NCBI GenBank assembly: GCA_965199715.1
Contig: OZ241322.1
Coordinates: 958,638-1,022,637 of the forward strand
Length of the DNA stretch: 64,000 bases
Source: Vicinamibacteria bacterium
GTDB taxonomy: Bacteria > Acidobacteriota > Vicinamibacteria > Marinacidobacterales > Marinacidobacteraceae
Direction: 5' to 3'
Within the stretch, counting starts at the first letter, position 1, and every line of letters begins with the position of its first letter. Below, in pieces: positions 1 to 64,000 of the stretch. The position numbers and the translations under genes are program-made. The notes beneath the pieces were generated by a model that did no database searches, was not told the DNA's origin, and was given only the letters and a program-made list of their open reading frames with translations.

Positions 1-453
1 CTCGCCCGGCTCGCGGACGGCGTCTTCCTTTCGACCCAGTACATCCGCCACTGGAGCCGGCCCTTCTACACGCCGGAGCCCGACGTGATCCACGAACTCG
101 TGGGACACGCGGCGAGCTTCGCCCACCCCGGCTACTCCGGGCTGAGCCGGCGTTTCGGGCGGGCGGCGCTCGCCGCGGGCGACGCGGACGTGGAGCGGAT
201 CGCGCGCGTGTACTGGTACACGCTCGAGTTCGGCGCGGTCCTCGAGGACGGCGTTCCGAAGGCCTACGGGGCGGGGCTGCTGTCGTCGGTCGGGGAGCTG
301 GAGCGCCTCCGCACGGCCGAATTGCGCGACTTCGACGTGGAGGAGATCGCGGAGACGCCGTTCGATCCGACCGACTTCCAGCCGTGGTACTTCCTCGCGC
401 CGACGTTCGAGCGGATGGTCCGGGACGCGTCCCGGTTCCTCGACCGGTTCTGA
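1..453 (+). CDS. phhA: Phenylalanine-4-hydroxylase (pterin-dependent aromatic amino acid hydroxylase), C-terminal ~150 aa; 5' end outside window
   Basis: Frame 1 is open from nt 1. Translation has YTPEPDVIHELVGH (two-His iron site), YWYTLEFG and AYGAGLLSS blocks as in PAH/PhhA. TGA at 451-453. Confidence 0.85.
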   Translation, partial: LARLADGVFLSTQYIRHWSRPFYTPEPDVIHELVGHAASFAHPGYSGLSRRFGRAALAAGDADVERIARVYWYTLEFGAVLEDGVPKAYGAGLLSSVGELERLRTAELRDFDVEEIAETPFDPTDFQPWYFLAPTFERMVRDASRFLDRF

Positions 454-457
454 GCCG

Positions 458-1681
458 TCAGACCGCCCGCAGGACCACGACCGTCGTGTCGTCGTCGGGG
501 GCGCCGCCCCGGAACTGGCGCGCCTCGGCGAGGATCCGGTCGCAGATCTCGCTGGCCGGGGTCTCCCGGTCGCGCTCCCGGCGGAGCAGCGCGGCGAGCC
601 GCTTCCTGCCGTAGGGTTCGCCGGCGGGGTTCTCGGACTCGACGACGCCGTCGGTGGAGAGCGCGAGCAGGTCGCCCTGGTTCAGTTGGACGCCCTGCTC
701 GAAGTAGCGCGGGGACGGAAACAGTCCGACGGGGAGCCCGGCCGCCGGAATCTCCTCGAGCGTCCCGTCGGCGCGGGCGAGGATGGGCGGCAGGTGGCCG
801 GCGTTGATGTGGACGATGCGGCGCAGCGGCACGTCGAGGACGCCGTAGAAGAGGGTCGCGTAGCGGTTCGCGCCGACGGATTCGTAGAGCAGCCGGTTGA
901 TCCGGCCGAAGATCGCCCGCAGCGCGAGGCTGGACGAGGCGAGCGAGTACACCGACGCGCGCAGCGCGCCGACGAGCAGGGCCGCCGGGACCCCCTTGCC
1001 GGACACGTCCGCCACGGCGATCCCGTAGCGGTCCTCGCCGAGCGGGATGAAGTCGTAGTAGTCGCCGCCGACCTGGGCGCACGGCTCGTACACGGCGGCG
1101 AGGTCCATGCTGTCGAGCCGGGGGGCGGCGCGGGGGAGCAGGTCGTGGAGGACCCGTCCGGCGACCTCCAGCTCGGAGACGAGCTGGCGGCGCTCGACCG
1201 CCTCCCGGTGGTAGAGGATGCGCTCCAGCGCCGGGGCCGCGCCCGAAGTCCAGGAGCGCAGCAGCGCCGGCGCGTCCGCGTCGAACGCCTCGGCGTCCTT
1301 CGACTCGACGATGAGCGCGCCCAGTCGGCGGCCGCCGGCGCCGAGCACCGGCGCGGCGAGCGCGGACCTCGCGGCGGCGCTGACGTCGGGGTCGCGCTCG
1401 GCCCCGGGCCAGAGTTCCGGGCGGCCCGATTCGAGGACCCGGCCGACGAGACCGTCGGGGGTCGCGGTCGGGTGGTTGCGGCGGCGGGGCTCCCACGCCG
1501 CCCGGCGTCCCCGCTCGCGGCGGACGAGGACCGTCGCGCCGTCGAGGCTCAGGACCGTGAGCGTGGCCCGGTCGGCGGCGGGCAGCGCGACCTGCGCGCC
1601 GGCGAGCACGGTGTCGCCGGTGCGGCCCAGCTCGAGGCTGCGGCCGAGCTCCTGAAAGGCCTGGAGGAGGCTCCGGCTCAT
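458..1681 (-). CDS. GAF-domain PP2C-type (SpoIIE/RsbU-like) serine phosphatase
   Basis: 407-aa ORF. C-terminal half has GGDYYDF, ADVSGKGVPAAL, LSTDGV and DDTTVVVL motifs of SpoIIE-type PP2C phosphatases. N-terminal ~170 aa is GAF-like. Confidence 0.85.
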   Translation of the reverse strand: MSRSLLQAFQELGRSLELGRTGDTVLAGAQVALPAADRATLTVLSLDGATVLVRRERGRRAAWEPRRRNHPTATPDGLVGRVLESGRPELWPGAERDPDVSAAARSALAAPVLGAGGRRLGALIVESKDAEAFDADAPALLRSWTSGAAPALERILYHREAVERRQLVSELEVAGRVLHDLLPRAAPRLDSMDLAAVYEPCAQVGGDYYDFIPLGEDRYGIAVADVSGKGVPAALLVGALRASVYSLASSSLALRAIFGRINRLLYESVGANRYATLFYGVLDVPLRRIVHINAGHLPPILARADGTLEEIPAAGLPVGLFPSPRYFEQGVQLNQGDLLALSTDGVVESENPAGEPYGRKRLAALLRRERDRETPASEICDRILAEARQFRGGAPDDDTTVVVLRAV

Positions 1682-1700
1682 CGAGGAGCCCCCGGCGTTC

Positions 1701-2324
1701 CTAGCGGTGCGCGAAGCAGTAGAAGAGGCCGTCGCCGCCGGTGCCCCGGAGGTCCGACTGGCTGCAGCCCCGGGAGCCGTGCGCCGAGTTCCACGACGTG
1801 CCGTCGTCGCCGCCGCCGACCCGGTCGTGGTGGCCGACGCGGGCGCTGCCGTCGCCGGAATTGCTCGTCCAGTTGGAGCAGTTCGCGTCGCCGTCGGCCA
1901 TGAAGCGGGTTCCGTCGGCGGCGGCGCCGGTGATGACGTCGTGCCGGTTCACGTCGTCGCCGCGGCCGCTGATGACCGCGCCCGTCTCGGAGACCGAGTT
2001 CTCCTTGCTGAGCTTGTTGTTCTCGCTGTGGAGGTCCATGACGTCCGAGGCGACCATGACGCCGTTCGCGTTGTGCCACGGGCCGCCGCCGATGCGGTCG
2101 CGGGCGTCGACGTCGTCGGCGCCCAGGTAGGCGCGCCAGACGAGGCCGGAGTCGGCCCCGGCCTCGGCGGCGAGCGCGGCGCAGTGCGCGTCCGCGCCCT
2201 CGAGGCCGCCGAGGTTCGCGCCGTCGCCGCCGCCGCGGCTGGTGAGGAAGAACGTCATCGGCGCCTGGGCGGCGGCGAGCGCGGGGACGAAGGCGAGAGT
2301 CAGGATGAGGAGAGTGCGCCGCAT
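1701..2324 (-). CDS. Secreted endostatin-like / C-type-lectin-fold protein (DUF1554-like)
   Basis: 207-aa ORF. Signal peptide MRRTLLILTLAFVPALAAAQA. Conserved Cys pattern (GADAHC ... ANCSNWTS ... RGCS ... LFYCFA) resembles the collagen XVIII endostatin fold. TAG stop. Confidence 0.7.
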   Translation of the reverse strand: MRRTLLILTLAFVPALAAAQAPMTFFLTSRGGGDGANLGGLEGADAHCAALAAEAGADSGLVWRAYLGADDVDARDRIGGGPWHNANGVMVASDVMDLHSENNKLSKENSVSETGAVISGRGDDVNRHDVITGAAADGTRFMADGDANCSNWTSNSGDGSARVGHHDRVGGGDDGTSWNSAHGSRGCSQSDLRGTGGDGLFYCFAHR

Positions 2325-2331
2325 GGGTCCG

Positions 2332-2337
2332 ATTCTA
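2332..2337 (-). promoter_or_regulatory. Candidate -10 box TAGAAT, 7 nt upstream of the ATG at 2324 (leaderless-type arrangement)
   Basis: Minus strand reads CCTAGAATCGGACCCATG. The TAG inside the box is also the stop codon of the upstream gene (2335-2337). Confidence 0.3.
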
Positions 2338-3432
2338 GGCGGATTTCCGAAAGCGGCGGACGCCGAACCAGAAGAGCGGAAAGATGAAGACGAGCCAGAA
2401 CCCGTAGGTGAGGATGCGGTAGCCGACGCCGATGAGATCCTCGAGGCCCGCCTGCGCGAGCAGCGCCGCGAGGAGGAGCACGAGGGTCGAGGTCGCCGGG
2501 CGCAGCCAGTCCTTCAGCTCGCGCCCCGCCTCCTCCAGTCCTCGGGCGATGCGCTCGTTGAAGGCGTGGATGAGGCTGGTCGCGGTCTCGACGAGGGTGC
2601 CGAAGAGGATGACCTGGAAGGCGACGAGAAGGACCGGGGAGCCGATCCGCTCGAGGAGCGTGAGCGAGGGAACGGTCTCGTCGAGCATCGCGGGGCCGAG
2701 GCCGGCCATGGCGACGAAGAAGAGGACGGCGGGCACGATCCCGATGGGCCCGGCGAGGAAGCCGGCGACGACCGCGTCGCGCCGGGTGCGCAGGTGGTGG
2801 GCGCAGAACAGGAGCGCCGGGAGGGTGCCCACGTTGTACGCCATGTACTCCGCCCCGCCGATCGCCCAGTCGCTCGCGACCTCGCCGAGGGCGAGCGCGT
2901 CGCGGATCTCGGGTCCGAAGGCGCGCAGCGAGGCGATCAGGACGACCGCGTACACCGCGTACAGCGCGAGCGACCAGAAGGAGAGGAAGTTCTCGACGGC
3001 GGCGGTCCCCTTCATCACGAGCCAGCCGACGGCCAGCATGATGACCCCCACGCCGACGGCGTAGGGGAGGCCGAGCGAGCGGGAGAGGATCTCGCCGCCC
3101 GCGGCCGCCACGACCGAGACCACGACGAGCATGGACGCGAGATAGAGAATCTCGTAGAGCCCGTTCCAGCGTCCCAGCAGCGCCCGGGCGAAGGTGCGGT
3201 AGTCGAAGGCGCGGGCGCGGCGGGCGACCTCGAAGGTGAGGGCGCAGGTCAGCGACCAGAGCGGGACGGTGACGACGAGCATCCCGAGGAGCCCGCCGGC
3301 CGCTCCCTTGGTCAGGAAGTACTCCACGAGCTCGCGGCCGGTGCCGTAGCCGCCGGCGATGATCATGGACTGGAAGCAGAACCCCGGCAGCAGGACTCGC
3401 TGGAACCAGTCCGAGCGAAGCGGGTTCCTCAT
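2335..3432 (-). CDS. Polytopic membrane protein, YkvI-like transporter family
   Basis: 365-aa ORF with about 10-11 hydrophobic segments. N-terminus (IIAGGYGTGRELVEYF) resembles the YkvI/uncharacterised permease family. Confidence 0.7.
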   Translation of the reverse strand: MRNPLRSDWFQRVLLPGFCFQSMIIAGGYGTGRELVEYFLTKGAAGGLLGMLVVTVPLWSLTCALTFEVARRARAFDYRTFARALLGRWNGLYEILYLASMLVVVSVVAAAGGEILSRSLGLPYAVGVGVIMLAVGWLVMKGTAAVENFLSFWSLALYAVYAVVLIASLRAFGPEIRDALALGEVASDWAIGGAEYMAYNVGTLPALLFCAHHLRTRRDAVVAGFLAGPIGIVPAVLFFVAMAGLGPAMLDETVPSLTLLERIGSPVLLVAFQVILFGTLVETATSLIHAFNERIARGLEEAGRELKDWLRPATSTLVLLLAALLAQAGLEDLIGVGYRILTYGFWLVFIFPLFWFGVRRFRKSA

Positions 3433-3476
3433 GGAGCGGCTCGCGGAGCATACGCGGGCCGGTATCCTCCGGCGCC

Positions 3477-3980
3477 ATGCCCGCGACGGTCCTCTCCCTC
3501 ATGCTGACGCTGCTCGCTCCGGCGCCGGCCGAGCTGGTGGAGCGGTGGTTCGCGCTCGCCGGGGCGCTCGCGGAAGACCCGGAGTCGCGCGAGGCGTTCC
3601 TCGATCTCTACGAGGAGGACGCGCTCCACATCCAGGGGCCGATGGGAACCCACCAGCGGGGCACGACGACGTTCTGGGGCCGCGAGAAGGTGGCGCTGCT
3701 GGTCGCCGGCCTGCTGGAGGAGTGGACCGACCGCTCGATCCGGCTCGAGGTCGCGACCGCCGCCGAGGTCTCGGAGACGGTGCTGCCGGAGGCGCCCGGC
3801 CCGTGGGGGGGGTCGCTCGTCGCCGCCCAGTTCACGCTGTCGGGCACGAGGCGGGACGACGGCCGGCGCTACGTGATTCCCGGGGCCGGGTTCTTCCGGG
3901 TGCGGGGGGATCGGCTGAGCCGGGTGCGGATCTATCTGGGGATGGGCGAGGCGGCCGAGGTCGAGATCCAGTCGCGGTAG
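3477..3980 (+). CDS. NTF2/SnoaL-like fold protein (hypothetical)
   Basis: 167-aa ORF divergent from 2335-3432 with a 44-nt spacer. High GC3. Size and pattern fit SnoaL-like proteins only weakly. Confidence 0.55.
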   Translation: MPATVLSLMLTLLAPAPAELVERWFALAGALAEDPESREAFLDLYEEDALHIQGPMGTHQRGTTTFWGREKVALLVAGLLEEWTDRSIRLEVATAAEVSETVLPEAPGPWGGSLVAAQFTLSGTRRDDGRRYVIPGAGFFRVRGDRLSRVRIYLGMGEAAEVEIQSR

Positions 3981-3981
3981 G

Positions 3982-4119
3982 TCAGCGCAGCAGGGCCCAC
4001 GCGCCGGCGGCGAAGATCGCGAGCCAGACGAGGCCCTTGACCAGGAAGAACAGGAACGCCCCGGCGGCGAGCTTCTTGCCGAGGCCCTTGCCCCGCAGCG
4101 AGGAGAGGGAGAAGCGCAT
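3982..4119 (-). CDS. Possible 45-aa single-TM membrane peptide
   Basis: ATG at 4119..4117 and TGA at 3984..3982. Sequence MRFSLSSLRGKGLGKKLAAGAFLFFLVKGLVWLAIFAAGAWALLR. Last ORF of the minus-strand array. Confidence 0.3.
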   Translation of the reverse strand: MRFSLSSLRGKGLGKKLAAGAFLFFLVKGLVWLAIFAAGAWALLR

Positions 4120-4130
4120 CTTCGGCAAAT

Positions 4131-5627
4131 CTAGCGCCCCGGCCGGCGGATGAACTCCAGCGCGCCGAACGCGAGGCCGGCGACGCGCCCCGCGGCGTCG
4201 AACCGGAAGACGATCGGGGCGGCGCCGCGCCAGCGCTTCTCCCAGTCCACGCGGAACGTGTCGAAGTGCCAGTGGGAGAGCGGCCCCCGGAGTCCGGGCC
4301 CGTACTCGAGCGCAAGGCCGCCATCCGATTCGGCGACCCGGATCTCGCCGCCGACCGGGTGCCCGTAGGTTCCGGCGTATCCGGCGAGCGGGAGGCTCGG
4401 GCCGGCGTCCGGGACGCGGGCGGATTCGAACGCGGCCCGCGCGTCCGCCTGCGACTCGGCGAGGCGGTCGTGGATGGCGCGCAGGTCGGCGCTCCAGTCG
4501 CGCGGCGCGCGCCCGAGCAGAAGGTCGAACGCCTCGAGCATCAGGGCGTGGCGGATCTCGACGTGGTCGCGGTTGCCGAGGACGAGGACGCCGATCCCGC
4601 GGTCGCGGATCAGCCCGGCGATCGCGACCATGCCGTCGATGCTGCCAGTGTGGAAGTCCACGGCCTCGCCGGCGTAGTCCTGCTGGAACCAGCCGAGGCC
4701 GTAGGTGACCCACTTCGGGCGGGTGAGCTCCTGGCTCGGGTGGAAACCGGCGCGGTCCACGAGCGACTGGGGGCGGAACGTCTCTTCCACGACTGCGGCG
4801 CTGAGCACGCGGGTTCCGTCGGCCGCGACGCCGCCGGCGAGGAGCATGCGCAGCCACGCCGACATCTCCCGGACCGAGCTCCAGACCGAGCCGGCGGCGC
4901 CGACGTGGTCCACCGGGGCGTTCTCGATCACGACGACCTCCCCGTCCACGACGTGGTGGGGCGCGGCGACGTTGTCGCGGAACCGGGTCAGGGAGAGCAG
5001 CGGGACCGAGCGCGTCATCCCGAGCGGGCGGAAGATGCGCGTCTGGACGAAGTCGGCCCACGGCATGCCCGAGACGCGCCGCGCGACCTCGCCGGCGGTC
5101 GCGTACATGACGTTCTGATAGACGAAGCCGGAGCGCATGGAATAGGCGGGCTCGACGGCGGACAGCCGCGCGAGCATGTCGTCCAGGTCGGTCTCCTGGC
5201 CGTACCAGAAGAGGTCGGTGTTGGGGAGGCCGCCGCGGTGGGTGAGCAGGTCGCGGACGGTCATCCGCTCGGTCGGGTAGCGGTCGGCGACGCGGAACTC
5301 GGGGACGTGGCGGACGACCGGGTCGTCCCAGCCGAGCTTCCCCTCGTCCACGAGGATCCCGAGCGCCGCGGCGGTCATCGCCTTCGTGGTGGAGCCGATC
5401 GCGAAGAGCGTGTCGGCGTCCACCGGCTGGCCGCCGAGCTCGCGCTCGCCGTAGCCGCGGGCGAAGAGCAGCTCGTCCCCCCGGACCACCGCGACGGCGA
5501 GGCCGACTGCGTTCCAGTCGGAGACCGCGGCCCGGACCCGGGCGTCGAAGGCGGCGGGGTCGAAGGACTGCGCCGGGGCGAACGCCGGAGCGAGAAGGAG
5601 CGCGGCGAGCAGGCGGAGTCGGGTCAT
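4131..5627 (-). CDS. Secreted serine hydrolase, class C beta-lactamase / PBP family
   Basis: Internal ATG at 5627 of the 4131..6161 ORF gives signal peptide MTRLRLLAALLLAPAFAPAQS. SxxK motif GSTTKAM and YxN motif VYQN. ATGA overlap with the upstream gene. Confidence 0.85.
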   Translation of the reverse strand: MTRLRLLAALLLAPAFAPAQSFDPAAFDARVRAAVSDWNAVGLAVAVVRGDELLFARGYGERELGGQPVDADTLFAIGSTTKAMTAAALGILVDEGKLGWDDPVVRHVPEFRVADRYPTERMTVRDLLTHRGGLPNTDLFWYGQETDLDDMLARLSAVEPAYSMRSGFVYQNVMYATAGEVARRVSGMPWADFVQTRIFRPLGMTRSVPLLSLTRFRDNVAAPHHVVDGEVVVIENAPVDHVGAAGSVWSSVREMSAWLRMLLAGGVAADGTRVLSAAVVEETFRPQSLVDRAGFHPSQELTRPKWVTYGLGWFQQDYAGEAVDFHTGSIDGMVAIAGLIRDRGIGVLVLGNRDHVEIRHALMLEAFDLLLGRAPRDWSADLRAIHDRLAESQADARAAFESARVPDAGPSLPLAGYAGTYGHPVGGEIRVAESDGGLALEYGPGLRGPLSHWHFDTFRVDWEKRWRGAAPIVFRFDAAGRVAGLAFGALEFIRRPGR

Positions 5628-6424
5628 GGCGGGCACCCTTCCTCGCCGGGGAAGAGCCGGCGGGCGATCAACTGGAACGGCTCGCCGTCGAAGACCCAGC
5701 GGGCGGCGAGATCCGCGGTCTCGAACCGGGCGAGGAGCCGGGCTGCGGTCTCGCCCTCGTGGAGACGGCACTCGAACCCGAAGTCCGAAGGCGGCGGCGG
5801 ATCCGGGAGCGGCCACGGCCGTTCGGTCGCGTGCGCCGGGATCCCGGGGTCCGCGTTCACGTAGAGAAGCAGGCGCGGCGGGCCGGGGTCGGCCGGGACT
5901 CCGGCTCTCGCGGCCTCCTCGAGGCGGCGCGCCACGTCCCGAAGCCAGGGGATCCGGGGGTCGTCGTGCGCGTCGAGGTCGAATCCCTCGACCGTGATCC
6001 GGCGCTCCCCGGAGCGGTCGCGCAGCGTGAACGTGGTGGAGCCGAGGTCGGCGATGCGGCCGGACGGCTCGGGGATGAAGGAGTCCTCGGCCTGGGGCAG
6101 GCCGGAACGGGCCACCGCGGCGACGATGGGTTCGCGCGCCGCCCGGCCGATCTCGATCCACGAGGCCGGCGGCAGCATCGCCCCCGGAAAGCCGGTTCGG
6201 ACGCCGGCGGCGATCAGGCGGCCGCCGACGGTGGCCGCGAAACGGGGCGGCTGGTTGAGGGCGTACTCCACGGGGACGAAGCCGGGATGCTCCTCGACGA
6301 CGAGGAAGTACGCCGCGGGATCGTCGGGGAGCTGGAGGAGCAGCTCGTCCGGCGGAACCGGGGAGCCCGGGCCCGATCCGAGGCCGCAGCCGAGAAGCGC
6401 GAGCGCCGCGAACGGGAGGCGCAC
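5624..6424 (-). CDS. Lipoprotein of unknown function
   Basis: 266-aa ORF. Lipobox in MRLPFAALALLGCG. High GC3. Confidence 0.6.
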   Translation of the reverse strand: MRLPFAALALLGCGLGSGPGSPVPPDELLLQLPDDPAAYFLVVEEHPGFVPVEYALNQPPRFAATVGGRLIAAGVRTGFPGAMLPPASWIEIGRAAREPIVAAVARSGLPQAEDSFIPEPSGRIADLGSTTFTLRDRSGERRITVEGFDLDAHDDPRIPWLRDVARRLEEAARAGVPADPGPPRLLLYVNADPGIPAHATERPWPLPDPPPPSDFGFECRLHEGETAARLLARFETADLAARWVFDGEPFQLIARRLFPGEEGCPP

Positions 6425-6428
6425 CCGG

Positions 6429-7508
6429 TCAGGCGGGCAGGAGAGCGCCGAGGAGGGTTCCGAGTCCGAAGAGGGCTCCGGTCCAGAAGGCTCCGATCGC
6501 GGCGAGGCGGAAGCCGCACCAGACGGCGTTGCGGCCGGTGAAGAGGCTCGTGGCCGCGCCCGAGACCGAAAGCGCGGCGAGCGCGAGCGCGACCGCGCCG
6601 GCGAGCGCCGCCGGGCCGGAGAGGGCGGCGAGGGGGACGAGCGGAACGAGCGCTCCGGCGCCGAAGCTCAGGAACGACGCGGCCCCCGACGCCCACGGCG
6701 AGCCGAGGTCGTCCGGATTGAGGCCGAGCTCCTCCCGGGTGAGCACGTCGAGCGCCCGCGCCGGTTCGCTGATGAGCCGCCTGCCGAGGTCGAGCGCCGG
6801 TTCCCGGGCGAGGCCGCGGGCCTCGAAGATGAGCGCGAGCTCCTCCGCCTCGTCCTCGGGATAGAGACGGAGCTCTTCTTCCTCGAGCGCGATCTGGCGC
6901 TCGTAGAGCTCGACCCGGGAGCGCGCCTCGAGGAACTCGCCGGCCCCCATGGAGAGAGCCCCGGCGAACATGCCGCCCACGCCCACGAGCAGCGCGGTGA
7001 ACGGGTCGCCGGTCAGGCCGCCGACGAAGAGGACGAGCGCGGCGTTCGAGACGAGGCCGTCGTTCACGCCGAAGATGGCCGCGTGGAGCGCGACGACCCC
7101 GCGGGCGTAGAAGTGCCGCTGCTCCTCGTCGTGGAGGTGTCGGGAGACCCCGGCGGAGTCGTCCTTCCCGGCGAGGAGCGCGTCGATCGAGGAGCCGGAC
7201 GCGCGATAGACCGAAAGCCCGCGCACCTTCAGCGCGGCGAGCGCCGGGAGAAGCGACCGGGGGCCGAACCGCCGCGCGAGGAACGCGACGAAGCGGACCC
7301 GGAAGTCCGGCCGCCAGGGGGCCGGGGCCGCGCCTCCGGCGTCGGCGATGGCCTGCACCCACGACCTGCTCTGGTCCATCGCGTCGTCGGCGAGCGCGAG
7401 GAAGAGCTTGCGCTTCTCGTCGGTCTCGACCTCGGCGAGGACGCGGTACAGCCAGGCGGCGCGCACCTCGCTCACCCAGCTCTCGTGGAGGCTGGCGGAT
7501 TCGGTCAC
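6429..7508 (-). CDS. VIT1/CCC1-family iron/manganese transporter with N-terminal ferritin-like domain
   Basis: GTG at 7508 overlaps the upstream stop (GTGA). NDGLVSN motif, acidic metal-binding helix (EEEELRLYPEDEAEE) and C-terminal TM bundle typical of VIT1. Confidence 0.8.
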   Translation of the reverse strand: MTESASLHESWVSEVRAAWLYRVLAEVETDEKRKLFLALADDAMDQSRSWVQAIADAGGAAPAPWRPDFRVRFVAFLARRFGPRSLLPALAALKVRGLSVYRASGSSIDALLAGKDDSAGVSRHLHDEEQRHFYARGVVALHAAIFGVNDGLVSNAALVLFVGGLTGDPFTALLVGVGGMFAGALSMGAGEFLEARSRVELYERQIALEEEELRLYPEDEAEELALIFEARGLAREPALDLGRRLISEPARALDVLTREELGLNPDDLGSPWASGAASFLSFGAGALVPLVPLAALSGPAALAGAVALALAALSVSGAATSLFTGRNAVWCGFRLAAIGAFWTGALFGLGTLLGALLPA

Positions 7509-9088
7509 CGGTAGAGCGTAAGGCTTGCGATGCGCCGCTCGATCTCGGCCTCCATCTTCCGGAACCCGCCGCCGCCGACGCCGCCGAATTCGGCCTCGAG
7601 CCGGGCGTGGCTGAGCCCGTCGGGGAGGCCCGCCACGTCGGGGACCAGGTCCGCGTCCGAGATTCCGGCGGCGATGCGGGCGCGCAGGCGCTCGGCGGCG
7701 GCGGAGCTTCCGGTGGCCGAGCGGCCGAAGCGGACGCCGGCGCGGTCCATCATGAGGTCCGAGAACGAGAACCCGCTGCCGCTGGTCGCGTCGAGCCGCT
7801 CCTTCAGGTCTCCGGCCTGCTCGGTCATTCCCGCCGGGCCCACCTGGGTGAGGCCGGCGCTCAGGAGGAAGTGCCGGGCCCAGTCGCCGCGCCGGCGGGC
7901 GGTGACCTCGAGCTCCCGGCCGAGGCGGCTCGCGACCTCGGCGGAATCGGGGAACCCGGCGAGCGCGAGCAGCGACGGATGGCCCGCCGCGCCCGCGAGC
8001 GCCAGAAGCGCGACGCGGTTCTCCTCCACGGCGTCGGCGCCGCCGGAAGGGTCGCGGGACAGGGCGAACGCCGCCCGGATCGCGACGGCGAGCCGGTCGG
8101 GCCCGGCGTGAATCTCCGCCACCTTGCCCTCGAGCGCGTCGAGCACCTCGGCGAGCCGGCGATCGAAGCCGGCGTGGATCCCCGGCGGCCCGGAGAGCGG
8201 AAGGAACTGGTTCGCCCAGGCCGACGCCGCCCACGACGCCGTCCGCACGAGGAAGGTCGGGGCGCGGACGCCGCCGATAGATGCCGAGCGGAGTCCGAGA
8301 CGCAGGGCGCCGCCCTCGGTGGAGGGGTCGGCGGCGAGTTCGGCGTTCAGGTAGCGAACCCCGGCGAGCGGGAGATCCCAGGGAAGCGAGACCTGCGCGA
8401 GGACTCCCTCGTCGGCCGGCTCCAGCCGGATCCGGGCGGAAGGGTCCAGACCGGCCTCGACGAGGAGCGGCAGCGCGAGCGCGACCCCCTCGGTTCCGAT
8501 GGGGACGCCGTCGCGCAGGTCGTTCAGGAGCGTCCGGGAGCCGGCGGCGCCCATTTCCCCGATTGGTTCGGCGGCGGGGATGCGGTCGGTCAGCAGCAGG
8601 AGCACCACGGCGGCCATGGCCAGAAGAACGACCGCGAGCGCGAGCAGCGCCGGGATCAGGACCAGCGCGCCGCCGACGCCGCCGGCGAGGAGCGCCCCGA
8701 GCATGACCCCGACGGCGGTTCCCGCCACCGGCACGATCAGCGTCAAGGGGCTGGGAAACGCGAAGTCGGAGAAGACGGTCCAGGGAGCGTCGGGGGGCGC
8801 GGCCGTGATCGCGGCCGCGACCGCCGCGGCGATGACGAACGACGGGAGCAGGACGAGGAGGAATCGCCCCGTGAACGAGCGCATCCGGGGGAGCGCCAGC
8901 GGAACCAGGAGGCCCACCGGAACGAACCACGCGGCCTGGCGCGGCAGCCCGCGCGCGAGCGACATGAGGTCCGTCCCCGGCAGGCCGAGGTCCGGGTCCA
9001 GCCCGGCGACCCACCAGGACCATCCGGCGAGCGCGCCGAGGGCCAGCAGGTTGCGGACGCCGAAGCGGCGGCGCGACTCGTCCCCCAT
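7505..9088 (-). CDS. Membrane protein of unknown function (N-terminal multi-TM region plus large soluble domain)
   Basis: 527-aa ORF with high GC3 and about 5 N-terminal hydrophobic segments. Translationally coupled to the VIT1 gene. Confidence 0.6.
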   Translation of the reverse strand: MGDESRRRFGVRNLLALGALAGWSWWVAGLDPDLGLPGTDLMSLARGLPRQAAWFVPVGLLVPLALPRMRSFTGRFLLVLLPSFVIAAAVAAAITAAPPDAPWTVFSDFAFPSPLTLIVPVAGTAVGVMLGALLAGGVGGALVLIPALLALAVVLLAMAAVVLLLLTDRIPAAEPIGEMGAAGSRTLLNDLRDGVPIGTEGVALALPLLVEAGLDPSARIRLEPADEGVLAQVSLPWDLPLAGVRYLNAELAADPSTEGGALRLGLRSASIGGVRAPTFLVRTASWAASAWANQFLPLSGPPGIHAGFDRRLAEVLDALEGKVAEIHAGPDRLAVAIRAAFALSRDPSGGADAVEENRVALLALAGAAGHPSLLALAGFPDSAEVASRLGRELEVTARRRGDWARHFLLSAGLTQVGPAGMTEQAGDLKERLDATSGSGFSFSDLMMDRAGVRFGRSATGSSAAAERLRARIAAGISDADLVPDVAGLPDGLSHARLEAEFGGVGGGGFRKMEAEIERRIASLTLYR

Positions 9089-9092
9089 GGAC

Positions 9093-12000
9093 TCAGGGGT
9101 CGCGCGCGTCGGCCACGGCCCGCCAGAAGGGAGGCAGTTGCTCCTCGACGTAGCGCCGGTATTCCTCGCGCGCGGCCTCGAACCGCTCGGTGAGGATCGC
9201 GTGCACCTCGCGCTGCTGGTCGGTCGGGGCGAAGTCGGCGCCGTCCCAGCCGGCGTCGTTCGCGAGCGCGCCGAGCCGGCCGTAGATGCGGATGGGCGCG
9301 CGGAAGGCGTCCTCCCGGGCGCCGGTCAGCTCCACGTCCACGAAGCGGCCCTCGATGGCGATGGCGGTGCCGAGGAGCTCGCCGGCGTTCTCGAGGATCG
9401 CGCTCCACGACTCGTCGTCGCCGTGCCGCTCCGCAAGGCCCTCGAACTCGCGGCGGATCCACTCGAGGTCGTCCACCATGTCGGCCAGTTCGTCGAGCTG
9501 GGCGTGGATTTCGCGGAGGAACGCGTGCTTCTCGGCGATGGACTCGGGGGTTCCCGCCGACTTCGGATCCTTCTCGACGGTCAGCGTGGTGGAGGCGGTC
9601 TCGTCGCCGAGGGTGATCCGCGCCTCGTACGCGCCGGGCGGGACGAGCGCGCCCCGGTAGCCGGGGAAGACGTCGAGATCCCAGGTGCGCAGGTTCCGCT
9701 CGCCGTCCTCGCCCAGCTCGACCCAGTCCCGGTCGGGCGGGCGGGTGCGGAGCGTCGCCCGGCGGGGCGCCTCGCGACGCAGGTCCCAGTGCGTCCGGGA
9801 CAGTCCCGGCTCGGCCCGCGCCGAGAGCGAGCGCACGAGCTCGCCGCCGGAGTCGCGGATCTCGATCGCGGCCGAACCGTCCTCGCCGCCGTTCCACCAC
9901 GAGATCGCCGCTCCGTAGGGCGGGTTCCGCCCGGTGACGAGGCTGCCCGGCTCGCTCTTGATCGACTGGGCGGGAAGGAAGCGCCAGGCGGTCGGGGAGT
10001 CGAAGACGGTCAGCCCGTCGCCCGGCGGGTCGGCGAGCTCCCGCAGCGGCCCGATCCCGTCGAGGATCCAGAAGCCCCGGCCGTAGGTCGCGACGACGAG
10101 GTCGTCGAACCGCTCCTGGACCTGGATCCCGTAGATCGGGGCGGGCGGCATCCCGAGGCGCAGCGAGAACCACGAGGCGCCGGAGTCGAGGCTGGCCCAG
10201 ACCTGGTTGTCGGTCCCGGCGTACAGCACTCCGGCGCGTCGGGGATCCTCGCGGACGACGTGGACGAAGGAGAAGTTGGAGGAGGGGATCCCGTCGCCGA
10301 TCCGGTCCCAGGTCTCGCCGAGGTCGGTCGTGCGGAAGACGTGCGGGCGGAAGTCCCCCGACTGGTGGCGCGTCACCGCCACGAAGGCGGTTCGGGGGTC
10401 GTGGCGGCCCGGCTCGACGAACTTGATCCACGACTCCACGTCCAGCCCGGGCACGCGGTCGCTGAGGTCGCGCCAATGGGCCCCGCCGTCGGTGGTGAGG
10501 TGGAGCCGGCCGTCCACGCTGCCGGCCCACAGCTGGCCCGGCGCGAGCGGGGATTCGGCGAGCGAGAAGAGCACCGCCCCGTCGAAGGTGTAGAGGTTGT
10601 CCACGGTGATTCCGCCCGAGTCCCGCTGCCGGGACTTGTCGTTCGTGGTCAGGTCGGGGCTGATCGTCTCCCACGACTGGCCCCGGTCGCGGCTCCGGTG
10701 GACGAACTGGCTTCCGACCCACGTCACGCCGGGCTCGTGCCGGGAGAGGACCATCGGGAAGTTCCAGTGCCAGCGCACCTTCACGTCGGCGGGGGCCCAG
10801 CCGTACGACGCCTCCGGCCAGACCCGCACGTCCCGGGCGTGGCCGGTGCGGTCGTCGTAGATCTCGAGGCCGCCGTCGTAGCAGCCCGACCAGACCACGT
10901 CGTCGTCGCCGGGTTCGGGGGTCGCCCAGCCGCTCTCGCAGCCGCCGACCCCCCGCCAGAGCCCGAGCGGAATCCCGCCCCCGGGGGTGCGGCTCGGCCC
11001 GCGGTAGGAGTAGCCGTCCTGCCGGTTTCCGTAAACGCGGTACGGGATCCGGTCGTCCACGCTCACCTGGTGCATCTGCGCGACGGGAGGCACGATGCGG
11101 CGCCAGGTGCGGCCCCGGTTGGTCGAGATGCTGCCCCCGCCGTCGTGGCCCACGAGCACCGTCTCGGCGCGCAGCGGATCCACCCAGACGTCGTGGTTGT
11201 CGCCGCCGGCCCGGTAGGAGGTCTCGACGAGCGTGCGGCCGCCGTCCACGGTGGTGCTGAAGAGCACCGACGCGAAGTACGCGCGGTCCGCGTTCGCCGA
11301 ATCCACGGCGAGGCGGACGTAGTAGGGCGCGCGTTCGGCGAGGTCGTGGCGGCGCATCATGAGCCGCCACGAGTCCCCGCCGTCGTCGGAGCGGTAGAGC
11401 GCGGGGCTCTCGTCCTCGACGAGCGCGTACCAGCGGTCGGAGTCGCTCGGCGCGATTCCCACGGCGATCTTGCCGAGCGGGTGGTCGGCTCCGCCCGGCA
11501 GCCCCATCCCGGCGTCGGAGAGCCGCTCCCAGGCGTCCCCGCCGTCGGCGGTGCGCCAGACGCCGCTTCCGGGGCCGCCGCTGCGCAGCCCGTCGGTGTC
11601 GATCCGGAGCTGCCACATGCCGGCGACGAGCCGCTCGGGCTGGCGGAGGTCCATGGCGAGGTCGGAGCAGCCGGTGTCCTCGTCCACGTGCAGGACCAGT
11701 TCCCACGTCTCGCCGCCGTCGGTCGTGCGATGGACCCCGCGCTCCGGCTGGGGAGCGTAGGAATGGCCGAGGGCGCAGGCGTACACGAGATTCGGGTCGC
11801 TCGGATGGATCAGGATGCGGGCGATGCGCCCGGTCGCCTCCAGTCCCATGTGGTCGAACGAGCCGCCGGAATCGGTGGACCGGTAGATCCCGTTCCCCAT
11901 CGCGAGCGCGGGGCGGATGATGAAGGTCTCGCCGGTGCCGGCCCAGACGTGGCCCGGATGCGAGGGGGAGACGGCGAGCGCGCTGATCGAGGCCGCGTCC

Positions 12001-12242
12001 TGGTCGTCGAAGACCGGGGCCCAGGTGACCCCGCCGTCGTCGGTCTTCCAGATTCCGCCGGACGCCGCGCCGAAGTACAGGACGTCCGGGTTGCCCCATT
12101 CGCCGGTGACGGCGCTCAGCCGGTTTCCGTCGGGGCCGATCGTGCGCCAGCGCAGGCCCTTGAGCGTTTCCGGATCCGGCTGGGCGAGGGCGGCGGCCGC
12201 GCCGAGCGCCAGCGAAGCCAAGAGGGGGACGGATCGGAGCAT
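9093..12242 (-). CDS. Secreted BNR/Asp-box repeat protein, sortilin/VPS10-like beta-propeller
   Basis: 1049-aa ORF with a signal peptide. Repeated SxDxGxTW-type Asp-box motifs (TDDGGVTW, STDSGGSF, TTDGGETW, TADGGDAW, SDDGGDSW, TTDGGAHW, TTDLGETW). Confidence 0.8.
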   Translation of the reverse strand: MLRSVPLLASLALGAAAALAQPDPETLKGLRWRTIGPDGNRLSAVTGEWGNPDVLYFGAASGGIWKTDDGGVTWAPVFDDQDAASISALAVSPSHPGHVWAGTGETFIIRPALAMGNGIYRSTDSGGSFDHMGLEATGRIARILIHPSDPNLVYACALGHSYAPQPERGVHRTTDGGETWELVLHVDEDTGCSDLAMDLRQPERLVAGMWQLRIDTDGLRSGGPGSGVWRTADGGDAWERLSDAGMGLPGGADHPLGKIAVGIAPSDSDRWYALVEDESPALYRSDDGGDSWRLMMRRHDLAERAPYYVRLAVDSANADRAYFASVLFSTTVDGGRTLVETSYRAGGDNHDVWVDPLRAETVLVGHDGGGSISTNRGRTWRRIVPPVAQMHQVSVDDRIPYRVYGNRQDGYSYRGPSRTPGGGIPLGLWRGVGGCESGWATPEPGDDDVVWSGCYDGGLEIYDDRTGHARDVRVWPEASYGWAPADVKVRWHWNFPMVLSRHEPGVTWVGSQFVHRSRDRGQSWETISPDLTTNDKSRQRDSGGITVDNLYTFDGAVLFSLAESPLAPGQLWAGSVDGRLHLTTDGGAHWRDLSDRVPGLDVESWIKFVEPGRHDPRTAFVAVTRHQSGDFRPHVFRTTDLGETWDRIGDGIPSSNFSFVHVVREDPRRAGVLYAGTDNQVWASLDSGASWFSLRLGMPPAPIYGIQVQERFDDLVVATYGRGFWILDGIGPLRELADPPGDGLTVFDSPTAWRFLPAQSIKSEPGSLVTGRNPPYGAAISWWNGGEDGSAAIEIRDSGGELVRSLSARAEPGLSRTHWDLRREAPRRATLRTRPPDRDWVELGEDGERNLRTWDLDVFPGYRGALVPPGAYEARITLGDETASTTLTVEKDPKSAGTPESIAEKHAFLREIHAQLDELADMVDDLEWIRREFEGLAERHGDDESWSAILENAGELLGTAIAIEGRFVDVELTGAREDAFRAPIRIYGRLGALANDAGWDGADFAPTDQQREVHAILTERFEAAREEYRRYVEEQLPPFWRAVADARDP

Positions 12243-12310
12243 GGGGCAGCGTGACGCTAGCAGTTTCGCCGCCGGGTAGGATGCGGCGGAAGACGACCCG
12301 AGGAGGCGCC

Positions 12311-14017
12311 ATGAACTGCCGGTTGCGAGCGATTCTGCTTCTCGGTCTCGGCTGGCCGGCCGCGGGGGCCGCCGCCCAGACCTACGACCTGCTGCTGGCG
12401 GGCGGATTCGTGTTCGACGGCAGCGGCAACCCGGCCGTGCGCGCCGACGTCGGCGTCCGGGGCGACGAGGTGGTCGCCGTCGGACGGCTCGCGGGGAACG
12501 ACGGCCACGAAGCGGCGCGGACCATCGACGCGACCGGCCTCTTCCTCGCGCCGGGGTGGGTGGACCTCCACTCGCACGCCGACCGGGCGCTCGCCGGGCC
12601 GAACCTCGAGGCGCGGAAGGCGATCAATCTGGTCGCGCAGGGGATCACGACGGTGGTGATGGGCGCGGACGGGCGCAACGCGGTCTGGCCGGTCCGGGAC
12701 GAGATGGCGGCGTACGCGAGCCGGGGAGTGGGCCCCAACGTCGTTCCCATGGTCGGCCATTCCACGGTGCGGCTGCAGGTCATGGGGGCGGATCACGAGC
12801 GGGCCGCCACGCCGTCCGAGGTCGCCCGCATGGCGGAGCTGGTCCGCGAGGGAATGGAGGACGGGGCGTGGGGCCTCGGCGCCGGGCCCGAGTATCGGCC
12901 GGCGCGCTTTTCGGAGACCGGCGAGATCGTGGCGCTCGCGCGCGTGGTGGCCGAGTACGACGGGTTCTACTACTCGCACCAGCGCAGCCAGTCGCCGATG
13001 CCGCGCTGGCAGGTCCCGAGCATCGTGGACGGCCCGACGCTCACCGGGGTCGAGGGGATGGCGGAGACCATCGAGATCGGCCGGGCGACCGGGATCCGGG
13101 TCGTGGGGACGCACATCAAGGCCAAGGGCCCTTCCACGTGGGGCCAGTCGGCGCGGGACGTCCAGGCGATCCGGCGCGCCCGGAGCGAGGGGGTTCAGGC
13201 GTTCCTCGACCAGTACCCCTACGAGACGTTCGGCGGAGGGCCGGTCGGCGTGCTTCCGGTGTGGGGCTTCGCGCCGCCGGGGACCGACCGCTCCGGGGGC
13301 CTCGACGACCCGAGGTGGCGAACCCCCGGCCTGCTGAGCCTCGAGAACCTCGAGGCGAACCTCGCCGACGACGCAGTCCGCGCCGAGTTGCTCGGCGACC
13401 TCGAGCAGCAGATCGACCTGTTCGGCGGCGCGGACCGGCTGATCGTGGTGGTCTTTCCGGAGGATCCCTCGCTCGTTGGGAAGACGGTGGCGCAGATCGC
13501 CCGGGCGAGCGGCCGGAGCGTCGCCGAGACGCTGATCGACTTCGCCCGGACGGGCGACGAGGAGCTGCTGCATGGCGTGCGCATCCGTCCGGTCGCGGGA
13601 CACCGGTTCGACGTGGAGCACTACATGGCGCAGGACTTCACCGCCACGGCCACCGACGCCGGGGTCGCGCTGGAGGCGACTCCGGGGCGGCACCCGCGCT
13701 TCTGGGGGAGCTATCCGCGGAAGATCGCGCACTACGTCCGCGAGCGGGAGGCGATCACGCTCCCGTTCATGGTCCGGTCCTCGACGAGCCTGCCGGCGAT
13801 GATCGTGGGGTTGACCGACCGCGGCTGCCTGCGGGTCGGATGCAAGGCGGACGTCGTCGGTTTCGACTACGACGAGGTGGAGGACGCGGCGACGATCATG
13901 AATCCCGGAGCTCCGCCGACCGGAATTCCGTGGGTGCTGGTCAACGGACGGATCGCGGTCGAGAACGGCCAGCCGACCGGCGCCCTCGCCGGGGTCGTGA
14001 TCCGCCGGGAGAACTGA
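12311..14017 (+). CDS. N-acyl-D-amino-acid deacylase (D-aminoacylase) family amidohydrolase, secreted
   Basis: ATG at 12311 preceded by AGGAGG. Signal peptide, metal-binding DLHSHAD, and C-terminal ADVVGFD block typical of D-aminoacylases. Confidence 0.85.
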   Translation: MNCRLRAILLLGLGWPAAGAAAQTYDLLLAGGFVFDGSGNPAVRADVGVRGDEVVAVGRLAGNDGHEAARTIDATGLFLAPGWVDLHSHADRALAGPNLEARKAINLVAQGITTVVMGADGRNAVWPVRDEMAAYASRGVGPNVVPMVGHSTVRLQVMGADHERAATPSEVARMAELVREGMEDGAWGLGAGPEYRPARFSETGEIVALARVVAEYDGFYYSHQRSQSPMPRWQVPSIVDGPTLTGVEGMAETIEIGRATGIRVVGTHIKAKGPSTWGQSARDVQAIRRARSEGVQAFLDQYPYETFGGGPVGVLPVWGFAPPGTDRSGGLDDPRWRTPGLLSLENLEANLADDAVRAELLGDLEQQIDLFGGADRLIVVVFPEDPSLVGKTVAQIARASGRSVAETLIDFARTGDEELLHGVRIRPVAGHRFDVEHYMAQDFTATATDAGVALEATPGRHPRFWGSYPRKIAHYVREREAITLPFMVRSSTSLPAMIVGLTDRGCLRVGCKADVVGFDYDEVEDAATIMNPGAPPTGIPWVLVNGRIAVENGQPTGALAGVVIRREN

Positions 14018-14023
14018 GTCGGG

Positions 14024-14206
14024 TCAACCGTCCGGCGGCGCCGCGACCGCCCGCTCGATGAACGGTCGGGCGAAGCCGCCGGCGACGAGGAGCCCGAATC
14101 CGCCGAGGATCGCGACGCGCAGGTTCATGCGGAACCGACGCCGATCGGCCACTTCGTCGCGCAGCGACTCGATGACGCCGACGACGTACCGGAGCGTCTC
14201 GGCCAT
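14024..14206 (-). CDS. Small tail-anchored membrane protein; the frame stays open and coding-like upstream to 14464 without any ATG/GTG/TTG
   Basis: 60-aa ORF from the only start codon. C-terminal TM segment LRVAILGGFGLLVAGGFA. Upstream in-frame sequence contains the tandem repeat. Confidence 0.4.
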   Translation of the reverse strand: MAETLRYVVGVIESLRDEVADRRRFRMNLRVAILGGFGLLVAGGFARPFIERAVAAPPDG

Positions 14207-14254
14207 TTCCTGCCGCTCTTGCGCCAGCGCCTTGCGCTCGGCGGCGGCTTCCCG

Positions 14255-14353
14255 GAAGCAGGCGTCGGCGTGCTCCCTCGCCGCCTTGAAGCAGGCGTCG
14301 GCGTGCTCCCTCGCCGCCTTGAAACAGGCGTCGACGTGCTCCCTCGCCGCCGG
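14255..14353. repeat. 33-bp tandem repeat, about 3 copies
   Basis: Unit gaagcaggcgtcggcgtgctccctcgccgcctt at 14255-14287 and 14288-14320 (identical), plus a diverged third copy at 14321-14353. In the minus frame of ORF 14024..14206 it reads AAREH(A/V)DACFK x3. Confidence 0.9.
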
Positions 14354-14464
14354 GGTTCGTGGGTTCGCGCTCGCGCAATTTCGCTCACATGGCCGAACCC
14401 GTGAGCGAGACGAGTTTTCGCCGCCCGGGGCGGCAATTGCGGAAAACTTTTTTTGCGGGCGGGG

Positions 14465-15007
14465 TCAGCCGGCGGATTTCGCCGGGGACCCGCGGCGGAT
14501 GCCGATGACCCTCCCCCGCTCCTTCGGGTCCGGCAGGTCGCGGACACGGCGGGCGACTTCCCGTAGCAGATCCTGGAACGGCCGCGGCATCGCCGCCGCC
14601 CGCCGGGTGCGCATGTCCACGTGGATTCCGATGTGCTCGCAAGTCGCGGCGAGCGTCGGCTCTCCATCCGGTTCGGCGGGTTCCGCGTAGAGTCGGAGGA
14701 AGGCGTGCATCAGCCGCTCGTCGTGGTCGAGAAGCTGGTGGGTGACGAAGAACGGGCGGCCCGGATGCAGCTCGCGCTGGTAGGTCACGTGATCCTCGAG
14801 CGCGAAGGTGGACCCGTGCTCGTTGTCGTTGTCCCACAGGCCGATCGCCCGCAGCATCGCCTGGGTGGCCTGGTCGAACGCCTTGCGGTAGTACACGACG
14901 TTCATGTGCCCGTTCAGGTCCGTCCAGTCGGACGCGACGACGCCCCGGTAGATGCGAAAGCCCCGCTTCGGATCGAGGACGAGCTCGGGAGGCCAGCGAA
15001 ACGGCAT
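14465..15007 (-). CDS. Hotdog-fold acyl-CoA thioesterase (4HBT/YbgC-like)
   Basis: 180-aa ORF. DLNGHMNVVYY motif typical of 4HBT-type thioesterases. Confidence 0.75.
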   Translation of the reverse strand: MPFRWPPELVLDPKRGFRIYRGVVASDWTDLNGHMNVVYYRKAFDQATQAMLRAIGLWDNDNEHGSTFALEDHVTYQRELHPGRPFFVTHQLLDHDERLMHAFLRLYAEPAEPDGEPTLAATCEHIGIHVDMRTRRAAAMPRPFQDLLREVARRVRDLPDPKERGRVIGIRRGSPAKSAG

Positions 15008-15041
15008 GGACGGAAGGCTAGCCGCCGGTAGGCTTCGCTTC

Positions 15042-17150
15042 GTGCGACGACTCCGGCTGTTTCCGATTCTGGCGCTCCTCGGCGGGTGCGGCCCCGACTG
15101 GCCCGAGCCGCCGCGGACCCGCGTCGAGGTCGTGACCGACTCGATCCACGGGGAGCGGATCGAGGATCCGTACCGCTGGCTCGAGGAACAGGACAGCCCG
15201 GAGACGCGGGCGTGGATCGACGCCCAGAACGCCTACGCGGAGCGCGTCGCGGCGGAGCCGGAGCTGCGGGCGCGGCTCGAGGCCCGGTTCGCCGAGCTCA
15301 TGGACGTGCCCCAGGTCTCCGCTCCGAGGCGGGCCGGCGAACACGAGGTCTTCACGCTGCGGCGGCCGGGGGAGCTCCAGGCGAAGATCTACCGGCGCCC
15401 CCGGGGCGAGACGGGCGACCGGCCTGACGCCGACGCGGACCACGAGCTCCTGCTGGATCCGGCGGCGCTCGGGTTCGACGAGTACGCGAGCCTCGACGTC
15501 GTGGACGTCTCGCCCGACGGGTCGCTCCTGCTCTACCGGATCCGCGACGGCGGGCTCGACGAGATCTCCGTGCGCCTGTTCGATCTCGAGACGCTCGAGG
15601 AGCGGCCCGACCGGCTGCCCGAAGCGCTCTACGGAACGATCGCCTTCGACCGCGCCGGCGAGGGCTTCTTCTACGTGCATCGGTCGCGCGTCGAAGGTCC
15701 CCGCGCCCGCTACCACCGGATCGGCGCGCCGCCCGAGGAGGACGAGCTTCTCCACGGCGAGGGGCTCGGCCCCGAGACGTTCCTGCGCGTGGAGGAGATC
15801 GAGGACGGGGCGCTGCTCCTGCTGAACGTCCAGTACGGCTGGATGCGGAACGAGATCCACGTGATGGACCGGAGCGCGGGGGAGGCGCATCCGGTGTTCG
15901 AGGGAGAGCGGGCGCACGCGACCGCTCGCCACGAGGACGGCCGGTTGCTGCTCACGACGAACCTCGACGCGCCGCGGTACCGGGTGCTGGAGATTCCGGT
16001 CGCGGGCGTCGCCCCGTCGCGCTGGTCCGACCGGTCGCGCTGGCGGGAGTGGATTCCGGAGCAGGAGCACCTCCTGCGCGGGTTCACGACCATCGGGGAC
16101 CGGACCTTCGTGAACCTGCTCGCCGACGTGAGTTCGCGCATCCTCGTCTTCGAGGGCGCCGAGGCCCCGCTGGTTCCGACGGACGAAGTTCCGCTGCCGC
16201 CCTTTCATGCGGCGTCGGTGAGCCGGCTCGGCGAGGACGGGGCGACGCTCACGCTGGCCTCGTTCACGGTCCCCGAGACCCGATACCGGCTGGATCCGGA
16301 AACGCTCGAACGCGAGCGCATGGAGCCGCCGCGCCCCGACTACGACGGCGCGGACGTCCTCGTGGAGCAGGTCTGGTACGCGTCGAAGGACGGAACCCGC
16401 GCCCCGATGTACGTGATGCGGCCGAAGGACGCGCCGCTCGACGGCGACCTTCCCCTTCTTCTCCACGGCTACGGGGGCTTCAACGTGAGCCTCGCGCCCT
16501 CGTTCCGGGCGCAGGCCGCCGTCTGGGTGGAGGCGGGCGGCGTCTTCGCGGTCGCGACGCTGCGCGGCGGCGGCGAATTCGGGGAGGACTGGCACCGCGC
16601 CGGGATGCTCGAGAACAAGCAGAACGTCTTCGACGACTTCATCGCGTCCGCCGAGTGGCTCGTCGAGAACGGCTACACGAACCCGGACCGCCTCGCGATC
16701 ATGGGCGGGAGCAACGGCGGCCTGCTGGTCGCGAGCGCGTTCACCCAGCGGCCGGAGCTGTTCCGCGCCGTGTTCTGCGGCTTCCCCGACCTGGACATGG
16801 TCCGCTTCCACGAGTTCGTCGAGACGAACAACATGCCGGCGCTGCTCGAGTACGGCAACGCCGCGCTCCCCGAGCAGTTCGCCTTTCTCCGGCGGTACTC
16901 GCCGTACCAGGCGGTGCGCGACGGAACGCCGTATCCGGCGGTGATGTTCACCCAGGGCGACCTCGACACGCGGGTGCCGCCGCTCCAGGCGCGGAAGATG
17001 GCGGCGCGGGTGCAGGCGGCGACCTCGTCCGGGCTGCCGGTCATCCTCCGGTATTCGGAGCGCGCCGGGCACGCCGGGGGCCGCAGCCGCATCCCCGACC
17101 GGGCCATGGAGACCGCGTTCCTGATGCGGCAGGTCGGCCTCGTCGAATGA
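15042..17150 (+). CDS. Prolyl oligopeptidase (S9A), lipoprotein
   Basis: GTG at 15042 gives the lipobox signal (M)[23 protein letters not shown]-terminal motif, GGSNGGLL nucleophile elbow, C-terminal Asp/His blocks. Alternative ATG at 15006 would overlap the divergent gene start. Confidence 0.9.
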
Positions 17151-18787
17151 GGGCGGCGCTCCTCGGCGTCCTCGCGCTGGGCTGCGGCGCGGCCCCGGAC
17201 GCGGACCTGATCGTCCACGGCGGAACGATCCTGACCGTGGATCCGGAATTCCGGGTCGTTTCGGCCATGGCGATCAAGGACGGAAGGATCGCGGCGCTCG
17301 GTTCGGACCGGGAGATGCTGCGGCTCGCCGGGCCGGACTCCGAGCGCATCGACCTCGCCGGGCGAACGGTCGCGCCGGGGTTCGCCGACAACCACCTGCA
17401 TTCCGCGGGCGGCGGCGACGGCGTGGACCTTTCGCGGGCGCGGACGATCGACGAGGCGCTCGCGGCCATCCGGGAGCGCGCCCTTTCCGTCGGTCCGGGC
17501 GAGCTGGTGCTCACGAATTCGGACTGGCACGAGGGCCAACTGCGCGAGCGGCGCCTCCCGCTGCGGCGCGACCTCGACGCGGCGGCGCCCGACAACCCGG
17601 TCGTCGTGGTGCGGGGCGGACACGAGTACATCCTGAACTCGGCGGCGCTCGAGCGCTGGGACGTCACGACGGACACGCCGGTTCCCGAGGGGGGCCGCAT
17701 CACCCGCTACCCCGACGGGGAGCTCAACGGCGAGCTCGTGGACGCCGCGAAGCGGCTGGTCGCGCTCCCCGAGCTTCCGCCGCGGGACCTCGAGGAGCGG
17801 ATCCGCGACCGGGCGGAGCAGTACCGGAAGCTTCATGCGGTCGGGCTCACGAGCGTCCGGCATCCGGGCGGGTCGCTCGAGGAGTACCGGATGCTCGAGG
17901 AGATGCGGCGGCGGGGCCTGCTGCGAATGCGCGTGAACTTCCTGTTCCGGATGCGCGCCCGAAGCGCGAAGGAGGCGCGGGCCGCGCTCGCCTCGTGGGG
18001 CGTCGCGCCGGACGAGGGCGACCGGTGGCTGCGCGTCGGCGGGATCAAGCTGGGCGTGGACGGCGGCTTCGAGGGGGGCCTGATGCGCGAGCCGTACGCC
18101 GAACCGTGGGGAAGGAACGGGACCTTCCACGGGCTGCGGACCATGCCCGAGGACGAGTTCGCGGAAGTCGTCACCGCGCTCGCCGCCGAGGGGTGGCGGG
18201 TCGCGACCCACGCCGTCGGCGATCTGGCGCTCGATCAGGTGCTCGACGGGTACGCGACCGCGAACCGGAAGACGCCGCTCGCCGGGAAGCGCTGGAGCGT
18301 GGAGCACGGGTTCATCGTCGCCCCGGACCAGTTCGCGAGGCTGCGGGAGCTCGACCTCGCGGTCGCCGGACAGCACCATCTCTACCTGGCGGCGCCGAGC
18401 CTCGAGCGCTACTGGGGCCGGGAGCGGGCGGAACGGGTGACGCCGATGCGCTCGTTCCTCGACGAGGGGATTCCGGTCTCGGCGGGCAGCGACGCGCCGG
18501 TGGTCCCCTACCCGCCGCTGTGGGCGCTCCACCACTTCGTCACGCGCGAGACGATCAGCGGCGGCGCGTTCGGCGCGGACCAGCGGGTGACTCCCGAAGA
18601 GGGGCTGCGGTTGTTCACGATCGACAACGCGTGGCTCACGTTCGAGGAAGCGAGCAAGGGATCGCTGGAGGTGGGCAAGCTCGCCGACTTCGTGGTGCTC
18701 TCGGGCGATCCGCGCACGGTCCCCGCCGACGGGATCGCGGTCGAGCGGACCGTGGTCGAGGGGGAGACGGTCTTCCCGGTCCGCTGA
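17147..18787 (+). CDS. Amidohydrolase-3 (YtcJ-like) metal-dependent hydrolase, lipoprotein
   Basis: ATG at 17147 overlaps the upstream stop (ATGA). Lipobox LALGCG, HxH motif DNHLHS, and C-terminal GSDAPV and GKLADFVVL blocks. Confidence 0.85.
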   Translation: MRAALLGVLALGCGAAPDADLIVHGGTILTVDPEFRVVSAMAIKDGRIAALGSDREMLRLAGPDSERIDLAGRTVAPGFADNHLHSAGGGDGVDLSRARTIDEALAAIRERALSVGPGELVLTNSDWHEGQLRERRLPLRRDLDAAAPDNPVVVVRGGHEYILNSAALERWDVTTDTPVPEGGRITRYPDGELNGELVDAAKRLVALPELPPRDLEERIRDRAEQYRKLHAVGLTSVRHPGGSLEEYRMLEEMRRRGLLRMRVNFLFRMRARSAKEARAALASWGVAPDEGDRWLRVGGIKLGVDGGFEGGLMREPYAEPWGRNGTFHGLRTMPEDEFAEVVTALAAEGWRVATHAVGDLALDQVLDGYATANRKTPLAGKRWSVEHGFIVAPDQFARLRELDLAVAGQHHLYLAAPSLERYWGRERAERVTPMRSFLDEGIPVSAGSDAPVVPYPPLWALHHFVTRETISGGAFGADQRVTPEEGLRLFTIDNAWLTFEEASKGSLEVGKLADFVVLSGDPRTVPADGIAVERTVVEGETVFPVR

Positions 18788-18789
18788 GG

Positions 18790-19170
18790 CCGGCGATTCG
18801 TCGGGCGCGAAGGGAAGGCCGCGGACCAGGTCCTCGCCGTACTGGACGTAGTGGAGAAAGGCCATCTCCGCCTCGCGGTCGGTGGGGGGCCGGCACTCGA
18901 TCACGACGGCGCGGATCCGCTGCATCGAGATCGCGTGGGCGCCGTCGCCGATGGGCTCGCGGTCCCACGACGTCCGTGGCCAGCTCCAGCGGGAAGCGGG
19001 ACTACGTCGCGAGCCCGACCCGGGCGCGCCGCCATTCCTCCTCGCAGTCGCCGGAGCAGATGACCTCGTAGCCGAGTTTCGCGGCCGGGGCGAGCGCCAG
19101 CACGACGTCCTGCCCAGGAGGTGGCGCACCCGAGCGGGAGGAGCAGCGCCGCGGCGGCGAGGCCGAGCGA
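18790..19170 (-). pseudogene. Probable decayed lipoprotein gene (two frame changes, one in-frame TAG, no start or proper stop)
   Basis: High-GC3 coding-like stretches on the minus strand in three frames. These are SLGLAAAALLLPLGC (lipobox), then QDVVLALAPAAKLGYEVICSGDCEEEWRRARVGLAT-TAG(19004..19002)-SRFPLELATDVV, then DREPIGDGAHAISMQRIRAVVIECRPPTDREAEMAFLHYVQYGEDL. Confidence 0.3.
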
Positions 19171-19206
19171 TCTTGAAGACCGGGTGGTTTCCTCCCCGGG
19201 ATGCGG

Positions 19207-20814
19207 TTATCCGAGCGTCTCCTCGAAGCCGGGAGCCCGGCGATGCCGCGTCGCCTGTTCGAATGCGTAGGCGATGCGGAGGAGCACGGGTTCGCTCCAC
19301 GCCCGCCCGAAGAACGAGATTCCGACCGGCAGGCCGGAGACGAACCCCATCGGCACGCTGACGTCGGGGTAGCCCGCGATGGCCGCCGGGCCGGCGCTGC
19401 TGCCGCCGTCCAGCCGGTCGCCCTTGATGTGGTCCGTGACCCACGGCAAGTCGCGGGTGGGCGCGACGACGGCGTCCAGCCCGTGCTCGTCCATGAGCGC
19501 GTCGACGCCGTCCTCGCGATTGCCGCGCTGAATCGCGCGCAGCGCGTCCTGGTACGCCTGGTCGGTGAGCGGGCCGCGCGCCTCGGACGCGATCATGCGC
19601 TCCTGGCCGAAGTGCGGCATCTCGACGTCCGCGTTGCGTTCGTTGAACTCGATGACGTCGGCGAGCGTGCGGACCGGCGCGTCGGGGCCGAGGGTCGCGA
19701 GGTACGCGTTCAGGTCCGCCTTGAACTCGTACTCGAGGACGAGCAGCGGCAGCTCGTCGTTCCACGCGGCCTGGGCGAGGTTCGCCGGATCGATCACTTC
19801 CGCGCCCTCGTCGCGCATCGCCTGGACGGCGTCCTCGAGGAGCGCGGTGACCCGGGGGTCGAAGCCGGTGAAGCTGCGCGCCACGCCGATCCGGGCGCCC
19901 CGGAGGCCCGCCGGGTCGAGGAATCCGGCGTAGTCGGCGTGGAAGTTCCCCTCGGAGCGCGAGGTGGCCTCGTCGCGCGGATCGACCCCCACCGCGGCGC
20001 CGAGCAGGAGCGCGGCGTCCTCGACCGTGCGGGTCATGGGGCCGGCGGTGTCCTGCGAGTGGGAGATCGGGATGATCCCGGAGCGGCTCCACAGCCCCAC
20101 CGTCGGCTTGATCCCGACGACGCCGTTGCTGGAGGAGGGGCACATGATCGAGCCGCCGGTCTCGGTCCCCACGGTGAGCGCCGCGAGGTTGGCCGACGCG
20201 GCGACTCCCGAACCGGAGCTGGATCCGCACGGGTTGCGGTCCAGCGCGTAGGGGTTCCGGCACTGCCCGCCCCGGGCGCTCCAGCCGCTCGTGGCGCGCT
20301 CGCCCCGGAAGTAGGCCCACTCGCTCATGTTCGCCTTGCCGAGGAGGACCGCGCCGGCCTCGCGCAGCCGCTCGGCCACGAACGAGTCCCGCGGCGGGAT
20401 CGAGCCCTCGAGCGCGAGGGATCCGGCGGTGGTGGTCATGCGGTCGTGGGTGTCGAGGTTGTCCTTGAGCGCGATCGGTACGCCATGGAGCGGGCCGCGG
20501 ACCGAACCGGCGCGGCGCTCGGCGTCCAGCCCGTCGGCGATCTCGAGCGCGTCCGGGTTGACCTCGATCATGGACCGCAGCTCCGGGCCCTGCCGGTCGA
20601 GGGCCTCGATCCGGCCGACGTAGGCCTCGACGATCGAGCGCGCGGTGCGCTCCCCCGACTCCATCATCCGCCGGAGGTCGGCGACCGTGGCCTCGTCGAG
20701 CTCGAACGGAGGAATCCCGGCCCGAGGAGCCTCGGCGGCGTTGGGGGAGCAACCGCCGGCGGCGGTCAGGCCCGCTCCGGCGGCGCTCGTCTTGAGAAAG
20801 GCTCGTCGATCCAT
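19207..20814 (-). CDS. Amidase-signature family amidase, Tat-exported lipoprotein
   Basis: ATG at 20814 gives MDRRAFLKTSAAGAGLTAAGGC (twin-Arg motif plus lipobox). ALKDN and GSSSGSG amidase-signature motifs. TAA stop. Confidence 0.85.
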   Translation of the reverse strand: MDRRAFLKTSAAGAGLTAAGGCSPNAAEAPRAGIPPFELDEATVADLRRMMESGERTARSIVEAYVGRIEALDRQGPELRSMIEVNPDALEIADGLDAERRAGSVRGPLHGVPIALKDNLDTHDRMTTTAGSLALEGSIPPRDSFVAERLREAGAVLLGKANMSEWAYFRGERATSGWSARGGQCRNPYALDRNPCGSSSGSGVAASANLAALTVGTETGGSIMCPSSSNGVVGIKPTVGLWSRSGIIPISHSQDTAGPMTRTVEDAALLLGAAVGVDPRDEATSRSEGNFHADYAGFLDPAGLRGARIGVARSFTGFDPRVTALLEDAVQAMRDEGAEVIDPANLAQAAWNDELPLLVLEYEFKADLNAYLATLGPDAPVRTLADVIEFNERNADVEMPHFGQERMIASEARGPLTDQAYQDALRAIQRGNREDGVDALMDEHGLDAVVAPTRDLPWVTDHIKGDRLDGGSSAGPAAIAGYPDVSVPMGFVSGLPVGISFFGRAWSEPVLLRIAYAFEQATRHRRAPGFEETLG

Positions 20815-20851
20815 GGTCGCCCTCCCGGCGCCCCCAGCATACCGACCCGGA

Positions 20852-21733
20852 TCAGGCCCCCTTCCCGTCCCAGCCGTCATCCGGTCGGTCGAACCAGACG
20901 TGGACCTGGCCGGTCCCGATCGCGTTCTCGTAGTCCGAGTACATCCGCCCCGGGGCGCGGCAGGCCGCGCCGCCGACCGCGCCGAGCGCCATGAGGAAGT
21001 GCCCGAACCGCCCCTCGGGGGCGTGGCGGGCGAAGTCCGGCATGGTCTCGACGATCCGGTCGTGGCGTCCGGCCCGCATCCACTCGAGCCGCTCCTCGTC
21101 GGCGGCGCGCGCCTCGGGAGTGCGCACGTGCGCCGGATCGGAGGCCTCGTGCAAATGCAGCTCGGAGAGCGGCCAGAAGCGGTGGCTCATCCCGCCCGAG
21201 GCGAGGAACACGACCCGGCGGCCGGTCTCGCGGACCGCGTCGCCGAGCGCGGCGCCCATGGCGAGGAAGTCGTCGGGGTATCCGGTCTGGGCGCAGCTCA
21301 CCGAGACGACCCGCTCGCCCCGATGCAGATAGTGGACGAGGTTGATCGTCGGGTAGTGGACCGGCAGGTGGGGGTCGGCCGAGGCGTGGGCCCGCGTCCC
21401 CCGGCGGTTCGCGGCGGCGGCGGCGGCTTCGGCCAGCTCGGGATCGCCGGGATAGTCGTAGGCGACGCCATGCAGCCCGCGGGGCAACTCCTCCGAGGTG
21501 TAGATCCCGCGGCGGCGCTCCTGGGCGGCCAGCAAGTGCTCGACGGTGCTGAACCAGTGGGCGTCGAGGATGACGACGGTCTCGGGCGCGAGCCGGTCGA
21601 GGACCTCGGCGCGCAGGCGGCGCAGGCCGGGAACGAGGCTGATCTCCTTGCCCTCGTTGAGGCCGCGGCGCACCGGCTCGGGGAGCATGATCGTCGGGAC
21701 GTGCGAGACGAGGCCGAAGCCGGCGACCGGCAT
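20852..21733 (-). CDS. Class III (LigB-type) extradiol dioxygenase, HpcB/HpaD-like (homoprotocatechuate 2,3-dioxygenase family)
   Basis: ATG at 21733. Colinear with my recollection of E. coli HpcB: SHVPTIML, DAHWF, YTSEELP, YDYPGDPEL, ASGGMSHRF, IGTGQVHV. Confidence 0.85.
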   Translation of the reverse strand: MPVAGFGLVSHVPTIMLPEPVRRGLNEGKEISLVPGLRRLRAEVLDRLAPETVVILDAHWFSTVEHLLAAQERRRGIYTSEELPRGLHGVAYDYPGDPELAEAAAAAANRRGTRAHASADPHLPVHYPTINLVHYLHRGERVVSVSCAQTGYPDDFLAMGAALGDAVRETGRRVVFLASGGMSHRFWPLSELHLHEASDPAHVRTPEARAADEERLEWMRAGRHDRIVETMPDFARHAPEGRFGHFLMALGAVGGAACRAPGRMYSDYENAIGTGQVHVWFDRPDDGWDGKGA

Positions 21734-22530
21734 CAGGCGCCTCCCTCCGGGTCGAGGGTGCGGCCCCCGCGGAACGTGAACCCGACGCGCCGGAAGAAGC
21801 CGCCGAGCATCTCGACCGGGCGGAGCGCGTCCAGCTCCTCGGTCGGCGAGGGGAACGCCTTCAGGTCGGCGTCGCCGATCCACGCGGTCTCCGCCTCCAC
21901 GTCCTCCGAGCGGACCGTCACCAGCTCGCGCAGCGAGTCGGAGCCGTCGGCCTCCACGCTCGGCATCAGCCGATGGTGGAGCATCGGGTGGGCGTTCACG
22001 AAGCCGACGTCCTCCGCGGAGCCGGCGATGGTGAATCGGGCCTCGAGCAGCCGGCGGGAGCCGGCGGCGAGGGTCGCGCCGAAGCGCCCGCCCGGGGCCA
22101 GCCTCGGTCCGGCGCGCCCGATGAGCGCCGGTCGGGTCATCCGGATCTCGCCGAGCTTCTTGGGATATCCCTGGAAGTGGCCGCGGACGAGCGAGGCGTC
22201 GGTGTCCACCCAGATGAAGGCGCAGCGCGACCAGTCGCGCCCCCGATACCGGCAGCGGACCACGAGGAGGCACTCCCGGTACTGGGCGCGGATCGGGTCG
22301 AGGAGCTCCTCGCCGGACTCGCCGCACGCCTGCCAGTCGGCCCAGATGGCGGCGACGGCGTCCGGACGGTCGGCGACCGGCTCGAGCGGCGGCGGGAGAA
22401 GCGCCGCCACCGAGCCCTCGGGCGCGAGGTACTCGATCGTGAGCATCTCGCCCGAGTAGTGCCACGGCGGCGCGGCGAGCAGCGAGGCGCGCCCGGCGGC
22501 GGTCCGGGGAAACAGGAATCCGGCGCTCAT
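21733..22530 (-). CDS. Acetoacetate decarboxylase (ADC) family protein
   Basis: ATG at 22530. N-terminal PPWHYSGEMLTIEY ... LLPPPLEP pattern typical of the ADC family. TGATG overlaps at both ends. Confidence 0.75.
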   Translation of the reverse strand: MSAGFLFPRTAAGRASLLAAPPWHYSGEMLTIEYLAPEGSVAALLPPPLEPVADRPDAVAAIWADWQACGESGEELLDPIRAQYRECLLVVRCRYRGRDWSRCAFIWVDTDASLVRGHFQGYPKKLGEIRMTRPALIGRAGPRLAPGGRFGATLAAGSRRLLEARFTIAGSAEDVGFVNAHPMLHHRLMPSVEADGSDSLRELVTVRSEDVEAETAWIGDADLKAFPSPTEELDALRPVEMLGGFFRRVGFTFRGGRTLDPEGGA

Positions 22531-23699
22531 CAGGCGTTCCACCGCACCCGGACGCTCTTCGGCCCCCGGAACTCGAAGCCGCGCAGCTCGACCGGCTCGT
22601 CCGGATCCAGCCGGAGGCCGGGCAGGTTCGCGAAGAGCCGCTCGGTTCCGACGCGGATCACCTGGCGGCCCAGCCATTCGCCGACGCAGCGATGCGCGCC
22701 GAGCGCGAAGGCCGCGTTCCCGCCCTCGGCCCGCGCCGGATCGATCCGCTCCGGATTCCGGAAGCGGGCGGGATCGAGGTTCGCCGCCCGAAGGATTCCC
22801 GAGACCAGCGCGCCCGGCGGCAGCCGCTCGCCGCCCAGCTCGGTCTCGCGGGTCGTCGCGCGGGTGATCGTCCCGACCGGGGAGTACCGCCGGAGCACCT
22901 CGTCCACGAGCCGGCGCATGGCCGGGGCGCCGCCGAGGGCGTCGTCCCGCAGCCGGTCGTCCGCGAGCATGGTCCAGGCCACGAGGCCGATCCCGTCCCG
23001 GGGTTCGTTGATCCCCCCGGAGATCATGAGCCGCACGTCGTTCACGATCTCGGCGGGCGCGAGGCCCTCGTCCGCCTCGAGGAAGTGGAGCAGGCCGGCG
23101 GTCTCCGGGCGCGACCGGAGCTCGTCCAGCCGGGCGAGGACGGCGCGCTCGACCGCGTCCGCAGCCTCGCGTCCGACGGCGAAGGCTTCGGGGTCGCCCC
23201 CGAAGTTGGCGACGCCGGCGCACCGGCCCTCGCACCAGTCCCAGACTTGGCGGAAGTCGTGCGCGTCGAGGCCGAGCACGGTCGCGAGCGACCCGGCGCT
23301 CAGGAGCGCGGCGTACCCGGCGACGAGGTCCGCCTCGCCGTCGTCGCGCATGTCGGCGATGAGCGCGTCGCACATCCGGGGAAGCTCCCGCTCGACGAAC
23401 GTTCCGCTGCGGCCCGCCCGCAGGAAGGGCGGCTTCATCGCCCGCTGGAGCCGGGAGCACGCCGGCGGATCGAGGGTGAGCATGTTCTCGCCCAGGGTGC
23501 GCGCGAGGAAGCTCGGCTCGGTGCGGGCGCTGAAGACCTCGGGGCGGTCCTCCATCGTCCGGACGTCGTCCCAGCGGGTCACGAACCACATGTCGAGCGC
23601 GGGCACGAACTCCGCCGGAGCCTCCTCGCGCAGCCGGGCGAGGAGGGGGTCCGGGTCGCGGTCGAGGGCTTCCGGCGTGACGGATTCGGCGAAGGTCAC
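22530..23699 (-). CDS. Cytochrome P450
   Basis: 389-aa ORF with GTG start directly after the upstream TGA. Cys-ligand loop FALGAHRCVGEWL and ExxR (EVLRRY). I-helix reads GGINEP, lacking the usual Thr. Confidence 0.9.
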   Translation of the reverse strand: MTFAESVTPEALDRDPDPLLARLREEAPAEFVPALDMWFVTRWDDVRTMEDRPEVFSARTEPSFLARTLGENMLTLDPPACSRLQRAMKPPFLRAGRSGTFVERELPRMCDALIADMRDDGEADLVAGYAALLSAGSLATVLGLDAHDFRQVWDWCEGRCAGVANFGGDPEAFAVGREAADAVERAVLARLDELRSRPETAGLLHFLEADEGLAPAEIVNDVRLMISGGINEPRDGIGLVAWTMLADDRLRDDALGGAPAMRRLVDEVLRRYSPVGTITRATTRETELGGERLPPGALVSGILRAANLDPARFRNPERIDPARAEGGNAAFALGAHRCVGEWLGRQVIRVGTERLFANLPGLRLDPDEPVELRGFEFRGPKSVRVRWNA

Positions 23700-24974
23700 T
23701 CAGAGATAGGGCGTGTACTCGCGCCGCTCCCAGTCGCTCACGTGGGCGCGGAAGCGCTCCCACTCGCGCCGCTTGACGGTCACGTGCATGCGGGTGAACT
23801 CCTCGCCGAGCGCGGCGACGAGAGCGGAGTCGGCTTCGAGGTCGGCGAGGGCGCGCTGGAGGTCGGGCGCGACCGTGACCTTCGTTTCGGAGTCCTCGAG
23901 GCAGTCGCCGGTCTCTTCCGGCGGCGGGGCGAGACGCTCGCCGATTCCGAGACGGGCGGCGAAGAGCGTGGCGGCCACCGCGACGTGGGGGCCGCAGGCG
24001 CCGTCCGCCAGCCGGTGCTCGATGCGGCTCCCCTCGCCGCGTTCGAGCGGGATCCGCACCGCGCAGCCGCGGTGGTCGTGGCCCCAGTTGGCCCAGTAGC
24101 CGCTCATCTGGCCGGGGCGGAGCCGGCGGTAGGCGTTCACCGTGGGCGCGACCGCGCCGGCGAGCCCGGCGTGGTGCCGGAGCAGCCCCGCGACGGCGGA
24201 CCAGGCGAGCGGCGAGATCCCGCCGTCCCCGCCCGGATCATCGAAGACGTTGCGCCCGTCCTCCTCGAGACTCAGGTTCACGTGGAGTCCGGAGCCGCCC
24301 CGGTCGCCGAAGGGCTTCCCCATGAAGGTCAGGTGGTGGCCGCGCCGCGCCGCCACCTCGCGGGCGAGCAGCTTGAACAGGAAGGCCTCGTCGGCGGCGG
24401 CGAGGGCGTCCTTCTTCGCCAGCGTGAGCTCGAACTGGCCGTCGTCGTACTCGCTGTGGAAGGACTCCAGATGGATTCCGGCGGCGTCGGCGGCGTCGAG
24501 CACGGCCTCCATGACCCCGTCGGGGTCGGCGAACGGGCCCGAGCCGTACACGTGGGAGCCGGGGGTGCGGACCGACCGGTAGCCGCCGTCGCCGTCGGGA
24601 GCGAGGAGGTACGCCTCCAACTCCATCCCCACGACCGGGCGGCGGCCGTCGGCCTCGTGGGCGGCGACGGCGCGCTGGAGCACGCGGCGCGGGGACCGCT
24701 CGAGCGGCCCGCCGTTCTGCTCGAGGTCGGCGACCACGACGCCGTGGCCAGGGTCCCAGCCGGGCCGAATCCGATCGGGGTCGAAGACCGCGCGCATGTC
24801 GGGGAGGCCGTCGAGGAGCCCGGAATTCGGGTAGGCGTCCATCTCGCGGTCGAAGCCGAGCGCGAAGGTGGCGACGCAATGGCCGGTGGCCGCCGCGCCC
24901 GGACGGAGCAGCTTCCCGCGGGCGAGCCCGAGGTGGTCGGGCCAGAGCGCCCGGACGCGGCGGATGTCGCTCAC
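23700..24974 (-). CDS. Glutamine synthetase-like gamma-glutamyl ligase (PuuA/GlnA3-like type, not canonical GlnA)
   Basis: GTG at 24974 (GTGA overlap). GSGLHVNLSL, NAYRRL and AVRIP blocks of the Gln-synt_C catalytic domain. 424 aa. Confidence 0.85.
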   Translation of the reverse strand: MSDIRRVRALWPDHLGLARGKLLRPGAAATGHCVATFALGFDREMDAYPNSGLLDGLPDMRAVFDPDRIRPGWDPGHGVVVADLEQNGGPLERSPRRVLQRAVAAHEADGRRPVVGMELEAYLLAPDGDGGYRSVRTPGSHVYGSGPFADPDGVMEAVLDAADAAGIHLESFHSEYDDGQFELTLAKKDALAAADEAFLFKLLAREVAARRGHHLTFMGKPFGDRGGSGLHVNLSLEEDGRNVFDDPGGDGGISPLAWSAVAGLLRHHAGLAGAVAPTVNAYRRLRPGQMSGYWANWGHDHRGCAVRIPLERGEGSRIEHRLADGACGPHVAVAATLFAARLGIGERLAPPPEETGDCLEDSETKVTVAPDLQRALADLEADSALVAALGEEFTRMHVTVKRREWERFRAHVSDWERREYTPYL

Positions 24975-25555
24975 GGCGCGGGTTGTACCACCCTCGGGCG
25001 CAGGACGAGGAAGGCGATCGTCCCGCTGGCGAGGAAAAAGTAGAGCGGGTAGATCACGATGGCGAACTCGAAGCGGTCCACTGCGACGAGGTTGATGGCG
25101 TTCGCCGCGACGAAGAGCCCCCACGCGAGGCGATCCTCGGTCCAGGGCGCCTCCCACGCCTTCCGGATGGTCGGCAGCGCGCCCGCGAAGTCCACACCGA
25201 GCGTGGTGACGAGAGCGGCGACCGGCGTGTCGAGGAGCCACCAAAGGATCAGGCCGGCGCCCGCTCCCATGAGGCAGCCGCGGTCGAGGCGGGTCGCGCC
25301 GCCCTCGCCGTGGCGGATGCTCAGCAGGGCGGTCGCGAACGAGGCGACGAAGTAGGCGACCGGGACCCAGATCGTCGTGTCCGCGCCGGAAAACCAGTAG
25401 CTCGCGAGCAGGACCGCCCCGGTCACGCTCCAGATCCACCACGTGGCCCGATTCGGGCGGGTTCGGCCCCGGAGCGTGGAGACGAAGTAGGGGAGGAACG
25501 CGAGCAGCGAGAGAAGTCCGGCCGCCGCGCCGGCCGCCGCCGAGAACGAGGGCAC
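24971..25555 (-). CDS. About 6-TM membrane protein of unknown function (first gene of the operon)
   Basis: GTG at 25555. 194 aa with 6 hydrophobic segments. Stop overlaps the GS-like start. Confidence 0.55.
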   Translation of the reverse strand: MPSFSAAAGAAAGLLSLLAFLPYFVSTLRGRTRPNRATWWIWSVTGAVLLASYWFSGADTTIWVPVAYFVASFATALLSIRHGEGGATRLDRGCLMGAGAGLILWWLLDTPVAALVTTLGVDFAGALPTIRKAWEAPWTEDRLAWGLFVAANAINLVAVDRFEFAIVIYPLYFFLASGTIAFLVLRPRVVQPAP

Positions 25556-25592
25556 GAGGCGCGAGCCTAACTCGGGGTACGCTCGGGGGCCG

Positions 25593-27077
25593 ATGCGCCG
25601 ACTCGTCCTCTTCGCGCTCCTGGCCGTGGGATGCGCCCCCGAGCCCGTCGCGACCCGGGCCGAGCTCGAAACGCTCTTCGACGACATCCTCGAGAAGACC
25701 GAGCGCCGCGAGGCGTTCTCGCCGGTCAAGGAGGCGCGACTGGACTTCTCGCCGCTCGACGGGATGCGCCGCCTTCGGGAGGAGTTCGTCGGCGCGCGGA
25801 CGGAGGCCGAACTGTGGTGGGCGCTCGTGAAGCTCAGCAACGCCCGCCGCGACCGCCACCTGTCGGTGCGCCCGGCGGAGGGCGGCCTCGCGGCTCCCGG
25901 CGCTCCGGCGCTCGCCGCCCCGATCCTCGTGCTCGCGGACTTCGCCGACCTCGACCGGCCGTCGTTCTTCGACGCGGAGAGCGGGGACCGGATCGTCGAG
26001 GTGAACGGCCGAACCATCCCGGAGTACGTCGCCGCGTTCCGGCCGTGGATCCGCCACTCGTCACGGCACGGGCTGTACTGGTGGATGGCGCGGGAACTGC
26101 CGCGGATCGTCCCCGGCGTTCCTCCGGAGCTCTACCGGGAGACGCTCGACCTCGCGCTCGAGGACGACGCGGGCGAGCGGTACGAGCGGTCGCTGGCCTA
26201 CGGGGACTGCGCGACCCACTGCCGGGAGCTGCGACCCGAGTATCCGGGGTTCGAGCCGCTGCTGGAGCGCGAGAACTTCCACGTCTTGCGGAGCGCGGAC
26301 GACGGCGTCGTGCTGCTGCGCTGGCTGGACTTCGAGTTCAGTCTGATCAAGGACGTGATGGATCTCATGGAGCTCGCCGAAACCGACGAGCTCCTCGATC
26401 ACGACCTCGTCATCGACGTGCGCGGGAGCAGCGGCGGCTCCCACGGGGCCTACGCGATCCAGCGGCTCGTGAACGAGCCGTTCCGGACCACGTTCGGAAA
26501 CGTGCGGATCAGCGACGCGGGCGAGGCGCTCATCGAGCGCTTCGCCGCGATGGAGCCCGACGGCGGCGCGCCGGAGATCCTCGGGCTGAACCTGAGCCGG
26601 GAATGGCTCGTCGAGTGGGCGCGGACCGACGGCCGGGAATCCGTCCGGCGCGGCTACGAGTACACGCCCCCGACCCCGTTCAAGCTGGCCCACCTGCCCC
26701 GGGACGCGAGCGGGACGCTCGATCCGGCGCCGACGCACTTCCGGGGACGGACGGTCATCCTGAGCGGGCCGCACGGCGGCTCCCACCTCGACCAGTTCGT
26801 CTCGATGTTCAAGGACAACGATCTGGCCGTGGTCGTCGGGATGCCGCCGGGCGGCTACAGCAACACCTGGGAGCACGAGGAGACGCTGGTTCTGCCCGGC
26901 TCCGGGCGGCCGCTGGCCACGTTCATGTGGAACGTCGGGCACACGCTGCGCCCCAACGGGGAGATCCTCGAGGGCAATCCGGCCATGCCGGACGTCCCGC
27001 TGCCGCTGACGCGGGCGAACTTCCGGACCTGGGACCGGGAGCTGCTGGATGCGGCTCTCGAGGTCCTGCGCGACTGA
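25593..27077 (+). CDS. S41-family (tail-specific protease-like) peptidase, lipoprotein
   Basis: 494-aa ORF. Lipobox LLAVGCA. DVRGSSGGS block typical of the S41 catalytic domain. Confidence 0.7.
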   Translation: MRRLVLFALLAVGCAPEPVATRAELETLFDDILEKTERREAFSPVKEARLDFSPLDGMRRLREEFVGARTEAELWWALVKLSNARRDRHLSVRPAEGGLAAPGAPALAAPILVLADFADLDRPSFFDAESGDRIVEVNGRTIPEYVAAFRPWIRHSSRHGLYWWMARELPRIVPGVPPELYRETLDLALEDDAGERYERSLAYGDCATHCRELRPEYPGFEPLLERENFHVLRSADDGVVLLRWLDFEFSLIKDVMDLMELAETDELLDHDLVIDVRGSSGGSHGAYAIQRLVNEPFRTTFGNVRISDAGEALIERFAAMEPDGGAPEILGLNLSREWLVEWARTDGRESVRRGYEYTPPTPFKLAHLPRDASGTLDPAPTHFRGRTVILSGPHGGSHLDQFVSMFKDNDLAVVVGMPPGGYSNTWEHEETLVLPGSGRPLATFMWNVGHTLRPNGEILEGNPAMPDVPLPLTRANFRTWDRELLDAALEVLRD

Positions 27078-27367
27078 TCGGTCGGCGGCCCAGTCCTCCT
27101 CGCCACCGTGGACGGTCGGCTCGGCGCACCACCGCTCCCGCATCGGCGCGACCTGGTCCATCGCGTCCCCGGGGAAAGAGAGCGCATCCTCCAGCACGAG
27201 CCGGTCGAGCTCCTTGCGGACGGGATCCTCATGGGCGCGGTGCGCGGGGAGGAATTCGCGGCCCGACCCGGTGCTGCGAGAATGGAAGAACCCATGGACA
27301 CCCGCTTCTCCGCCGGCAAGCTGGCGGCGGAGCGCCACCGCAGGCGGCCGAGGCGGCGCATCCGGGC

Positions 27368-28465
27368 GTGACCGGCGGCCGGCTCCACTCGCTGGACGTC
27401 TTTCGAGGCGCCACGGTCGCCGCGATGATCCTCGTGAACAACCCGGGGAGCTGGAGCCACGTCCATCCGCCGCTCCGGCACGCTCCCTGGCACGGGTGGA
27501 CGCCGACCGACCTGATCTTCCCCTTCTTCCTGTTCATCCTCGGAGTCGCGATCCCGTTCTCGCTCGAACGGCGGGCGGAAGCCTCCCCGGGGGCGTTCCT
27601 GGGCCTGATCCTCCGGGTCGCGCGACGCAGCCTGATCCTCGTCGCGCTGGGCCTTCTTCTCGCGGCGTGGCCGTTCTTCGGAATCGACGGCGTGCGCCTT
27701 CCGGGCGTGCTCCAGCGGATCGGCGTGGTCTATCTGGTCGCGGGGACCGCGGCGCTGACGCTTCCGAAGCGCTGGCTCCTCGCGTTCGCCGCGGCCGGTC
27801 TCGGCGGAACCGCGGCCGTTCTCGCGTTCGTCCCGGCCCCGGGCGGGATTCCCGGCGATCTCGCCCCGGGGACGAACCTCCCCGCGTGGCTGGACCGACT
27901 CCTCATCCCCGGTCCGCTCCACCAGGTCACGTGGGATCCGGAAGGGGCCCTCTCGACGGTCCCGGCGATCGCGACCGCGCTGATCGGCGTGTTCGCGGGA
28001 CGGCTGCTGCGCTCCGAACGGGAGGCGCAGCGGAAGCTCGCGACGCTGTTCGCCTGGGGGTTCGCCCTCGCCGCGGCCGGCTGGGCGTGGGACGCCTGGC
28101 TTCCCATCAACAAGAACCTGTGGACGAGCTCCTACGCGCTCTTCACCGCCGGGATCGCGTGCTCCTGCCTCGGCGCGGCCATGCTGCTCACCGACTTCCG
28201 GACCCCGCCGGCATGGACGCGGCCTTTCGCGGCCGCCGGCCGGAACGCGATCCTCGTCTTCGTGGGCTCGGGGCTGCTCACCAAGACGATATCGCTCTTT
28301 CCCGCCCCCGGAGACGCCTCGGCCTACGCCTGGACGTGGCGGACGCTGTTCGCGTCGTGGCTCGGGCCGCTGAACGGATCGCTCGGATTCGCGCTCGCGA
28401 ACGCAGCGCTGTGGCTCGGGGTCGCCGCGTGGCTGGACCGGCGGGGCGTCCGGTTGAAGGTCTGA
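27368..28465 (+). CDS. Heparan-alpha-glucosaminide N-acetyltransferase-like membrane acyltransferase (DUF1624/DUF5009)
   Basis: GTG at 27368. RLHSLDVFRGATVAAMILVNNPG N-terminal motif and about 10 TM segments. Confidence 0.75.
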   Translation: MTGGRLHSLDVFRGATVAAMILVNNPGSWSHVHPPLRHAPWHGWTPTDLIFPFFLFILGVAIPFSLERRAEASPGAFLGLILRVARRSLILVALGLLLAAWPFFGIDGVRLPGVLQRIGVVYLVAGTAALTLPKRWLLAFAAAGLGGTAAVLAFVPAPGGIPGDLAPGTNLPAWLDRLLIPGPLHQVTWDPEGALSTVPAIATALIGVFAGRLLRSEREAQRKLATLFAWGFALAAAGWAWDAWLPINKNLWTSSYALFTAGIACSCLGAAMLLTDFRTPPAWTRPFAAAGRNAILVFVGSGLLTKTISLFPAPGDASAYAWTWRTLFASWLGPLNGSLGFALANAALWLGVAAWLDRRGVRLKV

Positions 28466-29350
28466 TGGAGCCGGACCCCAGGAACTCCGCGATCCTCGTC
28501 CACGTGGACGGGGCGCTGCCGCCCCGCGCGGAGGCGCGGGCGTCCGTGTTCGACAGTTCGGCGCGGGCCGGAGACACCGTGTGGGAAGGGCTGCGGGTCG
28601 TCCGGGGGCGGGTGGCCGACCTCGACCGGCATCTGGACCGACTCGGCTCACGCCATGGCGTTCGCCGGCGTCCCGGATCGGAACGCGGTCCGGGCGGCGC
28701 TGTTCGAGACCCTTCGCGCCAACCGCATGACCGACGGGGTCCACGTCCGCCTCACGCTCTCCCGGGGCGAGAAGGTCACCTCGGGAATGAGCCCGGAATG
28801 GAACCGCTCCGGCTGCATCCTCATCGTGCTCGCGGAGTGGAAACCGCCGGCGCACGACCCCGGTGGCGTCCGGCTGATCACGTCCTCGGTCCGGCGCAAC
28901 AGCCCGCAGTGCATCGACTCGCGCATCCACCACGCGAACCTCGTCAACAACATCCTCGCCAAGATCGAAGCGAACCACGCCGGGGCGGACGACGCGCTCA
29001 TGCCGGACCTCGCGGGCTTCGTGGCCGAGACCAACGCCACGAACGCGTTCCTCGTCCGGGACGGCGCGCCCTTCACGCCGCACGCCCACAGTTGCCTGCC
29101 CGGGGTGACCCGGGCCGTGACGATCGAGGCCGCCCGGGAGGACGGCGTTCCGGTGTTCGAGAAGAACCTGACGCTGACCGAGGCCCATGTCGCCGACGAG
29201 ATGTTCACGACCGGCGCCATGGGAGGAATCTCGCCCGTGCTGGAGGTGGACGGTCGGCGCGTCGGCGACGGCGTCACCGGCCCGATCACGCTGCGCCTGA
29301 AGGACCTCCTGCTCGGGCGGGCGTTTCGGGACGGGACGCCGGTGGACTGA
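28465..29350 (+). pseudogene. Class IV aminotransferase (branched-chain / D-amino-acid aminotransferase family) interrupted by a +1 frame change near 28645
   Basis: ATG at 28465 (TGATG overlap). The first ~60 codons (ILVHVDGALPPRAEARASVFDSSARAGDTVWEGLRVV...HLDRL) are in frame 1. The rest (..AHAMAFAGVPDR... to TGA at 29350) is in frame 2. Total length is 886 nt, i.e. 3n+1. Confidence 0.7.
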
Positions 29351-29353
29351 GGC

Positions 29354-29788
29354 TCAGCCGTCGCAGCGGGCGACGAAGACCAGGTCGTCGTCCTCCTCCA
29401 TGTAGTGGACCGCGTAGGCGCAGGCGCCCGAGGCGTTCGCGAACTTGCCGGTCCCGCCCACCAGCCGGAACACGCCGAGCACGCTGCTGCCCACCTCGGC
29501 GCCGCCGCCGATCCGGGTCGCGGCGGCGTGGAGGTGGTCCTCCTCCGGATCGTGGAGGTCGCAGTCCGCCTGGATCTCGACTTCGGAGCCCTCTTGTTTC
29601 ACGGCGACGACGGCGCCGGCGCGGACGACGACCCCGACCCCGTGCAGCGGGCCCGCGGTCACGGCCCGGCCCGGACGGGACACGGTCCCCTACTCGTGCT
29701 TGGCGACGAGCACGAGGTGGAAGCCGGCGTCCTGGGCCGCCGCCGCGCCGGCGGCGAGGAGAATGCAAGCGATCGCGAGTCCCTTCAT
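29354..29788 (-). pseudogene. Secreted dirigent/allene-oxide-cyclase-barrel-like protein with an in-frame TAG at 29692..29690
   Basis: ATG at 29788 overlaps the S9 peptidase stop (ATGA). MKGLAIACILLAAGAAAAQDAGFHLVLVAKHE-TAG-GTVSRPG...LVGGTGKFANASG...CDG all lie in one frame (145 codons). Confidence 0.55.
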
Positions 29789-31860
29789 GGCGCGGATTCG
29801 CCCACGGGATCCCCGAGCCATCGCTCGAGGAAGGCGGCGCTCCGGCGGAACAGCTCCAGCCAGTTCGCGTGGCGGAGGAACCCGTGCACCTCGTCCGGGA
29901 AGACCAGCAGCTCGTGCTCCACCCCGAGCTCGCGCAGCTTCTGCACCAGCTCCACGGTTTCGTTGAAGGGGACGTTGCGGTCGTCGTCGCCGTGGATCAG
30001 CAGGACCGGGGAGCGCCAGCCATCGACCGAAGCCAGCGGCGAGGACTCGAAGGCGAGCCGCTGCGCGTCGGGATGGAAGTGCGGCTCGTAGGAGGGGACG
30101 AAGCCCTGGATCGTGCGGTTCCAGTCGTGCACGCCGTGGATATCGACCCCGGCGGCGAAGAGGTCGGACGCGCGCGACAGCCCCATCGCGGTCAGGTAGC
30201 CGCCATAGGAGCCGCCCCAGAGGCCGATCCGGCCCGGGTCCACGCCCGGCAGGCTCGCGAGGAAGTGTCCGGCGCCGAGCACGTCCTGATGCTCGGACGC
30301 GCCGCTGGCGCCGTAGTTCAGCGCCTCGCGGAACTCCATGCCGTAGCCGGTGCCGCTGCGGTAGTTCACCGAGAGCACGGTGAAGCCGCGGCTGGCGAGG
30401 TACTGGTGGAAGGCGTAGCAGTTCGCGTAGTACCCCAGGTAGTGCCAGCCGAGGAGCATCTGGCGCCGGGATCCGCCGTGGAGGAACAGGACTCCGGGAC
30501 CCGGCGGGGAGCCGGGGGGCGGTTCGAAGAGCTGGCCGTGGATGAGCATCCCGTCGGCGGCGCGGAAGCTCACCGGACGGGGATCCGTCATCCCGTCCAG
30601 CGGGAAGTCGTTCGGGAAGGCGCCCGGAGCGAGCGGCCGCGCCCCCTCCCCGTCGAGAATCATCGGCTGGAGCGGACGCCGGCCGTCGCCGCCCAGAAAC
30701 GCGACGCCGCCGCCCTCGAGCGCGACCGGGAGCGTCTCGACCCCCGCGCCCGGAGTCAGCCGCTCCGGCGCCCCGGAGCCGCCGACTCGCCACAGGTGCC
30801 GGCGATGCGGATCGTCCTCGTTGGTCGCGGCCAGCACGCCGCCCCGGCCGTCGGCGACCGCGTACTCGACCTCGAACGGCCCCGACGTCAGCGCGCGGGG
30901 CGCGCCGCCCGCGGCCGGAACCGCGTACAGATGGCGGAAGCCGTCGCGCTCCCAGGGAAAGACGACGGCGCCGCCCAGGGTCCAGTGGAGCTGGTCGGCG
31001 GACGCCGTTCCCGAGAACGCGCTGCCCCGACCGGGGTCGGCGCGGAAGACCTCGCGGCTCGTCCCCGGATCCGCGACCGAAGCGACGCGCACGCTCCAAG
31101 GCGGCCCCTCCCGGCGCGGGACGAAGAGCGCCGGCCGGAGGAGCGGCGGAGTCCGCAGGAAGGCCACCTCGGCGCCGTCCGGAGAAAACGCCGGCGCGAC
31201 GTCGCGGTCCACCGACGGATCCAGCCAGCGCACCGTTCCCGCCGCGACGTCGAAAAGGCCGACGAACGAGTGGGCGCCCCGGTTCGAGACGAAGGCGAGG
31301 ACCGTTCCGTCCGGCGAGAGGCGCAAGCCGCCGAGCGAGCCGCGCACTGCGACGACCTCTTCGGGCGCGGCCCCCGGCTCGAGCCCGATCCGATGGATCC
31401 TGCCGCCCCGTACGAAGAAGAGCGCGTCCCCGGCCGCCGTGAACAGCGGGCTTCCGGCCGGCTCGGTCAGCTTGCGCGGGCGATCCTCGATCACCCAGAG
31501 CGCCCGCTCCACCCCTTCGGGCCGGCTCAGCGGATTCGGCAACTCGCCGGCCCGGTTGGGGCCGTCGCCGCGCACGAACGCGATGCGGGAACCGTCCCGG
31601 CTGAAGGCCAGCGCCGACATCGTGGTCCCGTCGTCGCCCTCGAAGTCGGTGAGCCGCCGCCCCCGGAAGTCGGGCGCGTCCGCCGCCCAGACGTTGCGCG
31701 CGCCCTCCTCGTTGAAGACCCACGCGACCCGGCTCCCGTCGGGAGCGGCGGTCAGGCTGGTCGGGAACGGCGCCGAGAAGACCCGCTCCAGCGCGAACTG
31801 GGCGACGGCGGGCGGCGCGAGGAGGAGCGCGAGCCCGAAGAGGAGCGCGATGCGTCGCAT
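29785..31860 (-). CDS. S9-family serine peptidase (acylaminoacyl-peptidase/DPP-like) with N-terminal beta-propeller
   Basis: 691-aa ORF with a signal peptide. GGSYGGYL nucleophile elbow, HGDDDRNVP (Asp) and DEVHGF (His). Confidence 0.9.
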   Translation of the reverse strand: MRRIALLFGLALLLAPPAVAQFALERVFSAPFPTSLTAAPDGSRVAWVFNEEGARNVWAADAPDFRGRRLTDFEGDDGTTMSALAFSRDGSRIAFVRGDGPNRAGELPNPLSRPEGVERALWVIEDRPRKLTEPAGSPLFTAAGDALFFVRGGRIHRIGLEPGAAPEEVVAVRGSLGGLRLSPDGTVLAFVSNRGAHSFVGLFDVAAGTVRWLDPSVDRDVAPAFSPDGAEVAFLRTPPLLRPALFVPRREGPPWSVRVASVADPGTSREVFRADPGRGSAFSGTASADQLHWTLGGAVVFPWERDGFRHLYAVPAAGGAPRALTSGPFEVEYAVADGRGGVLAATNEDDPHRRHLWRVGGSGAPERLTPGAGVETLPVALEGGGVAFLGGDGRRPLQPMILDGEGARPLAPGAFPNDFPLDGMTDPRPVSFRAADGMLIHGQLFEPPPGSPPGPGVLFLHGGSRRQMLLGWHYLGYYANCYAFHQYLASRGFTVLSVNYRSGTGYGMEFREALNYGASGASEHQDVLGAGHFLASLPGVDPGRIGLWGGSYGGYLTAMGLSRASDLFAAGVDIHGVHDWNRTIQGFVPSYEPHFHPDAQRLAFESSPLASVDGWRSPVLLIHGDDDRNVPFNETVELVQKLRELGVEHELLVFPDEVHGFLRHANWLELFRRSAAFLERWLGDPVGESAP

Positions 31861-31870
31861 GAGACGGGTC

Positions 31871-33118
31871 CTAGCGGGGGATGAGGCGCACCGGGAGGTG
31901 CTTGACGCCGTGGATGAAGTTGGAGCGGAGGCGGTCGGGCGGGCCGGCGAGCTCCACGGCGCGCACCCGGCGGAAGAGCTCCTCGAAGGTCGCCCGAACC
32001 TCGAGGCGCGCGAGCCACGCGCCGAGGCAGACGTGCCGTCCGGCCCCGAACGCGAGGTGCGGGTTCGGGCTGCGGCGCACGGCGAAGCGGTCCGGTTCGG
32101 GAAACGCGTCGGGATCCCGGTTCGCGGCGACGTACCAGAGGACCGCCCGGTCGCCCGCCCGCATCGACGCCCCGTCGAGATCGAGATCGCGCGTCAGCGT
32201 GCGGCGGAAGTGCATCGTCACCGAGGTCCAGCGGAGGATCTCCTCGGTCGCCGAAGCGAAGAGCCCCGAATCGCCGTCCCGCAGCGCCCGGAAGGCGTCC
32301 GGATGGTCGAGAAGCGCGAGCAGGCCGCTCGTGATCGTGTGCCGGGTGGTCTCGTTGCCCGCCACGATGAGCAGGAGGAAGAAGTTCTGGAACTCGAGCT
32401 CGGTGAGCGGATGGTCGTCGGCCTCCTGGGCGAGCATCCCGGAGAGGACGTCCGCCGCCGGCCGGCGCAGCCGCTCCTTCCGGATCCGGCTCGCGTACTC
32501 GAACACCCGCAACGCCGCGGGGCTCCGGAAGGGGAGCAGGCGGAACGGCTCGGTGTCGGCGCGGTCGATGACCGCCATCGAGAACTCCGGGTCGGCGTTC
32601 GAGATCAGGGCGTCCCCCCATTCCACGAGCTCGCCGGCGTCGGCCTCGGGCACGCCGAGGATGCGGCAGAGCATGCGGATCGGAAGCTCGCGGGAAACCT
32701 CCTCGACGAAGTCCAGCTCGCCCCGCTCGAGGGCGCGGTCCAGCACGCCGGCCGCGAGCGCGCGGACCGATTCCTCGTGCGCGGCGATCGAGCGGCGGGC
32801 GAAGCCGGCGCCGACGAGCCGGCGGAGGCGCGCGTGGCCGGCGCCGTCGTACTCCATCATCGTCCGCCGCGCCTCCAGCTCGTCGTCGTCCAGTTCCTCG
32901 AGACGGACGCCCCGGGCGCAGGAGAAGTCGCGCGGCGTGGAGCTCGCATGGAAGACGTGCGCGTACCGGGTGAGCGCCCAGAACCCGGAGCCGTCCGGCT
33001 CCTCGACCCACTGCGGCGCCCCGCGCTCGCGCATCCGGCGGAAGAGGTCCCACGGGACGCCGTTCACGTAGGTGTCGTGCGAGACGATGGCCTCGAACGA
33101 GGCGCCGTTTTCCGTCAA
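31871..33118 (-). CDS. Cytochrome P450
   Basis: 415-aa ORF with TTG start. I-helix AGNETT, ExxR (EEILRW) and Cys-ligand loop FGAGRHVCLGAWLA. Confidence 0.9.
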   Translation of the reverse strand: MTENGASFEAIVSHDTYVNGVPWDLFRRMRERGAPQWVEEPDGSGFWALTRYAHVFHASSTPRDFSCARGVRLEELDDDELEARRTMMEYDGAGHARLRRLVGAGFARRSIAAHEESVRALAAGVLDRALERGELDFVEEVSRELPIRMLCRILGVPEADAGELVEWGDALISNADPEFSMAVIDRADTEPFRLLPFRSPAALRVFEYASRIRKERLRRPAADVLSGMLAQEADDHPLTELEFQNFFLLLIVAGNETTRHTITSGLLALLDHPDAFRALRDGDSGLFASATEEILRWTSVTMHFRRTLTRDLDLDGASMRAGDRAVLWYVAANRDPDAFPEPDRFAVRRSPNPHLAFGAGRHVCLGAWLARLEVRATFEELFRRVRAVELAGPPDRLRSNFIHGVKHLPVRLIPR

Positions 33119-33137
33119 GTCGCTCCCATCCTATGCG

Positions 33138-33887
33138 GTGTTACGCTGCTTCGTTCCCGTGAATCCCGGCAAGATCATCTGCGTGCACCTCAATTATCGG
33201 AGCCGGGTGGAGGAGTTCGGAACCCGCCTCCCGCCGGCGCCGACGTACTTCACGAAGCCGGTCACGGCGCTCGTCGGGGACGGCGATCCGGTCGCGCGGC
33301 CGCGCGGATGCCGCTACCTGAACTTCGAGGGCGAGATCGTGGCGGTGATCGGCGAACGCTGCCGCAACGTCACGCCGGACGAGGCGTCCGCGCACGTCGC
33401 CGGCTACACGATCGGCAACGACTTCGGGCTGCATGACTTCCGGGACGCCGACGCCGGCTCCATGCTCCGGGTGAAGGGCGCCGACACGCTCTGCCCGGTG
33501 CTCGACCGGGTCGTCCGCGACTGGGACGTCCGGGGCCGCCGCATCCGGACGCTCGTGAACGGCGAGGTTCGTCAGGACGGCGACACCCGCGAGATGCAGT
33601 GGGATCCCTGCTACCTCGTCGCCGATCTGTCGCGGACCCACACGCTGCTGCCGGGCGACCTCGTGTTCACCGGGACTCCGGCCGGTTCGCGCCCGGTCGC
33701 GCCGGGGGACCGGGTCACGGTCGAGGTGGAGGGGCTCGGCGCGCTGAGCAATCCGATTGTCGAGGGCGAGACCGGGATTCCCGGGGAGTTCGGGGCGCAG
33801 CCCACCGAATCGGAGGAGGTCCGCTCGACCGCGCTCGGCGGCGACTGGGAGTTCCGGGGAGTCCGGCCGCCGAGGGCGGCGCGATGA
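33138..33887 (+). CDS. Fumarylacetoacetate hydrolase (FAH) family protein, HpcE/HpaG-like hydratase/decarboxylase/isomerase
   Basis: GTG at 33138 preferred, because the longer 33072 start would overlap the divergent P450. KIICVHLNYRSRVEE and GDLVFTGTPAG blocks typical of FAH. Confidence 0.8.
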   Translation: MLRCFVPVNPGKIICVHLNYRSRVEEFGTRLPPAPTYFTKPVTALVGDGDPVARPRGCRYLNFEGEIVAVIGERCRNVTPDEASAHVAGYTIGNDFGLHDFRDADAGSMLRVKGADTLCPVLDRVVRDWDVRGRRIRTLVNGEVRQDGDTREMQWDPCYLVADLSRTHTLLPGDLVFTGTPAGSRPVAPGDRVTVEVEGLGALSNPIVEGETGIPGEFGAQPTESEEVRSTALGGDWEFRGVRPPRAAR

Positions 33888-34633
33888 GCCGTCCGCGCAT
33901 CGGTCTCGGGGTGTGGAAGCGCCCGGTGCGCACGCCGGTCGGGGATCCCGAGGATCTCTACACGCTCGCGGTCGAGTACGTCGACGAAGTGCGCCAGGCC
34001 GGCGCGATTCCGCTGATGCTCCCCCCGATGGCCCCGGACCGGGCGCCCGAGGTCGTGGCGGCGCTCGACGGGCTCGTGCTGACCGGCGGCGGAGACTTCG
34101 AGCCGTCGTCCTACACCGACGACGACGAGGGCGTGAGCGCGGACCTCGATCCAGAGCAGGACGCCTGGGACCTGGCGCTCGCGCTCGCCGCGAAGGAGGC
34201 CCGGCTTCCGTTCTTCGGGATCTGCCGGGGCATGCAGGCGCTCAACATCGCCCTCGGCGGCGCGCTGATCCAGGACATCCGCGGCAAGGGGGACGTCCAC
34301 CCGCCGATCCACGAGAAGCCCGCGGACGCGGCGGCGTTCCGGCATCCGGTGCGCATCGCGCCCGGGAGCCGGCTCGCCGCCGTGCTCGGCTCGCTCGACC
34401 GGTCGGTGAACAGCATCCACCACCAGGCGGTCGGGACGCTGGGCGCCGGGCTGACCCCGGTGGCCTGGGCGCCGGACGGGGTCGTCGAGGGGATCGAATA
34501 CGAGGGCGACTGGTCCGCCATCGCGGTCCAGTGGCATCCCGAGCGCACCGGACACACGCTCGACCAGCTCCTGTTCGCCGATCTGGCGCGGCGGGCGCGG
34601 GAGCGCCGGGCGGCTACAGCAGGCCGAGCTTGA
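33884..34633 (+). CDS. Class I glutamine amidotransferase-like gamma-glutamyl-amide hydrolase (peptidase C26, PuuD-like)
   Basis: ATG at 33884 (ATGA overlap). Nucleophile elbow GICRGMQALN and His block VQWHPE. Confidence 0.85.
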   Translation: MSRPRIGLGVWKRPVRTPVGDPEDLYTLAVEYVDEVRQAGAIPLMLPPMAPDRAPEVVAALDGLVLTGGGDFEPSSYTDDDEGVSADLDPEQDAWDLALALAAKEARLPFFGICRGMQALNIALGGALIQDIRGKGDVHPPIHEKPADAAAFRHPVRIAPGSRLAAVLGSLDRSVNSIHHQAVGTLGAGLTPVAWAPDGVVEGIEYEGDWSAIAVQWHPERTGHTLDQLLFADLARRARERRAATAGRA

Positions 34634-34931
34634 GCTTGGCCGCGTCCCCCATCATGTCGGGGTTCCACGGCGGCTCCCACACCAGATCCACCTTGACCTT
34701 CCTCACGCCGGAGACCCGGCCGACCTTCTGCTCCACCTCGGGCGGAAGGGTTCCCGCCACCGGGCAGGCGGGCGAGGTCAGCGTCATCTCGACGGCCACG
34801 TCGCCGCCGTCGGCCACGTCCACCTTGTACACGAGGCCGAGCTCGTAGATGTCCACCGGGATCTCGGGGTCGTAGCAGGTCTTCAGCGCATCCACCACGT
34901 CGGCGTGGATGCGTTCCTCGGTTTCGGTCAC
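34614..34931 (-). CDS. sufT: Fe-S assembly protein SufT (DUF59/MIP18 family)
   Basis: 105-aa ORF. DPEIPVDIYELGL and LTSPACPV motifs. Last gene of the suf operon. Confidence 0.85.
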   Translation of the reverse strand: MTETEERIHADVVDALKTCYDPEIPVDIYELGLVYKVDVADGGDVAVEMTLTSPACPVAGTLPPEVEQKVGRVSGVRKVKVDLVWEPPWNPDMMGDAAKLKLGLL

Positions 34932-34941
34932 GGGCGCCCTC

Positions 34942-35400
34942 CTATTCGGTGCGGACCGTCTCGTCGCGCCGTTCGACGGCGGCGGCGAGCGTGTGCCAGG
35001 CCAGCGTCGCGCACTTGACCCGCGCCGGATAGTCCCGGACGCCGGCGAACACCACGAGCTTCCCCAGCTTCTCCTCGTCCGGCTCGGCCTCGCCGGAGAC
35101 CATGCGCCGGAATTCCTCGACCAGCGCGAGCGCCTCGGCTTCGGGGAGCCCCTTCGCCGTTTCGGTCAGGAGCGACGCCGACGCGGTGGAGATCGCGCAT
35201 CCGTCGCCGACGAAGGACGCGCCGACCACTCGCCCCTCCTCCACCTCGAGATAGAGCCGCAGCCGGTCTCCGCACAGCGGGTTGAACCCCGCCGCCTCCC
35301 GGTTGGAGCTTTCGAGCGAACCGAAATTCCGGGGCCGGCGGCCGTGGTCGAGGATGACCTCCCGGTAGAGATCGCGGACCGGGTCGGAGAAGCCGCTCAT
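34942..35400 (-). CDS. sufU: SufU/IscU-type Fe-S scaffold / sulfur acceptor
   Basis: ATG at 35400 (ATGA overlap with sufS). NPLCGD, GDGCAIS and KCATLAW cysteine motifs. Confidence 0.85.
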   Translation of the reverse strand: MSGFSDPVRDLYREVILDHGRRPRNFGSLESSNREAAGFNPLCGDRLRLYLEVEEGRVVGASFVGDGCAISTASASLLTETAKGLPEAEALALVEEFRRMVSGEAEPDEEKLGKLVVFAGVRDYPARVKCATLAWHTLAAAVERRDETVRTE

Positions 35401-36623
35401 CCGCGGAACACCCCGATCGCCGACCGCAGCCCGTCGGCGAGCCGCTCGACCTCGTCGTGGGTGTTGTAGAGGCCGAAGGAGGCGCGGGCGGTCGCGGGGA
35501 CGCCGAACCGCTCCATGAGCGGCTGCGCGCAGTGGTGGCCGGTGCGCACCGCGATCCCCTGCTGGTCCAGCAGCGTCCCGAGGTCGTGGGGATGCACGTC
35601 CTCCACGACGAACGAGACGACCGCCCCCTTCTTCGCGGCCGTTCCCACGATCCGAAGCCCCTCTATTTCGGAGAGAAGCTCCTCGGCGCGCTCCCGCAGC
35701 CGGTCCTCGTGCGCCCCGATGGCCGGGAGCCCCAGCTCGTCGAGGTAGTCGGCGGCGGCGGCGAGTCCCACCGGGCCCACGATGTTCGGCGTGCCGGCCT
35801 CGAACCGCGCCGGCGGCTCGGCGTAGGTCGTCTCCTTGAAGCTGACGCTGCGGATCATCTCGCCGCCTCCCTGCCAGGGCGGCATCTCGCGGAGCAGCTC
35901 GCGGCGGCCCCACAGCGCACCGATCCCGGACGGACCGTACATCTTGTGGCCGGAGACCGCGTAGAAGTCGCAGCCGAGTTCGCCCACGTCGAGCGGGAGG
36001 TGGGGAGCGGCCTGGGCGCCGTCCACGACCACCAGCGCTCCGCGCTCCTTCGCCATGCGCGCGATGCGGGCGACCGGATTGATGGTTCCGAGCGCGTTCG
36101 AGACGTGGACCACCGACACGATGCGGGTGCGATCGGAGAGGAGGTCGGCGAAGGCTTCCAGGTCCAGCTCGCCGGAGTCCGTCACCGGGATCACGCGAAT
36201 CCGGGCGCCGGTCCGCTCGGCGACGAGCTGCCAGGGCACGATGTTGGAGTGGTGCTCCATGCCGGTCAGCAGCACCTCGTCCCCCGCCCCGAGCACCATG
36301 CTCCCGAGCGAGGAGGCGACGAGGTTCAGCCCCTCGGTGGCGCTGCGGACGAAGACGACCTCGTCGGCGACGGACGCGCCGATGAAGTGGGCCATCCGCT
36401 TCCGCGAGGCCTCGTAGGCCCCGGTGGCCCGCTCCGAGAGCAGGTGGACGCCCCGGTGCACGTTGGCGTAGCCGTGCCGATAGACCTCCTCCATCGCGTC
36501 GAGGACCTGGACCGGCTTCTGGGCGCTGGCGGCGTTGTCGAGGTAGGCCAGCGGCCGGCCCCGGACCGACTCGGCGAGGATCGGGAAGTCCGCCCGCGCC
36601 CGGGCCACGTCGTACCCGCTCAT
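35397..36623 (-). CDS. sufS: Cysteine desulfurase SufS (class V, group II)
   Basis: ATG at 36623. PLP lysine in SGHKMYGPSGIG and active-site Cys in RTGHHCAQP. Confidence 0.92.
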   Translation of the reverse strand: MSGYDVARARADFPILAESVRGRPLAYLDNAASAQKPVQVLDAMEEVYRHGYANVHRGVHLLSERATGAYEASRKRMAHFIGASVADEVVFVRSATEGLNLVASSLGSMVLGAGDEVLLTGMEHHSNIVPWQLVAERTGARIRVIPVTDSGELDLEAFADLLSDRTRIVSVVHVSNALGTINPVARIARMAKERGALVVVDGAQAAPHLPLDVGELGCDFYAVSGHKMYGPSGIGALWGRRELLREMPPWQGGGEMIRSVSFKETTYAEPPARFEAGTPNIVGPVGLAAAADYLDELGLPAIGAHEDRLRERAEELLSEIEGLRIVGTAAKKGAVVSFVVEDVHPHDLGTLLDQQGIAVRTGHHCAQPLMERFGVPATARASFGLYNTHDEVERLADGLRSAIGVFRG

Positions 36624-37825
36624 GCGGCGCGTTCCAGGCTCGCGCGGACCCTGGCGAGCGCCGCGCCGGCGAGCGCGCGAATCGGCTCCTCGGGAATCTT
36701 GTCGACGAGCTCGCCGGCGAACGCCCGCACGAGCATCTCGCGGGAGTCGAGACGGCCGAGCCCCCGCGAGCGCAGGTAGAACAGCGCGTCCGGGTCCAGC
36801 TTGCCGATCGCCGCGCCGTGGGCGCACTTCACGTCGTCGGCGTGGATCTCGAGGCCCGGGTGGGTGTGGACGCGGGCGTCTCCGGAAAGCAGCAGGTTCC
36901 GGTTCGACTGGCTGGCGTCCGAGCCGATGGCTCCGTGGGCGACGACGACCTTGCCGTCGAACACCGCGCTGGACTTGTCGGCGAGCACGTTCTTGAAGAG
37001 TTGCCGGCTCGTCGTGTGGCGCGCCTCGTGGACCGCGAGCGTGTGCTGGTCGGCCTTCGCCGCGCCGACTCCGAGGAAGAGCCCCTCGAGATCGATCTCC
37101 GCCCCCGCCTCGGCGAGCAGCGCGACGGCGTCGGTGCGCGACACGCCGCCGGTCAGCGACAGCGCCGTGGAGTGCGCCCGGGCGTCCCGGCCCAGTTGGA
37201 ACGTGACCCGCCCGGTGTGGGCGATGGCGCCGGTCTCGAGCTCGACCCGCACGTAGCGGAGCCGGGCGTTGTCGCCGACCCGGCAGACCGTGGCGGCGTT
37301 CGTCCAGCCGGGATCGGCGCAGGCGCCGTCGTGCGCCTCGACGACCGTGAGGCTCGCGCCGGGCTCCACCTCGATGAGCGAACGCGGGTGCAGCATCGCC
37401 GAGCCGCCGGCGCTCCGGCGGGAGTACAGCAGCACCGGCCCCGCCTCCCGGCCCCGGGCGAGGCGGACCCGGAAACCGCAGTCGGAGAGCCCCTCGCCGA
37501 GCGCGTCGAGCGGACCGGGGGCGGGCGTCGCGGCCGGGTCCGACGCCGCGGCCGAGACGCTCAGCCCGTCCGCGTCGCGCTCCGGAGTGAGCGGAACGCC
37601 GTCGCCGAGGATCGCGCGGCGTTCGAAGCCCTCGGTCCACGCCGGCGGCGCGGCCGGCTCCGAGGGGAGGCGCGTCCATGCGACCTTGCCGAGCCCGTCG
37701 AGGCCGGAGAAGCGCCAATCCTCGCGCCGCGCGGTCGGGAATCCCCCGGCGGCGAAGAAGTCCCGCACGCGGGCGCGGCGCTCGGGGCTGCCCGCCGGGA
37801 CCTGCCCGAGGTAGTGCGCTTCCAA
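36620..37825 (-). CDS. sufD: Fe-S cluster assembly protein SufD
   Basis: 401-aa ORF (TTG start) between sufC and sufS. C-terminal HGAAIGKLDPDALFYLRSRGL block typical of SufD. Confidence 0.85.
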   Translation of the reverse strand: MEAHYLGQVPAGSPERRARVRDFFAAGGFPTARREDWRFSGLDGLGKVAWTRLPSEPAAPPAWTEGFERRAILGDGVPLTPERDADGLSVSAAASDPAATPAPGPLDALGEGLSDCGFRVRLARGREAGPVLLYSRRSAGGSAMLHPRSLIEVEPGASLTVVEAHDGACADPGWTNAATVCRVGDNARLRYVRVELETGAIAHTGRVTFQLGRDARAHSTALSLTGGVSRTDAVALLAEAGAEIDLEGLFLGVGAAKADQHTLAVHEARHTTSRQLFKNVLADKSSAVFDGKVVVAHGAIGSDASQSNRNLLLSGDARVHTHPGLEIHADDVKCAHGAAIGKLDPDALFYLRSRGLGRLDSREMLVRAFAGELVDKIPEEPIRALAGAALARVRASLERAA

Positions 37826-37832
37826 GGGGGTC

Positions 37833-38582
37833 TCAGGCGGCGGACTTCCCGTACCCCACCGACTCGATCCGCAGCGCGAGGCCGGGACCGCCGGACTCGA
37901 CGATCCGGCCGTCCTGGAGGATGTGGACTCGATCCGGAACGATGTGGTTCAAGAGGCGCTGGTAGTGGGTGATGACGAGGAAGCTCCGCTCCGGCGAGCG
38001 CATCCGGTTGACTCCGTCGGCGACCACGCGCAGCGCGTCCACGTCGAGGCCGGAATCGGTCTCGTCCAGAACCGCCAGCGTGGGTTCCAACACGCTCATC
38101 TGGAGGATCTCGTTCCGCTTCTTCTCGCCGCCGGAGAAGCCCTCGTTCACCGGCCGCTTGATGAGGTCGGGGCTCAGGTCGAGCCGCTTCACCCGTTCGC
38201 GAATCAGGCCGAGGAAATCCACGGCGTCCAGCTCCGGCTGGCCCCGGTGCTTGCGGACCTCGTTCACCGCGGCCTTCAGGAAGTACGTGTTGTTCACGCC
38301 GGGGATCTCGACCGGGTACTGGAAGGCGAGGAAGACGCCCTTCCGCGCCCGGGTCTCGGGTTCGAGGTCGCCGAGATCCTCGCCCCGGAACCGGATCGTC
38401 CCGGCGGTGACCTCGTAGCCCTCACGGCCGGCGATCACGTTGGCCAGCGTGCTCTTGCCCGAGCCGTTCGGGCCCATGACGGCGTGGACCTCGCCGGCGG
38501 GAACCTCGAGGTCCACGCCCAGGAGAATCTCCTTTCCGCCGACCGAGACGCGGAGGCCCTCGATCTCGAGCAGGGCGCTCAT
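37833..38582 (-). CDS. sufC: Fe-S cluster assembly ATPase SufC
   Basis: ATG at 38582 (ATGA overlap). Walker [10 protein letters not shown], signature FSGGEKKR, Walker [10 protein letters not shown]. Confidence 0.95.
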
Positions 38583-40045
38583 CCGACCGCGCCCTCGAGG
38601 CTCACGCCGAGCAGCTTCTGCGCCTCGACCGCGAACTCCATCGGCAGCTCGGAAAGCACGTCGCGGGCGAACCCGTTCACGATCAGGGACACGGCTTCCT
38701 CCGGGTCGATGCCGCGCTGGCGGCAGTAGAAGAGCTGGTCCTCGCCGATTCGGGAGGTGGACGCCTCGTGCTCGAGCTGGGCCTCCGGGTTCGCCACGTC
38801 GATGTACGGGACGGTGTGCGCCCCCGAATCGGGCCCGATGAGGAGAGAGTCGCACTGCGAGAAATTGCGCGCGCCCGACGCCGCGGGCGTCACCTTGACC
38901 TGGCCCCGGTAGGTGTTTTGTCCGTGTCCGGCGGAAATCCCCTTCGAGATGATCGTGCTGCGGGTGTTCTTCCCGATGTGGATCATCTTGGTTCCGGTGT
39001 CGGCCTGCTGGCGGTTCGCGGTGATCGCGATCGAATGGAACTCGCCGACCGTGTCGTCGCCGAGCAGGATGCAGCTCGGATACTTCCAGGTGATCGCGGA
39101 GCCGGTCTCGACCTGCGTCCACGAGATGCGCGAGCGGTCGCCGAGGCACTTGCCGCGTTTGGTCACGAAGTTGTAGACGCCGCCCTTGCCGTCCTTGTCG
39201 CCGGGGTACCAGTTCTGGACCGTGGAGTACTTGATGCGGGCGTCGTCGAGGGCCACCAGCTCGACGACGGCGGCGTGAAGCTGGTTCTCGTCGCGCATCG
39301 GGGCGGTGCAGCCCTCGAGGTAGCTCACGTACGAGCCCTCGTCGGCCACGATGAGCGTCCGCTCGAACTGGCCGGTGTCGGAGGCGTTGATGCGGAAGTA
39401 CGTCGAAAGCTCCATCGGGCAGCGCACGCCCTTCGGGATGTATACGAAGGAGCCGTCCGAGAAGACCGCCGAGTTGAGGCAGGCGAAGAAGTTGTCCGAG
39501 TGGGGCACCACCGAGCCGAGGTACTTGCGAACGAGATCGGGGTGCTCGCGGACGGCCTCCGAGAAACTGCAGAAGATGACCCCCATCTCCGCCAGCTTCT
39601 CCTTGAACGTCGTGGCCACGGAGACGCTGTCGAAGACGGCGTCGACGGCCACGCCGGCGAGGCGCTGCTGCTCGACGAGGGGGATTCCGAGCTTCTCGTA
39701 GGTGCGCCGCAGCTCCGGATCCACGTCGTCGAGGGTCTTCGGGCCGTCCTTGACCGCGCTCTTGGGAGCCGCGTAGTAGCTGATGGCGTCGTAGTCGATG
39801 GGCGGATACGAGACCCTGGCCCAGTTGGGCTCGGTCATCTCCTTCCAGATCCGGTACGCCCGGAGCCGCCATTCGAGCAGCCACTCCGGCTCCTCCTTCT
39901 TCGCCGAGATCAGCCGGACGACGTCCTCCGAGAGGCCGGGCGGGACGCGCTCGGTCTCGATGTCGGTGACGAAGCCGTAGGCGTACTCGCGCTCGACGAG
40001 TTCCTCCACCTCGGCCGCGCCGAGCGATCGCCGTTGGTCGGGCAT
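38579..40045 (-). CDS. sufB: Fe-S cluster assembly scaffold SufB
   Basis: ATG at 40045, 488 aa. Highly conserved SufB blocks ([35 protein letters not shown]). Confidence 0.95.
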
Positions 40046-40047
40046 GG

Positions 40048-40494
40048 TCACTGGAGCGCCGGAAGCTCGCGTCCGGGCGGGCGCGGCTCGAAGTCCTCGA
40101 GCAGGCCGGCGAGGGTCAGCCCGGACAGGGTCTCGAGCAGGCGTTCGTGGACCCGCGCCAGCGGCGTGCGCACCGAGCAGGTGGGCGTGAGCTCGCAGGC
40201 GCAGTCGTCGAGGAGGCACTCCACGAGGGCGAGCGGTCCCTCCACCGACTCGATCACTTCGCGGATGCGGATCTCGGCGGGGGGACGGGCGAGCCGGTAG
40301 CCGCCCCGCATCCCCTGTCGCGTGGCCAGAATCCCGCTCCGGCGCAGGCCCTGGAGCGTCTTGGCCGCGAGCTCGGGCGGAAGGCGGTGGCTCTCCGCCA
40401 CCCTTCGGGCGCTCAGGGTCTCGCCTTCGGGGAGCATGGCGAGATCGGACAGGGCCATGAGGGCGTAGTCGGTGCTCCGGGAGAGGCGGATCAT
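40048..40494 (-). CDS. Rrf2-family (IscR-like) transcriptional regulator of the suf operon
   Basis: ATG at 40494, 148 aa. N-terminal wHTH ([15 protein letters not shown]...) and a Cys cluster [14 protein letters not shown] suited to Fe-S binding. Confidence 0.85.
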
Positions 40495-40569
40495 GTTGGG
40501 GGTCAACCGGCCTCGGCGAGGGGTCGGCGGCGCGCGGCCGCCGGACGGGAACTCGGCTTCGCTAAATCC

Positions 40570-40592
40570 GACTGATTGACTCGCACATTCTA
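40570..40592 (-). promoter_or_regulatory. Candidate suf promoter -10 (TAGAAT, 40592..40587) with an adjacent direct repeat GAGTCAATCAGTC as a possible Rrf2 operator
   Basis: The only AT-rich patch in the 95-nt spacer upstream of the Rrf2 gene. Minus strand reads GCTAGAATGTGCGAGTCAATCAGTCGGATTTAGC. Confidence 0.3.
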
Positions 40593-41912
40593 GCGCACCC
40601 GCGGGCCGCGGCGGGGCGCGACCCGTCGCGCCGGCGCGATTTCCGCCAGGTACCGGGCCCGAAGCGCTTCGACCGCGATCCGCGTCGCCATCGCCAGCCG
40701 GGCGTTCGAGCCTCCCCCGCCCGTCGGCTCGCCGACGCGGAATTGCCCCTGCATCCACAGGTCCCCGAGCAGTCCGCCGGTGTCGGTGAGCGACAGCAAG
40801 CGCCGGTCCGACGCGAGCGACTCGCACCGGGAATGGCCGCTGTCGTCGCGCCAGAGCACCTGCACTTCGGCGGGGCGCAGCGAGTTCAGGAAGGAGGGCG
40901 AGTGGGTCGTCGCGAGAACCTGGGTCGAACGGGCGGCCTCGCGGCATTCCTCGCCCAGGTCCTGAAGGAGCCGCGGATGGAGGAAGTTCTCCGGCTCCTC
41001 CATTCCGATGAACGGAGGCGGCGCCGGGTCGCGGAGCAGGATCAGGTACGCGAGCAGCTTCAGCGTGCCGTCCGACGCGAACCGGGCCATGATCGGCTCG
41101 GAGAAGGGCGCGTCCTTGAGCACGAGGAGAAGCCGCCCGGCCGCGGCGCGGCGCGCTTGGGCCGATTCGAGTCGGGGCACTCGCTCGCGGAGCGCGGACA
41201 GGAGGAGCCTCAGACGCTCCGGCTCCGCTTCCTGCAGATGCTGGATCACGTTCGCGAGGTTGTGGCCAGTTCGGCTGAGCCGGGGCTGCGGCCCCGCCTC
41301 GGGCTGGCCGCGCGCCTCGGCGGTGGAGAACGACGAGAGGTGCCAGCCCCTGATGAAGTCGCGCAGCGCCACGACGCGCGGGTTGTTCGCCAGTTGGCCG
41401 AACGCGCCGACGGCGAGCATGTCCGGGGAGCTGAGCTGGATGTGCGCCCGCGGGTGCGTGAAGTCGGGCAACTCCTCGGAGACGAGGCTCCCCTTGCCCT
41501 GCGCGTAGCTGAGGAAGTCGAGGGGCTGCGCGTGGGTCTCGCGGCGCCACCGGAGCCACTCGTTCACGACGATCGGACGCCCTTCGCGCTCGTCCACTTC
41601 GAGACGGTAGGTGATGAGCGGGAACTGCGGGCGCTCCCGATAGGCGAGCTCGATCCGGACCGGGCCCTCGGCGCCTCTCGTCTTCAGCGCCGCGTTTCGT
41701 CCGCGCCGCTCCCACGCGCGCGACAGGCCGTCGTCGAAACATTCCGACAGGAAGGCGAACACGTCCACGAGCGTGGACTTCCCGCTGCCGTTCGGCCCCA
41801 CGAGCACCGTGAGGGGCTCGATGTCGCGGATCTCGAGGTCGTGGAGCGCACGGTAGTTCTGGACTCGAATCGCCTCGATGCGGATGGGATCGGGGCGCGG
41901 AGGCGCGTTCAT
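40590..41912 (-). CDS. ABC/AAA_15-AAA_21-type ATPase (COG4637-like; same broad class as OLD/PARIS-AriA/Septu-PtuA ATPases)
   Basis: ATG at 41912, 440 aa. Walker [10 protein letters not shown], signature-like ASDGTLKLL, Walker B/D-loop FIGMEEPENFLHP, H-loop LATTHSP. Confidence 0.8.
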   Translation of the reverse strand: MNAPPRPDPIRIEAIRVQNYRALHDLEIRDIEPLTVLVGPNGSGKSTLVDVFAFLSECFDDGLSRAWERRGRNAALKTRGAEGPVRIELAYRERPQFPLITYRLEVDEREGRPIVVNEWLRWRRETHAQPLDFLSYAQGKGSLVSEELPDFTHPRAHIQLSSPDMLAVGAFGQLANNPRVVALRDFIRGWHLSSFSTAEARGQPEAGPQPRLSRTGHNLANVIQHLQEAEPERLRLLLSALRERVPRLESAQARRAAAGRLLLVLKDAPFSEPIMARFASDGTLKLLAYLILLRDPAPPPFIGMEEPENFLHPRLLQDLGEECREAARSTQVLATTHSPSFLNSLRPAEVQVLWRDDSGHSRCESLASDRRLLSLTDTGGLLGDLWMQGQFRVGEPTGGGGSNARLAMATRIAVEALRARYLAEIAPARRVAPRRGPRVR

Positions 41913-41939
41913 CGCGAGACCGCCGCGGCGGATCCGCAC

Positions 41940-41963
41940 GGCGCCGGCGCCGGCGCCGGCGCC
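41940..41963. repeat. (GGCGCC)x4 palindromic hexanucleotide microsatellite
   Basis: Read directly from the sequence, 28 nt upstream of the ATPase start codon. Confidence 0.9.
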
Positions 41964-42301
41964 GGGATTCGATTGGACGTCATCGGGTTGCTGAGAATAC
42001 CGCGCCGGCGTCCGTCCTCGCGCACGTCGGGAACCCGCGCCAGGCCGCCGCACGCGAAATCGCGGCTCGCCGGAGCCGCGAACCGTCGAGCTTCGCGGCG
42101 GGTTCCGCCGCGCCACGGTGCGGCGCGCGCCTTCGGACCCTGCTGCTCGTCCTCGTCACGCCATTCCGGCGTGCGGGCCGGCGTTCGCGTCCGTGCCGCC
42201 GGGGGGCGGCGGGGGTCGGCGCGAGCAGGCGGCGGTCACGCCGGTTCTCGAGGATCGGGACGAGGACGAGATCGCCGCCGGCTGCGGGAGCCGCTGCGCG
42301 C

Positions 42302-42685
42302 CTAGCGCACCGCGATCGCGTCGATCTCGACGAGGAAGCCCTCGCCGGGGAGGCGGCCCGGCTCGATCGTGGTCCGCGCCGGGCGGTGGCCGTCGAACAT
42401 CCGCTCGTACACCGCGTTCATCTCGGCGAACCGGTCCATGTCGGCGACGAACACGCCGCAACGGACCACCTTGTCGAGGCCCGAACCGGCCGCTTCGAGG
42501 ATCGCCTTGACGTTCTTGAGCACCTGCTCGGTCTGGGCGGCCACGCCTTCCGGGGTCTCGCCGGTGGCGGGATCCACGCCCACCTGACCGGATACGAAGA
42601 CGAGTCCGCAGCCGGCCGCGCCGGGGCTGTACGGGCCCGCCGGCTTCGGGAGATGCGCGCCGGCGATGAGTTTCAGGTCGTTCAT
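42302..42685 (-). CDS. ridA: RidA (YjgF/TdcF) family reactive enamine/imine deaminase
   Basis: 127-aa ORF. GPYSPG, FVSGQ and RTTIE motifs. ATGA overlap with folA. Confidence 0.9.
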   Translation of the reverse strand: MNDLKLIAGAHLPKPAGPYSPGAAGCGLVFVSGQVGVDPATGETPEGVAAQTEQVLKNVKAILEAAGSGLDKVVRCGVFVADMDRFAEMNAVYERMFDGHRPARTTIEPGRLPGEGFLVEIDAIAVR

Positions 42686-43245
42686 GGGATTCCTCCGCGC
42701 CGGACGTGCCGGCGCCGGATGACGCCCGGATCGGTCGGGTCGGGCAGCGGCGGGCCGGCCCGCCAGCGGTTCGGATCCACCGCCGGGAACCGCGCGACCG
42801 CCTGCCCGGAAGCGACCGGGATCGGGTCGGGGATGTGGGTGACGTCAAGAAAGTCCGCGCGCTCCATGGCTTCGAGATAGACGCGCTCGCCGCCGAGGAA
42901 CCAGACGTCGCCCTCGGCGGCGGCGATCGCGTCGGCGAGCGAGGCGAAGCAGCGGGCGCCGGGAAGCTCCCGGCTCGTCAGGACGAAGTTCGTCCGACCG
43001 GGCACGGGGCGGCGGGGGACGTCCTCCCACGAGAGCCGTCCGAGGATGATCGTGCTGGCCCGGGTGAGCCGCCAGAGCCGCTTCACGTCCTTCGGCCGCC
43101 GCCACGGAATCCGCCCGTCCACCGCGAGGATCCCGCCCGCGGCCACTGCTGCGATGCTGGCCCGGAACGGCGACGGCGGAAGCACGTCGGGATCGGCCAG
43201 AAACTCCGCCACCGAAGCGGCGCTCCGGGGCCGGGGCCGCGTCAC
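42682..43245 (-). CDS. folA: Dihydrofolate reductase
   Basis: GTG at 43245 overlaps the thyA stop (GTGA). DGRIPW, IILGRLSWE, NFVLT and WFLGGERVY blocks. N-terminus is about 30 aa longer than usual, so a later start is possible. Confidence 0.8.
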   Translation of the reverse strand: MTRPRPRSAASVAEFLADPDVLPPSPFRASIAAVAAGGILAVDGRIPWRRPKDVKRLWRLTRASTIILGRLSWEDVPRRPVPGRTNFVLTSRELPGARCFASLADAIAAAEGDVWFLGGERVYLEAMERADFLDVTHIPDPIPVASGQAVARFPAVDPNRWRAGPPLPDPTDPGVIRRRHVRRGGIP

Positions 43246-44111
43246 ACCGCGACGCGGAAGCGGATCTCGGGGTGCGGGTCGTAGCCCTCGATCCGGAAGT
43301 GGGAGAGGATCGTCGCGGCGTCCTCGTCGAGCACCGAGAGCGCCCCGTCGAGCGACTCCCGGACCGTCTCCGAGAGGCGGAGGCGCGGCGGCCGACGCGG
43401 CTCCCGCAGAAGCTGCTTCCGCAGCCCGGGAACATGGTCGCCCCGCGCGCCCGACCCGTCGGCGGCGCTCGTGTAGATGTGGCCGTCCACGAGCGTGACG
43501 CCCAGCCGTCCCGGGCGCATCCCCGCCCACGCCGCGAACAGATGCAGCAGCAGCGAGTATCCCGCCACGTTGTAGGGCAGGCCGAGCGCGACGTCGCAGC
43601 TCCGCATCGTCAGGTGAAGATCGAGCCGCCAGCCGTCCGGCGCCGGCGTCCCGTGGAGGACGAACGTGTAGTGGCAGGGCGGCAGCGCGCTCTCGTGGGC
43701 GTTCTCCGGCGCCCACGCGCTCACCACCAGGCGGCGCGACGCCGGATTGCGACGCAACTCGTCGATGACCCAGCGGATCTGGTCGCGCGGCCCCTCCGAG
43801 CCGGGATGCTCCCGCCAGAACTGGCCGTAGGCGCTCGGCACCCGCAGCGTCCGGGGATCGGCCCAAGGATCCCAGAAACGGCAGCCGTGGCGCCGCAGCA
43901 GCCCGATGTCGGACGCCCCGGACAGGAACCAGAGGTTCTCGACGACGATGTTCTTCCAGCTCACTCGCTTGGTCGTGAGCAGCGGAAAGCCGTCGTCCAT
44001 CGACGCGCCGAGGTGGACGTGGAAGCAGGAGAGGGTCTCGACCCCGGTGCGGTTCGGGCGGCGGACGCCTTCGTCGAGCACCTGGCGGACGAGGTCCAGG
44101 TACGCCCGCAT
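43242..44111 (-). CDS. thyA: Thymidylate synthase ThyA family (divergent)
   Basis: 289-aa ORF. NRTG, FPLLTTKR, LWFLSG, SRRLVVSAW, catalytic LPPCH, RSCDVALGLPYNV, IEGYDPHP and a C-terminal ..VAV. Confidence 0.85.
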   Translation of the reverse strand: MRAYLDLVRQVLDEGVRRPNRTGVETLSCFHVHLGASMDDGFPLLTTKRVSWKNIVVENLWFLSGASDIGLLRRHGCRFWDPWADPRTLRVPSAYGQFWREHPGSEGPRDQIRWVIDELRRNPASRRLVVSAWAPENAHESALPPCHYTFVLHGTPAPDGWRLDLHLTMRSCDVALGLPYNVAGYSLLLHLFAAWAGMRPGRLGVTLVDGHIYTSAADGSGARGDHVPGLRKQLLREPRRPPRLRLSETVRESLDGALSVLDEDAATILSHFRIEGYDPHPEIRFRVAV

Positions 44112-45242
44112 CTACGCCAGCAGGTCGGACAGCGCCTCGAGGAAGCGCGCTTCGTCGTCGAAGTCGTTGTAGAGGTGCGGCGTCACGCGCAGGGCGTCGC
44201 CCCGGACGCTGACGTGGACGTTCCGCGCGACGAGTCCGTCGCGCACCCGGACGGGGTCCGCCCCGCCTGGCAACGCGAGCGCGAGGTAGTGCGGAGCGCG
44301 GTTGCTCGCCGCGGCCGCGCAGCCAAGATCCCGGGCCGCCGCCTCGAGCCTCCCGGTCGTCGCTCCGACGGCGTCCGCGATGTTCGCCGGCCCCCATTCC
44401 AGAACCTGGCGGACCGCGGCGAGCGCCGCCGGGACCAGCGCGAAGTTGGAGCGTTCGCCGGCGTCAAGCCCGGCGCCGCCGGGAAGCCGCTCGCCGGTGT
44501 AATCGACGAGGCGCGCGAAGTTGCGGGCGTTCGCCCGCTGGATCCAGTTCTCCTCCAGCGGCTCGGCGCCCTCGGGGACGACGGCCCAGCCGAGCGAGTA
44601 CGGCGCCATGAGCCACTTGTAGAACGCCCCGGCGGCGAAGTCCGGCCGCACGCGCGCCAGGTCCGGATCGAGGACCCCCGCCGACTGGGTGAGGTCCAGA
44701 ACCAGCTTCGCCCCGACGGCGCGGACCGCCACGCCGATCCGCACGAGGTCGAACACGCCGCCGTCGGTCCAGTGGACCTGCGGCAGCGCCACGACCGCGA
44801 CGCGCTCGTCGATCTCGCCGAGGACGGCTTCGGTCCAGTCGAGGTCGTCCGGCCGGGGCGCAAGAACGAGCTCGCCGCCGGTCCGCCGAGCGAGTTCCCG
44901 CCACGGATAGACGTTCGAGGGGAACTGGTCCTCGGCGACGAGGATGCGCTGACCGGGCGCCGGATGGACGTTCCGGGCGGCGAGCGAGAGCCCGTAGCTG
45001 GCCGACGTGGTCAGCGCGATGCGCCCGGAGTCGATTCCGAGGAGCTCGCCCATGGACTCCCGCAGCGCCTCCGAGTCGTCGAAGAAGTCCGCGACCGAAA
45101 TCTCCCACGGGCGCCGCTTCCGGGCGAGGGCGTCCATCCCCGCCCGCAGCACCCGGTCGGAGAGCGGGGACATGTAGGCGCAGTTCAGATAGGCGACCTC
45201 CCGCGGGACGTCGAACCGGCCTCGCTGCGAGCCGAGGATCAT
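44112..45242 (-). CDS. Class V-fold PLP-dependent enzyme (aminotransferase class V / NifS-like family)
   Basis: ATG at 45242 (ATGA overlap), 376 aa. Putative PLP lysine in AGAFYKWLMAPYSLG. TAG stop directly abuts the thyA ATG. Confidence 0.8.
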   Translation of the reverse strand: MILGSQRGRFDVPREVAYLNCAYMSPLSDRVLRAGMDALARKRRPWEISVADFFDDSEALRESMGELLGIDSGRIALTTSASYGLSLAARNVHPAPGQRILVAEDQFPSNVYPWRELARRTGGELVLAPRPDDLDWTEAVLGEIDERVAVVALPQVHWTDGGVFDLVRIGVAVRAVGAKLVLDLTQSAGVLDPDLARVRPDFAAGAFYKWLMAPYSLGWAVVPEGAEPLEENWIQRANARNFARLVDYTGERLPGGAGLDAGERSNFALVPAALAAVRQVLEWGPANIADAVGATTGRLEAAARDLGCAAAASNRAPHYLALALPGGADPVRVRDGLVARNVHVSVRGDALRVTPHLYNDFDDEARFLEALSDLLA

Positions 45243-46063
45243 CGCCGCGCTTCCAGCATCTCCCTCAGCTTCCGCACCGTGGTCTCCACCTTGAACCGCA
45301 TCCCCTGCTCGCCGAGTTCGGGCGACGCGAGCGTCGGGTCGCCCCGGACGCCGGAGCCCTCGAACCCGCCGTCCTTCACGCGCGCCTCGGGGCGGATCTG
45401 GTCCGGGTCCACGAACCAGAGCTGGCTCGTGTCGGTGATCCCGGCGTGGCTGCCGATGTCCTCGCGCGAAAACCCCTGCTCGGCGAGCCATTCGCCGAAG
45501 CCGTTCCCCCGGTAGTAGTCCGGCACGTACAGCACCCGCGCCGGATTCCCGGCGACCTCCCACTCCGCGTTCAGCGTCTCGGCGACCTCGGCCATGCCGC
45601 GCTGGTTGCCGCCGCTGTCGCCGATGAAGACGACGTTCGTGAAGTCGTGGAGAGCGAAGCTGCGGGCGGTGTACTCGAGCAGCGCCTTGAAGTGCTCCTG
45701 CGGCAGGGTGATCGCGCCCGGATACCGCATGTGGCCGCTCGGCGGGTCGATTCCGCCTTCGGGGACGTAGGCGATCACCGGCGCGACGAGCGCGTTCCCG
45801 ATCTCGCGCGCGATCCGCTCGGCGGCGTGGCGGATGATGAAGTTGTGCTTGCCGAGCACCATGTGGGGGCCGTTCTGCTCGGTGCCGCCGGTGGCCACGA
45901 TGACGGTGTCCGTCCCGGCGCGCACCCGGGCGCCCACCTCGGTCCAGGTGAGTTCGGCGACGAAGACCGTGTCCGGACCGGGGCTCGCGCCCTCGGGGGC
46001 GGCCACGATCTGGGCGGAGGCCGGCGGGGCCAGCAGGAGGATGAGGGCGGCGATGCGGGTCAT
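45239..46063 (-). CDS. Creatininase-family amidohydrolase with signal peptide
   Basis: ATG at 46063. MTRIAALILLLAPPASAQ signal peptide and GGTEQNGPHM metal-site block typical of the creatininase family. Confidence 0.8.
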   Translation of the reverse strand: MTRIAALILLLAPPASAQIVAAPEGASPGPDTVFVAELTWTEVGARVRAGTDTVIVATGGTEQNGPHMVLGKHNFIIRHAAERIAREIGNALVAPVIAYVPEGGIDPPSGHMRYPGAITLPQEHFKALLEYTARSFALHDFTNVVFIGDSGGNQRGMAEVAETLNAEWEVAGNPARVLYVPDYYRGNGFGEWLAEQGFSREDIGSHAGITDTSQLWFVDPDQIRPEARVKDGGFEGSGVRGDPTLASPELGEQGMRFKVETTVRKLREMLEARR

Positions 46064-46560
46064 GACGTTCGGGGGGCGGCGCCGGCCGCGAGCTGGAAGG
46101 CTTCGATGAGGCGGTTCTGGCGCAGCAGGCCCAACCCGACCACGACGAAGGCGGCGAGCAGGAAGGCGAGCCCGAGCCAGGAGGCGCCCGAGTGTACCCA
46201 CGGCGCGAAGAAGCGCGTGTGGGCGCCGCCGCCGAGGATGAAGGGGATCATCGGGAGGAACATCCCGCCGAGCGCCCACCCGGCGACCGCGGCCTTGAGC
46301 TTGCGGCTGCGGGCGAGGATGTCCGCGCCCCGGGGGTCGTCCACGAGGACCGGCGGGCCGCTCTCGCCGGCGAGCGCCTTGCGGATGACGCTCGTCATCG
46401 CGACCAGGTAGAAATAGCTCATCACGTGGGCGAACACGACGAGCATCACCGCGACGAGCCCGACCACGATGTGGGCGGCGAGATTCGCCGGATCGCGCAG
46501 GCAGGCGAAGACGTAGAAGCCGACGCCGACGAGGTGGACGGTCAGCAGGCCGAGGACCAC
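46060..46560 (-). CDS. Membrane protein of unknown function (about 4-5 TM)
   Basis: GTG at 46560, 4 nt after the nitrilase stop. 166 aa, hydrophobic, high GC3. ATGA overlap with the creatininase gene. Confidence 0.5.
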   Translation of the reverse strand: MVLGLLTVHLVGVGFYVFACLRDPANLAAHIVVGLVAVMLVVFAHVMSYFYLVAMTSVIRKALAGESGPPVLVDDPRGADILARSRKLKAAVAGWALGGMFLPMIPFILGGGAHTRFFAPWVHSGASWLGLAFLLAAFVVVGLGLLRQNRLIEAFQLAAGAAPRTS

Positions 46561-46564
46561 CTGC

Positions 46565-47884
46565 TCAGGCGTCGGCGGGTTCTTCGGGGTCGAAGTCGGG
46601 AACGACGAGCTCGCTGCGGCGGCGCACGAGATCCATGAAGTCGTGGAGCAGCGAGACGACCTCGTCGTGGGAGAGGCCGTGCGAGCGGGCCAGTCCATCG
46701 AGGTCGTCCGAATCCAGCTCGGCCCGGTGGGCGGCGATCCCCTCCATCCCCATCTTCCCGGCGAGGGCCTCGAGGAGCGGCTCGGCGATCCCGGCGGGGA
46801 GCGCGCCGATGATCGCGCGGGGCGGACGGCGTCCGGGCGGGGCGCCGCCCGGTTCGACGATCGCCGGCTGCGGCTCGGCCGCCCCGGCGATGGGGCCCCG
46901 GCTCCCGCCGCGCAGCCGGAGCTGCACCACGTCCCACCGGCTGTAGTGGCCCATGCAGTCGAAGACGTTCTTCGCGGCGATGCGGTCGGCGAGGTCGAGG
47001 TCGGCGATGACGAGGCCCTGCCGCCCGAAGAGCGGCTCGACCGCGTAGGTGCCGAACGGGGTCGCGATCGCGCTGCCGCCGCAGGCCCACGCCCAATTCG
47101 TGGTCTTCTTCCACGGGAAGTCGTCGGGAACGTCGTCGGGGGACAGGTACGCCGAGGCCGAGACCACGAAGGTCTGGGTCTCGAAGGCGTACTCGCGCAC
47201 CGCCGCGTCCTGGTCGGAGCGGTGGAGCGGCGCGACCCGGCCGGTCATGTCGCGCACCGTGTTCCCCGGGCCGCCGTAGGACCAGTACCCGGGCCAGCAC
47301 GCCGCGTGGACCTCCTCGCCGAGCGAGGCCATGACCGCCTTGAGCATGGTCATGTGGTTCTCGAAGCAGATCAGGCCGCCCACCTTGCCGAAGGGCGCGT
47401 CGAACGTCCGCAGGTCGGAGGCGTCGCCCCGGCCCCAGAAGATGCGCTCCTGATGGGTGGGCATGAGCTTCCGGTGGCGGCCGAGGATTTCGCCGTCGGG
47501 GCCGAGGAAGAGCATCGTGTTGTAGAGCGTCCGGGAGCCCTCGCGGTCGTCCTGCTCGTTCAGCCCCACGACCACGGTCATCCGAGCGGCGCGGGCGGCC
47601 TTGCCGAGCTCCTCGGTTTCCGGGCCGGGGATGCGCACGGCGTTGTCGTAGAACTGGACGACCGCCTCCTTCCACTGCTGCGCCGACTCGGGGGTCGTGT
47701 AGCCGAAGTTGTTGCGCCAGTATGGATACGCCGGAATGCCCGTCTCGGGGGTGACCATGAACTCGACGCCCTGGCGCCCGGCCTCGACGATGGTCTCGGC
47801 GTACTTCTGGACGCTCGCCCGCTTGTCCATGAAGACGGGGGAGATCTGGGCGGCGCAGACGCGCAGGGACCGCTTCGGGGGCAT
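46565..47884 (-). CDS. Nitrilase / carbon-nitrogen hydrolase with an approximately 110-aa C-terminal extension
   Basis: 439-aa ORF. Catalytic triad contexts VTPETG (Glu), HRKLMP (Lys), GGLICFEN (Cys). The acidic helical tail beyond about aa 330 has no motif I recognise. Confidence 0.85.
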   Translation of the reverse strand: MPPKRSLRVCAAQISPVFMDKRASVQKYAETIVEAGRQGVEFMVTPETGIPAYPYWRNNFGYTTPESAQQWKEAVVQFYDNAVRIPGPETEELGKAARAARMTVVVGLNEQDDREGSRTLYNTMLFLGPDGEILGRHRKLMPTHQERIFWGRGDASDLRTFDAPFGKVGGLICFENHMTMLKAVMASLGEEVHAACWPGYWSYGGPGNTVRDMTGRVAPLHRSDQDAAVREYAFETQTFVVSASAYLSPDDVPDDFPWKKTTNWAWACGGSAIATPFGTYAVEPLFGRQGLVIADLDLADRIAAKNVFDCMGHYSRWDVVQLRLRGGSRGPIAGAAEPQPAIVEPGGAPPGRRPPRAIIGALPAGIAEPLLEALAGKMGMEGIAAHRAELDSDDLDGLARSHGLSHDEVVSLLHDFMDLVRRRSELVVPDFDPEEPADA

Positions 47885-47888
47885 CGGG

Positions 47889-50813
47889 TCAGGCGGGGTG
47901 GGGCTCGCGCCGATGGTGTTCGTGGTCGTGGTGCTCGTGCGTCCCGTGTTCGCCCGAGCGCCAACTGTCCGGGCAACTGCACACGAGGTTCCGGTCGCCC
48001 CGGGCGTTGTCCACCCGCGCCACCGGCGGCCAGTACTTGTGGGTCTCGGTCCACGGCGCCGGGAACGCGCCCTCGGAGCGCGAGTAGGGCCGGTCCCACG
48101 TGTCGGCCACCACCGCCAGCGCGGAGTGCGGCGCCATCCGCAGCGGGTTCACCGCGCGGTCCATGCGGCCTTCCTCGATCTCCCGGATCTCGGCGCGGAT
48201 CATGATGAGAGCGTCGCACAGGCGGTCCATCTCCTCGCGCGCCTCGCTCTCGGTGGGCTCGATCATGAGCGTGCCCGCGACGGGGAACGACATCGTGGGG
48301 GCGTGGAAGCCGTAGTCCATGAGCCGCTTGGCGATGTCGTTCACTTCCACGCCGGCCGATTTTCGGAACGGGCGGCAGTCGATGATGAACTCGTGCGCCA
48401 CCCGGCCGCGCTCGCCGACGTACAGGAGCGGGTAGTGCTCGCCCAGGCGCCTCGCCATGTAATTCGCCGAGAGGATGGCGACCTCGCTGGCCTCCTTGAG
48501 GCCAGAGGAGCCCATCATCCGGACGTAGGACCACGAGATCGGCAGGATCGCCGGGCTGCCGTAAGGCGCCGCGGCGATGGCCCCGATGCGGTCCTCGTCG
48601 CCGCCCCACGCGGCCGGGCCCTGCGGGTGGCCGGGGAGGAACGGGGCCAGCTCCCTCGTGGTCGCGACCGGACCCATGCCGGGACCGCCGCCGCCGTGCG
48701 GGATGCAGAACGTCTTGTGCAGATTGATGTGGCAGACGTCGGCGCCCGCCGCCGCCGGGCTCGTGAGCCCGACCTGGGCGTTCAGGTTGGCGCCGTCCAT
48801 GTACACGAGGCCGCCCGCGTCGTGGACCATGCGGCAGACCCGGGCCACGCCCTCCTCGAACACGCCGTGCGTCGAGGGGTAGGTGATCATGAGCGCCGCG
48901 ACCCGCCCGTCGTGGTCGGCGATCCGCGCGGCGAGATCCTCCTCGTCCACGTCGCCGGCGGCGGTCGTCCGCACCGGCGCCACCCGGAGCCCGGCCATGC
49001 TCGCGCTGGCCGGATTCGTGCCGTGCGCCGAGACCGGGATCAAGCAGACGTTCCGGTCGGCGTCGCCCCGGCTCTCGTGCCAGCGGCGGATCATCAGGAG
49101 GCCGGCGAACTCGCCCTGCGAGCCGGCGTTCGGCTGGAGGCTGACCGCGTGGAATCCGGTGATGGCGGCGAGCCACGCCTCGAGATCCTCGAAGATCCGG
49201 GCGTACCCCGCCTGCTGGTCCTCGGGGGCGAACGGGTGCATTCCGGCGAACTCGGGCCAGGTCATCGGGATCATCTCGGCGGTCGCGTTCAGCTTCATGG
49301 TGCACGAGCCGAGCGGGATCATCGAGGTCGTGAGCGACAGGTCGCGCTCCTTCAGCCGGTGCAGGCACCGCAGCATCTCGTGCTCGGACCGGTTCGCGTG
49401 GAAGACGTGGTGGTCGAGGAACACGCTGGACCGGACGACGCGCGAAGGCAGCGGCTCCGGTTCGCCGTCGCAGTCGCGGGCGGCGAACGGCGGGGTCTCG
49501 CCGGCGAACGCGGCGAGGACGTCGTCCACGTCGCCGAGGCCCACGGTCTCGTCGAGCGCGACCCGGACCCCGCCGGAGTCGGAGCCGAGGTTGATCCCCC
49601 GCGCGCGCGCCGACGCGAGGACGCGATCCCGGTCCGCCGCCTCCATCGCCACGTGCAGCGTGTCGAAGATCGGTCCGTCTCCCGAGTCGAAGCCGAGGCG
49701 CCGGAGTCCACGGCGGAGCGTCCAGGCCATGCGGCGGCAGTGGCGGGCGATCCGGACCAGCCCCTCGGGGCCGTGCCACGCCGCGTAGGTCGCGGCGACG
49801 AGCGCGGGGAGCACCTGCGCGGTGCAGATGTTGCTCGTGGCCTTGTCCCGCCGGATGTGCTGCTCGCGGGTCTGGAGCGCGAGGCGGAAGGCCACGCGCC
49901 CGTCGGCGTCGCGCGAGACCCCGACCACCCGGCCCGGCGTGCGCCGGGCGAATCGGTCGCGGGTGGCGAGGAAGCCCGCGTGGGGGCCCCCGCCGCCCAT
50001 GGGCATGCCGAAGCGCTGGGTGGAGCCGACTGCGACGTCGGCCCCGAACTCGCCCGGCGGCGTGAGCAGCGTGAGCGCGAGGAGGTCGGTCGCGACGACG
50101 AGGATCCCGCCGGCGGCGCGCACCCGCTCGGCGAGGCCGACCATCGGGCGGACGCCGCCTCTCGTGTCCGGGTACTGGACAAGGACTCCGGCGAGATCCC
50201 GCTTGAAGCGATCGTTCGCCGCCAGATCCCTGACCTCGATCCGAACGCCGGCGGCGTCGGCGCGGGTCCGGACCACCGCGAGCGTCTGCGGATGGACGTT
50301 CTCGTCCACGACGAACAGGTCGCGTCCCCGCCCCGAGCGGAAGCACATGCCCATCGCCTCGGCGGCGGCGGTGGCCTCGTCGAGGAGCGACGCGCCGGCC
50401 ACCGGCAACTCGGTGAGGTCCGAGACCATCGTCTGGAAGTTGAGGAGAACTTCGAGCCGCCCCTGGGAGATCTCCGACTGGTAGGGCGTGTACTGGGTGT
50501 ACCACCCCGGATCCTCGAGTATGTTGCGCTGCAGGACCGGCGGCGTGACCGTCCCGTGGTAGCCGCGGCCGATGTAGCTGCGCAGCACTCGGTTGCGGCC
50601 GGCGATCCCGCGCAGCTCCTCGAGAAGCCCGGCTTCGGAGAGCGGGGCCGGAAGCTCGGGCTGCCGGTCGAGGCGGATCGCCTCGGGAATCGTCTCCGCG
50701 ATGAGCTCGTCCCGGCTCGAGAGCCCCAGATCGTGAAGCATCTCGAGCTGCTGGGTCGGGCTCGGCCCGACGTGACGGCGGACGAATGGCGCGGCGGCGT
50801 GGGTCAACGTCAA
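47889..50813 (-). CDS. gcvP: Glycine dehydrogenase (decarboxylating), single-chain P-protein
   Basis: 974-aa ORF (TTG start). N-terminal FVRRHVGPSPTQQLEML and many conserved GcvP blocks (e.g. NLHKTFCIPHGGGGPG with the PLP lysine). Confidence 0.95.
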   Translation of the reverse strand: MTLTHAAAPFVRRHVGPSPTQQLEMLHDLGLSSRDELIAETIPEAIRLDRQPELPAPLSEAGLLEELRGIAGRNRVLRSYIGRGYHGTVTPPVLQRNILEDPGWYTQYTPYQSEISQGRLEVLLNFQTMVSDLTELPVAGASLLDEATAAAEAMGMCFRSGRGRDLFVVDENVHPQTLAVVRTRADAAGVRIEVRDLAANDRFKRDLAGVLVQYPDTRGGVRPMVGLAERVRAAGGILVVATDLLALTLLTPPGEFGADVAVGSTQRFGMPMGGGGPHAGFLATRDRFARRTPGRVVGVSRDADGRVAFRLALQTREQHIRRDKATSNICTAQVLPALVAATYAAWHGPEGLVRIARHCRRMAWTLRRGLRRLGFDSGDGPIFDTLHVAMEAADRDRVLASARARGINLGSDSGGVRVALDETVGLGDVDDVLAAFAGETPPFAARDCDGEPEPLPSRVVRSSVFLDHHVFHANRSEHEMLRCLHRLKERDLSLTTSMIPLGSCTMKLNATAEMIPMTWPEFAGMHPFAPEDQQAGYARIFEDLEAWLAAITGFHAVSLQPNAGSQGEFAGLLMIRRWHESRGDADRNVCLIPVSAHGTNPASASMAGLRVAPVRTTAAGDVDEEDLAARIADHDGRVAALMITYPSTHGVFEEGVARVCRMVHDAGGLVYMDGANLNAQVGLTSPAAAGADVCHINLHKTFCIPHGGGGPGMGPVATTRELAPFLPGHPQGPAAWGGDEDRIGAIAAAPYGSPAILPISWSYVRMMGSSGLKEASEVAILSANYMARRLGEHYPLLYVGERGRVAHEFIIDCRPFRKSAGVEVNDIAKRLMDYGFHAPTMSFPVAGTLMIEPTESEAREEMDRLCDALIMIRAEIREIEEGRMDRAVNPLRMAPHSALAVVADTWDRPYSRSEGAFPAPWTETHKYWPPVARVDNARGDRNLVCSCPDSWRSGEHGTHEHHDHEHHRREPHPA

Positions 50814-50864
50814 CGAACTGGAGTCAGGCGGCGGTTCCCGGAAGACCCAACCCCGAACCGGCGA

Positions 50865-50870
50865 ATTCTA
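50865..50870 (-). promoter_or_regulatory. Candidate internal -10 box TAGAAT between gcvH and gcvP
   Basis: Minus strand reads GCTAGAATTC, 51 nt upstream of the gcvP start. Same heptamer context as at 2332, 40587 and 52869. Confidence 0.25.
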
Positions 50871-50880
50871 GCAGTGCGGC

Positions 50881-50898
50881 CGGCCCCGAAACGGGCCG
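50881..50898 (-). other. GC hairpin (6-bp stem cggccc/gggccg, 6-nt loop) immediately after the gcvH stop; no U-tract
   Basis: Read directly. May act as an attenuator or processing/stability element rather than a canonical terminator. Confidence 0.25.
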
Positions 50899-51291
50899 TC
50901 AATCGCCGGCCGATTCGGTGAGCGCCGCGTATTCGGCGGGTCCGAGCAGCCGCTTCCGCTCCGCTTCGGGGTCGCTCAGGCGCACCCGGACCATCCAGCC
51001 GGCGCCGTAGGGCTCCTCGTTCACCCGTTCGGGGGCGGACTCGAGGTCGGCGTTCGTCTCGACCACCGCGCCCGAGACCGGAGAGTAGAGCTCGGAGACG
51101 GCCTTGACCGATTCGACGCCGCCGATGACGTCCCCCGCCGCGCACTCGTCCCCCTCGCCCGGAAGCTCGACGAACACGATGTCCCCCAGCTCCTGCTGGG
51201 CGTGGTCGGTGACGCCGACGCAGGCGACGCCGTCGTCCTCGAAGCGCACCCACTCGTGCTCCTCGCTGTAGAACAGGTCTTCGGGAATCAT
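50899..51291 (-). CDS. gcvH: Glycine cleavage system H protein
   Basis: 130-aa ORF. Lipoyl-lysine motif VESVKAVSELYSP. Confidence 0.95.
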   Translation of the reverse strand: MIPEDLFYSEEHEWVRFEDDGVACVGVTDHAQQELGDIVFVELPGEGDECAAGDVIGGVESVKAVSELYSPVSGAVVETNADLESAPERVNEEPYGAGWMVRVRLSDPEAERKRLLGPAEYAALTESAGD

Positions 51292-52445
51292 GAGGACTCG
51301 GGCGGCTGGGGCCGCGGCTTGCCGGGCGCGCGCTTGCGCTTGCCCGGACGAACGTAGAAGGGAGTCGGGACGACCTCGGCGGCGACCGGACGCCCGCGGA
51401 TCACGACCTCGAACGCCTGCCCCGGCTGGTCCCGCCCGGCGGGAAGGTAGGCGAGGCCGATGCTCTTCTTGAGGAAGGGAGCGTAGCCGCCGCTCGTCAC
51501 CTCGCCGAAGGGGGCGCCCTCGATCCGGATCGGGTAGCCGTGGCGCGGGATTCCGCGCTCGCGCATCTCGAAGCCCACGAGCCGCCGGGAGACGCCCTCC
51601 TCGCGCTGGCGGACGAGCGCGTCGCGACCGACGAAGTCCCCCTTGTCGGGCTTCACGATCCAGCCGAGGTCCGCCTCCAGCACCGTCGTCCCGGCGTCGA
51701 GGTCCTGTCCATGAAGCGCCATCTTCGCCTCGAGGCGGAGGCTGTCGCGCGCGCCGAGGCCGGTGGGAATCAACCCGTCATCCTTGCCCGCCTCGAGGAG
51801 GCGGCGGGCGACGGCCTCGCCCCGGGCCGCCGGAACGAGGATCTCGAAGCCGTCCTCGCCGGTGTACCCCATGCGGGCGACGGTGGCCGCCTCGCCGGCC
51901 ACCTCGCCGTCGGCGAAGCGGTAGTACCGGATGCGGCCGAGATCCAGATCGGTGAGCCGGGCGAGGATTTCGGGAGCGCGCGGCCCCTGGAGCGCCAGCA
52001 GGGCGAACTCGTCGCTGCGGTCGCGCACGAGGCTCCGCGCCGACGAGCCGCCCCGGTCGAGGATCCAGTCGAGATCCGTCTGGGTGTTCGCGGCGTTCGC
52101 GATGACGAGGAACGACTCCTCGCCCCGGCGGTACACCACGAGGTCGTCAACGAACCCGCCCGCGTCGTTCGTGAGCGCCGTGTAGTGGGCGCGGCCCGGC
52201 CGGAGCCGGCCGACGTGGTTCGGGGTCAGGCCCTCGAGAAGCGCCAGCGCGCCGGGCCCCTCGACCTCGATCTGGCCCATGTGGCTCACGTCGAAGAGCC
52301 CGCAGGCGGTGCGCACGGCGAGGTGCTCCGCCACCACGCCGGAGAACTGGACCGGCGTCTCCCAGCCGGCGAAGGGCGCGAGGCGGGCGCCGAGCTCCCG
52401 ATGGAGCGCGTCGAGCGGGGTCTTGAGGGGAGTCTTCCGGAGCAA
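51288..52445 (-). CDS. gcvT: Aminomethyltransferase (glycine cleavage T protein)
   Basis: 385-aa ORF. GLFDVSHMGQ and GYTGEDGFE blocks. ATGA overlap with gcvH. Confidence 0.95.
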   Translation of the reverse strand: MLRKTPLKTPLDALHRELGARLAPFAGWETPVQFSGVVAEHLAVRTACGLFDVSHMGQIEVEGPGALALLEGLTPNHVGRLRPGRAHYTALTNDAGGFVDDLVVYRRGEESFLVIANAANTQTDLDWILDRGGSSARSLVRDRSDEFALLALQGPRAPEILARLTDLDLGRIRYYRFADGEVAGEAATVARMGYTGEDGFEILVPAARGEAVARRLLEAGKDDGLIPTGLGARDSLRLEAKMALHGQDLDAGTTVLEADLGWIVKPDKGDFVGRDALVRQREEGVSRRLVGFEMRERGIPRHGYPIRIEGAPFGEVTSGGYAPFLKKSIGLAYLPAGRDQPGQAFEVVIRGRPVAAEVVPTPFYVRPGKRKRAPGKPRPQPPESS

Positions 52446-52499
52446 CGGCAGGCGACGAGCCGGCCCCGGGACGAAGCCCCGAGGCCGGGAGAAAGGCGA

Positions 52500-52835
52500 C
52501 TATTCCCTGGCCGCGATCGAGGTGACCTTGATCGTGTTGGTCGCCTCGTCGAGCGTGCCCATCACCTTGACCTCGGAGGCGGCGTACTCGAGCGCCGTCT
52601 CGCCGTCGATGTCGAGCAGGTGGAAGCCGCCGTCCATGACGAGGGTCGCGTTGGCGCCGTTGTTGAAGCAGCCGGTGGCGCAGCCCTTGTGGTCGGCGGA
52701 CATGGCCTTGGCGGCGTCCTTGGCGCAGTGCTCGTCGGCGACCCAGCCGGTGAACGTCACGTCCTCGGCGGCGGCGGCGCCGACGAAGGCGAACGCGATG
52801 AGCGCGATGGCGATGAGCGCGAGTGCTTTCTTCAT
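52500..52835 (-). CDS. Small secreted Cys-containing protein of unknown function
   Basis: 111-aa ORF. Signal peptide MKKALALIAIALIAFAFVGAAAA. GGAGGAAA RBS upstream. Three Cys (HCAKD, GCATGC). Confidence 0.6.
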   Translation of the reverse strand: MKKALALIAIALIAFAFVGAAAAEDVTFTGWVADEHCAKDAAKAMSADHKGCATGCFNNGANATLVMDGGFHLLDIDGETALEYAASEVKVMGTLDEATNTIKVTSIAARE

Positions 52836-52868
52836 GGCATTTCCTCCAGCGGAAAAGGGGAAGACGGG

Positions 52869-52874
52869 GATTCT
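52869..52874 (-). promoter_or_regulatory. Candidate -10 box TAGAAT upstream of 52500..52835
   Basis: Minus strand reads CTTAGAATCC, 33 nt upstream of the ATG at 52835. Confidence 0.25.
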
Positions 52875-52882
52875 AAGGCGAG

Positions 52883-55800
52883 TCAGGCGCTGCGATCCAT
52901 CAGCCGATAGACGGCCGGGATCACGAGCAGCGTCAGGAGCGTGGAGAGGAGCAGTCCGCCGATCACGGCGACGGCCATCGGCGAGCGGAGCTCGCTTCCT
53001 TCTCCGAGTCCGAGCGCCATGGGAAAGAGGCCCAACACCGTCGTGGCGGTGGTCATCAGGATCGGGCGGAGCCGGATGCGACCCGCCTGGCGGAGCGCGT
53101 CCACCTTGGGCACGCCGCTGCGGCGGAGGCGGTTCGTGGCGTCGAGCAGGAGGATCGCGTTGTTCACCACGATCCCCGCCAGCATGATGACCCCGATCAG
53201 CACCACCACGCTCACGGTGACGTCGAGCAGCCAGAGCGCGAGCACGACCCCGACGAGCGAGAACGGGACCGAGAAGAGGATGACGAAGGGGTGGAGCAGC
53301 GACTCGAACTGCGAGGCCATCACCAGATAGACCATGAAGATTGCGAGCAGGATCGCGAAGCGCATGCTGTCGAAGGAGGTCTCCATCTCCTCCTGCTGGC
53401 CGCCGAGGTTCCAGTCGAACCCGGCCGGCAGCGGGATCGTCATCATGGCCGCCTCGATGTCCGCCCCCACCGACGCCATGTCGCGCCCGACGACGTTCGC
53501 GGTGATGGTGGCGACCCGCTCGCCGTCGGCGCGGCGGATCTCGGCCGGGCCGTCCACCTCCTCGACTTCGGCGACCGCCGAAAGCGGCACCGCCTGCGCC
53601 GCGCCCTCGGCGACGTTCAGGTTGCCGAGGTCGGCCACGCTGTCGCGGAAGGACTCGCCGGCCCGCAGCCGGATGTCGATGGCCCGGTCCTCACGCTGGA
53701 TCTCGGTGGCCACGTCGCCGAGCACCTTGGAGCGGATGAGATTCCCGAGCTGCCCCACGTTCAGGCCAAGCGTCGCGATCCGGTCGCGGTCGAACCGGAT
53801 CTGGAGCTCCGGATTCCCGCCCTCGGTGGAGGACTCGATGTCGGTGAGGCCCGGAATCTCCTCCAGCAACGCCACCGCGTCCGAAGCGATTCCGTCCAGC
53901 AGGGTCAGGTTGAACCCCCGGATCTCCAGCTCCACCGGAGTGCGGAAGCTGAAGTAGGACGGCCGGCCGAATATGTACTGACGATCCTCCTCGGCGTCGA
54001 GCACCGGGCGCAGGGTCTCCATCGCCCGGTCCTCGCGCTCTCTGTCCACAGGTGGATCGAGCACGACCAGCAACTGGCCGATGTTCTCACGCAGCTCCCC
54101 GGCGATGCCTCCCTGCTGCCCGCTCGCCCCGATCGAGGCATAGACCGTCCGGGCTCCGGGGAGCGCGGCGGCGGCGGCTTCAAGGCGCTGCATCCGGCGG
54201 GAGTTGAGGTCGAGGTGGGAACCCGGAGGGAGTTCGGTGTCCACGAAGAACTCGCCCTGAACGAGCTCCGGCACGAGCTCGGCCCCGAGCGACGGATAGA
54301 GCAGGATCGCCCCGGCGAAGAAAGAGACGGCGACCGCGCTGACCCGGAGCGGGTGGCGCAGTGCGGAGTCGAGGACCGGCGGATACGCCCGGACGACGGC
54401 GTTGTAGCCGATGCGGAAGATGCGGCTCGGAAGCCAGAGCACGGCTTGGACGAGCATCTGCGCGCCGGTGACGACCGCGCCGAGCACGATCCAGATCCCG
54501 CCCGCCACGAGTCCGGCGACCCGGCTGATCCAGCGCCCCAGTCCGGTCCGAACCGGCTCGCGCTCGGTCTCGGAGCGCCGCTTCAGGTCGCGGGAGGCAA
54601 GCATCGGGATCAGGGTCAGCGCCACGAGCAGCGACGTCACGAGCGAGAACGTGACGGTCAGGGCCTGATCTCCGAAGAGCTGGCCGGCGACGCCCTCGAT
54701 GAAAACGATCGGCAGGAAGACCGAAACCGTGGTCATCGTGCTCGCGATGACCGCCTGCCCCACCTCGGCGGCGCCGGCGCGGGCCGCCGCCACGAGTTCC
54801 AGTCCCTCCTGCCGCTTCCGCTTGATGGCCTCCAGCACCACGATGGAGTTGTCCACGAGGAGGCCGATGCCGAGCGTGATGCCGCCGAGCGACATGATGT
54901 TCAGCGAGACGCCGAACAGGTACATCAGGAAGAACGTCCCCACGACGGAGATCGGGATGGACACGCCGATGATGAGCGTCGAGCGCAGTTCGCCGAGGAA
55001 GAGGATCAGCACGAGGACGGCGAGGACGCCGCCGTACATGGCGGTGGTGAGCACTTCCGAGACGGACTGGCGGATGTAGCGCGACTGGTCGGTGATGAGG
55101 ATCAGCGAGAGCCCGTCGCCGACCTGCGTCATCCGCTCCGTGAGCTCCTCCACCCGGCGGTGCACCTCGTCGGCGACAGTGACCGTGTTGGCGCCGCCTT
55201 CCTTGTAGATGGCGATCTCGACCGCCTCCTCGCCGTCGATACGGGTGATGACCTCGCGTTCGCGGGTTCCCCGGCGGATCGTGGCCACGTCCTCAAGGCG
55301 GATCGAGGTTCGCTCGGCGTCCACGACGACGTCCCGCATGTCCTCGGGGCGCTCGAACTCGTTGATCGTGCGCACGAGGTACTCGGTGCCGCCGTCCAGC
55401 AGTTGCCCCGCGGCGAGGTTCACGTTCTCCTGCGCGAGCCGGTTCACGACCGCCGAGGTCGAGAGTCCAAGACCGGCGATCCGACGCTCGTCCAGCTCGA
55501 CGTGGATCTCTTCCTCAAGCCCGCCGCTGACGAGCGCGGCGGCCACGCCGTCGGCGCGTTCGAGGCTGCGCTGGATCTCCTGCTCGGCGATCAGCCGCAG
55601 CCGCACCAGGTCCTCGTCGCCGGTGAGTCCGTAGCGGAGGATCGGGTCCAGCGACGGGTCGTAGCGCAGCAGCACCGGACGGGGCGCGTCCAGCGGAAGC
55701 TGCACGATGTCGAGGCGCTCCCGCACGTCAAGGGCGGCGATGTCCATGTCCGTGCCCCAGCCGAACTCGAGGGTGACCTCGCTCCGGTCGGGACGGGAGG

Positions 55801-56047
55801 ACGACACGACCCGCACCACGTTGTTCACCACGCCGACGGCGTTCTCGATCGGCTTGGTGATGAGGTTTTCGATCTCACTCGGGGCGGCGCCCTCGTAGTC
55901 GGTGCGGACGCTCAGCGACGGATAGGTGATGTCCGGCAGCAGATCCACCGCAAGGCGACCGAACCCGACCCAGCCGAACACCACGATGGCGATGAACATC
56001 ACCAGCACGGTCACCGGCCGGCGGATCGAGAAGTTGACGATGCGCAC
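52883..56047 (-). CDS. RND-family efflux transporter (AcrB/HAE-type inner-membrane pump), copy 2
   Basis: 1054-aa ORF (GTG start). N-terminus MRIVNFSIRRPVTVLVMF and 12-TM/two-loop RND architecture. Confidence 0.92.
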   Translation of the reverse strand: MRIVNFSIRRPVTVLVMFIAIVVFGWVGFGRLAVDLLPDITYPSLSVRTDYEGAAPSEIENLITKPIENAVGVVNNVVRVVSSSRPDRSEVTLEFGWGTDMDIAALDVRERLDIVQLPLDAPRPVLLRYDPSLDPILRYGLTGDEDLVRLRLIAEQEIQRSLERADGVAAALVSGGLEEEIHVELDERRIAGLGLSTSAVVNRLAQENVNLAAGQLLDGGTEYLVRTINEFERPEDMRDVVVDAERTSIRLEDVATIRRGTREREVITRIDGEEAVEIAIYKEGGANTVTVADEVHRRVEELTERMTQVGDGLSLILITDQSRYIRQSVSEVLTTAMYGGVLAVLVLILFLGELRSTLIIGVSIPISVVGTFFLMYLFGVSLNIMSLGGITLGIGLLVDNSIVVLEAIKRKRQEGLELVAAARAGAAEVGQAVIASTMTTVSVFLPIVFIEGVAGQLFGDQALTVTFSLVTSLLVALTLIPMLASRDLKRRSETEREPVRTGLGRWISRVAGLVAGGIWIVLGAVVTGAQMLVQAVLWLPSRIFRIGYNAVVRAYPPVLDSALRHPLRVSAVAVSFFAGAILLYPSLGAELVPELVQGEFFVDTELPPGSHLDLNSRRMQRLEAAAAALPGARTVYASIGASGQQGGIAGELRENIGQLLVVLDPPVDREREDRAMETLRPVLDAEEDRQYIFGRPSYFSFRTPVELEIRGFNLTLLDGIASDAVALLEEIPGLTDIESSTEGGNPELQIRFDRDRIATLGLNVGQLGNLIRSKVLGDVATEIQREDRAIDIRLRAGESFRDSVADLGNLNVAEGAAQAVPLSAVAEVEEVDGPAEIRRADGERVATITANVVGRDMASVGADIEAAMMTIPLPAGFDWNLGGQQEEMETSFDSMRFAILLAIFMVYLVMASQFESLLHPFVILFSVPFSLVGVVLALWLLDVTVSVVVLIGVIMLAGIVVNNAILLLDATNRLRRSGVPKVDALRQAGRIRLRPILMTTATTVLGLFPMALGLGEGSELRSPMAVAVIGGLLLSTLLTLLVIPAVYRLMDRSA

Positions 56048-56061
56048 GGGGAGTTACGCGG

Positions 56062-57588
56062 TCAGTCGCGCGGAATCCGGGCCATGAACTCCTCGATCTG
56101 CTCGTCGGAGAGCCCGTTGCGGCGCAGCCGCTCCCGCGCCTGCTCGAGCTCCTCCTCGGAGGCGCCCTCGAGCGACTGGGGGGTGATCGCGACCCCGTCG
56201 AGCGCCCGCAGGCGGCGGGCGATCTGCTCCTCGGTCATGCCGCGCCCACGCATGCGCTCGATCTCGGCGGCACGCTCCTCGGGCGACGTCTCGCGGGGCG
56301 TTTCCGCGGGCGCGTCCGGGGCGGACTCGTCCGTGCCCCGGCGGCGTCCGCCGCCGGGCGGGCGGCCGGGAGGACCGCCGCCGGCCGCCATGGCCTCGAG
56401 GCGCTCCTCGATCTGCTCGTCGGTCATGCCCCGCTGCCGCATCCGCGCCGTGATCGCCTCCCGGCGTTCCGCCGTGAGTTCCGGGCGCGCCGGAGCCGGA
56501 GCGGGCTCGGAGGCGCCCGGCCCGGCGAGAATCTGGACCGGCGTGGCGTCGGTGAGGCCGTCCTGCCCGATGACGATGACCCGGTCGCCGGCGCTCAGGC
56601 CCTCGGTCACTTCGACCACGTCCTCGTCGTCGTAGCCGAGAGTGACGTTGCGGCGAATGGCGACCCCGTCCTCCACGACGAACACCGCGTCGGCCAGGCT
56701 CTCCAGCGAGAGCGCCCGGCGCGGCATGATGAGCGCGTTCTCGCGCACGTCGGTCACGAGCCGCACGTTCGCGAACATGCCCGGGCTGAGGCGCTCCTGA
56801 CGGTTCACCTCGAGCGTCACCCGGACGGTTCCGGTGGCCGAGTCCACGACCGGACTGACCCGCAGCACCCGCCCCTCGAACTCCCGGTCCGGATACGCCT
56901 CCACCTCGATCCGGGCGAGCTGGCCGGGTGAGACCCGGGTCAGGTCGCGCTCGGGCACGGCGATGTTGCACAGCAGCGGATCGAAGTCCGAGAGCCGGAA
57001 GAGGCGCTGGCCGTTCGTGACCGTCTCGCCGAACTTGACGGCCCGCTCGACGATGAGCCCGTCGAACGGGGCCAGGATCCGCGTGTAGTCGTAGAGGATC
57101 TGGTTGCCCTCGAGCTGGGCCGCGGCCGAATCGAGCGTGGACTTCGCGCTGTCGTACACCTCCTGGCTGACGACTTGCTGCTCGACCGACGCCTTCGCCC
57201 GGTCGTAGGCCACCTGCGCCTGCTCGAGCGCCACCCGTGAAATCTCCAACTGGCCGCGCGCCTCGGCGTCGTCGATGAGCGCGATCAGCTCGCCGGCCCG
57301 GACCATCCGCCCCTCCTCGGTGAGGATGCGGGTGATCGGACCCCCGGTCCGGGCCACGACGTCCACCTCGCGCTCCGCCTCGAGCGCTCCGTTGGTCTCG
57401 ATGAACGCCGCGATCTCGCCGGGGACGATCTCCACGACCTCCACCGGAACCGCCGCTCCGCCGCCCGGACGCGCTCCGGGCGGACCGCCGAATCCGCCCG
57501 GGGGACCGCCGGGCGCGGCGTCCTCGCCGGATCCGCACGCGGCGGCGAGCGCGGCGATGATGCTGAGAAGGGAAAGCGTGCGGGTCAT
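56062..57588 (-). CDS. RND periplasmic adaptor (MFP/HlyD_D23 family) lipoprotein with a repeat-containing C-terminal extension
   Basis: ATG at 57588 (ATGA overlap). Lipobox AALAAACG, lipoyl/hairpin/beta-barrel MFP blocks, then about 140 extra aa with three RxRG(M/L)(T/S)(D/E)EQI repeats. Confidence 0.88.
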   Translation of the reverse strand: MTRTLSLLSIIAALAAACGSGEDAAPGGPPGGFGGPPGARPGGGAAVPVEVVEIVPGEIAAFIETNGALEAEREVDVVARTGGPITRILTEEGRMVRAGELIALIDDAEARGQLEISRVALEQAQVAYDRAKASVEQQVVSQEVYDSAKSTLDSAAAQLEGNQILYDYTRILAPFDGLIVERAVKFGETVTNGQRLFRLSDFDPLLCNIAVPERDLTRVSPGQLARIEVEAYPDREFEGRVLRVSPVVDSATGTVRVTLEVNRQERLSPGMFANVRLVTDVRENALIMPRRALSLESLADAVFVVEDGVAIRRNVTLGYDDEDVVEVTEGLSAGDRVIVIGQDGLTDATPVQILAGPGASEPAPAPARPELTAERREAITARMRQRGMTDEQIEERLEAMAAGGGPPGRPPGGGRRRGTDESAPDAPAETPRETSPEERAAEIERMRGRGMTEEQIARRLRALDGVAITPQSLEGASEEELEQARERLRRNGLSDEQIEEFMARIPRD

Positions 57589-60500
57589 CGGGCGTCGGCG
57601 GGGGCGGGAACCGAAGATTCCTCGGGAATGGCCTGCGGGGCGAACGGCCAGAACAGGGTCTTGAAGTCGTCCGCCACGGCGTAGAGGGTCGGAACCAGGA
57701 GCAGCGTGAGGAAGGTCGAGGTCGGGAGCCCGCCGGCGAGTACGAGCCCGATCGGGGCCCAGTTCCCGGCGCGGCCGTCGGCGGTTCCGAAAATGCCCGG
57801 CAGGAAGTAGGGCGCGGCCAGCGGCAAGAGGCCGCAGAACGTCGTGAGCGCGGTCATCAGGACCGGGCGGAGCCGGTGTTCGCTGCCGATCACGAGCGCC
57901 TCGTCCCGGGAGTGCCCACGCTTGCGCAGCGCGTTCACGTGGGCGATGAGGACGATGGCGTTGTTCACCACGATCCCGGCGAGCAGCACGAGGCCGAGCA
58001 TTGCGGTGCTGCCGAGCGTCTCGCCGGTCAGCTTCAGGGTCAGCCCGACCCCGATGAACGAGAACGGCACCGCGAACATGATGACGGCCGGGTGCAGGAA
58101 GCTCTCGAACAACGCCACCATGATGAGGTAGATGAGCAGGAGAGCGAACGCGAACGCGAATCCGGCGGCGGAGAAGTCGGACTGCCCCATGCGGCTCCAG
58201 CGGTCGAAGCTCCACTCGTAGCCGGGCGGCAGCGGCACGTCCGCGAGGATTTCGCGCACTTGGTCCATGAGCCGGAAGGACGCGCCCGGAGTCGAGGTGT
58301 TGGCCGAGATCGAGAGCTTGGGACGGCGATCCTCCCGCTCGATGCTACGGGCCCCCCGGGCCAGATCGAAGTCCGCCATCGCCCCGATCGGGGTCTGGAC
58401 GCCGGCGGCGAACACCGGCATGGAGTCGAGCTGGGTCATCCGCTCGCGCTCCGATTCCGGGTACTGGACGACGACGTCCACCTCCCGCTCGTCGCTCTCG
58501 ATATAGCCGACGGGGCGGGAGGTGAGGGCGCTTCGCACGCTCTGGGCCACCGCGCTCGTCGCGATCCCGGTCTGGAGCGCCCGGTCCTGATCCACCCGTA
58601 CGTGGACTTCCTCGGAGCCGCTTTCGAGCGAGGTGTCCACGTCCCGCACCGAGGGCAGCGTGCGGAGCCGCTCCACGACCCGGCCGGAGACCAGCTCCAG
58701 CACCTTGGTGTCGTCGCCCTTCAGGTCGATGTTGATCCCGGTGCCGCGCCCGGGCCCCCGGCCCCGGCTCTGGGCGATCCGGAACTGGACCCCGGGAACG
58801 ACGGGGAGCAGCGCCCGGATGTCGTCCGTGATCTCGGCGACCGTGCGCTCGGCCTCGGCCTCCTCTTTCAGATAGATCTCGAAGCGCCGCCCGCCGCCGC
58901 CGAAGCCGCCCCGGGAGCGCCCGCCGCTGCGCCCGTATTCGTGGAGGACGTCGGCGATCTCGAGCTCCTCACGGTGCTCGTCGATGGTCGCGGCCAGATC
59001 CTCCATGACCGTCCGCGTCTCCTCCAGCGAGTAGTTCCGGGGGACGTCCACGTTGATCGTGACCTCGCGCTCCGGCGTGTCGGTGAACCCGGAGCGCTCG
59101 ATCCCCTGATAGAGCCACCACGCCACTCCCATCAGCCCGAACGCCACCATGAGCGAGACCATACGGCGCCGCAAGGTGGCGCGGATGAGCCGGCCGTGAA
59201 GCCGGGCGAGAAGGCGCATCGTGGCCGAATACGCCCGCTTTTCGTTGCGAAGCACCACTCCGGCGGTCATCGGCACGACGGTCAGCGCGATCAGGAGCGA
59301 CGCGACGATGACGACGCTGAGCGTGAACCCGAAGTCGGTGAACAGTCGGAAGAAGCCGCCGAGCGTCGATCCGAGGAAGACGAGGGGAACGAAGACGCAC
59401 ATGGTCGTCGCGGCCCCGGCGACGATCGGCATGGTCACCTCCGAGGCGCCGTGGACGGCGGCCTCTCGGGCGCTCTCGCCGTGCTCGGTGTAGTGGCGCG
59501 AGATCGCGTCGATCACCACGATCGCCGGATCGGCGAGCATCCCCACCGCCACCATCAACCCAAAGAGGCTCATCACGTTGAGCGTCGTGTCCACGAAGCC
59601 CGCTTCCCGGGCCACGTACATGATCACGAAGGTCGTGATGATCGAGAGCGGGATCGCGACGGCGACGAGCGCGGTCGTGCGGGCCTTCTGGAGGAAGAGC
59701 AGCAGGATCAGCACCGCGAGGCTGCCGCCGAAGACGCCCGCGACGGCGAGCTGCGAGAGCCCGTCCCGGACGTCCACGGAGGAGTCCATGATGTAGCGGA
59801 CGGCCATGCCCTCGTAGCGGGGGATCGCGGCGATGGCCTCCAGCTCGGCGCGCACGCCGTCTGCGACCTGCAGCACGTTCGCCGTGGACGACTTGTAGAT
59901 GCTGAACGTCACCGACTCCTCGCCGTTGAGGAAGTCGAAGGAGCGCTGGACCGGATAGTCGAACTGCACGTCCGCCACGTCGGAGATCCGCAGGCCGGTC
60001 ATCCCGATCGGCGTGTTGCGGATGTCCTCGGGCCGCTGGAACTCGCCCACGGTCCGCACCAGCAGCTTCCGTGGCCCCTCGGTGATCGGGCCGCCGGAGA
60101 CGTTCACGTTGTCCTGCGCCAGCGCGGCGGCCACGTCCCGGACATCCACGCCGAGCGCGGCCATGCGCTGCGGGTCCATGCTGACCTGAAGCTCCCGGCG
60201 GCGGACGCCGCGCACGTCGGCGCTGGCCACGCCCTCGATCCGCTCGAGCCGCCGCTGGACCACGTCCTCGCTGAAGGCGAAGAGGCGGTCGCGATCCCAC
60301 GGAGCTCCGACGACGAAACGGACGATCGGGATGTCGGAGCTCTGGAATCGCCGGATGCGGATGCGCTCGACGTCGTCGGGGAGGAGGTGGCGGACCCGAT
60401 CCACCCGGTCCCGGGCCTCCACCATCATCATGTCCATGTCCGCGGTTTCCTCGAACTCGACGCTGACGTTGCCGCTGTTGGCCCGGGCGGTGGCGCTGAG

Positions 60501-60806
60501 CGCGGTGATCCCCGGGATCGTGCCGAGGCTCTCCTCAAGCGGGCGGACGATGAGCCGCTCGGTCTCCTCGGGAGAGCTGGACTCGTAGCTCACGTCCACC
60601 CAGAGGCTGTTCGAGCCGAACGACGGCAGGAACTCGAGCGGCAGTCGCGTGAGCGACACGTACCCGAGCACCACCAGCCCGATCGCGATCATCGAGATCG
60701 TGACCCGGCGATCCACCGCGAATCGGGCCAGCGGACTCCCGCCTCTGGCCGGAACCGGAGCGTGATCGTGCTCGTGGTCGTGAAGCTGTTGGGATGGGGA
60801 AGTCAT
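57585..60806 (-). CDS. RND-family efflux transporter, copy 1
   Basis: 1073-aa ORF with RND architecture. ATGA overlaps at both ends. Confidence 0.92.
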   Translation of the reverse strand: MTSPSQQLHDHEHDHAPVPARGGSPLARFAVDRRVTISMIAIGLVVLGYVSLTRLPLEFLPSFGSNSLWVDVSYESSSPEETERLIVRPLEESLGTIPGITALSATARANSGNVSVEFEETADMDMMMVEARDRVDRVRHLLPDDVERIRIRRFQSSDIPIVRFVVGAPWDRDRLFAFSEDVVQRRLERIEGVASADVRGVRRRELQVSMDPQRMAALGVDVRDVAAALAQDNVNVSGGPITEGPRKLLVRTVGEFQRPEDIRNTPIGMTGLRISDVADVQFDYPVQRSFDFLNGEESVTFSIYKSSTANVLQVADGVRAELEAIAAIPRYEGMAVRYIMDSSVDVRDGLSQLAVAGVFGGSLAVLILLLFLQKARTTALVAVAIPLSIITTFVIMYVAREAGFVDTTLNVMSLFGLMVAVGMLADPAIVVIDAISRHYTEHGESAREAAVHGASEVTMPIVAGAATTMCVFVPLVFLGSTLGGFFRLFTDFGFTLSVVIVASLLIALTVVPMTAGVVLRNEKRAYSATMRLLARLHGRLIRATLRRRMVSLMVAFGLMGVAWWLYQGIERSGFTDTPEREVTINVDVPRNYSLEETRTVMEDLAATIDEHREELEIADVLHEYGRSGGRSRGGFGGGGRRFEIYLKEEAEAERTVAEITDDIRALLPVVPGVQFRIAQSRGRGPGRGTGINIDLKGDDTKVLELVSGRVVERLRTLPSVRDVDTSLESGSEEVHVRVDQDRALQTGIATSAVAQSVRSALTSRPVGYIESDEREVDVVVQYPESERERMTQLDSMPVFAAGVQTPIGAMADFDLARGARSIEREDRRPKLSISANTSTPGASFRLMDQVREILADVPLPPGYEWSFDRWSRMGQSDFSAAGFAFAFALLLIYLIMVALFESFLHPAVIMFAVPFSFIGVGLTLKLTGETLGSTAMLGLVLLAGIVVNNAIVLIAHVNALRKRGHSRDEALVIGSEHRLRPVLMTALTTFCGLLPLAAPYFLPGIFGTADGRAGNWAPIGLVLAGGLPTSTFLTLLLVPTLYAVADDFKTLFWPFAPQAIPEESSVPAPADAR

Positions 60807-61216
60807 GGACGCTCCTCCCGTCGGGGTCCGCTCCGGCGGCCTCGGTGGCGGTGGTCGGCCTCTCGGATCATCGAGTCGAATCGTTCGCGTTGCTCCGGAG
60901 TCAGGATCTCGCGAATCTGCTCCCGGAAACGGCGGCGCAGCTCCCGGTACCGAGCGATGGACGCCTCGCGGAACTCACTGGCTTCGGAATGGTTTGTTTC
61001 CACGATTACGTGGAGCGCGGCCGTTTGTTCCTCATTCAGGCCAAGATCGGTCGCTACGCGGCGCATCATGTCCTCGGGAGCGCCCCGGCCCGGGCTTCCG
61101 CCGGGGCCGATCCGGCCGAGCAGGAAACCCGCGGAACCGCCGAGCAGGAGCAGCAGCAGCGGAATGGCCCGCCGCCAGCGGCGATTACGGGCGGTGGAAC
61201 GAGGTTCAGGGCCCAT
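60803..61216 (-). CDS. CpxP/Spy-like periplasmic protein (LTXXQ motifs)
   Basis: ATG at 61216, 137 aa. N-terminal TM/signal anchor AIPLLLLLLGGSAGFLLG. LNEEQ and LTPEQ motifs. Confidence 0.6.
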   Translation of the reverse strand: MGPEPRSTARNRRWRRAIPLLLLLLGGSAGFLLGRIGPGGSPGRGAPEDMMRRVATDLGLNEEQTAALHVIVETNHSEASEFREASIARYRELRRRFREQIREILTPEQRERFDSMIREADHRHRGRRSGPRREERP

Positions 61217-61589
61217 TTCCAACCCCTCCGCCGAGCGCGATGTGGAGCACCGGCTCGATCTCCGCCTCCGGATCCAGCCCGGGAAGCGGCGGCGGGTCAA
61301 ACGCTTCGGATTCAAGGTCGGCGATCGCCGGCGCGGCCGGCTCGGGCCACGCGAGGAAGACCGTAATGCCGATGGCGAGCAGCGTCGCCGCGGCGAGCCG
61401 GAAGCCGAGCTCGCGGAAGGTCCAACGCGAGACCGGCGACAGCTCGTCCCGGCGCTGGCGGAAGCGGGCGACGAATCCCGGGTCCGGTTCGCAGCGAACG
61501 CTCAACAGCTCGTCGATCCGCCGCATCCGTTCCCGCTCCCGGAGCGCCGCTTCCTCGGCGGGATTGAGGTCTCGGGAGCGGGATTTCAT
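61206..61589 (-). CDS. Putative anti-sigma factor (single TM)
   Basis: 127-aa ORF overlapping the ECF sigma stop (ATGA). Central TM LAAATLLAIGITVFLAW. Confidence 0.6.
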   Translation of the reverse strand: MKSRSRDLNPAEEAALRERERMRRIDELLSVRCEPDPGFVARFRQRRDELSPVSRWTFRELGFRLAAATLLAIGITVFLAWPEPAAPAIADLESEAFDPPPLPGLDPEAEIEPVLHIALGGGVGNGP

Positions 61590-62155
61590 GGCGCGGTCAC
61601 GAGCGCGAGCAGCTTCTTCCGGGCTCGGTGGACGCGGGTCTGGATCGTGCCCGCGGGGACTCCGGCGGCTTCGGCGATTTCACGGTACGTCATTCCGACC
61701 ACCACTTTGAGAAGGAGCGGTTCGCTCTCTTCCGCCGCAAGCGAGCGCATCGCCCGGGCGAGGTCGGCGCGCTCGCGAAGCCGGTCGTCGGGGTCGGGCG
61801 AGACGACTCCGAGGCGGCGCGCCAGCCGCTCGCGCCGAGCCGCCCGGCGCAGCGCGTCGTGAGCGACGCGGACGGCGATGCGGCACAGCCACGCGGCCAC
61901 CGGCCCCTCGCCCCGGAAGTCGGCGGCCCGTCGGAACGCCCGCAGGAACGTCTCCTGCGCCGCGTCCTCGGCCGAAGCGGGATCGCTGAGCACCGAGAGC
62001 GCGACGGCCCGGACCCTTGCTTCGGTGCGCCGCACGAGCTCGTCGAACGCGGCCTCGTCCCCCGAGACCCGAAATCGCTCCAGCAGCGCCCGCTCCTCGG
62101 CGTTTTCGCGGGCTCGGTCACGGGCGGGCTCCTTCCTGGAAACGGGACGGGTCAT
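61586..62155 (-). CDS. ECF-type RNA polymerase sigma-70 factor
   Basis: ATG at 62155, 189 aa. Region 2 (AEDAAQETFLRAF ... AWLCRIA) and region 4 HTH (MTYREIAEAAGVPAGTIQTRVHRARKKL). Confidence 0.88.
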   Translation of the reverse strand: MTRPVSRKEPARDRARENAEERALLERFRVSGDEAAFDELVRRTEARVRAVALSVLSDPASAEDAAQETFLRAFRRAADFRGEGPVAAWLCRIAVRVAHDALRRAARRERLARRLGVVSPDPDDRLRERADLARAMRSLAAEESEPLLLKVVVGMTYREIAEAAGVPAGTIQTRVHRARKKLLALVTAP

Positions 62156-62188
62156 CGCGTGGGTCGCCGGCGCGACTTCCTCAGGAGC

Positions 62189-62219
62189 AAGACGCGCCGG
62201 GCCCTCGGAATTGTTTTCC
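62189..62219 (-). promoter_or_regulatory. Candidate autoregulated ECF promoter (GGAAAAC - 18 nt - CGTCTT)
   Basis: Minus strand reads CGGAAAACAATTCCGAGGGCCCGGCGCGTCTTGC, 34 nt upstream of the sigma start. Resembles the GGAAC-N16-17-CGTC ECF consensus. Confidence 0.3.
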
Positions 62220-62226
62220 GGCCGCA

Positions 62227-62232
62227 TAGAGT
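62227..62232 (+). promoter_or_regulatory. Candidate -10 box TAGAGT, 8 nt upstream of the ATG at 62241 (leaderless-type)
   Basis: Plus strand reads GCATAGAGTGCCCCGCCATG, with no room for an RBS. Confidence 0.25.
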
Positions 62233-62240
62233 GCCCCGCC

Positions 62241-63362
62241 ATGAGCGTCCACCGGATCGAGACCAGAAGCATCCATGCGGGCCCCCGGGATCCGGGCGGA
62301 TCGGTCGCGCCGCCGATCCATCTCTCGACGACGTTCGAGCGCGACGAGGCGGGCGAGCTGCGTTCGGGATACCTCTACAGCCGGACCGCCAACCCGGATC
62401 GGGAGGCGCTCGAGACCGTTGTCGCCGATCTTGAGGGAGGCGCGTCGGCGTTCGCCTTCGCCTCGGGACTGGCCGCGCTGCATTCGCTCTTCCTCGCCCT
62501 GAACCCCGGCGATCTGGTGCTCGCGCCGCAGGATGCGTACCACGGCACGACCCACCAGTTGCGGGGCTCGCTCCGGCGGTGGGGGCTGCGAACGCGGCCC
62601 ACCGACTTCCTCGATCCGGCCGATCTCGAAGCGGGGCTGGCGGAGCGCCCGGCGCTCATGCTGCTGGAGACCCCGTCCAACCCGATGCTGCGCGTCACGC
62701 CGATCGAGAACACGGCGCGGCGAGCCCGGGAGGCCGGGGCGCTCGTCGCCGTGGACAACACGTGGATGACTCCGGTGCTCCAACGGCCGCTGGAGCTCGG
62801 CGCGGACATCGTCGTCCACGCAACCACCAAGTACTTCGGCGGCCACAGCGACGTCACCGGGGGCGCGGTCGTGCTGAAGGAGGACGGGGCGCTCGGAGAA
62901 CGGCTGCGAGACATTCAGACCGGAGACGGAGCGGTGCCCGCGCCGTTCGACTGCTGGCTGCTCCGCCGCGGGATCCGAACGTTGCCGCTGCGGGTCCGCG
63001 CCCAGTCGGAGAACGCCGGCAAGGTAGCCCGGTTTCTGGACGGCCATCCGGTGGTGCTCGCGACGTTCTACCCGGGGCTTCCGGATGACCCCGGCCACAA
63101 GACCCAGAGGGATCAGGCCGAGGGGTTCGGGGCGATGCTCTCGTTCCGGGTGCGGGGCGGCGAAGAGCGTGCGCGGCGAACGCTTTCCCGGGTGCGGCTC
63201 TTCGTGCGGGCGACGAGCCTCGGCGGGGTGGAGAGCCTGATCGAGCACCGCGCTCCGGTGGAGGGGCCGCACACGAAGACGCCGCGGGATCTGGTTCGGA
63301 TGTCGGTGGGACTCGAGAACGCCGAGGATCTGATCGCGGATCTCGCGCAAGCGCTCGAGTGA
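62241..63362 (+). CDS. Cys/Met-metabolism PLP enzyme (cystathionine gamma-synthase / gamma-lyase / beta-lyase family)
   Basis: ATG at 62241, 373 aa. RSIHAG N-terminus, PLP lysine in ATTKYFGGHSD, C-terminal VGLENAEDLIADL. Confidence 0.9.
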   Translation: MSVHRIETRSIHAGPRDPGGSVAPPIHLSTTFERDEAGELRSGYLYSRTANPDREALETVVADLEGGASAFAFASGLAALHSLFLALNPGDLVLAPQDAYHGTTHQLRGSLRRWGLRTRPTDFLDPADLEAGLAERPALMLLETPSNPMLRVTPIENTARRAREAGALVAVDNTWMTPVLQRPLELGADIVVHATTKYFGGHSDVTGGAVVLKEDGALGERLRDIQTGDGAVPAPFDCWLLRRGIRTLPLRVRAQSENAGKVARFLDGHPVVLATFYPGLPDDPGHKTQRDQAEGFGAMLSFRVRGGEERARRTLSRVRLFVRATSLGGVESLIEHRAPVEGPHTKTPRDLVRMSVGLENAEDLIADLAQALE

Positions 63363-63388
63363 ACCCCGGGAGGGCTGCGGATTTCCGT

Positions 63389-63404
63389 CCTACGCATGCG
63401 TAGG
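63389..63404. other. Perfect 16-nt palindrome CCTACGCATGCGTAGG, 27 nt after the stop at 63362
   Basis: Read directly. Could be a terminator-like hairpin or a dimeric protein binding site. Confidence 0.3.
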
Positions 63405-63572
63405 TGGGCGTCGCGAATATCCGACTCGGGCTTCCCGCCGGACGCCGGAGCGCCCGGAACGAGCTTGCGCTTCCCGCCGGTCAGCGGTGACTCCCTTTCG
63501 GTTCCATAAGCCGGAAAACCGTCTGGACGCCCCGCCGGGGATTCGTTTCGAGTGTACTACGGCGGGAGGTGG

Positions 63573-63665
63573 CTACCAGTCCGCGGAGTCCTCGTCGTAC
63601 GCCGAGGTCGGCAGCCGGTGCGAGTGTTCCCAGACCCGGGCGAGGCCGAAGCGGCGGCCGAAACT
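63573..63665 (-). pseudogene. Relic 3' end (30 codons) homologous to the C-terminus of the partial gene at 63798..64000
   Basis: Minus frame reads TGA-SFGRRFGLARVWEHSHRLPTSAYDEDSADW-TAG, against ...LGDWEHSYRLPTNIYDEHSQDW-TAA in the neighbour. 14 of the last 19 aa are identical. Confidence 0.45.
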
Positions 63666-63696
63666 TCAGGCCAGCATGAGTGCATTGCGGGCGATC

Positions 63697-63783
63697 GGTG
63701 CCGGGAGCGGGACTCGAACCCGCACGCCCCCGCTGGGGCCGGAGGTTTTAAGCCTCCCGCGTCTGCCTTTCCGCCATCCCGGC
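63697..63783 (-). tRNA. tRNA-Leu (anticodon UAA), class II with long variable arm
   Basis: Manual cloverleaf: GCCGGGA-TG-GCG-GAAAGGCAGA-CGC-G-GGAGG-CTTAAAA-CCTCC-G-GCCCC-AGC-GGGGC-GT-GCGGG-TTCGAGT-CCCGC-TCCCGGC-A-CC. The terminal A of CCA is not encoded. Confidence 0.9.
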
Positions 63784-63797
63784 CGCCGCCTCGCTCG

Positions 63798-64000
63798 TTA
63801 CCAGTCCTGCGAATGCTCGTCGTAAATGTTCGTCGGCAGACGGTACGAATGTTCCCAGTCGCCCAGATTCGCCACATCAAGCAGCGACTTGAATTGCTTT
63901 TGGGCGCGGGAAGCACCCCACTGCGGCACGGCGACTCTCAGGATGCGATCCCCAAACTTCTGCAGACGTAGTTTCGGCAACTCCAGCTTCAACCGGCCCT
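63798..64000 (-). CDS. 3' part of an unknown gene with visibly lower GC and atypical codon usage; continues beyond the window
   Basis: Frame is open to nt 64000, with TAA stop at 63800..63798. Uses TTG, CTA, AGA, AAA, TTT and GAT codons that are rare in the rest of the window. I recognise no motif. Confidence 0.5.
   Translation of the reverse strand, partial: GRLKLELPKLRLQKFGDRILRVAVPQWGASRAQKQFKSLLDVANLGDWEHSYRLPTNIYDEHSQDW

Follow-up and report, generated by a model that had tools for sequence, protein, structure and literature searches.

A compact operon joining a glutamine synthetase-like ligase, a P450, an MppR-type enzyme and an extradiol dioxygenase in a Vicinamibacteria bacterium, and its possible part in arylethylamine catabolism

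The window analysed here is a stretch of 64,000 nucleotides from the chromosome of a Vicinamibacteria bacterium (Acidobacteriota), not of an actinomycete, and carries five joined genes on the minus strand at 20852-25555 (Table 1). All five open reading frames are free of internal stops, and the GC content at the third position is 0.93-0.95 in each of them. The genes for the membrane protein (mem) and the glutamine synthetase-like (GS-like) ligase share GTGA at 24971-24974, the TGA of the ligase gene is followed without a gap by the GTG of the P450a gene (23697-23702), and ATGA-type one-base overlaps connect P450a with the ADC-like gene (22528-22532) and the latter with the LigB gene (21731-21735). 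Translation reproduced the coordinates and junctions of the initial annotation exactly; its description of one compact operon holds, and so do all domain assignments in a Pfam search. Overlaps of this sort are common in operons of high-GC genomes; among relatives, the operon genes lie close together but do not always overlap, as judged from approximate tblastn boundaries. The operon as first delimited proved too narrow, since a second module comprising a CYP125-like P450 (P450b), an HpcE/HpaG-like FAH-family protein and a PuuD-like hydrolase is located 6-9 kb upstream, at 31871-34633. Locus counts given below were taken over loci spanning 15 kb or more: 24 of the Vicinamibacteria type and 40 others.

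Table 1. Genes of the operon, the second module and the adjoining amidase in the window.
Feature	Position	Strand	Remarks
mem	24971-25555	-	194 aa; first gene of operon
GS-like ligase	23700-24974	-	424 aa
P450a	22530-23699	-	389 aa
ADC-like enzyme	21733-22530	-	265 aa
LigB dioxygenase	20852-21733	-	293 aa
Amidase	19207-20814	-	Amidase 304 bits, PRK08137 690 bits
P450b, CYP125/124/268-like	31871-33118	-	8vxi 361 bits
FAH-family protein, HpcE/HpaG-like	33087-33887	+	PF01557 187 bits; start codon uncertain (33072, 33087 or 33138)
Peptidase C26/class I amidotransferase-type hydrolase, PuuD-like	33884-34633	+	PF07722 191.6 bits

The GS-like protein matches Gln-synt_C with 282 bits (Pfam) and carries GSGLHVNLS at residue 227 and NAYRRL at residue 280. 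It stays below every NCBIfam equivalog cut-off, including those of the GlnA, PuuA and type III models; PuuA ranks second with 221 bits against a cut-off of 650. Residues of the ammonium pocket are replaced (D50A, S53N, Y179V, E327M) and H271N is also changed, while the metal, ATP and glutamate residues E129, E131, E212, E220, H269, R321, R339, R344, E357 and R359 are kept. A canonical, ammonium-using GlnA was therefore ruled out, in line with the initial annotation. The protein scores 178 bits with an archaeal GS, 117 bits with NpaA1 (8wwu) and 95 bits with PA5508, and is predicted to be an ATP-dependent gamma-glutamyl-(organic amine) synthetase. The earlier idea of a gamma-glutamylated amine gained strength from PuuD-like/GATase1 hydrolases, which travel with the gene set, and from a gene resembling aromatic amino acid decarboxylases (AADC-like), which is present in many loci.

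P450a (p450 47.5 bits, Pfam) contains FALGAHRCVG at residue 331 and the Thr-less I-helix GGINEP at residue 228, as described before. Its best 18 PDB matches comprise 6g71 (174.6 bits, 29.5% identity), SyoA 8u09, 9ia1 and GcoA entries; the molecule name of 9ia1 is listed merely as cytochrome P450. Judged by these matches, P450a is nearest, among solved structures, to the aromatic O-demethylases CYP1232, SyoA and GcoA (CYP1232/CYP255), so that the generic hydroxylase role initially assumed was given up. GGINEP aligns with GGLNEP of 6g71 and with the Q-E pair of SyoA and GcoA, which characterizes the I-helix of CYP255 P450s (PMC11842817). What looked like a "missing Thr" is, in this alignment, an amide-acid pair as usual in the O-demethylase clade, N-E being the counterpart of Q-E, in place of an acid-alcohol pair. 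The motif is kept in every locus bearing a P450a orthologue; P450a itself is absent from some relatives (L002 and L004) and is thus accessory. With 29.5% identity to CYP1232 it belongs to a different CYP family, and its substrate would be an amide conjugate, from whose methoxy-phenol form it is predicted to make the catechol. The GcoA system has a GcoB-type reductase, whereas P450a has none adjacent, and no redox partner for either P450 was seen among the annotated proteins of the window. This fits the use of the peroxide shunt, as shown for SyoA (PMC11842817).

The ADC-like protein (PF06314 175.7 bits, Pfam) belongs to the acetoacetate decarboxylase superfamily, as originally assigned, but was rejected as a true acetoacetate decarboxylase: the NCBIfam model for true ADC yields 30 bits versus 208 bits for the MppR model, whose cut-off of 380 is not reached. 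The best PDB matches are MppR (4jm3, 191 bits, 38% identity) and 4zbo (162 bits), and the MppR lysine in GMPKQ has its aligned counterpart in that of GYPKK. By these similarities the enzyme is of the MppR/Sbi00515 aldolase-dehydratase type and is predicted to act as hydratase/aldolase, possibly also as decarboxylase, on the ring-fission product via a Schiff base with a 2-oxo acid. MppR and Sbi00515 act on 2-oxo acids by hydration/dehydration and aldol chemistry (PMC7820114, summarising Burroughs 2013). Fold family and Schiff-base lysine are shared with MppR of enduracididine biosynthesis and with the pyruvate aldolase-dehydratase Sbi00515; unlike there, MppP/MppQ partners are not present and the ADC-like enzyme is paired with an extradiol dioxygenase. 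The latter (LigB, PF02900 89 bits, Pfam) scores 130 bits with HpaD_Fe (NCBIfam cut-off 316 not reached), 76 bits with 8iq8 (28% identity) and 62 bits with the 2-aminophenol dioxygenase AmnB. H11, H59, H184 and E240 equal the 8iq8 residues at the aligned positions, and the HpcB/HpaD-like assignment made at the outset holds: the protein is a class III extradiol dioxygenase, to judge from its matches closest to homoprotocatechuate 2,3-dioxygenase. Among the long loci of 410 ADC-like relatives found, 57 of 64 have LigB within 10 kb. The literature yielded only one other pairing of this kind, the phenol-induced Sso1221 and Sso1222 of Saccharolobus solfataricus, which adjoin Sso1223, coding for a catechol 2,3-dioxygenase (PMC7820114).

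No family was assigned to mem by Pfam or NCBIfam. Its AlphaFold2 model (pLDDT 92.6) has seven helices instead of the roughly six membrane segments counted before. The best 14 Foldseek matches are the KDEL receptor, cystinosin and SWEET (TM 0.47-0.65, E 0.015-1.3), which suggests the PQ-loop/SWEET/KDEL-receptor fold class and a candidate transporter. The gene adjoins GS in 20/24 Vicinamibacteria loci and in 0/40 others, and homologues in Polyangiaceae and cyanobacteria stand in unrelated contexts; mem is tied to the pathway within Vicinamibacteria only and belongs to a widespread, not pathway-specific family. The amidase gene begins 37 nt downstream of the operon. Its N-terminus MDRRAFLK and a lipobox-like AGGC confirm the export signal noticed earlier and indicate a Tat-exported, probably lipid-anchored enzyme, which might free amines from amides extracellularly. 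It occurs in 21/24 Vicinamibacteria loci, often behind insertions of 1-5 kb, and in none of the 40 others; as a syntenic neighbour in Vicinamibacteria only, its membership is doubtful, as had been suspected.

Within the second module, P450b has a canonical acid-alcohol I-helix (AGNETT) and is 54% identical to an Acidimicrobiia P450 sited between ADC and LigB. It was found in 36/40 loci outside Vicinamibacteria, and in L003 and L004 its place is directly upstream of mem-gs-adc-diox. In other phyla it belongs to the core of the set, and its predicted role is hydroxylation of the conjugate. The FAH protein (HpaG-C-term 171.5 bits; E. coli HpcE, 1gtt, 238 bits) resembles the isomerase/decarboxylase type of the homoprotocatechuate meta pathway, and copies with 62-72% identity are present in most ADC-anchored loci of other phyla. 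Its gene overlaps by 4 nt (ATGA) with that of the hydrolase, whose best NCBIfam match is gamma-glutamyl-GABA hydrolase (94.5 bits, cut-off 266 not reached) and which is a predicted gamma-glutamyl-amide hydrolase. C26-FAH/P450b modules recur in L003, L004, L044, L048, L188 and others, and in L003 and L004 operon and module stand side by side.

The five-gene neighbourhood is kept in related genomes: in the Vicinamibacteria-type loci LigB was found in 24/24, GS in 21/24 and P450a in 18/24, and mem-GS-P450a-ADC-LigB in at least 18. Outside this group the ADC-anchored loci contain LigB (33/40), FAH (24/40), GS (23/40) and C26 (19/40). These families also form clusters, in differing gene orders, in Acidimicrobiia and other MAGs. 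The set has a conserved chromosomal context, and the species-level genomes that carry it number in the hundreds and come from several phyla. Compact clusters (L188-L192, L203, L207, L214) combine FAH-ALDH-LigB-ADC with GS, P450b and C26; in L188 the gene ends overlap and the aldehyde dehydrogenase (ALDH) matches HpaE best (493 bits). An AADC-like gene (best PDB matches Trp decarboxylase 4obu, 202 bits, and DOPA decarboxylase 7xin, 181 bits) adjoins GS or ADC in L194, L200, L205, L206, L218, L044, L065 and others. Further partners in relatives are an SSADH-like dehydrogenase (571 bits, several clusters) and Liv-type and ProW-type ABC importers. Many GS homologues pair with a GATase1 gene only, with ADC and LigB tens of kb off.

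From these gene identities, the conserved catalytic residues and the gene linkage across phyla we infer a substrate and an order of steps. The best reading, tentative as it is, is homoprotocatechuate-type meta-cleavage of a gamma-glutamylated arylethylamine (tyramine, dopamine or O-methyl-dopamine type). At the expense of ATP, the ligase would link the amine to glutamate's gamma-carboxyl, and the P450s would turn the conjugate into a catechol, P450b by ring hydroxylation and P450a by O-methyl removal, possibly with peroxide. The HpaD-like LigB would open the ring next to the diol, an HpaE-like dehydrogenase, encoded in related clusters, would oxidise the semialdehyde, and the HpcE-like FAH would isomerise and decarboxylate the product. 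In place of hydratase/aldolase steps, the ADC-like enzyme would bind the 2-oxo acid as a Schiff base, hydrate and cleave it. With CH2COOH of homoprotocatechuate swapped for CH2CH2NH-gamma-Glu, the hpa scheme predicts pyruvate and gamma-glutamyl-4-aminobutanal; the tag would be kept until after ring cleavage. Oxidation to gamma-glutamyl-GABA and the PuuD-like hydrolase would finally return glutamate and release GABA.

A literature search retrieved no description of such a pathway, nor of any system joining ligase, P450, ring cleavage and ADC-like enzyme, in agreement with the initial annotation. The E. coli Puu pathway consists of the ligase PuuA, the oxidase PuuB, the aldehyde dehydrogenase PuuC and the hydrolase PuuD. 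Common to both are the pairing of a GS-like ligase with a Peptidase_C26 hydrolase, an ammonium pocket remodelled at PuuA's places (Y179V; position 327 not acidic) and both predicted late intermediates; here the PuuA and PuuD scores are far below the cut-offs, a PuuB-type oxidase is lacking, and P450s and ring-cleavage enzymes are linked to the set. Pseudomonas sp. KIE171 reportedly degrades isopropylamine by the ligase IpuC, the P450 IpuD and the hydrolase IpuF. Likened by description only, the logic of glutamylating an amine, oxidising the conjugate by a P450 and hydrolysing it is the same (IpuA/C are mentioned in PMC11335346), but the Ipu pathway starts from an aliphatic compound and involves no ring cleavage. 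In the aniline and 1-naphthylamine pathways (AtdA1, NpaA1 'GoaS', Rieske dioxygenases) an aromatic amine is likewise glutamylated before oxygenation and the ligase has a GATase1-type partner; their ligase is distant, P450s replace the Rieske dioxygenase here, and the amine is probably on the side chain. The homoprotocatechuate operon of E. coli has the order hpaG-E-D-F-H-I. Its HpaD and HpcE/HpaG have counterparts in the window, and some related clusters add the HpaE-like ALDH in the order FAH-ALDH-LigB-ADC, which equals hpaG-E-D; all of them remain below equivalog cut-offs, the ADC-like enzyme takes the HpaF/H/I position, and the set is coupled to ligase and hydrolase.

With the same substrates and tagging, the tag may also be lost before ring cleavage. 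A P450 would hydroxylate the carbon beside the amide nitrogen, the carbinolamide would collapse to glutamine and (hydroxy)phenylacetaldehyde, and the classical homoprotocatechuate pathway would yield pyruvate and succinic semialdehyde; the C26/GATase1 hydrolase would be a mere safety valve against conjugate build-up, a role reportedly proposed for AtdA2 in aniline degradation. We consider this course unlikely. CYP125-type P450s do oxidise aliphatic carbons, the HpaD-, HpaE- and HpaG-like genes stand in hpa order, and the SSADH-like dehydrogenase fits a pathway ending in succinic semialdehyde as well. Against it speak the translational coupling of FAH and hydrolase, the ADC-like enzyme found instead of any HpaH/HpaI-type hydratase/aldolase or HpaBC-type hydroxylase among the annotated recurrent neighbours, and the divergence of all hpa-like enzymes from the canonical ones, as expected if the side chain differs.

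Quite improbable are two unrelated functions side by side, in which ligase and hydrolase detoxify polyamines or ethanolamine, as do GlnA2-4 and PuuA, and LigB, FAH and ADC degrade an ordinary catechol. The second rank of the PuuA model and the GS homologues of the clade that pair with GATase1 alone would suit this; yet across Acidobacteriota, Acidimicrobiia and other MAGs the families stay linked in varying gene orders, overlapping genes bridge the supposed divide (GS-P450-ADC-LigB, FAH-C26), and the AADC-like gene abuts GS. Slightly less probable still is a biosynthetic cassette, in which glutamyl protects the amine during ring-opening of a DOPA- or dopamine-like unit and the MppR-like enzyme cyclises the product to a heterocyclic building block of a small specialised metabolite. 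MppR, the closest solved relative, is a biosynthetic cyclase/aldolase, and heterocycles such as betalamic acid and propylproline units are known to derive from extradiol-cleaved DOPA. Against the cassette, neither an NRPS or PKS nor a methyltransferase or exporter was seen nearby, the partners are catabolic (HpaE-like and SSADH-like dehydrogenases, PuuD-like hydrolase, ABC importers), and the set, in a conserved chromosomal context, occurs in hundreds of genomes. A ring-borne amine (aniline, aminophenol, anisidine, naphthylamine) glutamylated as by AtdA1/NpaA1 is highly improbable, for although GS-like ligases are known from arylamine degradation (PMC11335346, PMC4539516) and LigB shows some similarity to AmnB, the ligase is closer to ordinary GS than to NpaA1, a Rieske dioxygenase was not seen among annotated neighbours, and AADC-like genes and HpaD/E/G-like enzymes speak for a side chain of two carbons.

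Several observations count against arylethylamine meta-cleavage with late release of the tag: ALDH and AADC genes are not in the window, a P450 redox partner was not seen among its annotated proteins, all enzymes stay below the equivalog cut-offs of the nearest named families, P450a is remote from CYP1232, and P450b resembles sterol/lipid omega-hydroxylases, not known phenol hydroxylases. The SSADH-like dehydrogenase, the GS homologues with GATase1 alone and the unspecific mem family weigh in the same direction. In its favour count the gene linkage within Vicinamibacteria and across phyla, the compact clusters, the AADC neighbours, the coupling of FAH and hydrolase, the adjacency of both modules in L003 and L004, and the meta-cleavage precedent of Sso1221/Sso1222. 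The five genes form part of a more extensive set that is conserved across several phyla of bacteria, and in this reading, which we put forward with some reserve, the operon would constitute one half of an arylethylamine catabolic system.

The five minus-strand ORFs that the initial annotation had described as one translationally coupled operon all gave clean translations at the positions listed in the table, each with a GC3 of 0.93-0.95 and the codon-position pattern of real genes in a sequence of 73% GC. The junctions were as reported: a GTGA overlap at 24971-24974, a TGA with GTG directly after it at 23697-23702, and overlaps of a single base, of the ATGA type, at 22528-22532 and 21731-21735. 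Pfam searches supported the domain calls (Gln-synt_C 282 bits, p450 47.5 bits, ADC, PF06314, 175.7 bits and LigB, PF02900, 89 bits), and all motifs named for the proteins were found. The amidase, which begins 37 nt past the LigB gene, is of the Tat type, as its N-terminus MDRRAFLK...AGGC combines a Tat signal with a lipobox-like Cys. Short gene overlaps are commonplace in high-GC operons, and we regard the five genes as one unit mainly because the neighborhood is conserved, which is the stronger argument. A promoter and terminator scan of the window gave nothing usable, the sigma-70 consensus being uninformative at this GC content.

Coordinates of features in the window and occurrence of the gene families in homologous loci of at least 15 kb (24 Vicinamibacteria-type loci and 40 loci from other lineages, mostly Acidimicrobiia)
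Feature	Coordinates	Strand	Vicinamibacteria-type loci	Other-lineage loci
Membrane protein	24971-25555	-	20/24	0/40
GS-like ligase	23700-24974	-	21/24	23/40
P450a	22530-23699	-	18/24	3/40
ADC-like protein	21733-22530	-		
LigB	20852-21733	-	24/24	33/40
Amidase	19207-20814	-	21/24	0/40
P450b (CYP125-like)	31871-33118	-	2/24	36/40
FAH (HpcE-like)	33087-33887	+	2/24	24/40
C26 hydrolase	33884-34633	+	2/24	19/40
Exported hydrolases flanking the operon	15006-20814, 25593-31860			
Space between divergent starts, membrane protein and S41-like peptidase	25556-25592			
Start region of P450b and FAH genes	33072-33138			
Class IV aminotransferase ORF	28655-29350			
SUF Fe-S assembly genes	34614-40506			
AAA_21/AAA_15 (AbiEii/OLD-like) ATPase	40590-41939			
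AcrB-type RND pumps with membrane-fusion protein	52883-60716			

The window is not of actinomycete origin. For the ADC-like gene the nearest copies, with 76-90% identity, belong to Vicinamibacteria and Candidatus Marinacidobacterium metagenome-assembled genomes (MAGs) of the Acidobacteriota, and in such relatives the five-gene neighborhood is conserved. The low Vicinamibacteria counts of P450b, FAH and C26 hydrolase result from flanks limited to 10 kb, since these genes lie 6-9 kb off in the window. Among the relatives without P450a are the loci L002 and L004, in which the GS-like gene is directly followed by those for the ADC-like protein and LigB. In several other loci 2-3 kb of foreign-looking genes lie between the GS-like and P450 genes (L006 6220-7443, L014 3860-6573; also L005, L011 and L022) and break up an operon which is tight in the window. 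The insertions in L006 and L014 were considered as missing pathway genes; judged by the N-terminus of one ORF, which resembles an AAA_15/OLD-type ATPase, they look like AAA-ATPase or defense-type genes instead of redox partners.

A second module, at 31871-34633, was detected when recurrent proteins of the Acidimicrobiia clusters were used as queries against the window. The FAH gene, divergent to P450b, scores best with E. coli HpcE (1gtt), at 238 bits, and with the C-terminal model of HpaG, at 171.5 bits; it overlaps by 4 nt with the C26 hydrolase gene, whose best named relative is the gamma-glutamyl-GABA hydrolase PuuD. P450b is CYP125/124/268-like (8vxi, 361 bits) with a canonical AGNETT I-helix. 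In L003 and L004 this module stands directly upstream of the genes for the membrane protein, GS-like ligase, ADC-like protein and LigB. Compact clusters anchored on the GS-like gene (L188-L192, L203, L207, L214) carry FAH-ALDH-LigB-ADC beside GS, P450b and C26 hydrolase; in L188 the gene ends overlap and the ALDH best matches HpaE (493 bits). FAH-ALDH-LigB corresponds to the hpaG-hpaE-hpaD order of E. coli, with the ADC-like gene in the place of hpaF/H/I. Genes for HpaD- and HpaG-like steps are present in the window and an HpaE-like ALDH just in relatives, and no HpaH/HpaI-type gene was seen among the annotated recurrent neighbors. Five loci (L194, L200, L205, L206, L218) have a PLP decarboxylase beside GS, which among solved structures is closest to a tryptophan decarboxylase (4obu, 202 bits) and to DOPA decarboxylases, with 181 and 160 bits. 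Other frequent neighbors encode a GATase1-type hydrolase, an SSADH-like ALDH, an alpha/beta hydrolase and an F420/LLM oxidoreductase, and Liv- and ProW-type ABC transporters and an acyl-CoA-dehydrogenase-fold flavoprotein also recur in the GS-anchored surroundings. In Acidimicrobiia this flavoprotein (family f16; L056 15395-16726 and homologs) is a recurrent neighbor of the GS-like gene. KijD3 and ORF36, two amino-sugar N-oxygenases, are among its closest matches of known structure, as we read the entries 4kcf/3m9v and 3mxl, and instead of a dehydrogenase the protein may be an oxygenase that uses flavin and acts on amine or ring.

Further observations concern the remainder of the window. The start codons of the membrane protein and of an S41-like lipoprotein peptidase are divergent and 37 nt apart, and those of P450b (TTG 33118) and FAH (33072, 33087 or 33138) overlap or almost touch, so that either promoters must be located within coding sequence or starts are mis-set. 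The exported hydrolases flanking the operon comprise two S9 prolyl-oligopeptidase-type enzymes, an Amidohydro_3 protein, the Tat-lipoprotein amidase, the S41-like peptidase and an HGSNAT-like acyltransferase, which suggests a peptide- and amide-scavenging lifestyle. The class IV aminotransferase ORF (231 aa) matches its Pfam model from position 36, so that a truncation or a wrongly called start is possible. The ATPase gene adjoins the SUF genes, and GC falls to 0.67 over 38-40 kb, the sufB region. The two RND pumps have 1054 and 1043 aa, with the membrane-fusion protein gene in between.

To place the GS-like protein, bit scores with NCBIfam models and PDB structures stood in for a tree with IpuC, TdnQ and GlnA2-4. 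It reached no NCBIfam equivalog cut-off (type III 234 vs. 470 bits, GlnA, TIGR00653, 198 vs. 429 bits), and a PuuA orthologue was rejected with 221 bits for NF045547 against a cut-off of 650. Scores to named relatives were 178 bits for an archaeal GS and 169 for a glutamate-methylamine ligase, whereas the arylamine ligase NpaA1 (8wwu, 117 bits) and PA5508 (95 bits) are only remote relatives. Alignment to GlnA and PuuA of E. coli showed that the metal, ATP and glutamate ligands (E129, E131, E212, E220, H269, R321, R339, R344, E357, R359) are invariant, whereas the ammonium pocket is altered (D50A, S53N, Y179V, E327M, H271N). Y179V is shared with PuuA, and position 327 is hydrophobic throughout the GS-like clade. 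With TIGR00653 missed and D50, S53, Y179 and E327 all replaced, the protein is not a canonical ammonium-assimilating GlnA, in agreement with the initial annotation. The domain features of PuuA/GlnA3/GmaS/GoaS-type enzymes, a Gln-synt_C domain (282 bits) and intact metal, ATP and glutamate ligands, were found. A gamma-glutamyl hydrolase partner is likewise present, as the C26 gene in the window and as GATase1 or C26 adjoining GS in most GS-anchored loci; C26-GS pairs were common in a locus search with the C26 hydrolase, which its generic motif saturated so that close relatives were missed. Judged by its sequence, the protein appears able to ligate an organic amine, and it belongs to a separate lineage.

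The 18 best solved relatives of P450a comprise 6g71 (174.6 bits), SyoA (132.6 bits), 9ia1 (125.4 bits; in the PDB a cytochrome P450) and GcoA entries (approximately 118 bits). We take 6g71 to be a CYP1232, its PDB entry saying just cytochrome P450. By CYP nomenclature the same family needs at least 40% identity, and P450a falls short of this with 29.5% to 6g71 over 376 columns. The initial annotation had pointed to an I-helix motif, GGINEP, without the usual Thr. The motif was confirmed but is no oddity: it aligns with GGLNEP of 6g71, GGLQEP of SyoA and GAMQEP of GcoA, carrying an amide-acid (Q/N-E) pair instead of the acid-alcohol pair, and is kept in every locus with a P450a orthologue, and it is therefore regarded as a hallmark of the clade. 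In SyoA and GcoA the pair is Gln-Glu, which is essential to peroxide-driven O-demethylation, and CYP255 and CYP1232 are both given as aromatic demethylases, the latter in a single sentence (PMC11842817). By analogy, peroxide use through the amide-acid pair offers one explanation for a P450a without an adjacent redox partner. P450a, a predicted aryl O-demethylase, adds a new member without an adjacent partner to the relatives of the peroxygenase-type aryl O-demethylases, which are of interest for lignin valorization.

Colinearity of LigB with HpaD had been proposed. It is indeed closest to LigB-type homoprotocatechuate 2,3-dioxygenase (8iq8, 76 bits) but stays under the HpaD orthologue cut-off (HpaD_Fe, TIGR02298, 130 vs. 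316 bits). At H11, H59, H184 and E240 the aligned residues of 8iq8 are the same, and we take these four, from the LigB literature, to be the His/His/Glu iron ligands and the catalytic His. For the ADC-like protein the family assignment stood with regard to the fold and the Schiff-base Lys, K124 of GYPKK, which aligns with GMPKQ of MppR and GFPKK of 6eej. A true acetoacetate decarboxylase was rejected (PRK02265, 30 vs. 150 bits), and the protein falls into the MppR/Sbi00515 group (MppR structure 4jm3, 191 bits, 38% identity). Nor is it an orthologue of the enduracididine enzyme MppR: it scores 208 bits with TIGR04460 against a cut-off of 380 and its neighbors are GS, P450 and LigB, not MppP/MppQ-type PLP enzymes. 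Enzymes of the MppR/Sbi00515 type bind 2-oxo acids and perform hydration/dehydration and aldol chemistry with pyruvate (PMC7820114). In Saccharolobus solfataricus, Sso1221 and Sso1222, proposed as aldolases, adjoin the extradiol dioxygenase gene Sso1223, and growth on phenol induces them 77- to 82-fold (PMC7820114); no other precedent was found for the pairing of ADC-like and extradiol dioxygenase genes seen in the window.

For the membrane protein Pfam yielded no family at E values up to 10, and structure prediction was therefore used. The predicted structure, a confident one (pLDDT 92.6), has seven helices, not about six as first annotated, and KDEL receptor, cystinosin and SWEET account for all of the top 14 matches by structure (TM 0.47-0.65). 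The modeled fold is of the PQ-loop type, typical of small-molecule transporters. The family (approximately 190-220 aa, seven helices, PQ-loop/SWEET-like) has neither a Pfam nor an NCBIfam model. At least 250 homologs occur in Acidobacteriota, Patescibacteria, cyanobacteria and Polyangiaceae, every one named hypothetical, with about 30 invariant positions, including P34, R36, W39, W42, K132 and E140, in the window protein and the homologs P0001-P0120. Those of Polyangiaceae, cyanobacteria and Patescibacteria have unrelated gene contexts; a role in the pathway is plausible but not specific.

For the gene content and linkage observed here, the simplest scheme using all core parts is a homoprotocatechuate-type meta-cleavage acting on a gamma-glutamylated arylethylamine, for which we infer substrate, step order and persistence of the tag. 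The GS-like ligase would join the amine to glutamate, and a catechol would be made through hydroxylation by P450b or through O-demethylation of methoxylated congeners by P450a. After proximal extradiol cleavage by LigB, the semialdehyde would be oxidized by an HpaE-like ALDH encoded outside this window, and the HpcE-like FAH would isomerize and decarboxylate the product. The ADC-like enzyme would then use its lysine Schiff base for hydration and retro-aldol cleavage. On a CH2CH2NH-gamma-Glu side chain this hpa chemistry would lead to pyruvate and gamma-glutamyl-4-aminobutanal, an intermediate of the putrescine (Puu) pathway that would be turned into GABA and glutamate by an ALDH together with the PuuD-like hydrolase. 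The scheme accounts for the coupling of a PuuD-like to an HpcE-like gene and for an ADC-like protein in place of HpaH/I. Because ring-fission products with a free aminoethyl group cyclize spontaneously, the amine would need protection, hence glutamylation before ring opening.

Alternatively the tag could be removed early, if a P450 hydroxylated the carbon beside the nitrogen to give glutamine and an arylacetaldehyde, which would follow the classical hpa route to succinic semialdehyde. The SSADH-like genes fit such a route, but the coupling of FAH and hydrolase genes fits it less well, and the lack of HpaH/I-type genes among the annotated neighbors also makes it a poorer fit. A biosynthetic cassette is weakened by catabolic partners and a broad distribution in a conserved chromosomal context. 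A Streptomyces-type biosynthetic cluster, prompted by the 73% GC, was rejected: the nearest relatives are Vicinamibacteria MAGs and the window, with SUF, glycine cleavage P protein and RND pumps, is ordinary chromosome with housekeeping genes. Two functions co-located by chance are likewise a weakened reading, as the linkage is repeated in differing gene orders across phyla and gene overlaps cross the supposed functional divide. An aniline-type substrate is weakened by the distance of the GS-like ligase from NpaA1 and by enzymes of the side-chain type.

The proposed route with a retained gamma-glutamyl tag shares the tag-oxidize-untag logic with the Puu and isopropylamine (Ipu) pathways and meta-cleavage with the homoprotocatechuate (Hpa) pathway. 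At orthologue level it is a member of none of them, since all named models were missed widely. A full-text literature search, with many subscription papers outside its reach, retrieved no description of this gene combination, and an undescribed pathway is a well-supported genomic prediction. Its full form is more tentative. We consider it possible, though rather doubtful, that Acidobacteriota, Acidimicrobiia and other uncultured lineages share an undescribed and widely distributed route for arylethylamines derived from tyrosine, in which the amine stays gamma-glutamyl-protected through ring hydroxylation or O-demethylation and extradiol cleavage, the ADC-like enzyme acts as hydratase-aldolase, as a first defined catabolic role of the MppR/Sbi00515 group, and carbon leaves as pyruvate and GABA.

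If true, gamma-glutamyl amine catabolism and homoprotocatechuate meta-cleavage, both textbook pathways, would be merged in one route, and a large ADC-like clade without assigned function would gain a physiological role. Many of the carrier lineages apparently derive from sponge or soil samples, and tyramine and phenethylamine were lately reported as sponge signaling molecules in a preprint (bioRxiv 10.64898/2026.02.14.704838). The route would reveal a way in which biogenic amines might be consumed by abundant uncultured symbionts and by bacteria of the soil.
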